The position numbers and the translations under genes were made by a program. From positions 9,238,001-9,302,000 of the forward strand of contig CM114271.1 in NCBI GenBank assembly GCA_050084515.1: a DNA stretch of 64,000 nucleotides, given 5' to 3'. The notes under the pieces were generated by a model. The model was not told where the DNA came from. It made no database searches and saw only the letters and a list, made by a program, of their open reading frames with translations. The stretch is from Blasia pusilla. Taxonomy: Eukaryota. Positions 1 to 64,000 of this stretch are shown here, piece by piece; within the stretch, counting starts at the first letter, position 1; every line of letters begins with the position of its first letter.

Positions 1-396
1 CAGACTAGCATCGTGGCCGCACCACGGGCAGAACCACACAACATACAACGCAAACCTGCATGAACTACTACTAAGCTCGGATCTACTGTACCATCAATGT
101 TAGGAAGGTGACATGGCGCACAATTACGCACATGGTCCTTCCATACCATACCATCGCGTCCCTCCAGCAAGAGAACACCCGATGGAAAAATGTCACGTAC
201 TCTCAGGATAGTGCGCCCTGCAGTCACATCCAACATCGTCGGTGCCGTCTGCTGCAAATAGACATAATCTCCCTGATGAAACCTCTGGATAGTTGGTCGA
301 TAACCACCACCTCGAATAGTCGCATACCTCAACGTATCCCGATGCTGTGCAATCGCCAAGTTTTCGAACGCCATGGGCATCACTCTCAGAAATAAC

Positions 397-1258
397 TCAG
401 CCCTCAGAATATATCTTCGCAATCGAACTGAATCCCTTGACGTATCGCCGATAGAAGTTCGCCAATCCCATGAATGCGCAAACACGGCTCACATCTGTAG
501 GGCGTGGAATGCGTGAGATAGCCTCTACCTTCGTCTGCTGAACACCAAGGCCCCCTGGGTATATCGTATGACCCAAGTACTCAATCTGGTCGTAGAAGAA
601 CTTGCACTTGCCTGGATGTAGCTTCAACCCATGTAATTGCAATCGTCGAAACACCTCCTCTAGATGTTGCTCATGCTCCTCAACCGTGGCGCTAAAGACT
701 ACGATGTCATCAATATAACACCTAGCAAAATCCAGACCAGCCAAGATCCTATCCATGACCCCTCGAAACTCAGACGGGCGTTCTTTAACCCAAATGGTAA
801 GAACCGCCACTTTGGTACAAACAATCCTTCCGTGAGGATCGATGCCCCAAAATGCCGTCTTTCGCCTTTTGTCTTCCAATCGATAGGCAGGCGGTTGATG
901 GTATCCTCGCAAATCAATGAATTGAAGACCTTTGCATGACCAATCGCATCAAAGATCTCCTCAGGGGTGGGCATGGCATACCTATCGGACTTCGTGCGCG
1001 ATTGATAGGTCGGTAATCCCCACACATCCGCCTATCCGTCCAGTTGCCATGCACATCCTTCTTGGCGGGCATGACAGTGGCAGATGCATACTCCCCATGC
1101 GACATCTCTACTAGTCCTGCTCCGACCAAGTCTTGGCTCCTACTCTGAATCAAAGCCCTCTCCATATCACTGTACCTGTAGGGTCGTCGGAAGATCGGCA
1201 TATCACTCGACAACTCAATGCGGATCCCCGGTCCCTTCAGCGTACCCAAATCCTCCAT
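397..1258 (-). pseudogene. Gypsy reverse transcriptase, frameshifted
   Basis: RRPYRYS...SATVMPAKKD...RMCGDYRPIN, KTAF, YIDD catalytic motif, FMGLANFYRRYVKGFSSIA, split over three frames. Confidence 0.93.
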
Positions 1259-4200
1259 GCTAAACGCGCAGCGGCTCCTATAACTCGAGGAATCGATGTA
1301 TTCGGCGCCGCTCTCCTCCTGTCAACTTAGGGCCCATATCTGGCTCCCAAGTCTCCATCGTGACTACGGTAGGACTCTCCGGCGTGGGTATCGGTGGTTG
1401 CTATGGTGCAACCCCGTCTGGAACAACAACACTCGACCACTCTCCTACAGCCAACTGCAAACTCTGATCTCCTCCACGTGCAGTGCCCGAAACCACGCTC
1501 GATGTTGTGGCTATCATCTCCTTGCGTACCTTCAAAACATCCCAAGAAGTCCAAGGGTGTCTCTCCCGATCTCCCTTGGTGCGTAGATCTCCTCGGGTCT
1601 CGCCCCCAGCCACTGCCTCCACCGTCTCGGTAGGCATGGGGCTCACCAACGCAACCGTTGTGATCTGTCGCGATCTCATACGACGCCGCTCACCACTCCC
1701 AGGCGAGGATCCATGTCAAGCAGTTCAGGTCCATCGCCTAACCCAAGACATGGCGTCGTGATGCCTCTGACACTGATGGTACTGCCGTCACTCCTGTGGG
1801 AAATCCCATCGCTTGCTCTCTCTTGTCGGCGTTGGGCTCCACCAACCGCTGAACCTGGTCATCCCAAAACCAAGCCAGGACCGGCCTCCTTGTATGCATA
1901 GGAAGCGGAAAACTCACAACGTGGGCAAGGCGCCCGCGCCTGGCTTACCTCACTGTTGACTACGGTCGGTGGTGGTCGATCATCGTGCCTCACCGTCTGT
2001 GATCGGCGACTGGATCGAATGGAATCCACTAACAAAGGGAGGGGCGCCCACTCTGATACGCCCTCCATAACACCGCATGGGGCACCAAGTTGGTCCACCA
2101 TAGACGCGACGATGGGCTCTAGAACCTACACTCGCCGCATCCAAGAACAACTGGGCGATCCAGGCATGCACTGATGAGCACTCGTCACGACCCGTGACAC
2201 GAGTCTCTAAGATCGGCACATTCTCGAATGTAGGTCGGAGAACGAGATCGGTGCTCCCTGCAATCGCTGTAAGACCCTCAACATCTCCCAAAACAACTTT
2301 GCACGAGTGTCGCCCAACCCGCTGCCTCGTCCAAACTCGATTGGCCCCGATATGCCCAACCGAAATGACCAAATCAATGGTCCCTACCGCTCTAAGTCCT
2401 GCGCCCCAACAACAAAATATCCTCGGTAGGGAACTCGGTACCCTTCAGATCGCTGGACGCTTTGAACAATAAGTCGGGAAAACGAGGCGTAATTGCGCCA
2501 CATATCGTAGTGAGACGCCTCGCAACATCATCACTCTCCACATACAAATCCTTTGCACTCGCACTCGCTTGCAAAACAAAGAAACTAACCCGGTGCTAAT
2601 CCCTCCAAAGAGATCTAACACTCGAATACACTCCCCGCTACCTCGGGTTCCTCGAAATCACGCTCTGGTGCAAACGCCTCGCTCCACGCGGTCTGCACGT
2701 GCGCATGTGCCAATCGTTGAAGCTCCTCAGTCGAGCCCCATAGCGGCATCTCTCCTCCACGGAATGATGCAGCTACCATAACACTCCTCTCCATAGAAAT
2801 GTCAGGAACGGGAGTATCCTCTGCATGGACATGTCCCTCAATCAAATCACTAGGCCAAGTGATGGCACCGCTAAATCCGCTAAGGTCGCCATCTCTCGGC
2901 CGTTGCTCGATCATCGCACTCGTGAATCGAACGGGTAATGAGCTAAGGCGCCCATCACCTGATCGCCATCTGGTGCAGAGGGCCGACTCCTCCTAGTAAT
3001 CCAGGGAAAACCCCGTCGGGTGTAACACTGCTCCACCAACCAAGACGTCGTAGGACTCAGCATCAGTCACTATCGCCTTGGCGCACGCCACGGACTCATC
3101 TGTAGGATGTCCTGGGCGAATCCTCACCACGACCTCCTGTCGGGTGATATACTGTGTGGTACTCGCTCCACCCAAGGATGTAGTATCCAAAATGGACAAC
3201 ACTCCACATCGGCTCTCGTCAAGCCCAATCCTCTGAATGACGCTTTCCCCAACATCAAGGGTTGCGCTCCTGAATCCAACAAGACACGCTGCGGACTAAA
3301 AGCTCTACCTCCAGGACTTACCAACTGGAAGACCTCTCCTCGATTATCCAGCAACACAACACCAGGAGAAGCCATGGCACGCTCTATCGCGGGTCTAGCG
3401 AGCATCTCTGCCATCCTAGCAGCCGCAGCCTGCCATGAATCTGACGTGGACGGCCCAAGCATCCGCTCCATGGGCAGGTCCATCACCTCCTCTGCAATCA
3501 CCTCTGAACGTGATGCAGGAACTCCAACTCCGCGCTCACATAGTGAAGCGGCCAGCCGAAAAGCCTCGGCGGGCGTACCTCCCAACGTCACAACATCGGA
3601 AGCAGAAAATAAAGGAGTGCGGTACACAACGGTGGCCGCCCCCAACAACGTGCTCGACACATGCCCCTCCTGAGCATCAACAATAGGAGTCGTCACACTT
3701 GCTTCTCCCATCGCCCTCCGTGTTTGCACACCAACAACATTACCAACTCTCCAGGAACTTTGATGAGGACCCATCGATGGGGTCCTCATCGCTTCGGACT
3801 ACGTGAAAGATTGAGGAAGCCTGTAGTGCATCTCATCGGCTTCCCCTCGATGTGGATCCAACTCTGCGGCTACTCCACACGTCACAACTGCGGCGGCCTC
3901 CATCTGGGCAACCCCGCACATCCATCCAGGATCCTCCAGATCTCTGGCTGCTCCATATGATGTCGATGCCACGGATACGGCATCGGGTAACCTCAATGCC
4001 ATAGCGGCAATCTGCTCCTGTAGCTGTTGTATCTGAGTAGCCATCCCAGCCTCACGTCCGGCATCTCCCTCGGCGCGTCTAGGTGGTGGTACTCTACCTC
4101 CTCCACGGGCAGCTCCACCACCCTGTCGGGCAACTCCAACTCCTCGTCCCCCAACGGGACCACCTGGAGCACGATCTCTAGGCCCACCCGGACCGACTAC

Positions 4201-5382
4201 TCGCTCTGGTGCCCTCTCTGGCCCTCGGTCCAGACGTAACTCATGATGTAAACTAAAACATCTCGCGCGTGTATGACCATACCTCTGACAATAGTCACAT
4301 TGATAACCTCCTGGTGCAGCACCATCTCCTCCTCCATGCTGAGGCACACGTCCATGACCCTGACGAGTGCAATCGCGCTAATGATGGGCTCCACCACATG
4401 ACCAACAAGTAATAGTAGGCGGCTGCTGCTGAGCCGCATATGAAGGCGCAAGTCTCTGTGGCACGGCCTCTCGGTATCCTCCCTAAGCTCGTGGTGCCAC
4501 AGTCAACCTATCTCGGAGTCCACGTTCTTTGCCGCAGGTGGTGCGAGACAATCGTGGATCGCTCTCGCCAGAACCCATGGTGGCTACGCTCTCCTCCGCC
4601 ATGTTGCGCTTAATGTTCTCGGCGGTCCTAAAAACATCTCTCAACGTAGGGGAGGTGTTCATAAGAAGCACCCCCTCCCACACCCGTATCCGCAGGGTCC
4701 GGTCCAGCATCGCATACCATGACTGGATAGCCTGAGCCTCTGTCACCCCCTGAGTGACGTTGATCAATCGGCGCAAGCGAGTGTAAGCCTCACGCAAACT
4801 CTCACCCGAGCGCCTCTGGAAGTCGTGGATGCTCCGCAACTTCTCCGTCCATACCCCTTGGTAGCTCGCCCTCAACTCAGCAAAGAACTCAACCACAGGG
4901 TTGAACCTGGGACGAACCCGACTAGACGGTGCAACTGCTCCCGTGCGAGTGACCCCTCCTAAAACGTCACAAGTGGAAGAGGCAGTAGCCTCTCCTGACT
5001 CCTCCTCCTCATCTGGGAACGGCTCCGTCCATGACACATAATGTGGGTCATAGTAGAGCCTCCACGCCTCGATCTCACATGCATATCTCTGAGAGAACTC
5101 ATGGTAATCGTCCATGGGCGCCCCCTCTAAATGCTAGAACATACCGTTCCATGCTGTAAACGGGTTGAACTCTCTAGAGTTCCTGGCCCGCTCGGAGTCG
5201 CACCAACTCCTAAACTCTGCTATAAAATCGTGCAACTCAATCGTGCCTACTGCACCTGAAAACCTACGCGGTCCTCTACCCCGGTCGTCCATCTCGTACG
5301 CCCAACTGGTAGGACCACTCACAATGTGTGGCGATGTGCTCACAAACTCCTCTACACCCTCCCCCTTGTCTGACGATGACAC
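397..5382 (-). mobile_element. Degenerate Ty3/gypsy LTR retrotransposon internal region (gag, zinc knuckle, protease, RT), truncated at RT/RNase H
   Basis: Minus-strand ORF pieces in gypsy order: gag-like 4483-5382 (QRRSGESLREAYTRLRRL), CCHC knuckle CDYCQRYGHTRARC (~4250-4300), protease VLLDSGA (3124-3789), RT RMCGDYRPIN and CYIDDIVVFS...LHPGKC (397-1258). Many frameshifts. Confidence 0.92.
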
Positions 5383-6728
5383 AGAAGGAGGTCGAGGTGG
5401 TCCCTCACGTGGAGACCCTCGAAACCTCGCGCCACTCCGCGTAAAACCTCTAGAGCTACTCTCGGGTTCACCACCTCGCCTCTCAAAGTCCCGAACAAAC
5501 TCCGTGATGACCCTCGTGCCCCTCTCACCCGATCACTCTAAACCTCGTGAGGAATCCCTCAATCACTCATCCCAAACATGCGGCACTCGATCTACACTCT
5601 CTCTCCGCGAGACGTGTAACGTGCGGCAACACGCGGCGTGGTGCGGCAAATCGACGAGGCTATCATCTCATCGACAACCTACCCTCAACTCCGGACATCC
5701 CACACAGGTCTATGTCCCCTAAACCACATACATAAATGATGCTCTCAGCATCCACACACCCAATATCCCCAAATAAATCCCAGAATCCCTCACACGTGCA
5801 GGGTAAAGGACCAGAATGGGTAACCTGAACACATGTCGATGTCGCTCCTCAAAGAATGGCAAATCTCGACCCCAACTCGATCGTGGAGACAACTCCTCCA
5901 ATCAGCAAGTCATACTCCTCCCATACGATGCTGCTCAAAACTCCTCGATAGACAAAGTGCGGTCCCGGCCGAACGATCGCGGCGTTGCGGCGACGCGGGC
6001 GGCTCGAACGGCACGGCCCTCGATGGTGGGATGCGGCACTCAGCGGCATACCCTCCTCAATCAATAATAATCCCACACTCTGCTCCACAGTGACGGTGCG
6101 GCTCCGTGATCGAGATGGTGCGGTGCGGCCATGAGCGGCACGGTGCGGCAATCAGCGGCGAGTTGCGGCTACGGGCGTCACGGCATGATACTCAATCGTC
6201 GTCGAGCGGCTACCAATCACAACATAGCAACATGAAATCAAAACTCAAACACCATAACTGGAGGTCATCTACCTTCACTGGTTGATGAAGAAACAGCGAT
6301 GACGGTGGCGGCCAAAACAAAGTACGTGGTGGCGACGCAAGTCAAGGAATCAATGAACGTCATGGAAGACCCTCCACTCCATAATGGCGGCAATAGCACC
6401 CACAGGGTGGACAATGGACGGTGGACCCTTGACAGTGACGGTTGACCGCTGATGGTGACGGCCGACCGATGATGGTGACGGTTGACCGTCGACCGTTGAC
6501 GGTGACTATGATGGCGACGGCCGCCGCCGGTGTGGCGGCTGATTTAGGGTTTGCACGATTTAACCCTAAAAATCGCCTAGCAATGGCAGCTTTACAAGAT
6601 TGCCCATAACGTTTTGCTCGCAACTCCAAATTGTGCATTGTTTGTTGCACAGCGTGCACAGCTTCACGATCTACGCTACCATCAAAAAATACTCAGAATC
6701 GGACATTTTAGTAAAAACTGACGGGGAC

Positions 6729-7595
6729 TGTCGTAAAGCCCAATGTCTCTTTCTCCTACACAAAATTTGCCAGCGCTCCCGCGCTGATTTCTCCCAACAA
6801 AAATGTAACATCTGTAAAAATACATATCAGCAAGCTACATGGTGCTCCCGAGAGCACCAGCATGGGGCAACCCGCCCCTATACTCAATCTCTATCAGAAA
6901 TTGGGCAGCGCTTCCGCGCGCCACTCTTCCACACGAAAAATCGGCAAATGCAAAGAGTAATGAAAGCAGCCCTTGCTCCGGTGAGCACTCCCATGAGCCG
7001 CTGAACGGGGAACACGGTCGCCAACCTGCAAAAACAGCGAGTGACCAGCGAGCTCCCCCATGAAGCTCTCTCACTCTCTCATTGTAAAGTAAGATCTAAT
7101 CTCTCTCTCCACCATCTCACACCATAGCTCTCAAAGGTGTGCACTCTCTCTCATGTCAAACCAAACCCACTCTCCTAATGAGAGGCTTGGGTTACACTCA
7201 CAAGGCAAGGTACCATAGCTCCCGCCTCATGCCAAGAGGTTCAACAAAAGAGAATGAACTCTCAAGCTCTCTCTCCTTGAGGTATACCCCTCTCCTCTCC
7301 CAAGCTCTCTCCATGGTAACCTATTCTCCCAAGTCACCTCCTTGGCTCTTGACCTGATGTAGGAGGTCAAGGGCCACTTACCAAAAATAGTAAGTCGATC
7401 ATATACTCAAAATGGTACTTACCTAAAATAGTAAGTTCCTCAATATGGCTCCAAATGAGCCGAAACGAAGGGAAAACCTGCTATCTCAGGTTTCCAAGGG
7501 CCTCAGCAGGTCACCCTCGACCTATTGGGCGTGTCCTCCACTACTCATGAAGGCGCTCTATTAGATCCCACCGATCTATCCTAAAAGACGTGACA
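6729..7595. repeat. Probable LTR (TGTCG...GTGACA)
   Basis: TG...CA ends with a short inverted match. Parts recur at ~32810-33010 (same orientation) and ~34070-34480 (inverted). It abuts the truncated gag on its right. Left boundary and orientation are uncertain. Confidence 0.55.
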
Positions 7596-8728
7596 GTACC
7601 TTCAACTCAGCCATTTGTTTACTGAGTTCCTTCATGGCCGACTTGCCGGCCTTCCTTGCCGTCCCTCTCACCTTTGGACTTTTCGACCGGCGAGGGGGAC
7701 GCTTAGTGCTTGGTCGGGTTTTGTTACGGTGCTTGGGGAGCGATGATGCTCGCTCTTCCCTTTCCTTTTAGCTTTTACCTCCGCTCGAAGTCCGAGGACT
7801 CGCATTTAATCCTCCTAGAGGATTCCGTGTCTGTGGAGGACGCTTCGTCTTCAGACGAAGCACTAGTCTGCGACGCCCCTCTCCGTTGGTGACGCCGTGT
7901 TCGTGTTCGGCGGGACTTTTCTGAGGCTTCGTACGCCTCAGCGGAGGCTATGACCGCCTCCAGGGAATCCCGTTGGCCTCTCCGGCAATACCAATCCATT
8001 TCTTTGGACAAGCCGGACACGAACCAATCTACCAATTGGGAGGTAGTCGTGTGCTCCAGCTTATTCACAAGGCTCCGAAACCTTTGGGTATATTCCCGGA
8101 GGGTCTCCTTCTTTCTTCGCTTCAAGTCGCGAAGCTTTGTAAGAAGCCTGTCCTCGAACTCCAAGTCGCGGAACTCATGTAGGAAGGATTCCAAGACCCT
8201 TTTCCAGGTTTCCGTGACTTCTGCTCCGAGACCTTTGTACCACTGGCTTGCTCGCTTCTTGAGCAGGCCTGAAAAGACTCGTAACAAATCCTCCTCTGCC
8301 CCTTCCCCGTTGGCTTTTGCGACATGGGTGAATTCAAGAACAAAGTTATCCACATCATCTCGTCATCCCCCAGCAAAGGTGGGGTACCTTAGCAGAGTTT
8401 TTCTAGTGTTGGCCATGGGAACTGCTCTCCTGCTGGCTCCCGGGCTTGATGCTCGAGAGGGAGGAGGTAAAGGTGCCGCCCGAGGTGCTCTAATCGGCTC
8501 CTCGCTCCCTGACTCCCCAAAGGGGTCCCAGGACGACTCTTCGTCCGACTGCGAACTGGTAGGGGACGTAGTGGAGAATTTGTCCCTTTCTTTCTTCTTG
8601 CTCTTCGCCTTCGGAAGAGGACGAAGACTTGGAGACGAACCAGGCGGTCTCCAAGCCGGTTGCTGTTCCTCTTGCTTACTGCGCCGATCGGCTCGCTGCT
8701 CTTGCGAAGAGGGCCGAGAGCCTTCCAT
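7596..8728 (-). pseudogene. Retrotransposon gag (Athila-like gypsy), truncated at 7595
   Basis: ORFs 8363-8728 and 7775-8353: YPTFAGG, LKKRASQWY...TWKRVLESFLHEF...ETLREYTQRF retrotransposon-gag motifs. Confidence 0.85.
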
Positions 8729-9160
8729 AAGTCTCTTGTGGGATTTGGCAACTTGCGTTCACCCCCACGGTGGCGATAGGGTAAGGGTCCATGGAGGGAG
8801 GTTAACTACTGATTCTTTTTACATCTATAGGAGGGTGCCTGGTGCTCCTACGCTTCCTGCCAGGTTTTCCTCCCATAAACAAAAGTACCGGGTTTTCACC
8901 AAGTACAACTATCGTCCATGGGCGAAGCACCGTTCGGCGACTGGTTCTTTGACCATTCTAATTAGTTGGTCTATCTTCTCTAGCACCAATGCAGCAAATA
9001 TATTGTTATCTTCTAGCATACATTGTCTTACGGGGGTCGCTAGAGCTAGCCGATGGTCTTTAGTAAGAACTAGATTGTGGGGTCGTCTAGGGGCGAAGCT
9101 TCTTTCTCCGCTCCCGGCTTCCCCATGGGTCTTTCTCTCCCTTCTCAGCCAAGGATATGA

Positions 9161-9178
9161 TCCCCGGAAGCGGCGCCA
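9161..9178 (-). promoter_or_regulatory. Primer binding site, tRNA-Asp type
   Basis: Minus strand TGGCGCCGCTTCCGGGGA, near-complementary to the plant tRNA-Asp 3' end, lying between the LTR and gag. Confidence 0.75.
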
Positions 9179-9195
9179 AAAAGTCTTCGACTATA

Positions 9196-10365
9196 TGTAA
9201 TGTCTAAGTGTTTCTTATTTACAGTCAATTGTAGAGTTCGATCCCCAAGAGGATCATTGTTGGATGAAAAGAGAGTATAAAGTGATTATTATGTTGTAAA
9301 AGTAGTGTGGTTGATTATGTAATTCAAATGTAGTATTCCAGTAACATCTTCTGATCCTTTTTAGTACCTATGTTTTCTTCTTCAATTCTCTCGAGTGGAA
9401 TTTAAAGTACGCTCAGGAAATTTGTTCTCTCGACATCTCGAAACCTCACAGAGACCTCAAGAATAAAGTTGGCTTCTCCTACTTTCGGAACTTAATCCGT
9501 CTGGGCAGGTTACTCTCTGTCAAACAGATTTCATACAACTCTATGTTGATTATTCCATTGATGAGAAAGGTTCGCCTGATTCATTCGTCTTAACTCGGCA
9601 GACCCAAAAAGAATATTCAGACATAAGCATCGCACATTAGAATGAATGAATGAGTGCTTTACTACTCCATCAAGAATTGGAAGACTTCAAAGTATATACA
9701 AGCTCGAGAGGGTACAACTCTCTTGCTCGGACCATTCCTACAGCATAAGGACTTCATGAGCGAATGATAATGATAGCTTCTGTCCTGTTTCTTAAATATT
9801 CTCGAGAGTAGGAGCGTTTCTATGATCCGAATCGTTCTTGATGAAGTTGGTGTCTCTTCAATATCTGTAACTACCTAGATCTATGGTGTGCGTTCCTTTT
9901 CCTATGATCCCTGTGAATCCGTGGTACAAAACTGTTCTAACTACCAATTTGATACAAAAGGTCGCGCCCCTTCCTAGTCTAATTGTTTTAACTATGTGCC
10001 GGTTCGAATCACAATCATGCTGAGCTTCGCTGCGCTAAATTTCCGGAGGACGAAGTTCTTCATTCTTCATTCTCTTCTTGCTTTGCTCTTCGTGCTTCGG
10101 TTAAGAGCGAAGTGCCCGATATCTGAGCCGTTAAGCCGTTAAGCTTAGCGTTGATCCTTTATACGCCGTTACGGCTTTTGATTCTCCTCTAAGGCAAATC
10201 CTTGATCTTCCATCTCTCTGCCTTGTCTTAGGAGCTTCGTGATTCACTTGAATCTTATTCGTTCTTCTCCATAATTGCATATAATAATCCAAACCATAAT
10301 GTACAAGAGTCTTTGTTCAATAAAAAGATACATTTCTTCCAAAGTACAAAATTGTGGGTATCACA
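9196..10365 (-). repeat. 5' LTR of the Athila-like element (~1.17 kb)
   Basis: Minus strand TGTGATACCCAC...CATTACA. Homologous copies at 35063-36277 and 37509-38792. Followed by the PBS and gag. Confidence 0.88.
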
Positions 10366-10849
10366 AGGCTCAATTCCTGTACTATAATTTCAATTATATT
10401 TTAATGATGTGTATAATGAGAGTCAATCAGGTTTTTTTGTCCGTGAGCAACTCGTCGGAAGGCGACAGTTCTTTGGCTTAAGCGACCCATGCTCGGTGAG
10501 AGCAACCCGTCGGTTTCGGACGGGTTGCATCTTTCCACATACTGAGGAAAACGCGGTGTACTTGCAACCCGTCGGAACCCGACGGGTTGCGATTGCTTTT
10601 GCTTTTTCGATTGATTTTGGTTTTGGATGCAACTCGCCGATAGCGACGGGTTGCTCGGCGAGCATGGGCTGCTCTAGGCCAAAGCAACCCGTCGCCTTCC
10701 GCGAGTTGCTCACGGACAAAAACAACGGAGCCCGACGGGTTGTTTTGTCAACCCGTCGGGCTCGGCTGAGTTGATCAAAGTCGATTATTGAAAATGTTCT
10801 CAAGCGAATTCTTTAGTTTCGACATTGTTTCCAACGTCTTTGATTCTAG

Positions 10850-12151
10850 ATGGACCACTCCCTCGCTCTTCGCCCGTTCGCCCAAGCACAATTTCAGGTG
10901 TTCAAGATCCAGGATCCTGTGGATCCATGCTCGATGGGTGCAGCTTAGATAGTTTGTACAATTTCCCGGAATTTACATGCAAGACAAGATACCCCACTTC
11001 GGGAGGAAGGAAAAGTCGCCGACCACGATGCAAACGCTCATCGAGCTCTGCTCAAGGCCGGGTGACTTGGTGTTCGACTTAGTGGGACTTTCAGGGCAAG
11101 TATCAAAGGCGCTGGCAGAGTGGCGGGAACATTCGCCTCGAGGGAAGGCAGAATGTTTTGACCTTTGCAAGGAGGCAAAGCGAATCTGAAAGGCTCGTTG
11201 GGGCGTATAACTCTCCACGGCCGAGAGCTCGGTTCCGAGCCATCCTTGGTAGTGACTCCATCGTCACTTCCAACGATTTCCCAAAATCGGGAGGGCAAGG
11301 CCGAAAGTGATTTTGCAAGAGCTTTCGGACGATGACGAGTGAGTTAAAAGAACTCAACGACCCAAATTGACTGCAGCGTTTGGAGTAGGGATTTTTTTGA
11401 TAATGAGGCAAAAGATTTCATAGAATAGATCAAATGTACACTTCCGAGCTTTTTTGGATGATATAAAGCAGAAGATTTTTTCGATCGATGGTGGTGCTTG
11501 TAAATGTTTGCTGATCATTTTTTGTCTTTTCGAATGTGATCGTCTATGTACTCCACGGACTTCTATTTTGCAACCCGTCAGATTTCTCCTGCTTGCAACT
11601 TTCACTTTATGACCACTGCAACCCGTCGGATTTCTCCTCCTTGCAACTTTTCGCTTTTTCACCACTGCATCCTTTTTACCACCTCCAGGAAACCTATCTG
11701 ATTCCGACAGGTTGCGTGATCGGACCCTTTCCCTGTTGGTCCAACTTAAGAGGCAGTCTGGCGGGCTTCTTCCCTTGGCACCTTCCCCTCAACTCGTAAA
11801 GGTAGGCGTAGGCTTCTTTTCTTCTCTCAGACGTATTGGATTCCTTCTACGTGCGGTTGCCATAATGGTATTACCAGGGACGGAGCAGATATTGATACTG
11901 GATGGGTGTCACATTGCAGAGCGTACAAGGTATACTGCCGAGGAAGGCGGTGGGACTCGAGACAGGTTACATGGGACCGTTTTGGTGTACCTACGGGGGG
12001 GCCAAGGCTCTCGAATTCGCCAACATTTTTGATCCCCGTCTACAATCGGCCAGAGGAGCCACTTGAATCCCAGGACATTCCTTTGGTACTGTCACTAAGG
12101 AGAGTTAGGAGTAAATTTGTAGATGACGAGGCTGAAGAAATCATAGACTAG
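10850..12151 (+). pseudogene. 3' exons of ParB-MTase gene (SAM-binding part and terminal exon)
   Basis: KEKSPTTMQTLIELCSRPGDLVFDLVGLSG. Donor GA|GTGAGT at 11338/11339 and acceptor TTGCAG|A at 11919/11920 are phase-compatible. Ends RSKFVDDEAEEIID*. Confidence 0.7.
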
Positions 12152-13161
12152 GTCAAATGTCCATTTCCGAGGTTCCTTCGGAGGTAATGAAGGACGAGAT
12201 TTTTTCAACCCATAATGGTGTTTGTAAAAGTTTGCTGGAATATGTTTTTGGACTTGTGGATTGTGTTCTTTTAGCTACTCAGAATTACAATTCTGCAACC
12301 CGTATGATTCCGACTTTTTGCTTTTTGCCCACTGCAACTTTTTAACCATTTCCAGGCAACCTGTCGGATTCCGACAGGTTGACTGCTTGAGTGATTGGAC
12401 TCTATCCCGGTGAGACCAACTTCTGGCGCATTGTGGCGGGCTTCTTGACTTTTGGCTCGTTCCCCTTCATTCGTCCAACCAGTTGTAGGCTTCTTTTCTT
12501 GTCTAAGATGTGCAGGATTCCTACTACCTGTCGGATTGCCATTTCGGATTCCCAACCCGTTAGATCATCGTGGGTGCAGGGTGGAAGAAAATCACTTATA
12601 AAAATCTTTCCTTTCTTATGGTGAGCTTTCTTACGGGTTGGGAGGGGTGCAGCTTCTCCGTTTCTTAGCCTAAGGATCTGATTTGTTCACATTTCAGAAA
12701 GTTGGTCTTGAGCAGACACCATTCATAACCGACAGAAAGTTGGTTATGGGGCAATTTAGGGGAGGCCATGATGCAGGCAACAATCCTTGCAAAAAGAGAG
12801 CTACCCATCCGGGTGGTCCTCCAACAAAAATACCAAGGGCACTGCTTTTTGTTGACCGAGACAGGGAATGTTAAGAAACTTAGGCTCACATGGAGAGTGA
12901 TGGAAAAATGTTTAGGGTGGTCTTATGATGTCTCTTTTTTTCTCGCCCCCAGGAAAGAGGAGGTTTTTTTAGGGCCAAATGTGGACCACTAAATACTCTC
13001 TTCTAAAGATTTCCTGAATTTTAAAGCAAACAAAATTTTCAAATATGTCAAAAAATTTTGAAGAGAGGAGGCGGATTTGGGCTTTTTTTTTAAGAGAGAC
13101 TCTCCTCTCTTCCTCTCTTCCTCTCCTCTCTTACTCTCTCCTGTCAGAATACCAGCCCCCT

Positions 13162-14533
13162 ATAAGATCGAGGCCACTCGACAGACTTGTCGTTGACATT
13201 TTGAAGACATAGGCCTTGGATCCTTTGCCTCGCTGGCCCATGAACTGCCATCTCTGAATGAATGGAAATCTAGAGTTGGACTTGATTCTAGCAATGGCAT
13301 CCATTTCGGGCGTCTTTTTATCCAGTACCCGCATTTGACACAACAAATTCCTGAAGCATTCAGGATCAGCAAGAAATGCGAGATTTTCCCAGAGTTGTTT
13401 CTCCTTGGCAGCCATGATCTCGCCCTATCCAAGGATTCCAAGGAGTTGTTCACAAATTTTTGATGCTATTGTTAACTTGATCACTCTGGGCTTTGAACTC
13501 GGAGAGTTTCTGTAGACCTCGGCCACTTTCTTTGCCACATCCTCCTTGACGTGTTTTTGAATTGCATCAGTCACAGGATGAGTGTGGGAGCCAGCCTTGT
13601 GTACTCTGACGTGGAACCCAACGCAAAAAGGGGATGCCTGACAATGAGGACATCGATGGCCTCCCGGCGGTATGGTGGCACCGATCTATGGAGTTTCTGC
13701 ATTCTTGGGGGGATTGACGTATTGACCCGCCCGTTGCACTCTAGATACGGGCATGCTAGACTTCTATACTCCAAGGCTCCAACGCATTGGCGGCGGGAGA
13801 CAATCCAAGGACCATGTGGAATTGAAGCACTAGTCCATTGAAGCATGCACCATCGATGACAATCAGACTTTCTGTCCATACCCTTCGAGCGTCCTCCATC
13901 TTTCTTTTGAGCAGGAGTAGCAAGTGGAGGCAACTCAAAAATGCAATTATCATCGTACGTGGGCGGCAACTCGTTGACAAGAATGTGCTTGAACATTTTC
14001 AAGGCCAGAGACGATAGCAAACTATTTCCTGATACTCGCAAGAGGAACGAGTAGGCGGATAGAGGGCCCGATTGGTGTCCGACATATCCACTGAGGTTGA
14101 CGACATCCGGAATGTCTTCAGGAAGTACAACATTGTTACGAGCGTGTAAAGTTGGAGTCGATTCCGGATCTACTGAGCTAGGAGTTGCAAACGTAGAGCT
14201 CGGTGCACTAGGAAATTCTCGACCGTCTACTTGGGAAAATGAGGAATTCAGAGGCAAGCCGTAAACTCTGTATAGACCATTTGCTAGAGATAGGAGATTT
14301 CATACTTTACGGTATGCAATCACTGGCTGGATTGTCTCACCTACTATGTCCTCCGTACCATCCACCCTAACATCCTTGGACACAAAGATGGTTCCAATTT
14401 GGAGAAGAAATCGAAATAAGAGAAAATTTTCATCCACTGGTATGAAAGACTCACGAGCTTGGGGTCGAACGATTTCTGATTGAGGAAGGGCCGCTAGATG
14501 ACTACCACAAGTGAGCTTCACATAATTATCCAT
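13162..14533 (-). pseudogene. MULE-like transposase, 5' portion, cut by another copy's right end
   Basis: MDNYVKLTCGSH..., QCVGALEYRSLACPYLE, WENLAFLADPECFRNLL; homologous to 40299-42883 and 56180-58202. Confidence 0.8.
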
Positions 14534-14699
14534 TCCATGAAGATTCCACGGGGAGAAGACTGAGAATAAGAATAAGGATAAGAATGGGAATGGGTATGAG
14601 AATGAGAATGAGAATGTTTAATTTATAGAGAATAGGGACTCACATTCTCCTGACAGAATTTGACTGACAAGATGAAGTTTGGTAGGTGAGATTTTTTGA

Positions 14700-15540
14700 C
14701 AAGATGGATTTAATTCTATTGCAACCTGTCGGAGTCCGATAGGTTGCACAATTTGGGAATCAGAGATGTGGGTAGCACCGAGTTCCATTTTTTGTTTCCG
14801 TGTCCCAATGCAAGTTGGAACCCGTCGGAGTCCATTGGGTTGGGTTCCTTCTTGTCGACCAATGGTCTTTTGAGTTGATTTTGCTAGCATCAAACACGAG
14901 ACATCGTTTGCATTTGCTAAGGCAATCAATCCTTGGGGACTATTACGGGATTGTCCAACTCAAGGTAGACCTTGTGACCTTATGGATTGCAAGGGGTTGC
15001 TTCGGAACTATGCATTGTCGTATTGTTATCCGAGGGATAGAAAAGCGTGCAATCCGTCGGCCTCCGACGGGTTGCGCAAGTGCCTTGCCTTGTAACGCTT
15101 ACATGAAGGAAGCGTGCAATCCGTCGGCTTTCGACAAGTTGCGCGGGTACCCCGCCTTGTTATCCCAAGATGAGGGAAGCGTGCAACCCGTCGGCCTCCG
15201 ACGGATTGCGCAAGTGCCTCGCCTTGTAACGCTTACATGAAGGAAGCGTGCAACCCGTCGACCTCCGACGAGTTTCGCGGATACGCCGCCTTCTTATCCC
15301 AAGACTAGGGAAGCGTGCAACCCCTTGGTCTCTGACGGGTTGCGCGGGTACCTCACGTTCTTGCTCGAAGACGGCGGAGGCGCGCAACCTGTCGGTTTCC
15401 GACGGGTTGCCAGGATAGCTCGGCTTTTGAACCCGAGGAGGACGGATGCTTGCAACCCGCGGGAAGTGTGCAACCTGTCGGAGCCGTTGGGTTGGTGGTT
15501 TTCACGTCCAGACTTCCATAACGGCCGACACGTCGCCGAC
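14700..15540. repeat. Palindrome array in the element's intergenic region
   Basis: Repeated GCAACCCGTCGG.N.CCGACGGGTTGC variants at roughly 65-70 bp spacing. Confidence 0.9.
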
Positions 15541-17694
15541 TGATGAAAATCAGTCTCGAGGCCACAGAGGCCCAAAAGAGGGCGGCACACCATCCTCTTG
15601 GTGTTTTTGATCCAGTGATCTTCCACTGGCTCCGTGAATGGTGATTCTGGGACGCGTTGCGACTTATCGGGAAATCCATGCTCGTAGGTCTCCAAGCGAA
15701 GTGAAAAAAATAGAGCATGTTTCGGAGGAAGCAAACATGGAGAGTGCTGAAGATTTCAAACTTTGGCTGGATGACATCTGGGACAAGCCCACGACCTAGG
15801 CTTCACGACGATGTTCAAGGATCTCGGGCAGACCTGGATGAAGAAATAGAGAAGAAGAAAAGGGATCTCGCAAAGAAGAAGCAAGATTTTCAGGAGCAGG
15901 CGGCCGATGCATCTTGACAAAGAGCTGCCCAACAGATGGTGTTTAGGCATCTCATCCATTGAAAGAATGCAGATACCTGGCAAAAAATATCGGCAGCCTG
16001 CAAATTGTGGGCTTCTTCGCCTGATGGAGAGGCATTTCTATGTACGACATGGAGATGGCTCAAAGCATGTCCGATTGGGAGGTGGAGAATTGCCCGATCT
16101 GGCTAGACTTCAACGACCCCGAGGAAATCACCGAAAACAATCTTCGATGGGTGTTGCTCTAAGCCAGCAACCTGTCGGTTTTCGACGGGTTGCTCATGGC
16201 AAAAAAAATCACTAACACTTGTAAAACAACCCGTCGGACTCCGACAGGTTGCTCCAATATTAGGACTACAACCAAGTTCTCTGGGGTTAAGCGAAGTTCT
16301 TTTGGGACGTATTGCACATAGTGTCACCATACTGAGAGTAGACCAGTGGTCAAGTAGCTCTTTCTTGTTGCTGACATTGTTTCCAACCTGCTTCTTTACA
16401 GATGGACCACTCCTATGTTTACTGCTTTGTTCGGCCTGAGCACAACTTCAAAGTGTTTAAGATCCTCGATCCAGTGGATCCATGCTCCGATGGGTACAAC
16501 TTAGATAGTTTATACAATCCCCCCCCCCCCTCCCGGAATTTACATGCAAGACGGTACCCCCTTACATGGAGGAAGGCAAAAGTCGTTAGCCCTGATGCAA
16601 ACTCTCATCGAGCTCTGCTCAAGGCCGTATGACTTGGTGTTCGACTTAGTGGGCCTTTCATGGGCAAGTATTAGAGATGCCTCGTAGAGTGGCAGGAACA
16701 TTCTCTGCCTTGAGGGAAGGCTGGACCTATTTGACCTTTGCAAAGAGGCAAAGGCAGATTACGACAGGCTAGTTGGGGCGTACAACTCTCCTCCGAAGCC
16801 GAGAGCTCTGGTTCCAGACCCACCATTGGTAGTGACACCATCGTCACTTCCCACGATTCCGAAAATCGGAAGGGCAAGGCCGACAGTAATTTTGGAAGAG
16901 CTCTCGGACGATGACGAGTGAGTTCAAAGAACTCAAGGACCCAGCTTGACTGCAGAGTTTTGGAGTAGGGATTTATTTGATGACGAGGCAGAATAATTCA
17001 TAAAATATATCAAATGTACAATTCCAAGCTTCCTTCGGATGTAATAAAGGACAAGATTTTTTTGAACAATTGTGATGTTTGTAAAAGTTTGCTGAATATC
17101 TTTTTTGGTCTTGTCGAATGTGATAGTCTATATACTCCGACAGTTTATTTTGCATCACGTTGGATTCCCACGGGTAGCAATTTTTCACTTTTTGACCAAT
17201 GCACCTCTTTAATCACTTCCAGGCAACGTGTCAGATTCCGACAGGTTGGCTGCGTGAGTGATCGAACTCTTTCCCTGTTAGTCCAACTTTACAAGCATTC
17301 TGGCGGGCTTCTTCACTTTGGCTCCTTTCCCTAGTATCGTCAAACAAGTCATAGACTTCTTCTCTTCTCTAAGACGTGTTGGATTCCTACTACTTGTCGG
17401 ATTGCCATGATGGTGTTTCCAAGGACGGAGCACATATTGATACTGGATGAGTGTCACCTTGCAAAGCGAACAAGATATACTGTCGAGGAAGGCGGTGGGA
17501 CTCAAATCAAGTTACATGGGACCGTTATGGCGTATCTAGGGGGGACAAGGCTCTCGGTTCGCCCAACATTTTTTATCCCCGTCTACAATTGGCCAGAGGA
17601 GCCACTTGTATCCCATGACATTCCTTTTGTACAGGAACCTAGGAGAGTTAGGAGTAAATTTGTAAATGACGATGGTGAAGAAATCATAGACTAG
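15540..17694 (+). pseudogene. Internally deleted ParB-MTase gene fragments
   Basis: Pieces match 46491-47100, then the MDHSYVYCFVRPEHNF exon (16402) and the terminal RSKFVNDDGEEIID* exon. Confidence 0.7.
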
Positions 17695-20600
17695 ATCAAA
17701 TGTACATTTCCGAGCATCTTTCGGATATAATAAAGGACAAGATTTTTTCAAACGATAATAGTGTTTGTAAAATTTTGCTGAATTTTTTTTTTGGACTTGT
17801 CGATTGTGTTCGTCTACCTACTCATAATATTTCTTTTGCAACCCGTTTGATTCCGACGAACTGCAACTTTTCACTTTTTGACCACTGCAACTTTTACAGG
17901 CAAGCTGTCGGATTTTGACAAGTTGGTTGCTTCACTGATCGGACTCTTTCCATGTGAGACCAACTTCCAAGGCATTGTCGCGGGCTTCTTCACTTTTGGC
18001 TCGTTCCCCTAGTACCGTCAAACCAGTCGTAGGCTTCTTTTCTTCTCTAAGACGTGCTGGATTCCTTCTACCTGTCGGATTGCCATTTCGAATTCCCAAC
18101 CTGTTGGATTTTCGTGGATGCAAAGTGGAATGGAATCACTTCTTCAAATTTTTCCTTTGTTATGGTGAGCTTGCTTGCAAGAGTTGCAACCTGTAGAATT
18201 CGGACGGGTTGGGAGGGATGCAACTTCTCGGTATATCAGATTTAGGATATGAATGAAGGGACATCAATTCCTCTTTACTCCAGACGGCTAACAATCTTTT
18301 CGTTCAATTATCATCTGCTGTGTTCACATTTCACAAAGTTGGTTTTTAATTGAACCTTTCATTGAGATGAGATTGCTACTTCTGATCAAATTATTTGTCA
18401 ATGGTCCTCCAACAAAGATACCCATGGGCATAGCTTACTGATGATTAAGAGAGGCAATGTGAAGAAACTTAGGCTCACATGACTAATGATGTAATGATCT
18501 TATAATGTCTATTTGTTTTTCACCCCCGGAAAAAAAAAGATTTCTTTAGACCCGAATGTGGACCATTACCTCCTTTGAAAGATATCATGAATTTGAAAGC
18601 AAACATAAATTTCAAATATGTCAAAAAATTTTGAAGAGAGGAGGCGGATTTAACTTCTTTTTTTTTAAGAGACTTTTCTCTCTTCCTCTCTTGCCAGAAT
18701 ACCAATGGATACAACAATTAAAATTGTATGCCTTCTCTCCATCCATTTTAAAGCTTGCACTACCTCATACACTCAATCTCTTTGGATCTTCCATCTTGCA
18801 ACTGTATGCATCTATGTTGTTGGTGATGTTTTGAGAGAATAAGGATAGAAATAACTTCTCCAATTATACAAGAGGAGAGACTAGTCCAATATCCCAACAT
18901 CTCAACATAATGGGGGGCTCAAGCCTCCTCATCCGAAGTACATTTGTATGGATTATACCGTATGAAGTCATGGAAGCACATTTAGAGCACACAAGTGCAC
19001 AAGTAGTAACTTTGCAACGAATTGTGTTAGAAGTCACACAGAAGATTACCACAGGCTTAAGGAGGATTAATAAGGAGATGACATCTAGTAGTAGGTCATT
19101 GGCAAGGGAATCACAATCCAGCCGAGGTTGTGTATACTAGCGAAACCAAACTAGTAAAAGTAATCACATTGCTTACAATGAAGCGAAAGTAAATAGCAAT
19201 GCGTACACATGCGGCATTTGTCATTTCTTTAATAGCATATCGTCAATTACCTATAAATTGTCTTCATAGAGGTTAGGGTATAGTCTTAAGGAATGGGAAG
19301 AAATTTGACTCCGTATCTTACCCCTCATTCAAAAAAATTAAATACATACCAAAAAAAATTTTAAATATCTTTTTCATAGAATTGACTTTCCATTCTAGAA
19401 ATAGGACCCTAAAGCACATCACTGACCGTAAGGATTGGGTAGATGACCTACACGTGCATCTCACCACGACAAGATTTTAGGAAAAGAGGGTACTAGAGGA
19501 TTTTAGGAAAAGAAGTTTTCAAGCTCACTTTCATTTAAGGAAAGTGAGCTTGAAAACTTCTTCCTTGTTGAAGCATGAGACAACATATCTATGATCTTCT
19601 TCATTGTGGATAACTCAAGTTTCTCGTTCAGAAGGAAGGAGACATGAAAATTTCAATCATCAAATTATTTGCATATCCTATGTGAATATAACAATATCCT
19701 ATGTTCCTTGTATTTCTACGAAAAGGGATGATGACATTGATTTATATTACACAACTAAGTCTATGCACACAATGAAGTAGAGCAAATGACTCATCAACAA
19801 TTAACTACCTTCCTCATCCCCTCTACTTCAAAACGAAAAGGTAATCCCAGATTTGGTTGTAGGTCTCACTGGAGGAAACCCAGTGGGAATGGCTGTTATG
19901 TACAGATGAACCTGTGCATTTGAAACACAACCCTACTAATTACAAGTAACTTCTCATGCTCCAAAACTACAATCCCTCCATATATAATGAGTAATCCACA
20001 TCAAAGTTCGTCATTTATATTACCTAAGGATATTGAGGAAACTTGTCACAAAACTCAGGTTCTTTCCTGCATTTTGAGCTCTTGAAAATTTTCATAAGCC
20101 CGTAGATGGAAATCAGGGAAGAATTGGAAGGCCCTGCTTAGTCTCGGAATACTTAAACCTCAACTGAGGATATAGATATAACAAACAATTGCGTCCAGAC
20201 TATCAATCACCTTAACTTGAGGCCCCTAACAATGTACCTAAGGATTTCCAGTCTTATTGACAAAATCGAAGAAAATGTAATTGCCACCTCATAATGTCAT
20301 TGATGACAAGTCCCTTGCGTACCTAAAGTAAACTTCGCAGAGAGATATCTGTACTAGTACAACCGAGTGAAACTTTCGTCCACTTCTGCACAAACTGTGG
20401 TTAAAAGCCACATCGGCACAAGGCTACATTTTCTAGCCCTGACACAATGGAAGTAACACTTTTGGGAAGAAATCGAGGTCATCACAAAGTACAATTGATG
20501 GGTACTGTGTCTTGGTATGGTACAAATGCACATGAAAACGATTCCAAAACTTACAGTTGGTCTTCCAATATGTCCAGATCATGAAGATGCTAGCTTGATG

Positions 20601-20890
20601 AATTTCTACATTATCCTTGTTTAATTATCCCCATGCCTGTGAAAGCAGTACAAGGACTTCTTCAGCTAACCTGATCCAAACTCATAACTTAAGGATAACC
20701 AGAATCAATGAAGAAAACATATTACCTTGTAAACAGATGGATTGGAAGAGCATGTAATGATATTTCAGTACTTCGAACTGAGAAATTATTGAATGAAAGG
20801 CAAAAGAAAGAAGAATGGAGAGTCCAGGGATGTCAGCAGCAGTGAAACATCAGACAAACTTTAACTCCAAGTAAATTAGGAGTCTTGAAA

Positions 20891-21108
20891 TCAGAAGGTT
20901 TGAATGAAACAAGCAGCATGACAATTTCTGAGGACCTTCCAAGTGAGGACCCAAAAGCATACCATCGTATATTTGTCCGCCAGATCATAAACAGCCAAAT
21001 CCTTCCATGCAGAGCCGAACAAATTTTCACCACCAATAGCAAATGAAAGACACCATCCAAACAGTACTGTTGTCAAAGTGAGGCATCCTACTCCAGACCA
21101 TACAATAT
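20891..21108 (-). CDS. PEN2: Gamma-secretase subunit PEN-2, exon 2 (3' boundary uncertain; possible donor ATG|GTATGC near 20962)
   Basis: Acceptor TGCTGCAG|AT at 21109/21108. The join with exon 1 gives SDPLIRP-Y-IVWSGVGCLTLTTVLFGWCLSFAIGGENLFGSAWKDLAVYDLADK, matching the plant PEN-2 C-terminal half. Confidence 0.85.
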
Positions 21109-21499
21109 CTGCAGCACATTGTGGAAGGATTCGCACAAGTTATAAATCACATGCATATCTAGGAGTCCCGAAAGAAATCTACTTAAGTTTTAGTGTTTGA
21201 CGAGGTAGTTTCTTCATGCTTGATGTATACAGATGAAAATCATCTTGAAAAGCCACGGAATATGTACAGACTGTACTCATTAAGTAGTGCCTGTCGGAGC
21301 CTTGCCACCATAGACCCCGCGCCCTGGTTGAACAGTGCTTGAGACTGGGATGGGTGTAGAGAGGAAGAAGTGAAGAATGTACCATATGAGAGGAGGGAGA
21401 CACTCTCATATAGTGTTAGTGCTGACCAAACAACATGTTGGTGCGGAGCTTCCAAGAGTCAACCAAACTCTTCACCACACCATCTTCTTTACCTGACTG

Positions 21500-24200
21500 G
21501 GATCCACAATAAACATTACTTACCAGTGCAGCAGCTTTGAGCAACAACGAATCTAGCCTACTGAATGTGTTGAACGATTCTAGTGTTACAAGCTTTCACT
21601 CTTGATCTGTGTGCTATGCATTTTGTGCAGGAGACCAAGTAGTGACTAGAGGTTTCATCCCCATTGTCACACAAGGTGAAAGAGTGAAGTGTTCCAATCC
21701 TGCTATTCTTGTACTTCAAGGGGATTTCCCGGTCCTAAACTTGAACTTAAGCCGAGCTGCTAGCCATTCACCAGAACTCTACTCATAGTGTTCTGGTAGA
21801 TCTTCCACCATCCTCCACATCTTTCCTCTCAGCCCCACCTTCCACCAGCTATAAGATAGCCCATCATGCCATACAGTGTTGTATGCCTTCTTGAGGTCCA
21901 GAAGAAGCAGTAAGTGGGTTTCCCCTCTTTTTTCCTACCCTGGATAATCTGACTGAAGGTGAAGTTGTGGTCCACGCATCCTCAGGCTTGCCAGAAGCCA
22001 GCCTGGCCTTCCTTGATGACAGAATTCTCCTCCAGGTACACAGAGACCCTATTATTGAGTATACGGCAGAGTCCGGACTACACTCAGCAGTGTAATACCC
22101 CTGTAGTTTGTAGGGTCTTCTCGCTCACCCTTCTTGAAGAGGTTCACGATGACTTCCACCCCCCACATTTGTGGAATGACTTCTGCCCGCCAGACCAGGT
22201 TGAAGAGACTCACTAGAGAAAGAGCCATAGCAGCATCTCCATACTTCAATAGCTCATTCACAAGCTCATCACCACCACCTGCTTTGTGGTTCACAAGTTC
22301 TTTCATCGCTGCTCCCACCTCAGCCAGGGAGAACCAATCGTTATATGGGTTGCCCAGCTCAACCTCATCATCTACCTTCTCCCAATGTATCTTAACAAAA
22401 TCCTCCACCACTCTCTCGAAATTCTGCTCTTCAAGGGATGTTCGAGGGGCCTTCCTGCCTAACTCCTTGTAATGGTCTTCCAACACATGTCGTATCTGTT
22501 TAGCAGTGGTCACCATTCCACCGTCTTTTCTCTTCAGAGCCTTTACGTCATTTTTGTCCCTGGCCTTGCTCAATTTCTGCACTCCCATCCAGAACTTTTT
22601 CTGATTCTCAGTGAAATTCTCATTGATGAATGAGTATGTCGCTTGGTTCAATTTCTTCTTGTGCATGCACGCGAGAAGACGGGTTTCCTTGTGCAGGGCC
22701 ACACATTCTGCCCACAGGATGATATCGTCCTTAGCCTTGGCACATGCTACATACACTTCCCTCTGCTTGGCAATGGTTGCCTTGAGTTCCAAGAACCACC
22801 ATTTGAAGGCTCTGCCGCATATTATCAATTTCCTGCCGACAGCAATCTCGGCAGCATCTGTCACTCCATGCTCCCACCATGCTAGCACCATGTCTACAGT
22901 TGTTCTTGTGAACCCAAAGGTCTGAACGGTAGATTCAATGAAAGTGTCAAATGCCAAGAGATTTTCTTCCAGCTTGCCAACATACACCTTCTTGTTCCCC
23001 TCATTTTGGAAGTCCTCTTTCGTCCATTTCCATTGCTGCAACTCTGTCCAGACCAGCGAATGATCTGATCTTCCAATGTCTGTCTCATCCATCGTGATCT
23101 TCCCACTGCGTGCGTAGAGTTCCTCATCCACAGCTATGTTCCCCTGGTCCAAGCCGGGGAACCCGCCTTGTGCCTATCATTCAGTGCCATCAGTTGAAAT
23201 TCCCTCAACATCGTGATCAGCCGTGTGCCATTGCCATTCACTCTCACATCTCCAAACATCCCCATCTCCGCTTGGGGATCAGTGCCTTGCCCCACTCAGC
23301 TGTTGAAGTCTCCCAGCACGACTACTTTCCTGTTTGTCTGGAACCCAAGGCAATCAGTTTTCACACTATCAAACGCTACCTCTGTTACAGCAGCAGATTC
23401 ACTGTTTGTGGGCATGTGAATACACCCCATATACATATCCCTTGAGTTGCACTCTGCTCGGACTTTGACCAATATCCTATTTTCATGCTCTAGCCCTGTG
23501 CTGATGATCTCACACCTATCCACCATGAAGTCTCTGATGAAGAAGCCGACACCCTTCATACCTCTGTTGTTGTCCGCTTGGGTGCTGTACATCTTTTCAA
23601 ACCATGCATAGTGTGGTACCAGTGGTATCTCTATTAATTTGGTTTCCCAAGATTCCTGACCACGCCTATATGTATTTGATTTTTCAGCAAAACTTCAGCA
23701 ACCTCAAGCTGCTTAATTGGGTAGGTCAATCCACAAAAGATCCAGGTACCCAAACGGAGACCTGTCACTACGTGGGTTGGGGGTTGCCGTGCATGCTTTT
23801 GGCGTAGGTGTGGCTGCTTGCAACATGGAACCTCTTCACGTGCAGGCTCTTCATCTCTGGTCCCTTGGAGAGCACTAAAGATATTAGGTGTGTAGATCAC
23901 CAACCGTTTTGTGGAGATGGGCCTTTCCTTCAAGCTGGAACCACCCTAAACAACCATAGCCCTCCAGATGTAGGCCCATCTCAGCTTTTGAGACACCTGG
24001 TTTTTGTGGCAAGCCAAATATTGGCCTCCTTTGCCCTTGATAGTCACCTTGAAGATACATTGACGGCCATTCATCATCCAAGTAACCCCAGCTGTAGCCA
24101 GGAAATCAAAGCCCAAAGCCCGCTGCGCACATTAACTTAAATGGGACGAAGTCTACTGTGGGACGTAGACCGAAAATGATCATGTAGAACCGTGGTCTCC
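21500..24200 (-). mobile_element. Decayed LINE (APE endonuclease and RT) inside the PEN2 intron
   Basis: Endonuclease GVGFFIR...VVVLGDFN (23296-23592) and SDH motif. RT-adjacent KAGGGDELVNELLKY...LFKKGEREDPTNYRGITLLSVV (22052-23152), then LDLKKAYNTVWH near 21900. Boundaries approximate. Confidence 0.88.
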
Positions 24201-27094
24201 TCCTATAGACCAGTTTGAACTCTCTGTCCAGATCCAGACTGCCGGGGGGCTTTGATTCTCACATAAACATGCCGGTATTCCCCACCCAGCTTGAGGATGC
24301 TCAACTTTGGTATGCGCCTTTGATAGGTGAACTGATACTCCTCACAAGCTTGGGAGGACAGAGATATGTTGGGCTCAAGGCCGCTGATTATATGCAGAGA
24401 TTTGGCAAACAACTGATCTAGGATCCGGGGAGAATGTTAAGCTCCCAGCCCGAGAGTCGTGACAGGGACTCACTGTCCTATTTGTGCAGAGGGGCTGCTC
24501 CAAGCGGCAGGGTGCCCGACGAGAGCCCGCTTGTTACCCCCCAGAGATCACCACTACCTGCCAAGGAGAACAGCCCTGGCATTAAGCTGCAGAGGAGGAC
24601 CCGTGAATCCAGCTTCAAAAGAATGAGAGGTCTCCATTTCTCCAACTAAGTCCACTGGACACCCTACTTGTGGCACAACTGCCACAAGTCACATGGATTA
24701 CAGGACACAATAATCCACACGTACCAACCAGGGGAACGACATCGCAAGCTCACAACAGGTTCCAACTACAGCACTGGGCAACTCGAGGTGTGCTATATTG
24801 CTTGCAAGAGGTTCACTCATTATAAGCTACCCAGGAGCAATGCTTTAGAACATGTCGTCCCAACATACCAGGCCTGTCAGGACTTATAGTTTTGGGGTTT
24901 AAACCCAACCAGGACCAACAACTTGAAGCTGAAACAAATTGTTGGAGTATTGTAGTGCATCTACATACACTTAAGACATTAACAAAACATCTATAGATGC
25001 AGCCAGTGGAGTGAGCTCTAAAATCCTAAATTTTCTATTATTATAAATGTCTCATGATTTCAAGAACAAACATGGGAAAGTGCGAACTTCACATCAATGC
25101 ACGCTTCCTCAAGTCACCTTAAAATGCCATCCACATATCAGATTCTGCACCTGGTCTATGTTTTACATACATTCTTCCCCAGGTTACAGGTATTAAGATA
25201 CCCTATTATTGATAGCTACAATGGCCAACCCCCAACTAACCACTCTCTTTCCCTTCCAAGCCACAAGTGTATAAGCCCACCTTGTTGCTCTGTTCAGTTA
25301 GTGCCATCTGCTCCATTGTGAAGCACTCACTTTCTACCAGGATCCTGCTGCAGTAAGGTACAGAATGCCCCCAAGTGTTCAGCTCTTTTTTTATTATTTG
25401 TCTCAGGTGTATAAGCTTGTCATAGTTTGGTGTTACAACTCTCTTTGGTCCCAAGATCAGCTTAAGTGTTCCTATGTGTATTTCTCTCTGCTGGGAGGTT
25501 GTGAGGTGAAACTGTGTAGGGAGTTGGCCTAGACGTGGCCATAAGAGTCCTACTGTTTCTTGCAAGTTAGCACTGCTAGGTATAGTGCATGCTGCACTTT
25601 CTGTATCTCAACTATGTTTTTAGTCCCTCTACTCTCTAGATTCTTATTAAGGAAGAAGTGAAGAAAATGCCTTACAAGAGGAGGAAGAATCTCCCATTTA
25701 GTATGAGTGCTTATGAGTTCCAGGTATCAGCCAAGAACCTCTTTATAACACCTTCTATCTAACATCGTTGAGATCTCCAAAACACATTACCTCCAAGTGC
25801 AGCAGCTTTGGGCACCGAATCTAAGCTGTTGAATTTCATGAATAGCTTAAGTAGTACCAGTTTAGCAATTTCCATCCATGCCTTTGAATCCCGGATCAGG
25901 CTACTTATCTGTTATGCCAGCTTGTTCAGCATACGTTGGAAAAACGAGTTACCTAGAATCCCCCATATCCCCCATGAAATAAGGCATATATCCCCATATG
26001 ATTTCTATGAACGTTGATCAGTAACTCTGCAATGGAACACTCGGTGAGTCACCACTGTCAGTATTAGATCCTGGCAGCAGTGTCGTGAAGAAACTGAAAG
26101 GTAATACGAACATCTTCATTTCTGAAAATTCTCTTGTGCTAACCAGGAAACTCCATTATCGAAGACCAAGGAAGCTTATGTAAAATGGTCGGGAAAAAAA
26201 GGGGCACTTAGAGAAGAACCACACTTGCAAGAGAGTGCAATCTGCATCCATTCCTGTGAGCTACAAATTCATCGAATCCACATATCTCCTTCGACAGGTA
26301 ATAAACGGAATTCCACTTCAGATGAAATACCCACAGAGATAGAATAGGAACAAGTTGAGGTTGAATCATACTCAAACACGAAGAAGATTCCCTTCACTCT
26401 ATGAATGTTAACTAAAGGTTGCCAATCATTAAAAAATGACCTACTTAAGGTTCCCAATCATTAACCCACCATGCGCGATGCTTATTACCGCTACCAAAGC
26501 TGAGATCCAACCTATAGAGTATCCACTACATCACAATAACTAGGTTCAGATGAAGTTGGATCGCTTACGTAGGCGACGAAACTATGAATAGTAATTTTGG
26601 TAGACCAATCATACAAAACGACGTTCGGGTGTATCTTTGCTGTCACGAAGAATTCCCTTCCAAACTCCTCTACCAGCAATAATACAGTCGTGCTCCAGCT
26701 TTGTGAAATCATGAATCGCACCAGAATAGATATGCGCACCAGAAGAATGCCCGCAAGCGAGCAAATCTAATAGGAAACTAGTTCTACTCAATCCAAATTG
26801 CGACTCAATGCTTATATACGAGGCCAAAATGTCGTGTTAGAGCCAAAAGCTTCACATCATGACTTGTGGATAACCAATTACAATACGAATTCACTTTAGG
26901 AACCAGCAGCCGTAAAAGCGAAAAATTATAGACAAACCTCAAATGTACTCACAGTTCCTATAGGTCCGCAGATCATCGAAATAAATTGTTCTGTCCTGGC
27001 TCTCTGACTTTCATGGTCAGTCAAATCAATTTCTCATATGTTCAGAAACAGCGAGACGTGAGGAAAGAGGTGAAAGTTCAGACGGATCACTTAC

Positions 27095-27356
27095 AAGGAC
27101 GTATGAGAGGATCCGACTGCCGCGATCGCAATACGGGCCAGAAGTAGAAACAATTGACTAACCAGAGCCAGGGTAGTATCAAGAATCCTCCATAGAAAAA
27201 GTTGCGAGCCAGTTTCAAAGCCTCCTCTTGTTGTACTCCAAGTGATCCATCCACCGTCTCCCACTGCAACGCTCCTCCTCCACCTGCTACATTAGTCCCC
27301 ACTGGTGCGACCCCGCTGCCCTGCCATGCCTCTCCACGTTCAACTTGGGCATCCAT
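27095..27356 (-). CDS. PEN2: Gamma-secretase subunit PEN-2, exon 1
   Basis: ATG at 27356. WETVDGSLGV...ARNFFYGGFLILPWLWLVNCFYFWPVL is the plant PEN-2 signature. Donor T|GTAAGT at 27095/27094. Confidence 0.92.
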
Positions 27357-28369
27357 AATTCGAAAGTGAAGTCCGAAATTGACAGCCGCTTCTCTTCCCT
27401 CGTGGGGACCTAAAGGGGCTCCGAGTATTTGTACGCACCCGGTCTCACTTTTAAACGCACTATGAGAAAGGATAGTAATTACGGCCCCCACTGTAAATCG
27501 TAATACTCGCCTCGTGGCCACGTGTCGTCTCAAGAAAGAAGCAGGGGCTTACAACGAAACCCTACACAGCCATGTGTCTCATGCCGTTAGGATCTGGCTC
27601 TTGGGGATTTGGCGAAGCAATTAGGGTCGGAGTGGGGAAGGGCGATAGTGCAGGATCGTGGAAGCGTTTAGGGTTTAGGGTCGCGTCGTCGATACGATGA
27701 CCTCTTTTGATATGCGAAGGCAATCTGCTTTTTGGGAGGTTTCATCGCAGTGGGATTCAACTTCAGACAAAGCATAAGAAAGATTTCTTTCTCATTCCCT
27801 ACTAATTCCATGTGTCCTTATTTGTCGTGCTCGTTCCTTCCTTACTAATTCCAAGGGCTCTTATTTGTTGGGTTAGCTGCATTTTTTCATTGTTGTCGCG
27901 AGGCTCTTGGCTGGCTTGCTTGGGGTGAATCCTGTGTGGCCCAAGTGCACGACAATAGAAGGTATCCGGTCGATTTTGAGGTGCTGCAATAGTTTCTTTA
28001 CTGACATATTTTCAATTTCTTTCCTTTCCCTGCTCCTATGCTTTCCCGATTTGCTCATCTGCTTTTAGGCTTTGTGTTGCACTATGCATCATGAGCTTTC
28101 TCAAATAGACTTGCAGCGAGTATGGCTTCGGCGGCCAGTCAATTTCAATGTTTGTCTTTGGTTCCATAATTTTTTTTCTATCTTATCTCACTTGATTGCG
28201 GAGGCTTTGTGACGGCTCCTATCGACTAACTCCAGGAGAGTGATTATGCTACACAACGACAAACGAATGCATGATATGAATGAATGGCTCGGAAAGAGAT
28301 TCGTAGCTCGTCGTACATCTGGAATTCGGGGCACTGAAATTCTTTCTTGCCTCTCTTCACTAAGGATAA

Positions 28370-28381
28370 GCTTTGATACCA
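28370..28381 (-). promoter_or_regulatory. Possible tRNA-iMet primer binding site of a decayed LTR element
   Basis: Plus strand GCTTTGATACCA = minus TGGTATCAAAGC, next to a TGTC start at 28384. No associated coding sequence recognised. Confidence 0.35.
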
Positions 28382-30196
28382 CGTGTCGAGCGTCTACTCT
28401 CCTTGAACGTAAATCATTAATGTTGCGGAAGCGTGCTTTCAATAGGATATGCTCTCAATCATAATCTGCACCCAAACACGCATTCACGTTAGTCGGGTCT
28501 GGGTCAATCAGCATTCTAGCTTTCCGAGTTCTCAACTTGGCCTCTCATCAAGCTCAAGCTTCTTAGTTTCGCAGTTTACAACATAGGCAAGTCTTTGAAG
28601 ACTTGGGATAGACTTTCTGGTTAGTTCAAGAACCTCAAACGGCGTTTGAATGCCTCGCGATTCCAACTGTCCAATGGACATCCAATAAGTCCCTAACCTT
28701 GAGTCAAAAAAATAAACTACGGGTTGGAATCCAAGTGTGGCTTACAAAATCCACTCCCTTGGATTAGGTTTGGGTTTTGAGTTCCAACGCCAAACTCCCA
28801 TTCGATCCCGTGCCCTTGAGATGCCGTTTGGTGCTCAAAGTGGGATTCGTGTTCCAAGAATCCTTGGAGAAACTCCCATGTACTAGTACTTATGGGGATC
28901 CTCACCCTTACCCTAACTTTAGGGAAAGATCTCTTGGAAAAGCCCCTCAAATTGGCCCTCAATAAATTGTGCATTTTATGCATTTTTTTGGCCAATATCT
29001 TGGACCTATCCAAGAGTTTTAAGAGATCTTTAGGGAGTTGGAACCGTATTAGCATAAGCTTTTGAATTCCACCTTATTTGTCCCAAATACATCTTGAGAC
29101 TAAACTTTATGGTCCAAAACACAGTCAAAATCCCCAAACGCTAGTGGTGTTCCAAAATTGGTTCTCACCTCTTTGGCAACCAACCTTCCTAGACTTAACT
29201 CATCTTAAGTCTTGGTTCATGTTTGGTCCAAGTTTCCTGGTCGCGACCACAAATGCATAAAATGCACAACTTTATTCCCCGTTCCGTTTCTTGGACTTTT
29301 CCAAGAGATCTTTCCAAAAGACTTCTCCAAAACGGATCATCAAGTGATTCTTGAGTCCACTAGAGCACCAAACGATGTTTCACTTGACGGATCGTTTGGT
29401 GAGTTTGAACTCATGAAACCCAAACCTAATCCAAGGAGAGCAAGTAGCAACACATCTAGATACAACAATAGGTGCCAATGTGAGTGACATAGAAGAATAC
29501 GGCTGAATAAGTGATGCCGAAGAGAACAAGCACACTTGGATCCCTCAACAGAATTAACAATGCATGATCAAGCAGGTTGCAGCTGGAAGATGAGGTTTAT
29601 TGAGCTAGAGAGGGCTGAGTTGTTATGCCTCACCTGGAAAAGAATAAGGTGGACAGCCAACAGAGGCAGAAAAGGAACTAAGTCTCTCGGCATAACCCGA
29701 CTAGAGAAACATGCATGACCACCCGCCAATCAGGACGAGCAATTATATTGCAAGCAACACCGACAACAAGAAGAGGCAATTCGCAAAGGAGTTGAGCATA
29801 GTAGGACCCAAGGAATCAGATTTTGTTGGCGGCGACCCGTCTCCATTATGCATTACGCCGGACATAGTTGCTATCGAAATGAAGTTCACCTCCCATTACT
29901 AGGAAGAAACTGGTGAACTTGGGGTTGTGGAAGATTTGGACATTTGAGTAGAACTCAAGGTGGCAGGAAAACCGCGACGCTCGGGAAGGAACGCAAGAGA
30001 AGAGGAGAAGATTTGAGAAGGCGAGGACTAGTAAATGGCAAAAAAGGGCAAAGAACCAAGGAAGTTGCGAGTCAAGCTAAAAAATCCAAGAGACGAATCA
30101 ATGATAGACTGCGAGCCAGATGAGGAGATAGCGACTCCCAAAGTGCCAAGTCCTTGATATGAGGATGTCCCAAACGAGAATCTTTCCGCGGGGCCC

Positions 30197-31500
30197 TTGG
30201 CTCCAAACTCAAGCGATCTAGTTCTCTATGTCCAAATGATGGACTTGATGAAACTAATGAGTGAGCAGATGACCCAACAACGCAAGCAAATTGCTGAGCT
30301 CGAGTCAAACAAAGCGTCTAGTTTTGGCAAGAAGCTTTATAAGACAAATTTTCCAACGCCCTTCACAAGAATGGGGCGTTCTCAGAAAGTGAGCGAGTTT
30401 CTAACGGAGCTCAAACTTTGCTTCGAATCACAAAGGGCAGAGGAGCAAGACAAGTGAATGTAGCGGTCACCTTCCTAAAGGATCATGCACTCCATTGGTG
30501 GACTGACAGCACATTGCAAGGAACATCTAGGCTGTGAAGCCGCTTTGAGTTCAAGGTGTTGATTGGCGACCGATTGACTCCGGAATATCATGAGTTTTTT
30601 GATGGCGTGGAGTTTGTACCGTTGCGAAAAAGCAGGTCCCTTAGCGCTTATGTGCGAGAGTTTAGTGCACGAATGAACTCAAATCCAAAAATGGATGAGT
30701 TTGCAAAGAAGGTGATCTTCTTAAGTGGACTCAAGCAGAGCGCCGAAAAGTCCCTCTTCTCTATGCCTGATCTATCAAAGATGTGCGTGGAGTTTTTGAA
30801 GCTAGCCGAGTGGATAGGGGATGATGAAGTCTAAGGCCAGAAACCCTTTGAACCGATTTTTTTTTCAAAGTTACCAAAAACCAAAGGGGCGTCCAAAATG
30901 GTTTGGAATGGGAGTGAGCGTGACCACGAAGGGTCTCTTGCCCCAACAGCAAAACGAGTGGAGCTCAACGCAAAGCCAAAAGGACCGCCATACCCGAAGT
31001 CAACAAACGCCAAAGTGATTTGTTACAATTGTGGTGAACCCAGGCGTATGGCTAAGGAATGTGTGAGGACCAAGGTAAGTAAAAACCGAGTATGATTGCA
31101 TTTGCGGCTAAGCACTTATTGTAGGGAGATCTAGATATATCTCTCCAAGTCACCAAGAGGACGCCAAATTTGGTTTATCTAGGATCCAAGATCATTGATC
31201 ACCATGTGATGTTGCTCGTTGATGCAGGTGCTTCGCAATCCTTCTTGAGCCCGAGAATCATGAAGGCGTTGGGGCTGCCAACCATTAAGGCGGATGAACC
31301 CATTAGGATGGATTTCGCAGAAGGCAAGTCCCACCACACCTTAGAGTCGGTTTTAGGACTAGTTGTGGGATGCGGAGTATTCGAGTTGAAGGAGAATTTC
31401 ACAGTTTGCGACATGGACGGAATCAATGGAGTCTAGGGGAACACATTTTTGGATGCGTATAAGGTGGAATTGAGGTGAAGACCTTTGAGGTTAAGCATCT
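30197..31500 (+). mobile_element. Degenerate Ty3/gypsy gag-protease remnant
   Basis: Gag-like ORFs 30197-30834 (FLKDHALHWW region, SLSAYVREF), decayed knuckle CYNCGEPRRMAKEC, protease LLVDAGASQSF. Confidence 0.82.
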
Positions 31501-31589
31501 TGGTAAAAGGGTACTTTCCTACTTCGCATGAGTATCAAATATACTAGTTTGGGTGTCCGATAAGCTTGACTATAACTTAGTCTTCAATA

Positions 31590-32815
31590 ACCCCCCCTCA
31601 AACTCATATCAATATCTCTAACACCTAATTTTTCTCAACATCTCAAACTTATCTCTAGACAATGTCTTTGTAAAGATATAAGCAATTTGCTAATCTGTAC
31701 CTATATACACAAGATCAATTTCTCATGCAAACACTTTCTTTCTGATAAAATGGTAGTGCACTTCAACATGCTTTGTTTGCGCATGAAACACAAGGTTATT
31801 ATCAAGCTTGATGCTTCTAATATTGTCTGTATATATTAGACTAGGTCCAAAGTTACTTACACAATCTCAACAAATAATTAATCTTAACTAATCGTAAAGC
31901 CATACCGCCTCACATATTGCATTGGATGCTCCTTTGTACTCATCATTTGTTGACAATAAAGCAATTGTAGGTTGCTTCTTTGAAGCGCAACTTATAACTA
32001 GGCTTCATAAGGTAAATGAATAATAAGATGTGGAGTGCCTATCACACACGCTTCTTGTCCAATCAACATCTACGAATCCCTGTATTATAAAAAATGAAGA
32101 AGGTTCAAATTGAAACCTAAATTGAACATATAATTTCACATACTACATAGTCCTCCTCACACCATCAAGGTGAGGTTTTCGAGGTGCTTGCATGAATTGG
32201 CTCACTAGGCCAACTGCATAGCTCAAGTCTGGTTTGGTTATAGTTAGATAGATCAAACTTTCAACCATGCGCTTGTATATATTAGAATATGCGAGAAACT
32301 CTCCTTCATCCACTCTTAGCTTCACACTCTAGTCCAGCCGTGTAGAGATTGGCTTACAAGTTGTCATATCATATTTTGAAAATATGTGAAGAGCATATTA
32401 TCATTGTAAAAACCACATGCTTTCTTCAACCCTAGTAAACTCAATAATAATGAAGTACTTAAATTCTCCAAAGTCTTTCGTATCAAAATTTTCCTGTAAC
32501 TTTAGCTTGACTTATTATACCATATCCTTAGTACTCCCAATAATCAAGAGGTCGTCAACATACAATACAACGATAATCTAATGATCTTGTCCTTTTAAGA
32601 CATATAACGAGGAGTCATAACCACATACCCCAAAAGCCCAACTTTTGTATGACGTATGTAATTTCGTCATTCCAAGCTCTTAGAGCTTGTTTGAGCGCGT
32701 AGAGAGCTTTCTTTTATCTGCATACGCGGAATGGAAACTCTAGATACTCATATCCATGTGCTTGAGTCATAAGTACCTCCTCGTATAGAACTCCATTCAA
32801 GAAGGCAGTCAACTC
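31590..32815 (-). mobile_element. Degenerate Ty1/copia RT-RNase H remnant with polypurine tract
   Basis: TAFLNG, ALYALKQA, VLYVDDLL (~32560), LIYLTITKPDLSYAVGLVSQFMQAP, KHVEVHYHFIR (~31760); PPT GAGGGGGG near 31595. Confidence 0.88.
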
Positions 32816-34467
32816 TACCAAATATGGAAACTTACCCAAAATAGTAAGTTTCTCTATATGGCTCCAAATGAGCCAAAATGAAGGGAAAACCTGCTCTCTC
32901 AGGTTTCCCAAGATCTCAGCAGGTCATCCTCGACCTCTAGAGCCTATCCTCCTCTACTCGCAAAGGCACTCTACTACATCTCTTCGATCTATCCTAAAAA
33001 GTCGTAACAATTGTCGTGCGCATACACATCGTCGTCGACAAACATACACACAAATATGCAGGATCCCATGCTAACTCATGGCATCCAAACAACGAGACAA
33101 GAAGTACCAAAATATCTCCAATCGCCCCCATAGCTGGTGGTTAGGTCCCTCTAACTCTAGATAGCCATTTATCCCTACTGTCATGATCATACGGATTATG
33201 TCGTAGAGTATGGTGTGCTGGTAGAGGCCATTCCTTATGTAGGACCGTAGTGGCTTGGTAGAGATGCGGTTCCATACATAGGGTTGGGGGTTACTCACTT
33301 GGGGGTGACTTTCCCCGTAGGGCCCGCTCTTAGGTTGGAGGATATAAGGTGGCTTGCCCTCAAAGAACAGTCAGTTCTTTGAGTTGAGCCTGTTGCGTTG
33401 GGAGTTAGCCTTGGTAGTGAGTAGAGCTCTTGGCTATGGTGTTTCCCGCAAGCTTCGACCTAGATTCTCCCATTGTGGAGTGGGTTTGGCTCGATTGTAT
33501 GTGATTGTAAACGTGTTTTATGAAAGTAGGTCTTTCACGGATTTCACTCAAAGAACTGGAGTAGATCGATGGTAGCTTCGAGGCAACTCGTGGTAGCTCG
33601 GGGCGAGTGGGCGTGAGAGGCGGAGTAAGGAGTAAGGAGCAAGCAAGCTTGCTTGGGCGTGAGGAAATTTTTGCAGGATTTGGGATTTGAGTTTTGCATA
33701 ACTGGTCACCCATCTTTGGGCTATTCTGCCTGGAGGACGCTTAACTGCCGAGTTCTTAACTATGCCAGTGTACAGACTGTTGTAGCTCATTTGGTGTTGT
33801 TCGGAGATGTGTTAGGCGCTTTATGCATCTCAGGTTTTTGGTTGATGTACCTCTAGCGCATAGTATATGATATAATCTCCACTTCTTACTTATTGCTATT
33901 GCAGCCACTTTTCTCGTAGTTGGCATCTTTGTAATAGGGCTAAATATCATAATCAATGCATATATTCTTGTGTATAGCCCTTAGCTACCAATCAGCCTTT
34001 ATATCTGTTCCATCTTTACTGTTGTCATGTATTTTAGTATAGATCGACGAGATCTTATAGGAAACCTTTTCAGGTAGAGGAGGATAGCCTCACAAGGTCA
34101 AGGATGACCCGTTGAAGCTATGGATAACTTGAGAGAGTAGGTTTCCCCTTCGTTTCGGCTCATTTGGAGCCATATGGATAAAGTTACTATTTCGAGTAAG
34201 TTTTCCTATTGAGTAAAGTTAACTTTCTACTTTATGAAGTGACCCTTGACCCGCTACAGCTAGTCAAGAGCCAAGGAGATGACCTACGAGCATAGGTTAC
34301 CATGGAGAAAACTTGGGAGAGGGAAGGGGATATACATCCAAGAGAGATAACTTAAGAGCTCAATCTCTCTTTGTTGAACCGCTTGGCATGAGGCGGAGGA
34401 GCTATGGTCCTCCTTGCCTTGTATGTGTAACCTAAGCCTCTCATTAGGAGAATGGGTTTGGTTTGAC

Positions 34468-34469
<2 letters not shown>

Positions 34470-34508
<39 letters not shown>
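34470..34508. repeat. (AG)n microsatellite
   Basis: Uninterrupted GA dinucleotide run. Confidence 0.95.
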
Positions 34509-34514
<6 letters not shown>

Positions 34515-34515
<1 letters not shown>

Positions 34516-34592
34516 TTTTTTTAAGAGAAACTCTCCTCTCTTTCTCTCTTCCTTTCCTCTATTCCTCTCTCTTTCCAGAATACTGGCCCCTC
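34515..34592 (-). mobile_element. Isolated right terminus of the MULE-like element
   Basis: ttttttaagaga..ctctcctctc...CCAGAATACTGGCCCCTC matches the ends at ~13085-13160 and, inverted, 49880-49960. Confidence 0.7.
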
Positions 34593-35027
34593 GCGGAAGG
34601 ATCAATTGGATCGTCGATATTGAAAACCTCAAATGTGTACTCCGACCGCACAAAACAGTACACATACAAATACTCGATCTACACAAAAGAAATTGGCAAT
34701 AATGTTGGTCTGCATAAAAACGCAACAAGAGAATGAATGATTTCTCTACCACAACCCAAAAGATTTTGACGGGTTGCTAAGATAAGATTGCCAAGGTTGC
34801 AAGTGGACAAACTTTGTGTGCACGGACTTATGTTCGTCCTTGGGACGGACATGTCCATTCGGGTTCGGATGCGGGCTCCATGGGCCCGCATGCATAAGGT
34901 TTGCATCCGTGCCTGTGCCACTCGAGCATTCCACCCTTTTTTTCCACTACGCATCTCGCCTAGAGCCCATTTTTAAGATCTGATTTCTAGCCCATGCCAG
35001 GCCTACGTCGCGGATGAGTTGGGCCCA

Positions 35028-36277
35028 TGTACATTACATATAGCAAAAAGTTTCTTGCTATATGTAATGTACAAGTGTTTCTAGTTTATAGTCGTTTTAA
35101 TAAGTTCGATCCCCAAGAGGATCATTGTTTGATGAAAAGAGAGTTCGGAATTACAAATCTGTTATATTTAGTTGTATTTAAAGGTGTGTGAGTTATATTC
35201 AATGTCTTATCAATATCTTCTAATCTTTCTTAGTACCAAAGGATCTTTTCTCGATTCTCTCTAGTGGAATTGACAGCATGTTCAGGTAGATTTTCCTCTG
35301 GACATCAAGAAACCTCACAGAGACCTCAACACAAAAGCCGACTTCTCCTACTTTGGAACTCAATCCGTCTCGGCATGTTACTCCCTATCAAACAGATTTC
35401 CTACAACTCATGTTGATTATTTCACCGATGAGAAAGGTTCGCCTGATTCACTCTTCACTCTGCAGACCAAAAAAGAATACTCAAACATAAGCATCGCATA
35501 TCAGAATGAATGAATGATTGCTTTATTACTCCATCAAGAACAAGAAAGCTTCAAAGTGTATACAAGCTCAAGAGGGTACTACTCTCTTGCTCGGACCATT
35601 CCTACAACATAAGGACTTCGTAAGAGAATGATGATTATGGCTTTTGCCTTGCTTCTTAAATATTTGTTGGAATGGAAGTGATCCTAAGATTCGAAACGTT
35701 CTTGATGAAGCTAGTGTCTCTTCACTATTTCTAACTACCTAGATCTATGGTTCTCTTAGCTTTTCCTATGATCCCTGGGAATCCATAGTACAAAACTGTC
35801 CTAACTACCAATTTGATACAAAGGGTCGCGCCCTTTCCTAGTCTAACTATTCTAACTATGTGTCGCTTGAAATCACAGTCCTTCTTAGCTTCGCTTCGCT
35901 TCAAAGTTTGGACTTCTTCTTCTTCCTTTGAGGACGAAGCACTTCATGCTTCGTTCTTATTTCTGGTGCTTCGTGCTTCGTGCAAGAGCAAAGTACTTCC
36001 TTCTTCTTTTCTTCGTGATGCTTCGTTATGTAGCAAATCACTTCAAAGACAAAGCTTCGTACATCTTCGTTGAGCTTCGTTAAGCTTCGTTATTGTGTTT
36101 TCCTCTCCTCTAAGGCAAATCCTTGATCTTCCATCTCTCTGCCTTGTCCCAGGAGCTTCGTGATTCACTCATTCTTCTTCATAATAATAAATAATCATAA
36201 TCAAAATCATAATATACAAGAGTCTTCGTTGAATAAAAAGATATATTCTTCAAAAGTACAAAATTGTGGGTATCACA
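35028..36277 (-). repeat. LTR of the Athila-like family with a fold-back extension
   Basis: 35063-36277 is homologous to 9196-10365. 35028-35073 is a hairpin. Flanks GCCCA / GCCCG. Confidence 0.85.
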
Positions 36278-37163
36278 GCCCGCGTCGGGTCCTCCCCATT
36301 CATCGCGTCTATCCCGCCCCGCCCTTTCCCGCCCCCAACACGGACTCTAGGGCTCATGCCTAGCTCGCGCGCGGACTAGGACTGGCGTCAGCTTGCACCG
36401 TGGCCTACATGTAGGCATCAAGCTCGCGCCTTAGCCCGCCGCCATCCCGCCAATAGGGAGCGGCCATATCCGTGAGCCCGCGTTGTAGCCGGTGGAGATA
36501 CGTGGCAAGATAGGATTGGTGGGGGCTAAATTCGAACTTGCCCCCACCCTCTTCTCCCCTCCCATCCCACTTTTGGGATAAAAAACTATAAGCAAGGGAT
36601 CCACAAGTGGGTCCCAAAATGCTCATAAGAAAGGGATTAGGGGCTATGTAATTCCAATTATCTGGATTTTCCATGTTTTTTCCTTTTCTTTGTGAGATAT
36701 TTTGGATTAGGCTCCAAATTTCATTGGTGTCTTGAGAGCTAAGGGCTTCCAAGGTTACTAGGAATTTTGGGGAAATCTGTTGTGTGCCTTTTGGGGATGG
36801 TTAGATTTTGTTTGTGACCAACTTGCATATTTTCCCTCCTTGTTGTGTCCTAAACAAACTCTAATTGATTCCACATTAGGTGAGAGATTGTGAGTGTGGA
36901 AATCTCTTGTGTCACTAAACTTGTTTGGTGATTTTGAGATTTTTGATTCAAAAACTCGAGTTTTAGATTTTTTTCATTGGTTCTCCTTAACACATCGGGA
37001 ATGTGGATGTGGTCAACGAAACTTATCAAAACACGCATATATTCCCTTTAAATGCCCAACCCTAAAGCGAGATTCCCGTTCCATCATTCACGCGTCTATA
37101 CATTGTTAAGCCATTATTTAAGCATCTCACGTCATTATCTTTTCCGTAATTCCTTATTTCCAC

Positions 37164-39750
37164 TTGTTCATTTCTTTCATTTGTTTTTTTAAGAGATCTT
37201 CTTATCTCCTTCATTCGAGCAAAATTTCTAGAGGGGCTGGATCATCGAGAGCGGGAGATAACCGAATTGAGCCCAACGATAGTGCCAAGAGGCAAAGAGT
37301 AAATTCCATGAATGAATTTAACATGGCCATAAGAGAGGTATGGTTAGACTGGTTTTTCCAGCTTACATTAGAGAAGAGACAATCCTACATTTCGAGGGGT
37401 ATGGATGGTTTCCATGACTATACCTTGGAATTGCAAAGATTTTCAAGGGAGTTTCAAAGGCATTTAATTGGGAAGTGGATGCCAAAGAGACTGATAGGTT
37501 AAGTAAATTGTGATACTTAAAATTTTGCAAATTTTGAGGATATACATATTTTTGTATTAAAAACGAGTATAGACGTCTTCAAGAATGAAGACCGAAGACT
37601 ATTTGAAGTAAAGCTTGTATATACAAGGAGTTCTTGAATGTTCTTTTGGTGCAATAAAAGGATGGAGAATGTTAGAGGTATTATGAAGCTCCTATGATAA
37701 GGTAGAGAGATGGAACAACAAGGACTTGCCTGGGAGGAGAGGAAAATGAATTCACGAAGTCTGAAGACCAAGAGCAAAGCTCGGAAGAAGCAATGAGGAC
37801 CGATAAAGAACCTATTAATGAAGTACTTCGTTCTTGAACGAAGCACCAAGATAAAGCAACAATACTTCACCAAGGAGTGAAGAACGAAACACTTGGAACA
37901 AGAGCGAAGAGTGAAGCGCTTTCGTCTGTTAACAAAGAGGAAAAGGTCTCGACTTTGTAGCAAAGAAAATATTTTCCTCGATTTCAAGTGGTACAACGTT
38001 AGAGTAGTTAGGCTAGGAAGAGGCATAACCTTTCAGAGCATATAGGAAGTTAGAACAGTTACAACCAACGGATTCCTAGGGATCGTACGAAAAGCTAAGA
38101 GAACAGTAGATTAAAGTAGTTAAAAGGTCCCCAAAGGTCTCTACTCTAAAGAAACGCTCTAGATCTTTGCTACAGACGTCGGTTAAGAGACTATTTAAAG
38201 ATAATCAAAGGAGTCTTTAGTATTATTCTATTGCGACATCCTTATGATGTGGATCTGAGTCGAAGAGTAGTACCCTCTCGTGCTTGTAAACACTTTACAA
38301 CCTTTATGTTCTTGATGGAATAGCACATACCTCAATTCTTCATTCTGATGTGCGATGCATATGTGTGGGAGATCTTATTGGGTCTGCAGAGTGAGAACTG
38401 CTTGGGAGACCCGCTTGCACTAAAAGGATAATCAATTGATAGATGTAGGAAATATGTTTGACAAAGAGTAACCTGCCGAGATGGATTCAATTCTGAGAGT
38501 AGGAAAAGCCATCAAGCAATTGAGATCTCTGTGAGGTTCTTGTGTGAAGGAAGCATCTGCCAAAGAGGTTGCTCTATACCACTCAAGAGAACAGAACAAA
38601 GGAAACCTTCGTACTTGTGAGAAGGAGAATGATTGGATGAATGTTTGAATTTGTTTTGTATAAACATAATTACCATCTTCACATAAACAACACACCTTAA
38701 AGCTCTCTTTTCGAATAATAGTGATCTTCTTGGGGATCAAATTTCATAAATAATCCCAAAATGATTACTTTATAGTATCCTTGTACATTACATAAATTTT
38801 GTGCCCAAGAAGATATTCACCTAGAAAGAGTATATGTTGATCTCAAGACATATAAGAATGAGAAGCTGAATGTTGCAGAGACAACTCTCATAAAAAGATT
38901 TAGTGTAGAGTTAAGAAATGATCAACGTCTTTTCAAGGGACGTAGTGCTTCCGTGGGGGCAGATATTGTTAGTTCCATGTGGAGTTACATGGATTTTTTA
39001 CAAGTACTTAGTAATAGAAGATGATCATGAGGATATTGTGGGATCAAATTTACACGGAAATGTGTATCGTTGTAAAATAAAGGAAACCCTTGGCTTTAGT
39101 GGAGATATGTACTATTTCATCAAGGTGTTTAAGGAATCATCTCGATCATTTTCAAGAAAATTGATGATGCACGAGGGGATATTTGCGATAATTTTACATC
39201 GCGGTGTTGTTCGTACGGTGGGAAGGTTGTTGCAGGATCCATCGTGTTGCATCTATCCATATCGGAATGGTGGGCACCTTGAACATTGGTTGCGATCATG
39301 CCATGCCTTGAAGAACGATAGGGCTAGTTTAGCAAAGTTGGAAAAGATCAAATATCTTGCAATAGCATCAAATATCATCCAACTTGTGGTTTCCCTTTTT
39401 TGTACCATGGAGATTGTCAACAAGCGTAGGGTTTTTCATACAGACCTTCATGCTATGAACATTTCCTTCCATTTTGGATCCAGCTCAAATCCATACATAG
39501 GGGTTGGAAACTGGGGAAATGCTATGTGGAATGATAAGTGCTTAGAGTCACCTCATAGATGGTGGTCGCATGAACAAAGAAATCATGTTGGGCACATAGC
39601 ACCGGAGTTGACAGCAAGGCCTTAAATCCTTCCTTTTAGCATAGCCATTGAAAGCTATGCCCTAGGAATGATTGTGAAGAATTAGAACTATGTGACATAC
39701 AACCTCGCTCTCAGGGATGCCCAAGCGAATGTGAGATTTACTTATTTGGA
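37164..39750 (+). pseudogene. Protein-kinase-like pseudogene interrupted by a solo LTR
   Basis: ORF 38918-39625: YFIKVFK, HxDLHxxN (VFHTDLHAMNI), NWG in place of D[FW]G, HIAPEL. Removing the LTR plus one TSD restores an open frame (ETDRLSK|FCAQEDIHLE). Confidence 0.7.
37509..38792 (+). repeat. Solo LTR with perfect 5 bp TSD TAAAT
   Basis: TGTGATAC...TGTACATTACA; TAAAT at 37504-37508 and 38793-38797; a diverged inverted relative of 9196-10365. Confidence 0.9.
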
Positions 39751-40298
39751 AAGGATTCGAAAGTGGACATTAGCTCCAAACCCCTGAGGTGCGGTAAGAG
39801 GAGAGGGAGAGAGGAAGAGAGGAGAGGGCAGAGAGGAAACTACCTTCAACCGAAATAGATACTTTTTTTTTAAGAGAGTTTCCGTTGGGTTGAAGCGAGG
39901 AAACTTTTTGTGTGAGTTTTTTTGCACTTTTTTGTTCAGTTATTAAGTAGTCCCACAATTTTTTTTTCTCTTCCATATTTTGGCAACCCATCTGAGTCCG
40001 ACCGGTTGCAAATTGTACAAAATATACAAAACTGAAAAATCAATGGAATCATAAGTGTGGAACCAATCACTTTTTCCATCCAAGGTCTGGAAAAAATCTA
40101 TCATTTTCCCCGAGCTGAATAGAGTTCAAGCTCAAAGTGAATGTTCAGGAAAAATAAACTTAACCTAAAGTACTAAATCAAAGCTCAAATATGATAGCCA
40201 TAAAACAAAAATCCTTAAAATACATACTAGACAAAAAAAAGCTCAACCATTCCAATATATTAGACAAAAATTACAATCTAAAACCTCATTTTGCATCC

Positions 40299-42883
40299 TC
40301 AAAGTGGTTTGTTTAAAATACTTCGCACTTCTTTGAGGGACATAATTGGTTGGTGGATTCCTACTCCTACCTCCGACTCCCTTAAAACTACCAGCAACAC
40401 ATGGAACATGTGCTTAGAAGGGAAGTACCTTTTGCCACTTGTCTCTCTTTGGACAAAGTCATCACATGAACATGTGGGAAAGCAACAGATGTGTACCATA
40501 TACACCCCTGTGACACTTGAATTAACAGTGTTGTTCCTGACCCAATACATCCTTCCTATTCCATTGCCACTCAAGACATCTTTCGTGGCGATGATCTCCA
40601 TTTTTGCCTCCTAAGCTGATGCGATTCACTTTGCTCTCTCCACCGTTGGCCTACACATCCTAAACCCACCTACTGCAATCCGTCAGATTCAGACGGATTG
40701 CAAGGCCGAGGCATCCCATGAATGACTTTACTACCCATCGGTTTCCGTTGGGTTGCACACTCGGGCAACCCGTCGCATCCGACACCTTGCTTGGTTTCTT
40801 CGGTTTGAAATCCCTATAGTTCCCACGCTTCTCAACTTGAGCTGGAACTTTACAAACAATTCTCAATGTGAGCTTGAGAAGACAAAATAGTGAACTCACC
40901 TGCCGCATGAAGTTTCCCCATTGTCTCATACGTATAGTCCACCAACTCAACCAAGAGCACAACTCTTTGTACTTCCCCTCAATGGCATGCTTCCTCCACC
41001 ACCCATGAAGTTCTTCTTGGCATTCCATGGCCTGCTTCAAGGTTTTTCTGTCCTTGCAACGTTGGAGTAGAGTGACATGCTCTGTCCTCTTATTCTCCTT
41101 GATGCAAGATTTGGTGTACCGGTTCACAGACTGTTGCCAATGGAAAGCATCCGACTTTTCCCTCTCCGGCTGAACCTCTCCACCCCATAACGCTTCCCGG
41201 ATAGCAATCCACCCAGGTTGTGCATTGTCCGCCATGAACCCATAAATTTCCGGAGGTGGCCTTTTGTTTTCCTTCACCACCTCCAATAAGAGTAACCAGC
41301 ACATCTTCAAATTGCCAACGTCTTCTGCCTTTACTTCACAGACAAATATAGTTTTGAGTCCCTTCTCCACATGGTCATAAACGTGAGCACCCATCTTCAA
41401 CCATCCGTTCAGCACTCTGAAGCAAATATCAAAGCTTACCCAGCTCCTGTAAAGATCTTCCCCTTCCCTCATTCGATCTATAAGATCGAGGCCACTCGAC
41501 GGACCTGTGGTTGACATTTTGAAGACATAGGCCCTGGATCCCTCGCCTCCTTGGCCCATGAACTACCATCTCTGAATGAATGGAAATCTGGAGTTGGCCT
41601 TGATTCTGGCGATGGCATCCATTTTGGCCGTCTTTCCATCCAGAACACGTATTTGACGCAGCAAATTCCGGAAGCATTCAGGATCAGCGAGAAATGCGAG
41701 ATTTTCCCATAGTTTTTTCTCCTCAGCCGCCGTGATCTCGCTCTGTCCAGGGATTCCAAGCAATTGTTCACAAATTTGTGATGCCGTTGTGAGCTTGATC
41801 ACTCCAGGCTTTGAACTCGGAGAGTTTCTGTAGACCTCGACAACTTTCTTCGCCACATCCTCCTTGATGTCTCTCTGAATTGCATCGGTCACAGGATGAG
41901 TGTGGGAGCCAACATGAACTGCCAGCCTTGTGTACTCTGACGTGGAGCCCAAGTCGTGGACAATGAAAAATATGTATGCAGGACACGCTCCAACGCAGAA
42001 GGGCAATGCTTGACAATGAGGACATCGATGGCCTCCCGGCGGTATGGTGGCAACGACCTCGTATGGAGTTTATGCATTCTTAGGGGGGAATTGCAACGTA
42101 TTGACTCGCCCGTTGCGCTCTAGATACGGGCATGCTGGACTTCTACACTCCAAGGCTCCGACGCATTGGCGGCGGGAGACTAGTCCGTTGAAGCCTGCAC
42201 CATCGATGATAATCAGACTTTATGTCCATACCCTTCAGGCGTCCTCCATCTTTTTTTTGAGCAGGAGCAGCAAGTGGAGGCAACTCAAAAATGCAATTAC
42301 CATCGTACGTGGGCGGCAACTCGTCGACAAGAATGTGTTTGAAAATTTTCAAGGCCAGAGACAAAAGCAAACTATTGCCTGATACTCGCAAGAGGAACGA
42401 GTAGGCGGACAGAGGGCCCGGTTGGAGTCCGACAGATCCACTGAGGTTGATAACATCCGGAATCTCTTCAGGAAGAACAACATTGTTACGATCATGTGAA
42501 GTTGGAGTCGAGGCCGGATCTACTGAGCTAGGAGTTGCAAACGTAGAGCTCGGAGCACTAGGAAATTCTCGACCGTCTACTTGGGAAACAGACGAATTCA
42601 GGGGCAGGCCATAAACTCTGTATTGACCATTTGCTAGAGGTAGGAGATTCCATACTTTACAGTCTCCAGTCACTGGCTGGACTGTCTCACCTATTATGTC
42701 CTCCGTATTGTCCACCCTAACATCCTTTGATACAAAGATGGTTCCAATTTGGAGAAGAAATCGAACAGAGAGAAAATTTTCATCCACTGCTATGAAAGAC
42801 TCACGAGCTTACGGTTGAACGATTTGTGATTGAGGAAGGGCCGCCAGATGACTGCCACAAGTGAGCTTCATATAATTATCCAT
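40299..42883 (-). pseudogene. MULE-like DDE transposase with SWIM finger (most of exon 2 deleted)
   Basis: ATG 42883; VHVGSHTHPV; WVSFDIC (D1), GFMADNA (D2), SDAFHWQQ (CxxH-equivalent); SWIM-like CSCDDF...FPSKH at 40299-40601. Confidence 0.82.
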
Positions 42884-43124
42884 TCCCAAAAATTTCGTAT
42901 GGGAGGAGGGTGAGAATGAGAAAGAGAATCAGAATGAGATTTTTTAATCTATAGTGAATAGGAAAATAGATACTCTTGACACAATTTTACTGACAAGATG
43001 AAGTTTGGTGGGTGAAATTTTATGACACAATGGATTCAATTCTGTTGCAATAGATTCAATTCTGTTGCAATGTGTTACCGGATTGGGGAAGCAGAGACGT
43101 GGGTTGCGAAGCACACTTCATTTT

Positions 43125-43815
43125 GTTGGAACCCGTCGGAGTCCTGGTAACTCAACAATTAACCCAAGCTACGCGAAGCCTGCAACCCGTCGGCTTCGGA
43201 CGGGTTGCACGCTTGTGCCTTACCTTCAAACGCAAACATGGTCGAAGTTGGCAACCCGTCGCTCTCCGACGATTTGCTCAGATACCGCTCCTTCTTGCCC
43301 GAAGATGGCGGAGGCTTGCAACCCGTCCGCATCAGACGGGTTGCCCAATTATCTCACGGTGTAACACTTACATGAAGGAAGCGTGCAAACCGTCTGTTCC
43401 CGACGAGTTCCACGGGTGCCGCACCTTCTTGCCCAAAGACGGCGAGGCGTGCAACCCGTCGCCCTCCGACGGGTTGCGCAAGGGCCTCACCTTGTTTTGC
43501 TTACATGAAGGAAGCGTGCAACCTGTCGGACTCCGACGAGTTGCGCGGAAAGCCCGCATTGTTAACCCTTGACGAGGGAAGCGTGCAACCCAACGGTCTC
43601 CAACAGGTTGCGCGGGTACGCCCCGTTCTTGTCCAAAGACGGCGGAGGCGCGCAACCTGTCGGTCTCCGACGGGTTGCGTGGGTTCCTCGTGGTCTTGTC
43701 CGAAGACGGCGGAGGCGCTCAACCTGTCGGTCTCCGACGGATTGCTCGTGCACCTCGCGTTATCTTTCTAGGACGGCGGAGGCACGCAACCTGTCGGACT
43801 CCGACGGGTTGCCAT
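43125..43815. repeat. Palindrome array (~67 bp period) in the divergent promoter region
   Basis: Units start near 43182, 43251, 43318, 43384, 43450, 43518, 43587, 43652, 43720 and 43786. Confidence 0.92.
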
Positions 43816-43901
43816 TTTTCACGTCCGGACTTCCGTAACGGCCGGCACGTCGCCGTCGAAAGGACGATGGGACCCAACGGTCAGCCCAACAGCTAGAAAA
43901 G

Positions 43902-43909
43902 TATAAATA
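43902..43909 (+). promoter_or_regulatory. TATA box of the ParB-MTase gene
   Basis: TATAAATA ~240 bp upstream of ATG 44141, conserved in the inverted copy at ~55251-55258. Confidence 0.55.
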
Positions 43910-45164
43910 GGGCAGAAATCACTCATTTCCGGTTTCTCATTTCAAGATCTCCATTCCTCTCCCGCGTAGTAGCTGATCAGATACCAAGGGGCGTTTCACA
44001 CAGCGAGTCATCGCGAGTCGATACGAGGGAACGAGAGCGAGACGGTTCGAGCTACCCATCAAGGCGACTCATCTCGACATCAGCAAGGCGATTGATCGAG
44101 CGATTCATCGTGGACATAGGTGGAGGCATTTCCGGGAAAAATGATGAGGAAAAAAGCTCAAGCAACTAAGTCTGGGAGCTTCACTCTGAAGTCCATTAGG
44201 ACTCCTGCGTCAGCATCTCCAGGGCCTCGTTCGGCAAATGAGATTAGGCAGCAGGAAATTGAGGAGCGGGAAAGGGAAGCGGAGATGCACAACCAGGAGC
44301 TTCTTGCGAGATGTGTACAAGAGGCGCTCGATAAACAGAACGCAGAGGTTGAGACGTCGCAGGCCATGAAGAAAAGGATCGCCGACGAAAAGAGAGAAAA
44401 GAAGCGTCTGGACGCGTGGGTGAGGAGAGCAGAATTGGCTAAAGCGAGGAGGGAAAAAGCGATAGCCATTGACGAAAACCCTGCCCGTCCAACCAAAAGT
44501 GTTGAGATGCGGGAAGTCCCCGATGAAGTCCCGGGACACAATCAACATAGCCGAAACACCAGAAGTTCAAATCACGGACGATGAGGTCATGAGGACCGCC
44601 AGCGTGGAGATGGTGGACATTGCCGAAGAAGCCGGAGAGCGGTCATTCTCGTCTCCAAGCCCGGAGGAAGAGATCGACCTCTATCAGATTGATGAGTTCC
44701 TAGTCGACTTGCCAACTGCTGTCTCAGACAAGTTGGTTGGTTGCGGACAATGGAATACGTCCGCGAAATTCAGTCCGACGAGGACATCGCCAAGTTAAAA
44801 CAATCGGTGGTGACAACATCCTACGTCGACAACTTCCCTCCCTTCTATGTTCAGCCTTACAACGAGCATGGAACCCAAGCCCTGGTTACGGAGGAGGACT
44901 TGGAAAAGCTCGACACATTCTGGAGGATGAGAGACCAGGATTTCAGAAGGCAAGTAGAGGGCACGGAATTCAGCTGGATGAGGAATCTACATTTCTTCAT
45001 CTGGGATGGAAATCACAGGTTCATGGCGTGGACCAAGTTTGCAGAGGAGCGGGCCAACTCCTTGGAGGCACATTTTTGCGTGAAGGCAGTGGTCCTTCAT
45101 CCATACCCTCATCACATGGCGACGGTGGAGATGGCCATGCATGCCATGAACACATAAGTATCTT

Positions 45165-45915
45165 CTTGCTGCAAACCGTCGGACTCCGACAAGTTGTTTG
45201 GGTCGCCACTGTTGTTGGGATGCTTTTGGCCAAACGCAACTCGTCGGAGTCCGACGAGTTGCTCGATTGATGAACGGGTTAGGTTGTTTTTTGCCGAAAG
45301 CAACTCTTCGGACTCCGACGAGTTGCTCGACTTGCCGCCTTTTCAGGATGTTTTTTGAAGAAAGCAACTCGTCGGACTCCGACGAGTTGTTCGACTGACC
45401 ACAGGTTTAGTATGTTTTTGGCCCAAAGGAATCCGTCGGAGTCCGACGGGTTGCTCGACTCGCCGCCTTTTCAGGATGTTTTTTGAAGAAAGCAACTCGT
45501 TGGACTCCGACGAGTTGTTTGACTGACCACATGTTAAGTATGTTTTTGGCCCAAAGCAACTCGTCGAAGTCCGACGGGTTGCTTGACTCGAAGCTGTTTG
45601 GAGGTTTTTTTTAATGTTTTTGGCCGAAAGCAACTCGTCGGAGTGCAACGAGTTGCATTGGGAAGTTGGTATTGCTAATTTCGCATCGAATTGCAGGTTT
45701 CCATTCAATTGCGCAACCTGTCGGACTCTGACGGGTTGCTATGTTCATGTTTGATACAGACTATCTGACAACCCGTCAGAGTCGGACGGGTTGAAACTAG
45801 GCATTCACAAATGTGAATGCAATCTGTCGCACTCCGACGGGTTGCATCATTTAGCTCGTTGCTAGAATCCGACCTTGAGCTGTGACGACCCGTCAGAGTC
45901 CGACGGGTTGCAGGA
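45165..45915. repeat. Intronic palindrome array (~55-70 bp period)
   Basis: About a dozen GCAACYCGTCGGASTCCGACGRGTTG units following the ParB exon. Confidence 0.92.
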
Positions 45916-48084
45916 ACCCATGTAACTTACAAATTTTGTGACGGGTTGAGTTAAGATGTGCAGGATTGTATCGGAGGGGAATGTCACCCACCACTGGATC
46001 CAGGACTGCGATCGGGTGAAGAAGGTGCTTACGACACACCCAGCAGAGTACAAGGGGTTCTTGGGCGACGCCTTGGTAAATCAGATGCTTGCAAAGGGTG
46101 CATAGATAAAAAAAGAAGACTTGGGCAAATAAGTTTATTTCCCAAGATGCAGCCGTAACAATCCTCTGCTGGTCGAAGATACAGGACGCGAAGAAGAGCG
46201 CTACACTGGAGCTAGAGCGGAGGGAGAAAGTATCTGGGTTTGAGCGCGCGAAATTCATCCAAGCTGCAGTATCTGCAGCCACAAAACACACGGCGACCAA
46301 GATGCAGCGCTACATCAGCATTCTCAACCCCGAACTTGGTCCGGAGTTTTGCAAGGAGCTGAAGGCGATTATCAAGCGCCAGCGGAAAAGGGATGAACAT
46401 CCGCAAGGTCAGATTGGGGAGAAAGTGTCCCTGGATCGCGTGCATCGGTTTGCGTTGGCCGGCATAAGCGAGTTTAGGAGGATCTGACTGATGAAAATGA
46501 GTCTCGAGGGCACAGAGGCCCAGAAGAGGGCGGCACATCATCCTCCGGGTGTGTCCGATCCAGTGATCTCCCACTGGCTCCGCGAATGGTCATTCTGGGA
46601 CGCGTTGCGGGTTATCGGGAAGTCCGTGCTAGACAGTCTGCAATCGGAGCTCAAAAGATTAGAGCCCATTCCGGATGAAGCAAACCAGGAAAGTTCTGTA
46701 GATTTCGAGGTTTGGCTCGATGACATATGGGACAAGCCAATCAAATACCCAGGATTCAAGACGATGTTCAAGCTTTGCGTCCTCCCTCAGGCAGAGCTTG
46801 ACGAAGAAATCGACGGGAACAAACGGGATCAAGCAAAGAAGAAGCGAGATCTTAAGGAGCAGGCGCCCGATTCAGTTCGAGTAAAAGCTGCCCAACGGAT
46901 GGTCTTCAGGTACCTCGTCCACTGTAAGAATGCAGGTACCTGGGGAAAATTACCGGCAGCCTTGAAATTGTGGGCTTCGCCGCCTCATGGAGAGACATTC
47001 TCCATGTACGACATGGAGATGGTGCAGCACATGTCCGATTGGGAGGTGGAGAATTGCCCAATTTGGCTTGAATTCAACGACCCTGAAGACATCATTATGC
47101 AGTGGCCTCAGGACGGGACAACATCCCCAATTTTGTGCAGCCTGAGGACTTCTTCGGAGGAGATGTGGAAGAGCAAGCCCTCGAGACAGCTGAGTTGGCT
47201 TCAAAGGTCCGCACAGCCAAAGACAAATCCACAGCGCGTCTCAAAGGCAAGGCGAGGGGAGGGAAGAATTTCGAGGCCGATTCTTCCCAAAGAGAGGCTG
47301 AAGATTCAACGCCAGAGGCGGAATCATCCGGACGAGCGGGGAGAGAGGGTCGGACCAGGTCCTCGGCAAAAAAAACCCCACCAGAGTCCGAGGTCATAGA
47401 GACCCCGACAAGCCGTGCGCAGACTCGGGAGAAGCGGAAGCAAGAGGTGCCAGTGTTGTCCCAAGGAGAATACAGTCCATCATCCTTGGGAAGACACAGA
47501 GAAACAATGACCCGGACAAGTGTCCTCCTATAGTTCACGAATTTACTGGATGAGCTGAAAAGCTTCAGTTCTCAAGCGTCGACACCCGCCATTAATAAAT
47601 TGACAACGCTGGGACGGAAGCTCCAACGAAACGGGCACGCTCCCTGAACGGTGAATGGAGTGGTCCAAGAGGTTGCGGTGGATCTCTTGATCGCTAATCT
47701 GCCCTCGGGGTTGCGACTGTGGGACAAGAATCCGTCGGACGGGGTACCTAACTGGAATGTTCCCCTCTCTTATGACCAAATCGCGCTATTGTTCTCCTTT
47801 GCAGACGCCTATCTGAGTGACAGGGGCTTCTTCTTAGTGTTGACTGGAGGGAGCGAGGATGAGCTTTTCAACCTCCAGTGCGTCAAGAGGTCGCTAAAGT
47901 GGAGGACGGCGCAATCGTGGATCATAAAAAATGAGTACCCACTCTGATCCGCGACAAGTCAAATTCGTGTAGTATAATCTCAAATATATATTCAAATTCC
48001 TGTAGTATAATCTCAAATATATATTCAAATTCGGGTTAGGCTCAATGCGTGTGAATTTCAGATAGTATATCTCCGTGGTTTTTG

Positions 48085-48395
48085 TCCGTGAGCAACCCGT
48101 CAGAAGGCGACGGGTTGCTGGCTTAGAGCAGCCCATGCTTGGCTAAGAGCAACCCGTCGGTTTCCGACGAGTTGCATCTCTCCCAGAAACATAGGGAAAA
48201 CCGTGGTGTAATTGCAACCCGTCGGAACCCGACGGGTTGCACTTCCTTTTGGTTTTTCCCTGTGTTTCCGGAAAGCTGAAACCCGTCGAAAAGCGACGGG
48301 TTGCTCTCACCCAAGCATGGGCTGCTCTAGGCCAGCAACCCGTCGCCTTCCGACAGGTTGGTCATGGAACCCGTCGAACTCCGACAGGTTGCTCC
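48085..48395. repeat. Intronic palindrome array between the MTase exons
   Basis: Same palindrome; homologous to 10440-10770 and 52280-52635. Confidence 0.9.
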
Positions 48396-49006
48396 AAAGT
48401 TAGTAATTAAAAAAGTTCTCTAGGGTCAAGCCGAGTTCTTTGGTGACGTGTTGCACATTATGCCAAGTTGTTGACATTCTTTCCAACGTGCTTCTTTACA
48501 GATGGACCACTCCTACGTTTACTGCTTCGTTCGGCCCGAGCACAATTTCCAGGTGTTCAAGATCTAGGATCCTGTGGATCCATGCTCAGATGGGTAGAGC
48601 TTAGATAGTTTTGTACAATTCCCCAGAATTTACATGCAAGATGGTACTCCACTTCTGGAAGGAAGGGAAAAGTCGCCAGCCCTATGTAAACGCTCATCAA
48701 GCTCTGCTCAAGGCCGGGTGACTTGGTATTGTGGCGGGCTTCTTAACTTTTGGCTCGTTCCCCTACACTCGTCAAACCTGTTGTAGGCTTCTTTTCTTGT
48801 CTAAGATGTGCAGGATTCCTACTACCTGTTGGATTGCCATTTCGGATTCCCAACCTGTTGGATTTTTGTGGATGATGGGTGGAAGGAAATCACTTCTAAA
48901 AATATTTCCTTTCTTATGGTGAGCTTTCTTACGGGTTGGGAGGGGTGCAGCTTCTAGGTTTCTCAGCTTTAGGATCTGAATGAAGGGACATCAGTTCCTC
49001 TTTATT

Positions 49007-49870
49007 GAGGTGCGGTAAGAGGAGAGGAAGAGAGGAAGAGGAGAGAGGAAAGAGGAAACTACCTTCAACCGAAATAGATACTTTTTTTTAAGAGAGTTTC
49101 CGTTGGGTTGAAGAGAGGAAACTTTTTGTGTGAATTTTTTTGCACTTTTTTGTTCATTTATTAAGCAGTCCCACAGTTTTTTTTCCTCTTCCATATTTTG
49201 GCAACCCCTCTGAGTCCGACGAGTTGCAAATTACACAAAATTTAGAAAACTGAAAAATCAGTGGAATCATAAGTGTGGAACCAATCACTTTTTCCATCCA
49301 AGGTCTGGAAAAAATCTATCATTTGCCCCGGGCTGAATAGAGTTCAAGCTCAAAGTGAAGGTTGAGGAAAAATAAAAGAACAATCTAAAACCTCATTTTG
49401 CATCCTCAAAGTGGTTTGTTTAAAATATGGTTGAAGGCTTCCACATACATTTTTTCATCACCAGATCTCACAGCCGCCTTGACATAGAGCTCGTAGATCA
49501 ACGGCCCCTTTCCTTTTGTTATGCCTTTTGTAAGGAAGATATGGGATGTTGCAGACTGTATTGCTCTTGCCTGGTCTTGTTGGCATGCCTCCACAAGTGA
49601 AATTCGTTGGCATGCTTGTGATGACCTCCAAGAGGAATAAACACTTTCTGCTCCACTTGTGTTGGGGTAGAGGGCATTTTCATGAACGTTCAATCCCTGC
49701 AACGATGGCAATGTTAGAAGGGAACAAAAATAACTCAGGAGTCAAAGCAATAAGCGACCTGTCGGAACCAGACGGGTTGCAGGCCCGAGGCATCCCAGGA
49801 ACGACTCTACGACCCGTCGGGTTGTAACCTTAAACCCACCTACTGCAAACCGTCGGAACCAGACGGGTTG
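49007..49870 (-). mobile_element. Element left end plus deleted transposase exon 2 and intron fragment
   Basis: GAGGTGCGGTAAGAGG at 49007; ORF 49406-49711 with YPNTSGAESVYSSW (candidate catalytic E). Confidence 0.8.
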
Positions 49871-50199
49871 CACACTCAGGGGGGGCTGGTATTCTGGCAG
49901 GAGAGAGTAAGAGAGGAGAGGAAGAGAGGAAGAGAGGAGAGTCTCTCTTAAAAAAAAAGGGCCAAATCCGCCTCCTCTCTTCAAAACTTTCTGACATATT
50001 TGAAATTTTTGTTTGCTTTCAAATCCATGAAATCTTTAGAAGAGAGTAGGTAGAATTTGGCCCTAAAAAAACCTCCTTTTTCCTTGGGGCAAAAAAAAAG
50101 TAGACATCATAAGACCACTACAAACATTTTTCCATCTCCTCATCTCGGTCAACAAAAAGCAGTGCCCTTGGTATTTTTGTTGGAGGACCACCTGGATGC

Positions 50200-50850
50200 C
50201 AACCCTAAGCATCTACTCCAAGGCATCTACTGCCTGAAATTTCTACCTCATCTACTTCTGAACCTGCCCTAACTAAAGCCTCTTGAGCAACATTGATGGC
50301 ATAGGCTCGACCTGTCTCTTGGACATGCTTGAAGGTGAGATCTACCTCTATATTCTTCCCATGCTTGCTTCTTCTCAATCTCGTTCGAGCCCCGTCCTCA
50401 GTTCACACCTCCACTTAGCTCCATCTACACAAATCTTCCAGAAATCACTCCTTGGATCTTCTCAACTCCATAGATCTCTCCCTTGGATTCTCAAGCTTTA
50501 TGGCCTTCAAATGAGGTCCTCTAGGCTTCCATGAGGAATCTTCTTGCCCACAAGAGTCCAAGCATTTGAGCTCAGCCTCCATTGACCTCTTCTTAGCCCC
50601 TTATTCTTCATTTCTTGGCCCTAACAATCAGATCCACCCCCTTGGTTCAAACCCTCCTCTACAACAGCAATCAAGCACTCTATCTCCTTCATTGGATACC
50701 CTGGAGACTCCCTAGTGCCTACACCATCTCCCTTGTCTCCTCTAGGCTTGAGGTCAATGGAGTGACTTGGCTGCATTATCACCTTGTACAATCTTCTTGA
50801 CTTGTTCTTGACGACTCTTCTTTGGGCCTTTCTCTTGCACCACCTCCACA
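50200..50850. other. Unrelated insert in the element's 3' region, possibly a retroelement fragment
   Basis: Not present in homologous 12150-13160; strongly pyrimidine-biased; no diagnostic motif. Confidence 0.4.
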
Positions 50851-50954
50851 AGTCCAAAAAACATATTCCAGAAAACTTTTACAAACACCATTATGGGTTC
50901 AAAAAATCTTGTCCTTTATTACCTCCGAAGGAACCTCGGAAATGTACATTGAAC

Positions 50955-53900
50955 CTAGTCTATGATTTCTTCAGCCTCGTCATCTACAAATTTACTCCTA
51001 ACTCTCCTCGGTGATAGTACCAAAGGAATGTCCTGGGATTCAAGTGGCTCCTCTGGCCGGTTGTAGACGGGGATCGAAAATGTTGGCAAATTCGAGAGCC
51101 TTGGCCCCCCCCTAGGTACACCATAACGGTCCCATGTAACCTGTCTCGAGTCCCACCGCCTTCCTCGGCAAGATACCTTGTACGCTCTACAATGTGACAC
51201 CCATCCAATATCAATATGTGCTCCGCCCCCGGTAATACCACTATGGCAACATGGGGTAGAAGGAATCCAACACCTCGAGAGAAGAAAAGAAGCCGCCTTT
51301 GCCTTTTACGAGTTGAGGGAAGGTGCCAAGGGAAGAAGCCCGCCATCGCTCGATCCAAAAGGGTCCGATCAGGCAACCTGTCGGAATCAGACAGGTTTCC
51401 TGGAGGTGGTAAAAAGGGTCCTGTGGTCAAAAAGCGAAAAGTTGCAAGGAGGAAAAATCCGACGGGTTGCAAAGTAGAAGACCGTGGAGTACATAGACGA
51501 TCACATTCGAAAAGACAAAATGATCACCAAACATTTACAAGCACCACCATCGATCGAAAAAATCTTCTGCTTTATATCATCCGAAAAAAGCTCGGAACTG
51601 TACATTTGATCTATTCTATGAAATCTTTTGCCAAATTATCAAAAAACTCCAAACGCTGCAGTCAAGCTGGGTCGTTGAGTTCTTTCAACTCACTCGTCAT
51701 CGTCCGAGAGCTCTTGCAAAATCACTTTCGGCCTTGCCCTCCCGATTTTGGGAATCGTTGGAAGTGACGATGGAGTCACTACCAAGGGTGGCTCTGGAAC
51801 CGGAGCTCTCGGCTTTGGTGGAGAGTTGTACGCCCCAACGAGCCTTTCAGATTCTCGCTTTGCCTCCTTGCAAAGGTCAAGCGATTCTGCCTTCCCTCGA
51901 GGCAGAGAATGTTCCTGCCACTATGCCAGACGCCTTTGATACTCGCCCCTGAAAGGCCCACTAAGTCGAACACCAAGTCACCCGGCCTTGAGCAGAGCTC
52001 GATGAGCGTTTGCATCAGGGTTGGCGACTTTTCCCTTCCTCCCAGAAGCGGGGTATTGTCTTGCATGTAAATTCCCGGGGGAGGGGGGGGGGGGGATTGT
52101 ACAAACTATCTAAGCTGTACCCATCTGAGCATGGATCCACAGGATCCTGGATCTTGAACACCTGGAAATTGTGCTCGGGCGAGCAAAGCACGAGGAGTGG
52201 TCCATCAGTAAATCAACACGAAACAATGTCGAAACTAAAGAAGTCGCCTTGAGAAGATTTTCAATAACTGACTTTGGATCAACTTGTCGGAGTCTGACGG
52301 GTTGTTTGTCCCGGACCCACCCGTCGGAACCCGACGGGTTGCAGTTGCTTTTGGGTTTTCCAAGTTGATTTTGGTTTTCGGATGCAACCCGTTGGAAGGC
52401 GACGGGTTGCTGGCCTCAGACCAGCCCATGCTCGCCGAGAGCAACCCGTCGCTATACGGGTTGCATCCGAAAACCAAAATCAACTGCAACCCGTCGGGTT
52501 CCGACGGGTTGCAGGTACACCATGGTTTTCCCTCTGTATGTGGGAAAGATGCAACCCGTCGGAAACCGACGGGTTGCTCTTAGCCGAGCATGGGCTGCTC
52601 TAAGCCAGCAACCCGTCGCCTTCCGACGGGTTGCTCACGGACAAAAAAAACCCAGACTGACTCTCATTCTACACATCATTATAAGATAATTGAAATTATT
52701 GTACAGGAATATAGCCTTACCCGAGTCTGACTCGTTGCAGATCGGAGTGGGTACTCGTTTTTTATGATCCATGATTGTGCCGTCCTCCACTTTAGCGACC
52801 TCTTGACGCACTGGAGGTTGAAGAGCTCGTCCTCGCTCCCTCCATCCAACACCAAGAAGCAGCCCCTGTCACACTCGGATAGGGCGTCGCAAAGGAGAAC
52901 AAAAGTGCAATCTGGTCATAAGTGAGCGGCACATTCCACTCAGGTACCTCGTCCGCCGGATTTTCGCCCCAAAGTCGCAACCCCGAGGGCAGATCGGCGA
53001 TCAAGAGATCCACCGCAACCTCTTCCATGACTCCATTCACCATCCAGGCAGCGTGCCCGTTTTGTTGGAGCTTCCTTCCCAGCGTTGTCAATTTTTCGAT
53101 GGTAGTTGTCGACGCTGAGAATCAAGTCGTTCACTCATCCAAGAAAGAGGTGAATCGAAGGAGGACGCTTGTCCGGGTCATTGTTTGTCTGTGTCTTCCC
53201 AAGGATGGTGGGCTTTATTCTCCTTGGGACAACCCGGGCACCTCTCGCTTCCGCTTCTCTCAAGTCTGGGGACGGCTTGTCGGGGTTTCGATGACCTCGG
53301 ATTTTGGTGGCGTTTTCTTCGCCGAGGACCTGGTCCGACCCTCTCTTCCCGCTCGTCCGGACGATTCCGCCTCTGGCCTCTCATCTTCAGGCTCTCTTTG
53401 GGAAGTCTCGGCCTTTGAATTTTTCCCTCCCTCGCCTTGCCTTTGAGACCATTTGTGGATTTTTCTTTGGTGTCCGGACCTTTGAAGCCAACTCACTATC
53501 TCGTGGGCTGCTCTTCTGCATCTCCTCCAGAAGAAGTCTTCAGCCGGACGAAATTGGGGATGTCGTCTTGTCCGAGGCCACCTTTGCATCATGAAGCACT
53601 CGTAAGTCCTTATCCGTGATGTCTTGTGGTCGTTGAAGTCGAGCCAAATGGGGCAATTCTCCACCTCCCAATCCGACATGTGCTGACCCATCTCCACGTC
53701 GTACATGGAGAATGTCTCTGCATCCGGCGGCGAAGCCCACAATTTCAAGGCTATCGGAAATTTTCCCCACGTACCTGCGTTCTTACACTGGACGAGGTAT
53801 CTGAATACCATCCGTTTGGCAGCTTTTAGTCAAACATTATCGGCCGTCTGCTCCTGTAGATCTCGCTTCTTCTTCGCTTGATCCCGTTTGTTACCCTCTA

Positions 53901-54553
53901 CTTCTTCGTCAAGCTTTGCCTGAGGGAGGACGCAAACCTTGAACATGGTCTTGAATCCAGGGTTCTTGGTTGGCTTGTCCCGGATGTCGTCAAGCCAAAC
54001 CTCGTAATCTCCAGAACTTTCAAGGTTTGCTTCCGGCGGAATGGGCTCTAATCTTCTGAGCTCCGCTTGCAGACCGTCCAGCACGGACTTCTCGATTACC
54101 CGCAACGCGTCCCAAAACGACCATTCGCGTAGCCAATGCACGATCACTGGATCGGACACACCTGGAGGATGGTGTGCCGCCCTCTTCTGGGCCTCTGAGC
54201 CCTCGAGACTGATTTTCATCAGTCGTATCCTCCTGAACTCGCTAATCCCGGATAACGCAAAACAATGCACGCGATCCAGCGACACTTTCTCCCCAATCCG
54301 ACCATGCGGATCTTCATCCCTCTTCCGCTGACGCTTGATAATCGCCTTGAGCTCCTTGTAGAACTCCGGACCAAGTTCGAGGTTGAGAATGCTGATGTAT
54401 CGCTGCATCTTGCTCGCCGTGTATTTTGTTGCAGCAGATACAGCAGCTTGGATGAATTTGGCGTGCTCAGACGCAGATACCTTCTCCCTCCGCTCGGCTC
54501 GGTCTGGCGCTTTTTCTTTGACTGTATCTTCGACCAGCAAAGGATGGTTACGG
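50955..54553 (-). pseudogene. ParB-MTase gene, central and 3' exons (52721-54553, 51694-52205, 50955-51186)
   Basis: AVDLLIADLPSG; donor CGG|GTAAG at 52721/52720; GREKSPTLMQTLIELCSRPGDLVFDLVGLSGASIKGVWHSGRNILCLEG; terminal RSKFVDDEAEEIID*. Confidence 0.75.
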
Positions 54554-54579
54554 CTGCATCTTGAGAACAACATGTTTGG

Positions 54580-54903
54580 TGTCGTCCCGGGTGTGCAACC
54601 ATTCGGGACCCGACGGGTCACAGAGTCGTTCATGGGATGCCTCGGCCTTGCAACCCGTCGGGTTCTGACGGGTTGCAATAGGTGGGTTTAAGGTTACAAC
54701 ACGTCGGGTCTGTGGGACTGCTTAATATATGAACAAAAAAGTGCAAAAAAATTCAAACAAAAATTTTCCTCTCTTCAACCCAACGGAAACTCTCTTCAAA
54801 AAAAAAATCTATTTCGGTTGAAGGTAGTTTTCTCTCTCCTCTCTCCTCTCTTCCTCTCTCCTCTCTCCTCTCTTCCTCTCTTCCTCTCCTCTTACCGCAC
54901 CTC
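54580..54903 (-). mobile_element. Small inverted left-end fragment joined to transposase-intron DNA
   Basis: ...CTCTTACCGCACCTC ends at 54903 and abuts the first codons of the ParB gene (minus). Confidence 0.75.
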
Positions 54904-55344
54904 CTGTCCTAATGGACTTCGGAGTGAAGCTCCCAGACTTGTTGGCTTGAGATTTTTTCCTCGTCATTTTTTCCAGAAATGCCTCCATCTATGTCCACGA
55001 TGAATCCCTTGATCAGTCCACTTGCTGATGTCGAGATGAGTCACCTTGATGGGTAGCTCGAATCGTCTCGCAATTGTTCAGTCGAACCGTCTCGCTCTCG
55101 TTCGGTCGAACCGTCCCGCACTCGTTCCCTCCTATCGACTCGCGATGACTCGCCGTGTGAAACGCCCCTTGGTATCTGATCAGTTGCTGCGCGGGAGAGT
55201 GAGGAATGGAGATCGTGAAATGAGAAACCAAAAATGAGCAATTTCTGCCCTATTTATACTTTTCTAGCCGTTGGGCTGACCGTTGGGTCGCGTCGTCTGT
55301 TCGACGGTGACGTGCCAGAGGTTACACAAGTCCGGAGGTGAAAA

Positions 55345-55945
55345 ATGGCAACCCGTCGGATCCGACAGGTTCCGCTGTGCGCCTCTGCCATCCTGGGTAC
55401 GTTGCCATGTGCGCAAGCAACCCGTCGGAGACCGACGGGTTGAGCGCCTCTGTCGTCTTTGGACCAGAACCCGAGGTACCCGCGCAACCCGTCGGAGACC
55501 GACATGTTGCGCGCCTCCGCCGTGTTTAGGATAGGAACGGGACGTACCCAGGAAATCCGTCGGAGACCGTTGGGTTCCATGCTTCCCTCGTCAAGGGTTA
55601 AGAACGCGGGGTTCCCGTGCAAGTCGTCGGAGTTCGACTGGTTGCACACTTCATGTAAGCACCACAAGGCGAGGCCCTTGCGCAACACGTTGGAGGGCGA
55701 CGGGTTGCACGCCTCGCCGTCTTTGGGCAAATAGGTGCGGAACTCGTCGGGAACAGACGGTATGCACACCTCCGGCATCTTTGGGCAAGAAGGATCGGTA
55801 TCCGAACAACTCGTCGGAGAGCGACGGGTTGCCCGCTTTGACCATGTTTGGCAAAAGGGTGCAACCTGTCCGAAGCCGACGGGTTGCAGGCTTCGGTTAG
55901 CTTGTGGTAATTTTTGAGTTACCAGGACTCCGACGGGTTCCAGCA
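55345..55945. repeat. Palindrome array, inverted copy of the divergent promoter region
   Basis: Reverse-complement homolog of 43125-43815. Confidence 0.9.
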
Positions 55946-56179
55946 AAATGAAGTGTGCTTCGCAACCCTCTGCTTCCCAAATCCGGTAACACATTGCAAT
56001 AGAATTGAGTCTGTTGTTACATAATTGGATCCATTGTGTCAGACAATGTCACCTACCGAATTCATCTTGTCAGTAAAAATCTGTCAGGAGTATCTGTTTT
56101 CCTATTCACTATAAATTAAACATTCTCATTCATATTCTCTTTCTCATTCTCACCCTCTTCCCATACAAACTTTCACGGA

Positions 56180-58202
56180 ATGGATAATTATGTTAAGCTC
56201 ACTTGTGGCAGCCATCTGGCGGCCCTTCCTCAATCAGAAATCATTCGACCCGAAGCTCGTGAGTCTTTCATAGCAGTGGATGAAAATTTTCTGTCTGTTC
56301 GATTTCTTCTCCAAATTGGAACCATCTTTGTATCCAAAGATGTTAGGGTGGACGGTACGGAAGACATAATAGGTGAGACGGTCCAGTCAGTGACCTCACA
56401 CCGTAAAGTATGGAATCTTCTACCTATAGCAAATGGTCAATACAGAGTTTACGGCCTGCCCCTGAATTCGTATGTTTCCCAAGTAGACGGTCTAGAATTT
56501 CCTAGTGCTCCGAGCTCTACGTTTGCAACTCCAAGCTTTGCAGATCCGGCTTCGACTCCAACTTCGCACGCTCGTAACAATGTTGTTCTTTCTGCAGAGA
56601 TTCCGGATGTAATCAACCTCAGTGGATCTGTCGAACATCAATCGGGCCCTCTATCCGCCTACTCGAAATCACGAAATATCACGAAATATCACGAAATAGT
56701 TTGCTTTCGTCTCTGGCCTTGAAAATGTTCAAGCACATTCTTGTCGACAAGCTGCCGCCCACCTACGATGGTAATTGCATTTTTGAGTTGCCTCCACTTG
56801 CGGCTCCTGCTCAAAAGAAGGATGGAGGACGCCTGAAGGGTATGGACAGAAAGTCTGATTGTCATCGATGGTGCAGGCTTCAACGGACTAGTGCTTCAAT
56901 TCTAGATGGTCCTTGGATTGTCTCCCACCGCCAATGCGTGGGAGCCTTGGAGTGTAGAAGTCCAGCATGCCCGTATCTAGAGCGCATCGGGCGAGTCAAT
57001 ACGTCGCAATTCTCTCCCAAGCATGCAGAAACTCCATACGAGGTCGATGCCACCATACCGACGGGAGGCCATTGATGTCCTCATTGTCAAGCATCGCCCT
57101 TCTGCGTTGGAGCATGTCCTCCATACATATTTTTCGTTGTCCATGACTTGGGCTCCACGTTAGATTACACAAGGCTGACAGTTCATGTTGGCTCCCACAC
57201 TCATCCTGTGTCCGATGCAATTCAAAGACACATCAAGGAGGATGTGGCTGAGAAAGTTTCCGAGGTCTACAGAAACTCTCCGGGTTCAAATCCCGGAGTG
57301 ATCAAGCTCACAACGACATCGCAAATTTGTGAATAATTGCTTGGAATCCCTGGACAGGGCGAGATCACGGCGGTTGAGGAGAAACAACTCTGGGAAAATC
57401 TCGCATTTCTCGCTGATCCTGAATGCTTACGGAATTTGCTGCTTCAAATACATTTTCTGCATGGAAAGACGGCCGAAATGGATGCCATCGCCCGAATCAA
57501 GGCCAACTCTAGATTTCCATTCATTCAGAGATGGCAATTCATGGGCCAAGGAGGCGAGGGATCTAGGGCCTATGTCTTCAAAATATCAACCACATGTCGG
57601 TCGAGTGGCCTCGATCTTATAGATCGAATGAGGGAAGGGGAAGATCTTTACGGGAGCTGGGTAAGCTTTGATATTTGCTACAGAGTGCTGAAGGATGGTT
57701 GACGATGGGTGCTCACGTTTATGACCATGTGGAGAAGGGACTCAAAACTATATTTATCTGTGAAGTAAAAGCGTAAGACGCGTTGGCGGTTTGAAGATGT
57801 CTTTGGTTACTCTTATTGGAGGTGGTGAAGGAAAACAAAAGGCCACCTCCGGAAATTTATGGGTTCATGGCGGACAATGCACAACCTGGGTGGATTGCTA
57901 TCCGGGAAGTGTTCTGGGGTGGAGAGGTTCAACCGGAGAGGGAAAAGTCGGATGCTTTCCATTGGCAACAGTCTGTGACCCGGTACACCAAATCTTGCAT
58001 CAAGGAGAATAAGAGGACAGAGCATGTCACTCTACTCCAACGTTGCAAGGACAACAAAACCTTCAAGCAAGCCATGGAATGCCAGAAAGAACTTCATGGG
58101 TGGTGGAGGAAGCATGCGATTGAGAGGAAGTACAAAGAGTTGTGCTCTTGGTTGAGTTGGTGGACTGTATGTATGAGACAATGGGGAAACTTCATGCGGT
58201 AG
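56180..58202 (+). pseudogene. MULE-like transposase exon 1 (frameshifted)
   Basis: MDNYVKLTCGSH..., RQCVGALECRSPACPYLE...VHVGSHTHPV, WVSFDIC, GFMADNA, SDAFHW; donor GTGAGT at ~58203. Confidence 0.82.
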
Positions 58203-58400
58203 GTGAGTTCACTATTTTGTCTTGTCAAGCTCACGCTGAGAATTGTTTGTAAAGTTGTAGCTCAGGGTGAGAAGCGTGGGAACTATATGGATTTCAAACA
58301 CAAGAAACCAAGCAAGCTGTCGGATGCGACGGGTTGCCCGAGTGTGCAACCCAACGAAACCGACGGGTTGCATCCAGATTTTTGGTGCAACCTGAGTGTG

Positions 58401-61400
58401 GAGGTGTGGTAAGAAGAGAGGAAGAGAGGAGAGAGGAGAGAGGAAACTACCTTCAACCGAAATAGATACTTTTTTTTAAGAGAGTTTCCGTTGGGTTGAA
58501 GAGAGGAAACTTTTTGTGTGAATATTTTTGCCTTTGCTTTTGTTCATTTATTAAACAATCCCCGCTTTATTTTCCTCTTCCATATTTTGGCAACCCCAGT
58601 GAGTCCGACGAGTGGCAAATTGCACAAAATTTAGAAAACTGAAAAATCAGTGGAATCATAAGTGTGGAACCAATCACTTTTTCCATCCAAGGTCTGGAAA
58701 AAATCTATCATTTGCCCCGGGCTGAATAGAGTTCAAGCTCAAAGTGAAGGTTGAGGAAAAATAAAAGTACAATCTAAAACCTCATTTTGCATCCTCAAAG
58801 TGGTTTGTTTAAAATACTTCGCAGTTCTTTGAGGGAGATAATTGGTTGGTGGATTCCTACTCCTACCTCCGACTCTCTTAAAACTACTAGCAACACATAG
58901 TACATGTGCTTACAAGGGAAATACCTTTTGCCACTTGTCTCTCTTTGGACAAAGTCATCACATGAACATGTGGGAAAGCAACAAATGTGCACCACATACA
59001 CCCCTGTGACACTTGAATTTGAGTGTTGTTCTGACCCAATACATCCTTCCTATTCCATTGCCACTCAAGACATCTTTCGTGGCGATGATCTCCATTTTTG
59101 CCTCCCGAGCTTATTGCATTCGCTTTGCTCTCTCCACCGTTGGCCTGCACATTCTGTTTCTCTTCACCCCATTTCTAGACTCAAACAGAAATAATGGATT
59201 GAGATCATCCACCTTCTCCGGGTACATGTTGACATCAATCTTGGGTTGAATACAAAATGCGAAGGTCTCTGTAATGCTGAACATGCTCCAAACTTCCCCG
59301 TCTCTGAGTGCGAAACCGACACTTGTAAGATTGTCCACTTCGTCTTGAGTGTAGTTCGTGCCTGCGGCGATGGGCCAAATCGTGGGGGTATTCCCGGGAG
59401 CTCCAATGGCAGCCGGACAAGACTTCCGGAAAGCGAAATATTCATTTGGGCAGAAGAAGTACTTCAATTGATCCCTGGTCCTCGTGAAACGATCAAAGGT
59501 TTTGAGTCCCGAAAACCCAGGCAGAGGTCGTCCAGTCCTTGTACAGTTCTTATTTAGGAAAGTGCCGCATGCTCTCCTAATGCCATCAGATCCTGCCCTG
59601 TAGGTGGGTCCACGTCCTGGGTTGCTCCGAGATAAATGCCACCGTTTTAGGTTGCAATCCACCTCCATTACCGGAATCCCATATTGTTGAACCACCCGAG
59701 TGACAGGATGTTGCGAACTTCCAGCAACGGAGGGCTTTTGAAATAAAACATTCATTGATTTTGGAGAAGTAACTCCATCACGGATTTGGGACGGGTCTGG
59801 GGTCCCCGAATACCTGGGCGGTGTAATGTCCTCATCCAAATCAATCACCGGATTTGTTCCTCGATGCTGCCTCTTCACCTGCCTGAAGTCAAGATACTTA
59901 TATGGTCTCCACGAGTCTTGTTCGGACTGCTCTACCACCATCTGTATGGGACATCTTGAAACCCGCCCACAAATATCCCCACCTATGTGTATGTCTTGCT
60001 CGAGTGGAATTCCAGCTACGCACCGGTTGAAGGCTTCCACATACCGTTTTTCATCACCAGATCTCACTGCCGCCCTGACATAGAGCTCGTATATCGACGG
60101 CCCTTTTCCTTTTGTTATGCCTTTTGTGAGAAAGATATGGGATGCTACAGACTGTAGCATTGCTCTTGCCTGGTCTTGTTGGCATGCCTCCACAAGTGAA
60201 ATTCGTTGGCATGCTTGAGACGACGTCCAGGAGGAATGAACACTTTTTGCTCCACTTGTGTTGGGGCAGAGGGCATTTTCATGAACGTTCAGTCCCTGCA
60301 ATGACGGAAATGTTAGAAGGGAACGAAAATAACTCAGGAGTCAAAGAAATAAGCGACCTGTCGGAACCAGACGGGTTGCAGGCCCGAGGCATCCCATTAA
60401 TGACTCTGCGACTCGTCGGGTCCCGACGTGTTGTAACCTTAAACCCACCTACTGCAACCCGTGGGAACCCGACGGGTTGCAAGGCCGAGGCATCCCATGA
60501 ACGACTCTGTAACCTGTTGGGTCCCGACGGGTTGCACACTCGAGTTGCACCAAACATCTGGATGCAACTCGTTGGTTTCCGTTGGGTTGCACACTCGGGC
60601 AACCTATCGCATCCGACAGCTTGCTTGGTTTCTTGGGTTTGAAATCCATATAATTCCCACGCTTCTCACCCTGAGCTACAACTTTACAAACAATTCTCAG
60701 TGTGAGCTTGACAAGACAAAATAGTGAACTCACCTGCCGCATGAAGTTTCCCCATTCTCTCATACGTACAGTCCACCAACTCAACCAAGAGCACAACTCT
60801 TTGTACTTCCCCTCAATCGCATGCTTCCTCCACCACCCATGAAGGTCTTCTTTGCATTCCATGGCCTGCTTCAAGGTTTTGCTGTCCTTGCAGCGTTGGA
60901 GTAGAGTGACATTCTCTGTCCTCTTATTCTCCTTGATGCAAGATTTGGTGTACCAGGTCACAGACTGTTGCCAATGGAAAGCATCCGACTTTTCCCTCTC
61001 CGATTGAACCTCTCCACCCCATAACACTTCCCGGATAGCAATCCACCCAGGTTGTGCATTGTCCGCCATGAACCCATAAATTTCCGGAGGTGGCCTTTTG
61101 TTTTCCTTCACCACCTCCAATAAGAGTAACCAACACATCTTCAAACTGCCAACGTCTTCTGCCTTTACTTCACAGACAAATATAGTTTTGAGTCCCTTCT
61201 CCACATGGTCATAAACGTGAGCACCCATCTTCAACCATCCGTTCAGCACTCTGAAGCAAATATCAAAGCTTACCCAGCTCCCGTAAAGATCTTCCCCTTC
61301 CCTCATTCGATCTATAAGATCGAGGCCACTCGACGGACCTGTGGTTGACATTTTGAAGATATAGGCCTTGGATCCCTCGCCTCCTTGGCCCATGAACTGC

Positions 61401-61475
61401 CATCTCTGAATGAATGGAAATATGGAGTTGGCCTTGATTCTGGCGATGGCATCCATTTCGGCCGTCTTTCTTCCT
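58401..61475 (-). mobile_element. Element left end plus 3' two-thirds of the transposase (exon 1 part 60734-61475, intron 60296-60733, exon 2 58795-60295)
   Basis: GAGGTGTGGTAAG at 58401; CAG|GTGAGT and TTGCAG|GGA splice sites join FMRQ to GLNVHENALCPNTSGAKSVHSSW; SWIM CSCDDF-x-FPCKH at 58795-59001. Confidence 0.85.
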
Positions 61476-61476
61476 C

Positions 61477-62325
61477 ACAAAAGGCATAACAAAAGGAAAG
61501 GGGCCGTCGATCTACGAGCTCTATGTCAGGGCGGCTGTGAGATCTGGTGATGAAAAAATGTATGTGGAAGCCTTCAACCGGTGCGTAGCTGGAACTCCAC
61601 TCGAGCAAGACGTACACATTGGTGGGGATATTGGTGGGCTGGTTTCAAGACGTCCCATACAGATGGTGGTAGAGCAGTCCGAGCGAGACTCGTGGAGACC
61701 AGATAAGTATCTTGACTTCAAGCAAGTGAAGAGGCATCATCAAGGAACAAATCCGGTGATTGATTTGGATGAGGAAATTACACCGCCCAGGTATTCAGGG
61801 ACCCCGGACCCGTCCCAAATCCGTGATGGAGTTACTTCTCCAAAATCAGTGAATGTTTTATTTCAAAAGACCTCCGTTGCTAGAAGTTCGCAACATCCTG
61901 TCACTCGGGTGGTTCAACAATATGGGATTCCGGTAATGGAGGTGGATTGCAACCTAAAACGGTGGCATATATCTCAGAGCAACCCTGGACGTGGACCCAC
62001 CTGTAGGGCAGGATCTGATGGCATTAGGAGAGCATGCGGCACTTTCCTAAATAAGAACTGTAGAAGGAGTGGACGACCACTGCCTGGGTTTTGGGGACTC
62101 AAAACCTTTGATCGTTTCACGAGGACTAGGGATCAATTGAAGTTCTTCTTCTGCCCAAATGAATATTGCGCTTTCCGGAAGTCTTATCCGGCTGCCATTG
62201 GAGCTCCCGAGAATACCCCCACGATTTGGCCCATCGCCGCAGGCACGAACTGCACTCAAGACGAAGTGGACAATCTTACAAGTGCCGGTTTCAGACTCGT
62301 AGACGGGGGAAGTTTGGAGCATGTT
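61477..62325 (+). pseudogene. Inverted duplicate of part of transposase exon 2
   Basis: Reverse complement of ~59280-60128; Cys cluster CRAG...CGTF...FCPNEYC. Confidence 0.8.
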
Positions 62326-62334
62326 TACAAGTTA

Positions 62335-63218
62335 CGGGAAAAAGCAATAGCCATTGACGATAGCCCTGCCCGTCCAACCGAAAGTGTTGAGATGCGGGAA
62401 ATGTCCCCCATGAAGTCCGGGGACACAATCAACATAGTGGAAATGCCAGAAGTTGAAATCAATGACGACGAGGTCATGAGGACCGCCAGCGTGGAGATGG
62501 TGGACATGGCCGAAGAAGCCAGAGAGCGGTCATTCTCGACTCCAAGCCTGACGGAGGACATCGACCTCTATCAGATCGACGAGTTCCTAGTCGATTTTCC
62601 AGCTTCTATCTCATACAAGTTGGCTGGTCAAGAAACCGACCCAATTTTTGAGCGGGTAAGAGAGGATATGGGTTTTTTGAATTATGTGAATTGCAATTCA
62701 TTGGGAATTCAGTGTAGCTTATTCATCTTGTCCCGGTTGTGACATGTGGTAAAGCAGATGGCACTCATGGAGGGCCACAATGCCCTGAGGATTCCACTCT
62801 GCCGATTGCGGACAATGGAATACGTCTGCGAAATTCAGTCCGACGAGGACATCGCGAAGCTTAAACATTCGGCGGCGACAACATCCTACGTCGACAGCTT
62901 TCCTCCCTTCTATGTTCAGCCTTACGACGAGCATGGAACCCAATCTCTGGTTATGGAGGAGGACTTGGAAAAGCTCGACACATTCTGGAGGATGAGAGAT
63001 CAGGATTTCAGAAGGCAAGTAGAGGGCACGGAATTCAGCTGGATGAGGAATCTGCATTTCTTCATCTGGGATGGAAATCACAGGTTCATGGCGTGGACCA
63101 AGTTTGCGGAGGAGCGGCCCAACTCCTTGGAGGCACATTTTTGCGTGAAGGCAGTGGTCCTTCACCCATTCCCTCATCACATGGCGAGGGTGGAGATGGC
63201 AATGCATGCCATGAACAC
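62335..63218 (+). pseudogene. ParB/Srx-like exon of gene B (includes a segment deleted in the 44 kb copy)
   Basis: RIPLCRLRTMEYV...FFIWDGNHRFMAW...AMHAMNT followed by donor GTGAGT at ~63219. Confidence 0.78.
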
Positions 63219-63234
63219 GTGAGTATCTTTAACA

Positions 63235-63840
63235 CTTACGCAACTCGTCGGGACGGTTGTTGGGATGCTTTAACACTTACGCAACTCGTCGGACTCCAAC
63301 GAGTTGCTCGATTGATGAATGGGTTAGGTTTTTTTTGCCGAAAGAAACTCGTCGGACTCCGACGGGTTGCTCGACTCGACGCTTTTTCGGATGTTTTTTA
63401 AGAATGCAACTCGTCATACTCCGAAGAGTTGTTCGATTGATCACAGATTTAATTAGTTTTTGGCCCAAAGCAAACCGTCAGAGTCCGACGGGTTGCTCGA
63501 CTCGCCGCCTTGTCATGATGTTTTTTGAAGAATGCAACTCGTCGGAGTCCGACGAGTTGTTCGACTGACTGCAGGTTTATAATGTTTTTTGCCCAAAACA
63601 ACCCGTCGGAGTCCGACGGGTTGCTTGCCTCGAAATTGTTTTTGGCCAAAATCAACCCGTCAGAGTCCGACAGGTTGCTATGTTCACATTAGTATGTTCA
63701 GTTGCACAACCCGTCGGAGTCCGACGGGTTGAAACCAGGCATTAGCAAATCTGAATGCAATCCATCGGACTCCGATGGGTTGCATCATTTAGCTCGTTGC
63801 TAGAATCCGACCTTGAGCTGTGACGACCCGTCGGAGTCCA
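63235..63840. repeat. Intronic palindrome array
   Basis: Homolog of 45165-45915; contains a perfect CAACCCGTCGGAGTCCGACGGGTTG near 63599. Confidence 0.92.
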
Positions 63841-64000
63841 TCCCGGATGAAGCAAACCTTGAAAGTTCTGGAGATTTCGAGGTTTGGCTCGACGACATAT
63901 GGGACAAGCCAACCAAAAACCCAGGATTCAAGACCATGTTCAAGGTTTGCGTCCTCCCTCAGGCAGAGCTTGACGAAGAAGTAGAGGGGAACAAACGGGA

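Follow-up and report, generated by a model that had tools for sequence, protein, structure and literature searches.

Clustered palindromes in the non-coding parts of a transposon family of Blasia pusilla may act as cis-acting sites for a dimeric protein encoded by the element itself, most likely its predicted ParB/Srx accessory protein. This is our leading explanation, held with slightly less than even confidence, and it draws on the number, symmetry, placement and conservation of the palindromes in the 64-kb window (the whole stretch of 64,000 nucleotides that was analysed, to which all positions refer), on comparison of the two genes of the element with their homologues, and on DNA and RNA reads.

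Palindrome arrays and their placement

The motif GCAACCCGTCG-N5-CGACGGGTTGC, which an earlier note on this DNA had described as recurring dozens of times, is indeed found 62 times in the 64-kb window at up to 3 mismatches (mean 0.00 and maximum 0 in 100 shuffles); when 5 mismatches are allowed, the count rises to 86 (0 in each of 20 block shuffles). The region 43125–45915 contains 22 of these 86 palindromes, 10 in the promoter array (43182–43812) and 12 at 45171–45911. Information content is concentrated in the arms (1.38 and 1.39 bits per position), with 0.12 and 0.13 bits in the flanks and 0.0 at the central base. Half-site pairs (at up to 2 mismatches per half-site) are separated by 5 nt in 69 cases, by 4 nt in 5 and by 2 nt in 1, in line with the initial view of a centre fixed in length; its supposed free variation in sequence holds only in part, as G and C at the two outer positions of the centre are conserved. 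These two bases form a complementary pair in 65 of the 86 palindromes, and the motif is therefore really 12-N3-12 and often, where complementarity leaves just one base unpaired at the centre (45 of 86), 13-N1-13. Pairing of this extent is unusable for a hairpin loop and usable for a two-fold symmetric DNA site. In public collections, isolated single matches to the motif were found at 2 loci in metagenome contigs and at 1 locus in prokaryote genomes, with 0 matches in viral contigs and no arrays in metagenome, viral or prokaryote contigs; the matches are in unrelated contexts, and these scans show the rarity of the motif and supply no relatives.

All 86 palindromes are located at 10.5–18.2 kb or 39.9–63.8 kb, within nested copies of one transposon family (Table 1). 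Within the window, every one of them is inside the element spans and clear of homology-supported coding DNA, which makes up 9596 of the 32557 element bp (29.5%), in keeping with the reported absence of the motif from exons and non-element DNA. A full-length element has about 30–40 palindromes; they occupy the tail, the divergent promoter and, in both genes, gaps or introns. Among neighbour distances of up to 110 bp, 58 of 64 are 46–74 bp, with modes at 67 (15 times), 64 (9 times) and 55 bp (7 times), which agrees with the noted recurrence about every 55–70 bp; TRF periods are 64, 67, 128 and 134. Two descriptions of placement had to be narrowed. What is left of the subterminal location is one palindrome, at 39983 and 49201, some 200 bp in from the left end; the terminal ~190 bp are free of the motif at both ends, and degenerate palindromes are found 0.5–1.6 kb from the right end. 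The evidence for an intron is good at the 3' array, which in copy C is enclosed by a GTAAGG...ttccag intron (from about 52720 to 52163) of the accessory gene on the minus strand; in the case of the transposase-gene array the term stands for a homology gap only, and at 45.2–45.9 kb it is doubtful.

The arrays of copy B illustrate the variety of their arrangement. Its promoter array separates the transposase gene (−) from the divergently oriented ParB/Srx gene (+) and stops about 90 bp short of TATAAATA at 43902. The array at 45171–45911 includes 8 palindromes with a 64-bp period (128-bp higher-order unit) and 4 others that are 51–66 bp apart and have unrelated linkers, all with mainly GAGTC or GACTC centres. 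We considered GANTC-type centres, which we take to be a CcrM-like site, as a methyltransferase (MTase) target and set this candidate aside: only some half of the centres match it, and the motif of the MTase-like tail departs from the canonical form. The array at 48092–48392 as a whole is a 118-nt inverted repeat centred on the palindrome at 48214, and the array at 40675–40775 separates the SWIM-like exon from the main exon of the transposase gene. In copy A1, the 3' array remnant consists of 2 palindromes and orphan half-sites at 10447–10758, and the tail carries 5 degenerate palindromes with centres GATTC or GATTT.

Table 1. Palindrome arrays, gene parts and termini of the element copies in the window
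Feature	Copy	Position	Strand	Description
Left (transposase-side) terminus	B	39785..39850	+	also at 49006 (x), 58401 (D)
Lone palindrome, ~200 bp inside left terminus	B	39983..40009		copy x equivalent at 49201
Transposase gene (probably Mutator-like)	B	40299..42808	−	main exon collinear with homologues P0116–P0118
Transposase-gene gap array	B	40675..40775		2 palindromes and half-sites, 55-bp period
Promoter array	B	43182..43812		10 palindromes, 67-bp period, 134-bp higher-order unit
Predicted ParB/Srx-fold exon	B	44747..45157	+	WDGNHR motif; in-frame TAA at end, GT directly next
Array downstream of ParB/Srx exon	B	45171..45911		12 palindromes
Downstream accessory exons	B	45964..47854	+	collinear with Riccia P0110 and P0012 residues ~322–1014
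3' array	B	48092..48392		6 palindromes; between exons matching Riccia P0110 residues ~1014 and ~1106
Transposase-gene array	x	49754–49871		2 palindromes
Motif-I exon of putative MTase-like tail	C	51863..52042	−	P0110 residues 1106–1165
3' array	C	52279..52634		6 palindromes
Remnant of array downstream of ParB/Srx exon	C	54595–54676		2 palindromes
Promoter array	C (inverted)	55417..55887		8 palindromes
Transposase-gene array	D	60353..60590		5 palindromes, 55-bp period
Array downstream of ParB/Srx exon	D	63281..63783		9 palindromes; paralogous to 45171–45911
3' array remnant and tail palindromes	A1	10502..12382		
Equivalents of the A1 palindromes	A2	16167–16252 and 17152–18212		
Motif-I exon of putative MTase-like tail	A2	16568–16798		
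Promoter array	A' (deletion derivative)	14721..15410		8 palindromes, 67-bp period
Right termini	A1, A2, C (inverted)	13155, 18705, 49886		

The element and its transposase

On sequence grounds, the host element of the arrays is classed as a high-copy, Mutator-like DNA transposon with a divergently transcribed accessory gene. The Mutator-like nature of its transposase is consistent with Atlas feature neighbours from MULE and ZSWIM clusters (scores 0.93–0.86). The main transposase exon is collinear with homologues P0116–P0118, to which the copy B protein is 37–38% identical over ~430–450 residues and segments from copies D and C are 44–47% identical. A downstream transposase exon (ORF 40299–40610) carries a CxC...(S)xH SWIM-like motif, and no Pfam FAR1, MULE or SWIM match was obtained for the transposase ORFs of the window or for P0116–P0118. 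In these homologues, the catalytic core is preceded by a C/H-rich N-terminal stretch, which we take to be WRKY/FAR1-like. The purine-rich left terminus is an imperfect inverted repeat of the right end; none of the copies has both ends inside the window. In-frame stops and frame breaks (the latter present in the copy B transposase gene) mark the window copies as pseudogenes. The family is transcribed at a low level.

One alternative assigns the palindromes to the transposase, which would contact them through its N-terminal C/H-rich region and act as a transcriptional activator of its own copies, or use them as a transposition enhancer. It gains from the presence of this stretch in P0116–P0118, from the palindrome located ~200 bp inside the left end, from arrays within the transposase gene itself, and from the precedent of the AtMu1c transposase, reported to bind motifs of its own family, lower methylation and activate transcription (10.64898/2026.08.24.746577). 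We nevertheless consider it improbable. The absence of the motif from the terminal ~190 bp argues against an end-recognition site of the transposase, yet the ends must be recognised; the majority of sites are in the interior of the element, as far as several kb from either end, whereas the AtMu1c peaks described in the same source are at TIRs; and the lack of Pfam FAR1, MULE or SWIM matches in the transposase ORFs and their homologues also counts against this assignment.

Arm conservation and tandem duplication

The arms of the palindromes are preserved and their flanks are not. In 10 of 10 arrays, arm identity is 0.77–0.95 vs. 0.25–0.65 for the flanks, and four arrays have flanks at random level (0.25–0.28) with arms at 0.80–0.95. 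In line with the initial impression that flanking DNA differs between arrays, array types located at five or more positions of the element have unrelated linkers, differing periods and the same arms. These observations support the conclusion that something maintains the arms.

At the same time, the arrays arise and change their length through tandem duplication of 55–67-bp units. Homologous linkers in neighbouring units indicate tandem duplication, and a description of the units as tiny inverted-repeat elements 5 bp apart was rejected on the same ground. DNA reads reveal unit-number variants among genomic copies (e.g., a 67-bp skip in 283 reads) and opposite-strand joints at the 3' array. Thus, of the original proposal of binding-site selection rather than plain tandem amplification, the first half is favoured by arm preservation, whereas the second half needs correction, as amplification is part of the process by both TRF and reads.

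A rival explanation would treat the arrays as neutral minisatellites, with arm conservation a mere product of recent copying or homogenisation. It accounts for the clear tandem periods (64, 67, 128 and 134), for unit numbers that differ among genomic copies, and for the close divergence values of arms and linkers between element copies (61/684, 8.9%, vs. 231/1954, 11.8%; Fisher p = 0.04); the listed substitutions also include C/G transitions expected from methylated-cytosine decay. Between copies, arm divergence almost keeps pace with linker divergence, and selection is therefore seen only in deeper comparison. Unrelated linkers and differing periods combined with the same arms at no fewer than five positions, as well as the four arrays with random-level flanks, speak against neutrality, as does the finding of 0 of 86 palindromes in exons or beyond the family. 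Furthermore, the CpG observed/expected ratio is 1.24–1.25 in arrays, compared with 0.57 outside the element and 0.68 in exons; the arms, being most CpG-rich, are expected to decay fastest, yet are best kept. We regard a neutral origin of arm conservation as quite improbable.

The extent of arm conservation also bears on a possible recruitment of host transcription factors, in which two inverted CCGAC cores per palindrome (presumably the DRE/CRT core of AP2/ERF factors) would constitute a stress-responsive enhancer. Most units do contain GTCGG-N3-CCGAC, the promoter array is just upstream of a TATA-like box, and transposon promoters are known to carry host stress elements. However, conservation covers all 11–13 arm positions, beyond the 5-bp core, and sites occur in the tail and far inside gene gaps as well, making this alternative very improbable.

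Possible RNA or DNA structure

Intronic RNA hairpins had been suggested in the earlier note as an alternative to protein binding. In a broader version, the palindromes would be structure formers, either as transcript hairpins (in a retained intron or 3' UTR, with effects on processing, stability or small RNA) or as DNA cruciforms linked to slippage and rearrangement. Each unit can form a stem of 12–13 bp, and a 301-nt array stretch folds at −145.1 kcal/mol (z = −8.1 vs. shuffles). RNA reads over the 45.2–45.7 kb array are in the sense direction of the gene at a depth of 2–9, the level of exons (the raw RNA runs have an overall depth of 1–13), which would be compatible with a role at the RNA level, and no splice across 45152–45964 is present among the RNA joints listed. 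The 118-nt inverted repeat of the 3' array, with its opposite-strand joints in DNA reads, would also be compatible with structure formation, as would 16 cells with pair-preserving double changes. The latter are, however, all C:G to T:A transitions at positions 5–8 and represent few events; with several of the 16 cells in paralogous or tandem units, there are too few independent events, and we rejected this covariation as evidence of structure.

Several observations are difficult to reconcile with a structural role, which we likewise find improbable. The sequence itself is conserved beyond pairing, with the same arms in every array type, and complementarity reaching the single central base (45 of 86) is of no use to a hairpin. 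Where the sense strand of an array is known, single changes on it are wobble-compatible in 17 cases and incompatible (C.A) in 31; sense-RNA hairpin selection was therefore ranked lower, and the intronic hairpin alternative, which gains nothing from this asymmetry, is improbable. Stems of 12–13 bp are too short for Dicer-type products, and the promoter arrays have almost no RNA coverage (depth ≤1.2).

The accessory protein

The accessory gene has its closest homologues, among those found, in liverworts, with Riccia proteins of 1191–1207 aa. In copy B the gene is interrupted by an in-frame stop at 46485–46487. One domain of the predicted protein has a ParB/Srx fold by model comparison. The matches score low but agree in type: among 28 chains with Z ≥ 2, the first 12 are ParB/Srx proteins without exception, the best of them KorB (Z 5.1, rmsd 2.5, 79 residues aligned; low in absolute terms), and the top rows of Foldseek are Noc, KorB and ParB at E 0.13–6. 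Solved structures 8qa8, 7ol9, 6sdk and 1vz0 are among the fold-search matches. The invariant family motif is D-G-N-H (WDGNHR in the window) and not the arginine-rich CTP box known from ParB. In known ParB proteins, the ParB/Srx domain is a nucleotide switch and not a site reader. A 430-residue model of the homologue P0005 (pLDDT 75) is helical beyond residue 140; its fold search, dominated by a long helical hairpin, gave no informative match apart from the ParB/Srx domain, and no DNA-binding domain or helix-turn-helix was recognised in it. Sequence profile searches of PDB yielded 0 matches for the long accessory alignment and only eL24 and PYL5 for the domain alignment, both of which were taken as chance.

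Pfam searches were similarly sparse. No family was assigned at E ≤ 0.01 to 10 long ORF translations (hand-picked, from degenerate copies), among which no ParA-type ATPase partner was found either; at E ≤ 10 there were weak matches only (DUF1015, 0.0078; BrkDBD, 0.019, in the accessory protein; ISL3, 0.44). None of 10 Riccia homologues received a Pfam family, although 3 of 5 Riccia proteins scanned matched PF01555 below threshold (23.7–26.2 bits vs. a cut-off of 26.7), and this in its C-terminal motif-I part alone. At the position expected for motif IV, the exons at 45964–47854 have a (N/D)LPSG stretch; the window copies read NLPSG or DLPSG there, and the Riccia proteins DLPTG or DMPSG. The canonical MTase motif IV, which we take to be (D/N/S)PP(Y/F), is absent at the aligned position. 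Judged by its sequence, the tail is a putative, diverged MTase-like domain. Accordingly, the earlier name ParB-MTase is upheld by fold matches in its first part, and its second part is tempered by the sub-threshold Pfam match and the missing canonical motif IV.

Proposed function and significance

In the explanation that we favour, a symmetric (dimeric) protein encoded by the element would read the palindromes sequence-specifically, and many close-set sites would let it coat or mark its own copies genome-wide. Such coating may regulate the divergent promoter and/or counter host silencing, a role that could be likened to that of VANC on VANDAL21, TnpA on Spm, or KorB/ParB on operators. The most likely binder would be the ParB/Srx protein, whose gene starts next to the promoter array. 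The site arrays change in length through tandem duplication, with centres and linkers drifting and arms kept.

A more specific version, which we regard as rather unlikely, is a eukaryotic counterpart of ParB-parS or KorB-operator systems, with a dimer that loads at the palindromes throughout the non-coding DNA of its own copies, clamps and spreads, and with an MTase-like tail that marks the element. Here the nucleotide-switch domain would drive clamping and spreading along the element, the tail might mark DNA or chromatin in such a way as to keep host silencing at bay and the divergent promoter in an active state, and site arrays and protein would co-evolve via tandem duplication. If true, no earlier system of this type would be known from land plants, and the element would offer a direct test of the idea, proposed for algal transposons, that accessory proteins bind their own element.

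Sequence-specific regulators carried by transposons (VANC, TnpA and the AtMu1 transposase being examples) show how selfish DNA escapes from silencing and how regulatory networks originate. ParB-like accessory proteins are known in algal transposons, and to our knowledge nobody has shown their binding target. The element described here provides an unusually clean candidate pair, i.e., a long, sharp, palindromic site, present in dozens per copy, beside a predicted ParB/Srx gene, and its motif is distinctive enough to yield a yes-or-no answer in EMSA, DAP-seq and methylome analysis.

Comparison with known systems

Bacterial ParB-parS, KorB-operator and SopB-sopC pairs consist of a ParB/Srx protein that reads a palindromic, sometimes tandem, site, with its gene beside the site cluster. 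A palindromic site adjoining a ParB/Srx-domain gene would be common to these pairs and to the Blasia element. The differences are a eukaryotic host, dozens of 27-bp sites per element with a free centre, no recognised ParA-type partner or helix-turn-helix, and DGNHR in place of the CTP box.

Among eukaryotic transposons, dense clusters of family-specific motifs are read by Spm/En TnpA and by the AtMu1c transposase, with low-density motifs elsewhere left unbound, and the reported outcome is methylation loss and activation (10.64898/2026.08.24.746577). The density and family specificity of the clusters are shared with our arrays, for which the binder is a prediction; in contrast, the clusters described there are at termini, and ours are internal, with termini devoid of the motif.

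The VANC comparison raised in the earlier note fits the published description (PMC5735166). VANC21 motifs form tandem repeats in introns and upstream regions of VANDAL21 in Arabidopsis; VANC motifs are 8–9 bp long (9 bases in this source), asymmetric and arrayed in the same orientation, and both binding and methylation loss have been demonstrated (PMC5735166). Like the VANC arrays of VANDAL21 and VANDAL6, the arrays in the window probably belong to a Mutator-like element with an accessory gene, their family-specific motif is dense only in non-coding parts (here, within the window), and their tandem repeats gain and lose units between copies. Unlike VANC with its short, one-orientation motif, our element has a 27-bp palindrome, its accessory protein has a predicted ParB/Srx fold and MTase-like tail, and binding is a prediction.

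The domain composition of the accessory protein has its nearest parallels in algae. In the brown alga Ectocarpus, Sola1-1_Ec32 encodes, opposite its transposase, a 1104-aa accessory protein with ParB-like and DNA MTase parts (PMC12477816, which cites Iyer et al. 2011 and Petroll et al. 2025). As described there, the putative domain pair, the protein size (cf. 1191–1207 aa in Riccia) and the divergent layout relative to the transposase gene are alike; the superfamily (Sola) and the host differ, palindrome arrays go unmentioned in the passage on the accessory protein, and the candidate MTase domain of our element is below the Pfam threshold and has (D/N)LP(S/T)G at the catalytic motif. In red-algal Plavaka elements (EnSpm), PAG3 combines a ParB-like domain with a 2OG oxygenase and is flanked by tandem inverted-repeat arrays, and its authors propose, as a proposal only, that PAG3 binds and modifies its own element (10.1101/2025.02.11.637652). 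With respect to that account, the systems are alike in being DNA transposons with a ParB-like accessory gene and adjoining tandem inverted-repeat arrays, and unlike in transposase superfamily, in host lineage, and in having a 2OG oxygenase there vs. a putative MTase-like domain here. Compared by description and not by repeat sequence, the Plavaka arrays are beside the gene, and those of Blasia are also in the promoter, gene gaps and tail.

Results

The palindromes are a sequence-specific site cluster of one transposon family, a genuine and markedly non-random feature. Scanning the window with the pattern GCAACCCGTCG-N5-CGACGGGTTGC yielded 62 matches at up to three mismatches (vs. none in 100 dinucleotide-preserving shuffles) and 86 at up to five (vs. 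none in each of 20 block shuffles), 22 of which fall within 43125-45915. Among half-site pairs with up to two mismatches per half-site, 69 have a 5-nt spacer, five a 4-nt spacer and one a 2-nt spacer. Distances between neighbors, counted up to 110 bp, fell within 46-74 bp in 58 of 64 cases, with modes at 67 (15 times), 64 (nine times) and 55 bp (seven times); Tandem Repeats Finder described the promoter arrays by periods of 67 and 134 bp and the 45.2 and 63.3 kb arrays by periods of 64 and 128 bp. Thus, both the dozens of fixed-spacer palindromes and the periodicity of about 55-70 bp reported in the earlier note were borne out.

Window self-comparison and end alignments identified 10.4-18.7 kb and 39.8-64.0 kb as copies of one element family, some of them rearranged and some nested within one another, with no copy having both ends inside the window. 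The element comprises two divergent genes, for a transposase and an accessory protein. All 86 palindromes lie within element spans (none in the remaining 31.4 kb of the window), and none overlaps DNA aligning to homologous proteins (9596 of 32557 element bp), in agreement with the reported absence of the motif from exons and from outside the element in this window.

Coordinates and composition of element copies, palindrome arrays and neighboring features (A copies, B, C and D are individual copies of the element)
Feature	Position in the window	Units or remarks
Left termini	39785, 49006, 58401	end alignments
Right termini	13155, 18705, 49886	49886 inverted; end alignments
Promoter arrays, between divergent genes		10, 8 and 8 units
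Array past ParB/Srx exon	45.2-45.9 kb (B), 63.3 kb (D)	12 units in B, 9 in D, 2-unit remnant in C
3' array		6 units in B, 6 in C, 2-unit remnants in A copies
Transposase-gene gap array		2, 2 and 5 units
Tail		degenerate units; plus a single unit ~200 bp inside left end
In-frame TAA at ParB/Srx exon end	45155-45159, 63220-63224	
Expected motif IV place	47672-47710, 52990-52950 (-)	
Distinct 20-bp tandem repeat	43028-43071	2.2 copies, 95% matches; between transposase ORF and promoter palindrome array
RNA-matched 34-bp piece	44741-44774	
Inverted repeat, copy B 3' array	48085-48368	118 nt, 81% complementary, centered on palindrome at 48214
Opposite-strand joints in DNA reads	48215-48370	
Junctions between copies	near 49872-49886, 58372-58401	
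Copy D ORFs	59111-60340 (-), 61438-62742 (+)	409 and 434 aa
Duplicated part of copy D ORFs	59280-60135 vs. 62325-61469	94.6% identical
Unrelated repeat family	7144-10036, 34023-35900	80-81% identity
Long ORFs	7893-9200 (+), 22052-23173 (-)	no match in Pfam

The nesting order runs from the tail of copy B through copy x and copy C to copy D. Two of four placeable junctions are no more than 30 bp from a palindrome of the transposase-gene array, which may hint at self-targeted insertion or reflect chance. The two ORFs of copy D are cysteine-rich, mutual inverted duplicates with no match in Pfam, and their sequence is absent at the corresponding place in copy B.

The main transposase exon is collinear with the homologous proteins P0116-P0118 (37-38% identity for copy B, 44-47% for the D and C segments), the closest language-model neighbors of the transposase are MULE and ZSWIM clusters, and a downstream exon carries a SWIM-like CxC...xH motif. 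Since Pfam recognized no domain in the transposase, assignment of the element as Mutator-like is probable but not proven.

Mapping of ~1.9 Gb of raw source-organism DNA reads at 90% identity or higher gave a depth of ~2600-3500 on transposase exon bins and ~360-840 on array bins, with read joints corresponding to units gained or lost (e.g., a 67-bp skip in 283 reads); the family is therefore high-copy, and its arrays are more variable than its exons. In three raw RNA runs the depth was 1-13, with opposite mate direction over the two genes.

Conservation of the arms beyond their flanks, as originally proposed, is clear from their information content (1.38 and 1.39 bits per position, vs. 0.12 and 0.13 for the 12 bases on each side) and from arm likeness, which exceeds that of the 14-bp flanks in all ten arrays (0.77-0.95 vs. 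0.25-0.65); flanks are at random level in four arrays, two of them 3' arrays, inverted duplications for which a reverse flank comparison would be apt. Linkers are unrelated between array types, so the reported difference in surroundings also holds. The central 5 nt, described as variable, are so at the middle base (0.0 bits), but the outer G and C are conserved (1.3 bits each). The arms are also the most CpG-rich part, with a CpG observed/expected ratio of 1.24-1.25 in arrays vs. 0.68 in exons. Weighing against selective retention, recent decay strikes arms and linkers nearly equally, as expected for dead copies: paralogous copies show 61 differences over 684 arm positions and 231 over 1954 linker positions (p = 0.04).

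The placement of arrays in introns was confirmed for the 3' array of copy C, which lies within a clear GTAAGG...ttccag intron, but is doubtful for the 45.2-45.9 kb array. The latter has GT and AG borders and coincides with a gap in the protein alignment; nevertheless, in both copies the ParB/Srx exon has an in-frame TAA immediately 5' of the GT, 24 of the 46 homologs reaching the exon end stop within two residues of it (the other 22 run on as long proteins), and RNA coverage of the array in gene orientation is equal to or above that of exons. The array could accordingly represent either a 3' UTR or an intron retained in the transcript of a short ParB/Srx-only product. The exon-end stop and the split among homologs suggest that such a product is conserved alongside the long isoform. 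As a separate observation, the 34-bp piece at 44741-44774 alone is matched by about 30-50 RNA reads per run, which are of unrelated sequence to either side of it; a gene expressed from another genomic location apparently shares this fragment.

A search of 1.84 billion representatives returned 107 homologs (E ≤ 0.001) of the accessory protein's conserved N-terminal domain (WDGNHR); of the ten looked up, nine belong to Riccia sorocarpa, a liverwort, and the remaining one to an ENA record. For sister families in other liverworts, homologs come from Riccia sorocarpa and Calypogeia fissa. An all-against-all fold search with the domain model (pLDDT 85) placed only ParB/Srx proteins in the top ranks (12 of 28 chains with Z ≥ 2, best Z 5.1), with matches to KorB, sulfiredoxin, PadC, serine kinase, pNOB8 ParB-N, BrxU, Spo0J, SspE, Atu1540, SbnI and DndI; Foldseek returned the same kind of proteins, but at E 0.13-6. 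The name ParB-MTase given in the earlier note is thus justified for the ParB/Srx fold, but it is uncertain whether a functional DNA methylase is present. The window exons are collinear with long Riccia proteins (1191-1207 aa), whose ends match only the motif-I part of PF01555 (23.7-26.2 bits vs. a cut-off of 26.7), while the expected place of motif IV reads (D/N)LP(S/T)G in both the window and the Riccia proteins. Judging from these sequences, the MTase-like tail may act on a different substrate or be inactive. Neither PDB profile search nor fold search revealed a DNA-binding domain in the accessory protein.

Discussion

The alternative that the palindromes serve as intronic RNA hairpins draws on the strong predicted RNA fold of a palindrome array (z = -8.1), which is inevitable for any such array. 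The arms comprise 946 pair cells. Complementarity holds in 764 of them; a single transition accounts for 97 (53 and 44 on the respective strands) and a different mismatch for 85. Double changes that keep the pair occupy just 16 cells, every one a C:G to T:A transition, with several found in units that are paralogous or tandem. In arrays of known sense strand, 17 single changes yield G.U in the sense RNA vs. 31 yielding C.A. Complementarity extends into the center (65 of 86 for the outermost pair, 45 of 86 for the next), leaving a one-base center, which is of no gain to a hairpin but is a gain for a two-fold symmetric duplex site. We conclude that the sequence itself is read, with duplex DNA as the more likely form.

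As for its reader, the terminal ~190 bp at both ends lack the palindrome, which argues against an end-finding site of the transposase, and the largest array adjoins the TATA-like box of the accessory gene. Together with the precedents of ParB-like and VANC proteins, this favors the accessory protein as the candidate reader. The respective sources describe tandem inverted-repeat arrays next to ParB-like PAG3 genes in red-algal Plavaka elements (10.1101/2025.02.11.637652); a 1104-aa ParB-like and DNA MTase protein encoded opposite the transposase in Ectocarpus Sola1 (PMC12477816); VANC21 of VANDAL21, binding a 9-base motif dense in tandem repeats of the element's introns and upstream regions (PMC5735166); and, for TnpA and the AtMu1c transposase, dense motif clusters bound at termini (10.64898/2026.08.24.746577).

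The same combination of features was not found in the freely accessible main texts searched. Overall, the kind of arrangement is already known, both as regulator target arrays in transposons and as inverted-repeat arrays beside their ParB-like accessory genes; what appears to be new is the combination of a Mutator-like element having liverwort homologs with a 27-bp palindrome present throughout its non-coding parts.

Follow-up and report, generated by a model that had tools for sequence, protein, structure and literature searches.

A 64,000-nt stretch of the Blasia pusilla genome (the window) contains a repeated peptide block that resembles the cofactor-binding part of a DNA methyltransferase (MTase), with core motifs that depart from the canonical ones. 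The locus raises the question of what kind of gene this is, or was: a working enzyme, a protein that kept a methylase fold for another purpose, or repeat debris. In copy A of the repeat, the ORF list and frame translations place both peptide blocks on the minus strand, in two exons parted by one intron. The preliminary description had set these blocks on either side of a palindrome-filled intron, and both are indeed present in that arrangement:

52720..53121, minus strand: copy A exon 1 (presumed catalytic half), covered by ORFs 52792-53121 and 52679-52915, with the donor at 52720/52719
52981..53013, minus strand: the presumed motif IV segment of copy A, in which DLPS follows a hydrophobic strand, inside ORF 52792-53121
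52206..52719, minus strand: copy A intron, 514 nt, phase 0, with about 6 copies of a 25-bp palindrome
51690..52205, minus strand: copy A exon 2, ending with the stop codon (51690-51692)
51896..52039, minus strand: motif X-I-II/III block of copy A, inside ORF 51779-52105, matching PF01555 profile positions ~163-217
53260..54687, minus strand: middle part of the gene in copy A, ORFs of 285 and 189 aa with a stop between them; equivalent to 46188-47425 (plus strand) in copy D

The intron is of the GT-AG type and both of its junctions are in phase 0. Its donor reads CGG/GTAAGG in copy A (the slash marks the junction) and retains the GT in copy D; the acceptor ends in TTTACAG/ in copies C and D and in TAG/ in copy B, and is mutated to CTG/ in copy A (AG to TG). 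Copy A is broken at several further points. Exon 1, whose upstream limit at 53121 is the edge of the stop-to-stop ORF 52792-53121, is divided between two reading frames by a frameshift near 52886, as shown by comparing all three frames with copy D, which is uninterrupted there. Exon 2 starts at ~52205, which is about 165 nt before the motif I block as first delimited, and has suffered an indel near 52170, a frame-shifting poly-C tract at ~52085-52105 and a frameshift near 51880. The ORFs of the middle part matched no known family in Pfam, and the 303-aa middle ORF gave zero matches in a word-indexed protein search. The block region probably corresponds to the 3′ portion of a long accessory gene that contains introns.

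At least five copies of the element (A to E) lie within the window, and these five are all pseudogenes with stops or frameshifts. Their DNA identity is 75-90%, and their conservation at the protein level is significant, exceeding chance. Their truncation points differ, and they occur in either orientation, interspersed with other repeats. The methylase-like exons of copies B, C and D are as follows:

10953..11189, plus strand: copy B exon 2 block, whose frame shifts downstream of the glycine loop
16375..16921, plus strand: copy C exon 2, which changes frame at the poly-C tract, contains a single in-frame stop and reads VGLSW instead of VGLSG
47576..47947, plus strand: copy D exon 1, with the motif NLPS and one in-frame stop (47645-47647)
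48605..48731, plus strand: copy D exon 2 remnant, frameshifted; the copy ends at 48731

The block had been counted as conserved in four copies. It is full in copy A, but it is frameshifted in B, carries an in-frame stop and a G-to-W change in C, and is reduced to its first ~25 residues in D. Copy B is 5′-truncated at ~10365, near the intron start, and copy C retains the motif I block at 16505-16921 with exon 1 deleted. Within the window, exon 1 is found in copies A and D only; in D, the 99 codons that follow the stop are open (47648-47947) and extend well beyond the block first described. The C-terminal tail, the stop codon and the reading frame are common to copies A, B and C.

The surroundings of the gene look like a multi-copy DNA element of the transposon kind. 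Conserved features outside the methylase-like exons recur between copies:

43427..43812, unstranded: 67-bp-period palindrome array upstream of the gene in copy D; equivalent to 55417-55576 in copy A
44696..45157, plus strand: upstream ORF with a DGNHR motif in copy D; equivalent to 62743-63222 in copy E and deleted in copy A
45177..45590, unstranded: palindrome array of copy D with a 64-bp period, separating the DGNHR ORF from the coding block that follows; equivalent to 63281-63633 in copy E
40660..42808, minus strand: conserved ORFs divergent from the gene in copy D; equivalents at 55756-58368 (A), 13160-14724 (C) and 60574-61470 (E)

The 25-bp palindrome accounts for 129 half-sites in the window against 0.62 expected, all of them within element copies, and its arrays, with periods of 64 and 67 bp, lie upstream of the gene and within introns. 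From their common order and orientation in copies D and E, we infer that the DGNHR ORF and the methylase-like exons would form one gene. The DGNHR ORF possibly encodes a ParB/Srx-like domain: in its cluster of atlas look-alikes, a language-model lead, ParB_N occurs in 11% of members (score 0.94). Its best Pfam matches were to DUF1015 (E = 0.01 and 0.055 for the two ORFs), no significant family was found in Pfam, PHROGs or NCBIfam, the PDB profile search was empty, and hhalign against two ParB_N domains gave 0.1%; the AlphaFold2 model (pLDDT 37.5) is unusable for fold assignment. The divergent ORFs possibly encode a transposase; their sole Pfam match, to DDE_Tnp_ISL3, was non-significant (E = 0.44), and nothing relevant was found in the PDB. 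The gene had been called transposon-borne, and it does lie in a multi-copy repeat element, but the neighbouring ORFs could be assigned to no transposase family.

Both exons were under purifying selection during the divergence of the copy lineages. Exon 1 gave a dN/dS ratio of 0.41 (p = 0.005) and exon 2, compared between copies A and B, one of 0.28 (p = 0.0015), with p = 4.6e-5 for the two exons pooled; the ratio was 0.28 for the middle part (the 53260..54687 region; p = 7e-9) and 0.27 for the DGNHR ORF (p = 0.004), and because dS (0.35-0.58) exceeds the intron divergence (0.17-0.19 in the BLAST-alignable parts), CpG decay may inflate the dS that enters these ratios. Such constraint bears on the suspicion that the gene is a functionless relic, either a host or viral gene fragment captured in Pack-MULE style or a segmentally duplicated pseudogene cluster. 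A relic would accommodate the stops or frameshifts in five of five window copies, the lack of a Pfam transposase among the neighbouring ORFs and the near absence of relatives (three real matches in 1.84 billion representatives). It would not predict a dN/dS significantly below 1 in every gene part tested, both methylase-like exons included, nor an in-phase intron with conserved splice signals, nor a frame, tail and stop kept in A, B and C, and the differing truncation points of the copies and their two orientations amid other repeats also count against it. We consider it the least probable of the readings weighed here.

The ancestry of the gene is clearest at its C-terminal end. The block had been described as part of an amino-MTase and, by profile and pairwise comparison, it is a homologue of the half that binds AdoMet (motifs X, I and II/III) in prokaryotic and phage PF01555-type N6A/N4C DNA MTases, those of beta order. 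In Pfam, PF01555 was the sole MTase family matched by six of the seven motif I fragments, always at profile positions 163-217 (E from 1.8e-4 to 0.17). Aligned to this N6_N4_Mtase profile, exon 2 scored 17.7 bits in copy A (E = 0.0037), 16.2 bits in B and 14.0 bits in C, every block match falling below the gathering threshold of 26.7 bits, and exon 1 was unmatched. A family profile searched against the PDB returned five matches, all to adenine MTases (5hek/5hfj ‘DpnA’, M.MboIIA and M.RsrI; best E = 0.0011). Of the 30 rows listed by tblastn against phages, 25 fell under DNA methylase genes, the remaining five being without functional annotation. Consistent with this, hhalign against seven phage MTases gave 96% probability (E = 4e-9 over 59 columns), PHROGs returned ‘DNA methyltransferase’ families at E = 1e-5 and 4.9e-5, and blastp aligned the block with P0007 (E = 7e-9), a true PF01555 protein that scores 157.7 bits on that family. 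The HMM ranking is in part circular, its profile sequences having been picked for likeness to the block. The AdoMet-binding half, with the terminal helix after it, lies at the C-terminus of the protein, as it does in permuted beta-class enzymes.

Close relatives are nearly absent from the collections searched. The three real matches came from an exhaustive HMMER search with exon 2, in which a fourth match, P0001, was a low-complexity artefact. The exon-2 profile found P0006 and P0007 only in a word-indexed protein search, and 16 pattern matches in a viral sequence scan included no relative. A single-protein metagenome scan yielded 18 prokaryote-like methylase loci, which were selected via one exact peptide pattern and give no measure of closeness.

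For the upstream exon the picture is different, as the reading of its segment VDLLIADLPSG as motif IV found no statistical support in Pfam, PDB, PHROGs, NCBIfam, tblastn, hhalign or hmmsearch. Exon 1 had no MTase match in the first four of these; tblastn against phages gave six matches with E of at least 0.9 and no methylase among them; hhalign against MTases gave a probability of 0.3%, blastp against P0007 gave E = 4.5, and the word-indexed protein search found nothing. In hmmsearch, copy A exon 1 aligned on the motif IV columns at a non-significant E = 42 (rank 30 of 1,676 ORFs) and copy D exon 1 ranked 532. The AlphaFold2 model of exon 1 (pLDDT 40.3) is unusable for fold assignment. It is by position and pattern alone that the segment is assigned to motif IV. 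A candidate elsewhere, SPPH at 46977 in copy D, was rejected, being SPPD in A, lost in C and ~400 residues before motif I, and no canonical motif IV tetrapeptide is conserved on the coding strand of the element.

These negative homology tests are what would be expected if the methylase origin were limited to the AdoMet-binding half and exon 1 were unrelated to it, leaving a truncated methylase remnant; a hydrophobic strand with a D.P. pattern is also short enough to arise by chance. However, exon 1 is placed exactly where the catalytic half is expected in beta order, and the distance from presumed motif IV to motif I, ~165 residues by manual frame reading, is within the range of small phage enzymes. 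The named atlas look-alikes of exon 1, a weak lead, are all SAM-MTase families with (D/N)PP(Y/F) (scores 0.83-0.89), the lone, weak hmmsearch alignment coincides with the motif IV columns, and selection on exon 1 is similar to that on exon 2. We regard a truncated remnant as unlikely, and exon 1 as probably a strongly diverged catalytic half that has DLPS or NLPS where (D/N/S)PP(Y/F/W) is expected.

Whether the domain could still act as an enzyme depends on its core motifs. The presumed motif IV lacks the aromatic residue and the second proline; the DLPS variant, said to be shared between copies, is common to both exon-1 copies as far as LPS is concerned, but its first residue is D in copy A and N in copy D. 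In place of the canonical F-x-G-x-G, present in all seven phage enzymes compared, the glycine loop is VGLSG in copies A and B, as had been claimed of the copies generally, and only nearly so in C (VGLSW); in the hhalign columns, motif I has other residues in place of its Phe and its first Gly. Strand 2 still ends in its acidic residue. The distant relatives P0002-P0006 have no canonical glycine loop, and the loop is not conserved among them at all, but they retain PGD..V.D and, where the region is present, the strand-2 acidic residue. The dN/dS below 1 across copies in both exons (0.28-0.41) speaks against plain decay of the odd motifs and indicates that they evolved under constraint. In canonical enzymes, the strand-2 acidic residue binds the ribose of AdoMet. 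Because it is retained here, a nucleotide cofactor could still be bound, whereas the absence from motif IV of its aromatic residue and its second proline, together with the replacements in motif I, suggests that the ability to transfer methyl groups has most likely been lost.

It is nevertheless conceivable that the gene encodes a working N6A/N4C DNA MTase with unusual motifs, intact copies of which, elsewhere, would methylate the DNA of the element, for example its CG-rich palindromes. Purifying selection on both exons and the retained PGD..V.D strand and strand-2 acidic residue are in keeping with this, as is P0007, which is close in the C-terminal half and itself has a variant motif IV, DIPY; in the available text of one study, the ParB+MTase accessory proteins of algae are predicted to be enzymes (PMC12477816). 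Against activity stand the presumed motif IV, with no aromatic residue or second proline and a first residue that differs between A and D, the replaced Phe and first Gly of motif I, a glycine loop that is unconserved in distant relatives, and a coding strand that holds no conserved canonical motif IV. Taken together, these observations make a working enzyme decidedly unlikely.

The precedents that the preliminary description had named, bdelloid N4CMT and Marchantia DN4MT1, have intact motifs. Both are present in the literature and, in the accessible portions of the sources (PMC8885841 for N4CMT), resemble the Blasia gene in being bacterial-type permuted amino-MTases in a eukaryotic genome, with introns; they are host genes present once or in few copies, and their 4mC activity has been demonstrated or inferred, whereas the Blasia gene is repeat-borne and degenerate. 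The transposon-borne ParB+methylase accessory genes of algae are closer precedents. As far as the available text describes it, the giant DNA transposon Sola1-1_Ec32 of Ectocarpus has an accessory gene for a ParB-like plus N4C/N6A MTase protein opposite its transposase (PMC12477816). The Blasia gene shares with it a long protein of prokaryotic-type domains, a multi-copy DNA element, an N4C/N6A-type methylase, transcription divergent from a conserved neighbour and a proposed role in binding or marking its own DNA. Unlike Sola1, by that description, it has non-canonical motifs, a ParB-like domain and a transposase that are putative, and decayed copies. In red-algal Plavaka elements, the available part of a preprint on Bostrychia describes PAG2 as an N6A methylase with SET and PAG3 as ParB with a 2OG oxygenase, and places inverted-repeat arrays next to ParB-domain accessory genes (10.1101/2025.02.11.637652). 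The Blasia element resembles PAG3 in having tandem inverted-repeat arrays beside a candidate ParB-type gene and mostly degenerate copies, but in Plavaka, on the same text, methylase and ParB occur in separate proteins with other partners, whereas in Blasia they are seemingly in one gene. Because algal ParB+methylase genes beside inverted-repeat arrays were described in 2025, we read the Blasia gene as belonging to a known class.

Other amino-MTase-derived proteins offer further comparisons. PF01555 enzymes (M.RsrI, M.MboIIA, the 5hek/5hfj enzyme and phage N15 gp52) have the motif X-I-II/III block at the C-terminus, as in Blasia, but they have (D/S)PP(Y/F) and F-x-G-x-G where Blasia has DLPS/NLPS and VGLSG, in addition to introns and a sub-threshold Pfam score. 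Fusions of ParB_N with PF01555 exist on prokaryote-like metagenomic contigs (L023 and L025). In the available text of Iyer et al. (2016, PMC4738411), the MTase-like domain of DIRS1 is judged inactive from its substituted catalytic and substrate-binding residues, and a binding role is proposed; like the Blasia domain it is transposon-borne, derived from an amino-MTase and substituted at key residues, and unlike it, it belongs to the PCIF1/M.EcoKI-M.TaqI-like MTase group and to a retrotransposon polyprotein rather than to an accessory gene of a DNA element. Dam-type domains of LTR/DIRS elements retain an NPP motif (10.64898/2026.05.21.726589).

On balance, we lean towards the view that the gene is an accessory gene of a decayed transposon-like element, with a C-terminal domain that derives from a prokaryotic or phage PF01555-type MTase and is probably a non-catalytic DNA binder. 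Its ancestor would have been an N6A/N4C DNA methyltransferase of beta order, and the domain would probably have been retained for DNA recognition or as a scaffold. Acting with an N-terminal domain that is possibly ParB-like, it would bind the palindrome arrays of the element and, for instance, mark, tether or protect it; this is also the role proposed for the ParB-domain accessory proteins of algal transposons. A more specific form of this proposal, which we consider very unlikely, is a ParB/parS-like system of self-recognition in which one protein, combining a ParB-type domain with a methylase-derived pseudo-enzyme reader, would load on the 25-bp arrays in the promoter region and introns. Such loading would tether or insulate the element or shield it from host silencing, and the loss of the catalytic motifs would be ancestral and selected in a lineage that is almost unsampled.

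The copies in the window are dead and, taken alone, would be ordinary repeat debris. To our knowledge, the ParB+methylase accessory genes of algal giant transposons have been noticed only recently, and none has been tested. Genes for DNA modification that are borne by transposons show how mobile elements handle host epigenetic control, and the Blasia family adds a case in which the core motifs of a methylase have been replaced and yet the domain has been under purifying selection, a combination that points to a role in binding over catalysis. The element offers a concrete candidate for the predicted ligand, a 25-bp palindrome arrayed solely within it, and the near absence of the family from public protein collections suggests that it marks unsampled diversity.

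Self-comparison of this eukaryote-like, repeat-rich window, which holds fragments of LTR and LINE reverse transcriptases and no prokaryotic gene structure, revealed one long repeat in at least five copies, with DNA identities of 75–90%:

About 50845-56000, minus strand: copy A
10365-12632, plus strand: copy B
15043-18176, plus strand: copy C
43377-48731, plus strand: copy D
From about 61.4 kb to the window end, plus strand: copy E

Stops or frameshifts interrupt every copy, and none in the window is intact. The block around the AdoMet-binding motif I, previously described as conserved in four copies, is complete in copy A, precedes a frameshift in copy B and, in copy C, has a Gly-to-Trp replacement and a single in-frame stop; in copy D it ends after about 25 residues. 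The exon preceding it (exon 1) is retained in copies A and D only. Elsewhere, ORFs judged by eye to be LTR-retrotransposon reverse-transcriptase and gag-like, together with a LINE-like reverse-transcriptase ORF, lie at 1-948, 3799-5133 and 22052-23173 (all minus strand). Partial matches to 50845-54567 among sequencing runs came from Blasia runs and several 'air metagenome' runs (shares 0.13–0.36), from which no habitat can be inferred.

The preliminary description placed a beta-class N4C/N6A methyltransferase-like domain at 51694-53091 in copy A, and both of its peptide blocks are present:

52981-53013, minus strand: DLPS segment (exon 1), within stop-to-stop ORF 52792-53121
51896-52039, minus strand: motif-I block (exon 2), within stop-to-stop ORF 51779-52105

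Exon 1 of copy D runs through 99 uninterrupted codons (47648-47947), which indicates a frameshift near 52886 in copy A and an exon far longer than the block first noted. Its donor is CGG/GTAAGG in copy A and GT in copy D. The exon 2 acceptor, after a pyrimidine tract, ends in TTTACAG in copies C and D and in TAG in copy B, and is mutated to CTG in copy A, in which the exon begins some 165 nt before the block, at 52205. Donor and acceptor junctions are both phase 0, so the exons splice in frame; between copy pairs the exons are conserved and the intron sequence differs. Because of this layout, and of a C-terminal acidic tail and stop common to copies A, B and C (stop at 51690-51692 in A), the interval spans the final two exons of a larger gene. 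A poly-C tract in exon 2 (52085-52105 in copy A, 13 C, T, 5 C; about 16520-16535 in copy C) shifts the reading frame in both; because it is absent from copies B and D, it may be a derived homopolymer expansion or possibly an assembly error.

We estimated dN/dS between copies by the Nei–Gojobori method.

dN/dS between copies
Exon 1, A versus D: 0.41 (p = 0.005)
Exon 2, A versus B: 0.28 (p = 0.0015)
Exon 2, A versus C, including the out-of-frame tail in A: 0.62 (p = 0.056)
Middle ORF: 0.28 (p = 7e-9)
Upstream DGNHR ORF, D versus E: 0.27 (p = 0.004)

These values indicate that selection constrained the protein in the lineages behind the copies until each copy decayed. Neutral evolution, named at the outset as one outcome that would overturn the domain claim, is contradicted by the two methylase-like exons taken together (pooled p = 4.6e-5). 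The domain as a passive relic, a reading that the decay of every copy might invite, is accordingly the least probable of the alternatives we weighed. CpG decay may, however, have inflated dS, which is higher than the divergence seen where BLAST could align the introns (0.17–0.19).

Exon 2 bears clear signs of methylase ancestry. When seven block-bearing fragments (copies A, B and C and database fragments P0002–P0005) were compared with Pfam, PF01555 was the sole methyltransferase family matched by six, P0005 giving no PF01555 match; the matches always fell at profile positions 163–217 of 221 and always under the gathering score. A PDB profile search with the very shallow exon-2 family alignment returned five sequences at E ≤ 10 (best E = 0.0011), all adenine DNA methyltransferases (5hek, 5hfj, M.MboIIA and two M.RsrI entries). 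The block gave 233 weak tblastn matches among 50,697 phage records; among the best 30, 25 lay under DNA methylase or methyltransferase genes and five lacked functional annotation. Profile–profile alignment to seven of these phage methylases reached a probability of 96% (E = 4e-9, 59 columns), the database protein P0007 (157.7 bits on PF01555) matched copy A at E = 7e-9, and the independent PHROGs library returned 'DNA methyltransferase' families at E = 1e-5 and 4.9e-5. With methylase HMMs, the exon-2 ORFs of copies A, B and C took the top three places among the window's 1,676 ORFs, a ranking that is only supportive because the HMM sequences had been picked for similarity to the block. At the level of homology, these comparisons show that the C-terminal half is methylase-derived. 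The top match of the exhaustive database search, P0001, is no relative: its 21 matching stretches in a 1449-aa tandem-repeat protein are a low-complexity artefact.

The amino-methyltransferase claim thus holds for the C-terminal half; no method matched exon 1, its proposed motif IV or catalytic half. Pfam, PHROGs and NCBIfam returned nothing; 24 PDB matches (E 0.41–1.1) were all dioxygenases, with no methyltransferase; none of six phage tblastn matches (E ≥ 0.9) was a methylase; hhalign against methylases gave a probability of 0.3%, and blastp against P0007 gave E = 4.5. With a broader methylase HMM, exon 1 ranked 30th of 1,676 at E = 42 in copy A and 532nd in copy D, and its AlphaFold2 model (pLDDT 40.3) is too low in confidence for a fold reading. 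On these results exon 1 could be unrelated to methylases and the gene carry a half-domain remnant, the strongest of the alternatives though still unlikely. Three observations favour the motif IV assignment instead: exon 1 lies immediately before the motif-I half at the C-terminus, the arrangement expected of beta order; its sole weak HMM alignment (copy A) lands on motif IV columns; and its named language-model look-alikes are all SAM-methyltransferase families (UPF0020, MTS, N6_N4_Mtase and Eco57I; scores 0.83–0.89, leads only by the method's own rating). We infer that exon 1 is probably the catalytic half.

Copy A has DLPS as its presumed motif IV and copy D has NLPS; LPS is common to both, but the first residue is not, in part contrary to the earlier statement that DLPS is shared. 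The canonical (D/N/S)PP(Y/F/W) is conserved nowhere on the coding strand. In aligned motif-I columns, phage enzymes have D-P/F-F-x-G-S-G, whereas copies A and B share the variant D-L-V-G-L-S-G, as originally noted, in which neither the stacking Phe nor the first Gly is kept. The few distant relatives that emerged from 1.84 billion representative sequences and 5.8 billion clusters (P0002–P0006, all unnamed short fragments) retain the PGD..V.D strand and, where that part is present, the strand-2 acidic residue. Because none of them has a conserved glycine loop either, the degeneracy looks family-wide and old. An active enzyme with unusual motifs would be compatible with the constraint on both exons, but set against these replacements it is improbable, ranking between the half-domain remnant and the passive relic; methyltransferase activity has probably been lost.

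The intron palindrome recurs throughout the element. Its 11-nt half-site occurs 129 times (≤1 mismatch) against 0.62 expected, confined to copies of the element and with none between 18.2 and 40.0 kb. The full palindrome is a CG-rich 25 bp (11-nt arms, 3-nt spacer), less regularly spaced in the methylase intron than in the arrays:

10448-18211 and 39998-63834: palindrome clusters, inside element copies
43427-43812 and 55417-55576: 67-bp-period array upstream of the gene
45177-45590 and 63281-63633: 64-bp-period array between the DGNHR ORF and the next coding block
44696-45157 (copy D) and 62743-63222 (copy E), plus strand: DGNHR ORF, deleted in A
40660-42808 (minus), 55756-58368, 13160-14724 and 60449-61474 (minus): conserved ORFs divergent from the gene

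The palindrome could be a protein-binding site or a MITE-like module, and may be the ligand of the methylase-like gene's protein. The DGNHR ORF, 92% identical between D and E, resembles a language-model atlas cluster with ParB_N in 11% of members (score 0.94), has look-alikes including ParB_N, fungal DUF3723 and phage DUF6551, and weakly matches Pfam DUF1015; no ParB-like support came from AlphaFold2, PHROGs, NCBIfam, a profile search of the PDB or an hhalign comparison with two genuine ParB_N domains. Given a DGNHR motif reminiscent of such domains, it may be ParB/Srx-like. The divergent ORFs, which border the gene in four copies (A, C, D and E), may encode the element's transposase; they have what we take to be a DDE-like pattern, and Pfam and PDB assigned no transposase family (sole match DDE_Tnp_ISL3, E = 0.44). 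Another repeat unit (also 39785-40658 and 49007-49872) flanks the element copies; it includes a 409-aa ORF (59111-60340, minus) and a 434-aa ORF (61438-62742, plus), which are about 95% identical, inverted and without a family match. A partial protein kinase ORF (38915-39625, plus; PF07714, E = 5e-9) adjoins the repeat cluster.

The precedents first cited, bdelloid N4CMT (PMC8885841) and Marchantia DN4MT1, do exist; transposon-borne cases are closer. A 21.5-kb Ectocarpus Sola1 element encodes a ParB-like and N4C/N6A methyltransferase protein opposite the transposase (PMC12477816). Plavaka elements carry an N6A methylase in PAG2 and a ParB domain in PAG3, with tandem inverted-repeat arrays adjoining the ParB-domain gene and most copies degenerate (Bostrychia preprint, 10.1101/2025.02.11.637652). 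The methylase-like domain of DIRS1 is described as inactivated by substitutions, in a study that also derives a haptophyte clade from phage ParB-terminase loci (Iyer et al. 2016, PMC4738411). Dam-type domains in retrotransposons, by contrast, retain the NPP motif and belong to a different family and element class (2026 preprint, 10.64898/2026.05.21.726589). A search on PF01555/N6_N4_Mtase and transposable elements returned no description of a eukaryotic DNA element carrying a PF01555 domain with degenerate motifs; supplements may hold such cases.

Taken together, the best-supported reading is of a transposon-like element, present as decayed copies, with an accessory gene whose last domain derives from a methylase and was kept under selection despite a non-canonical AdoMet loop and presumed catalytic loop. 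Most likely that domain bound DNA or served as a scaffold at the palindrome arrays of the element itself.
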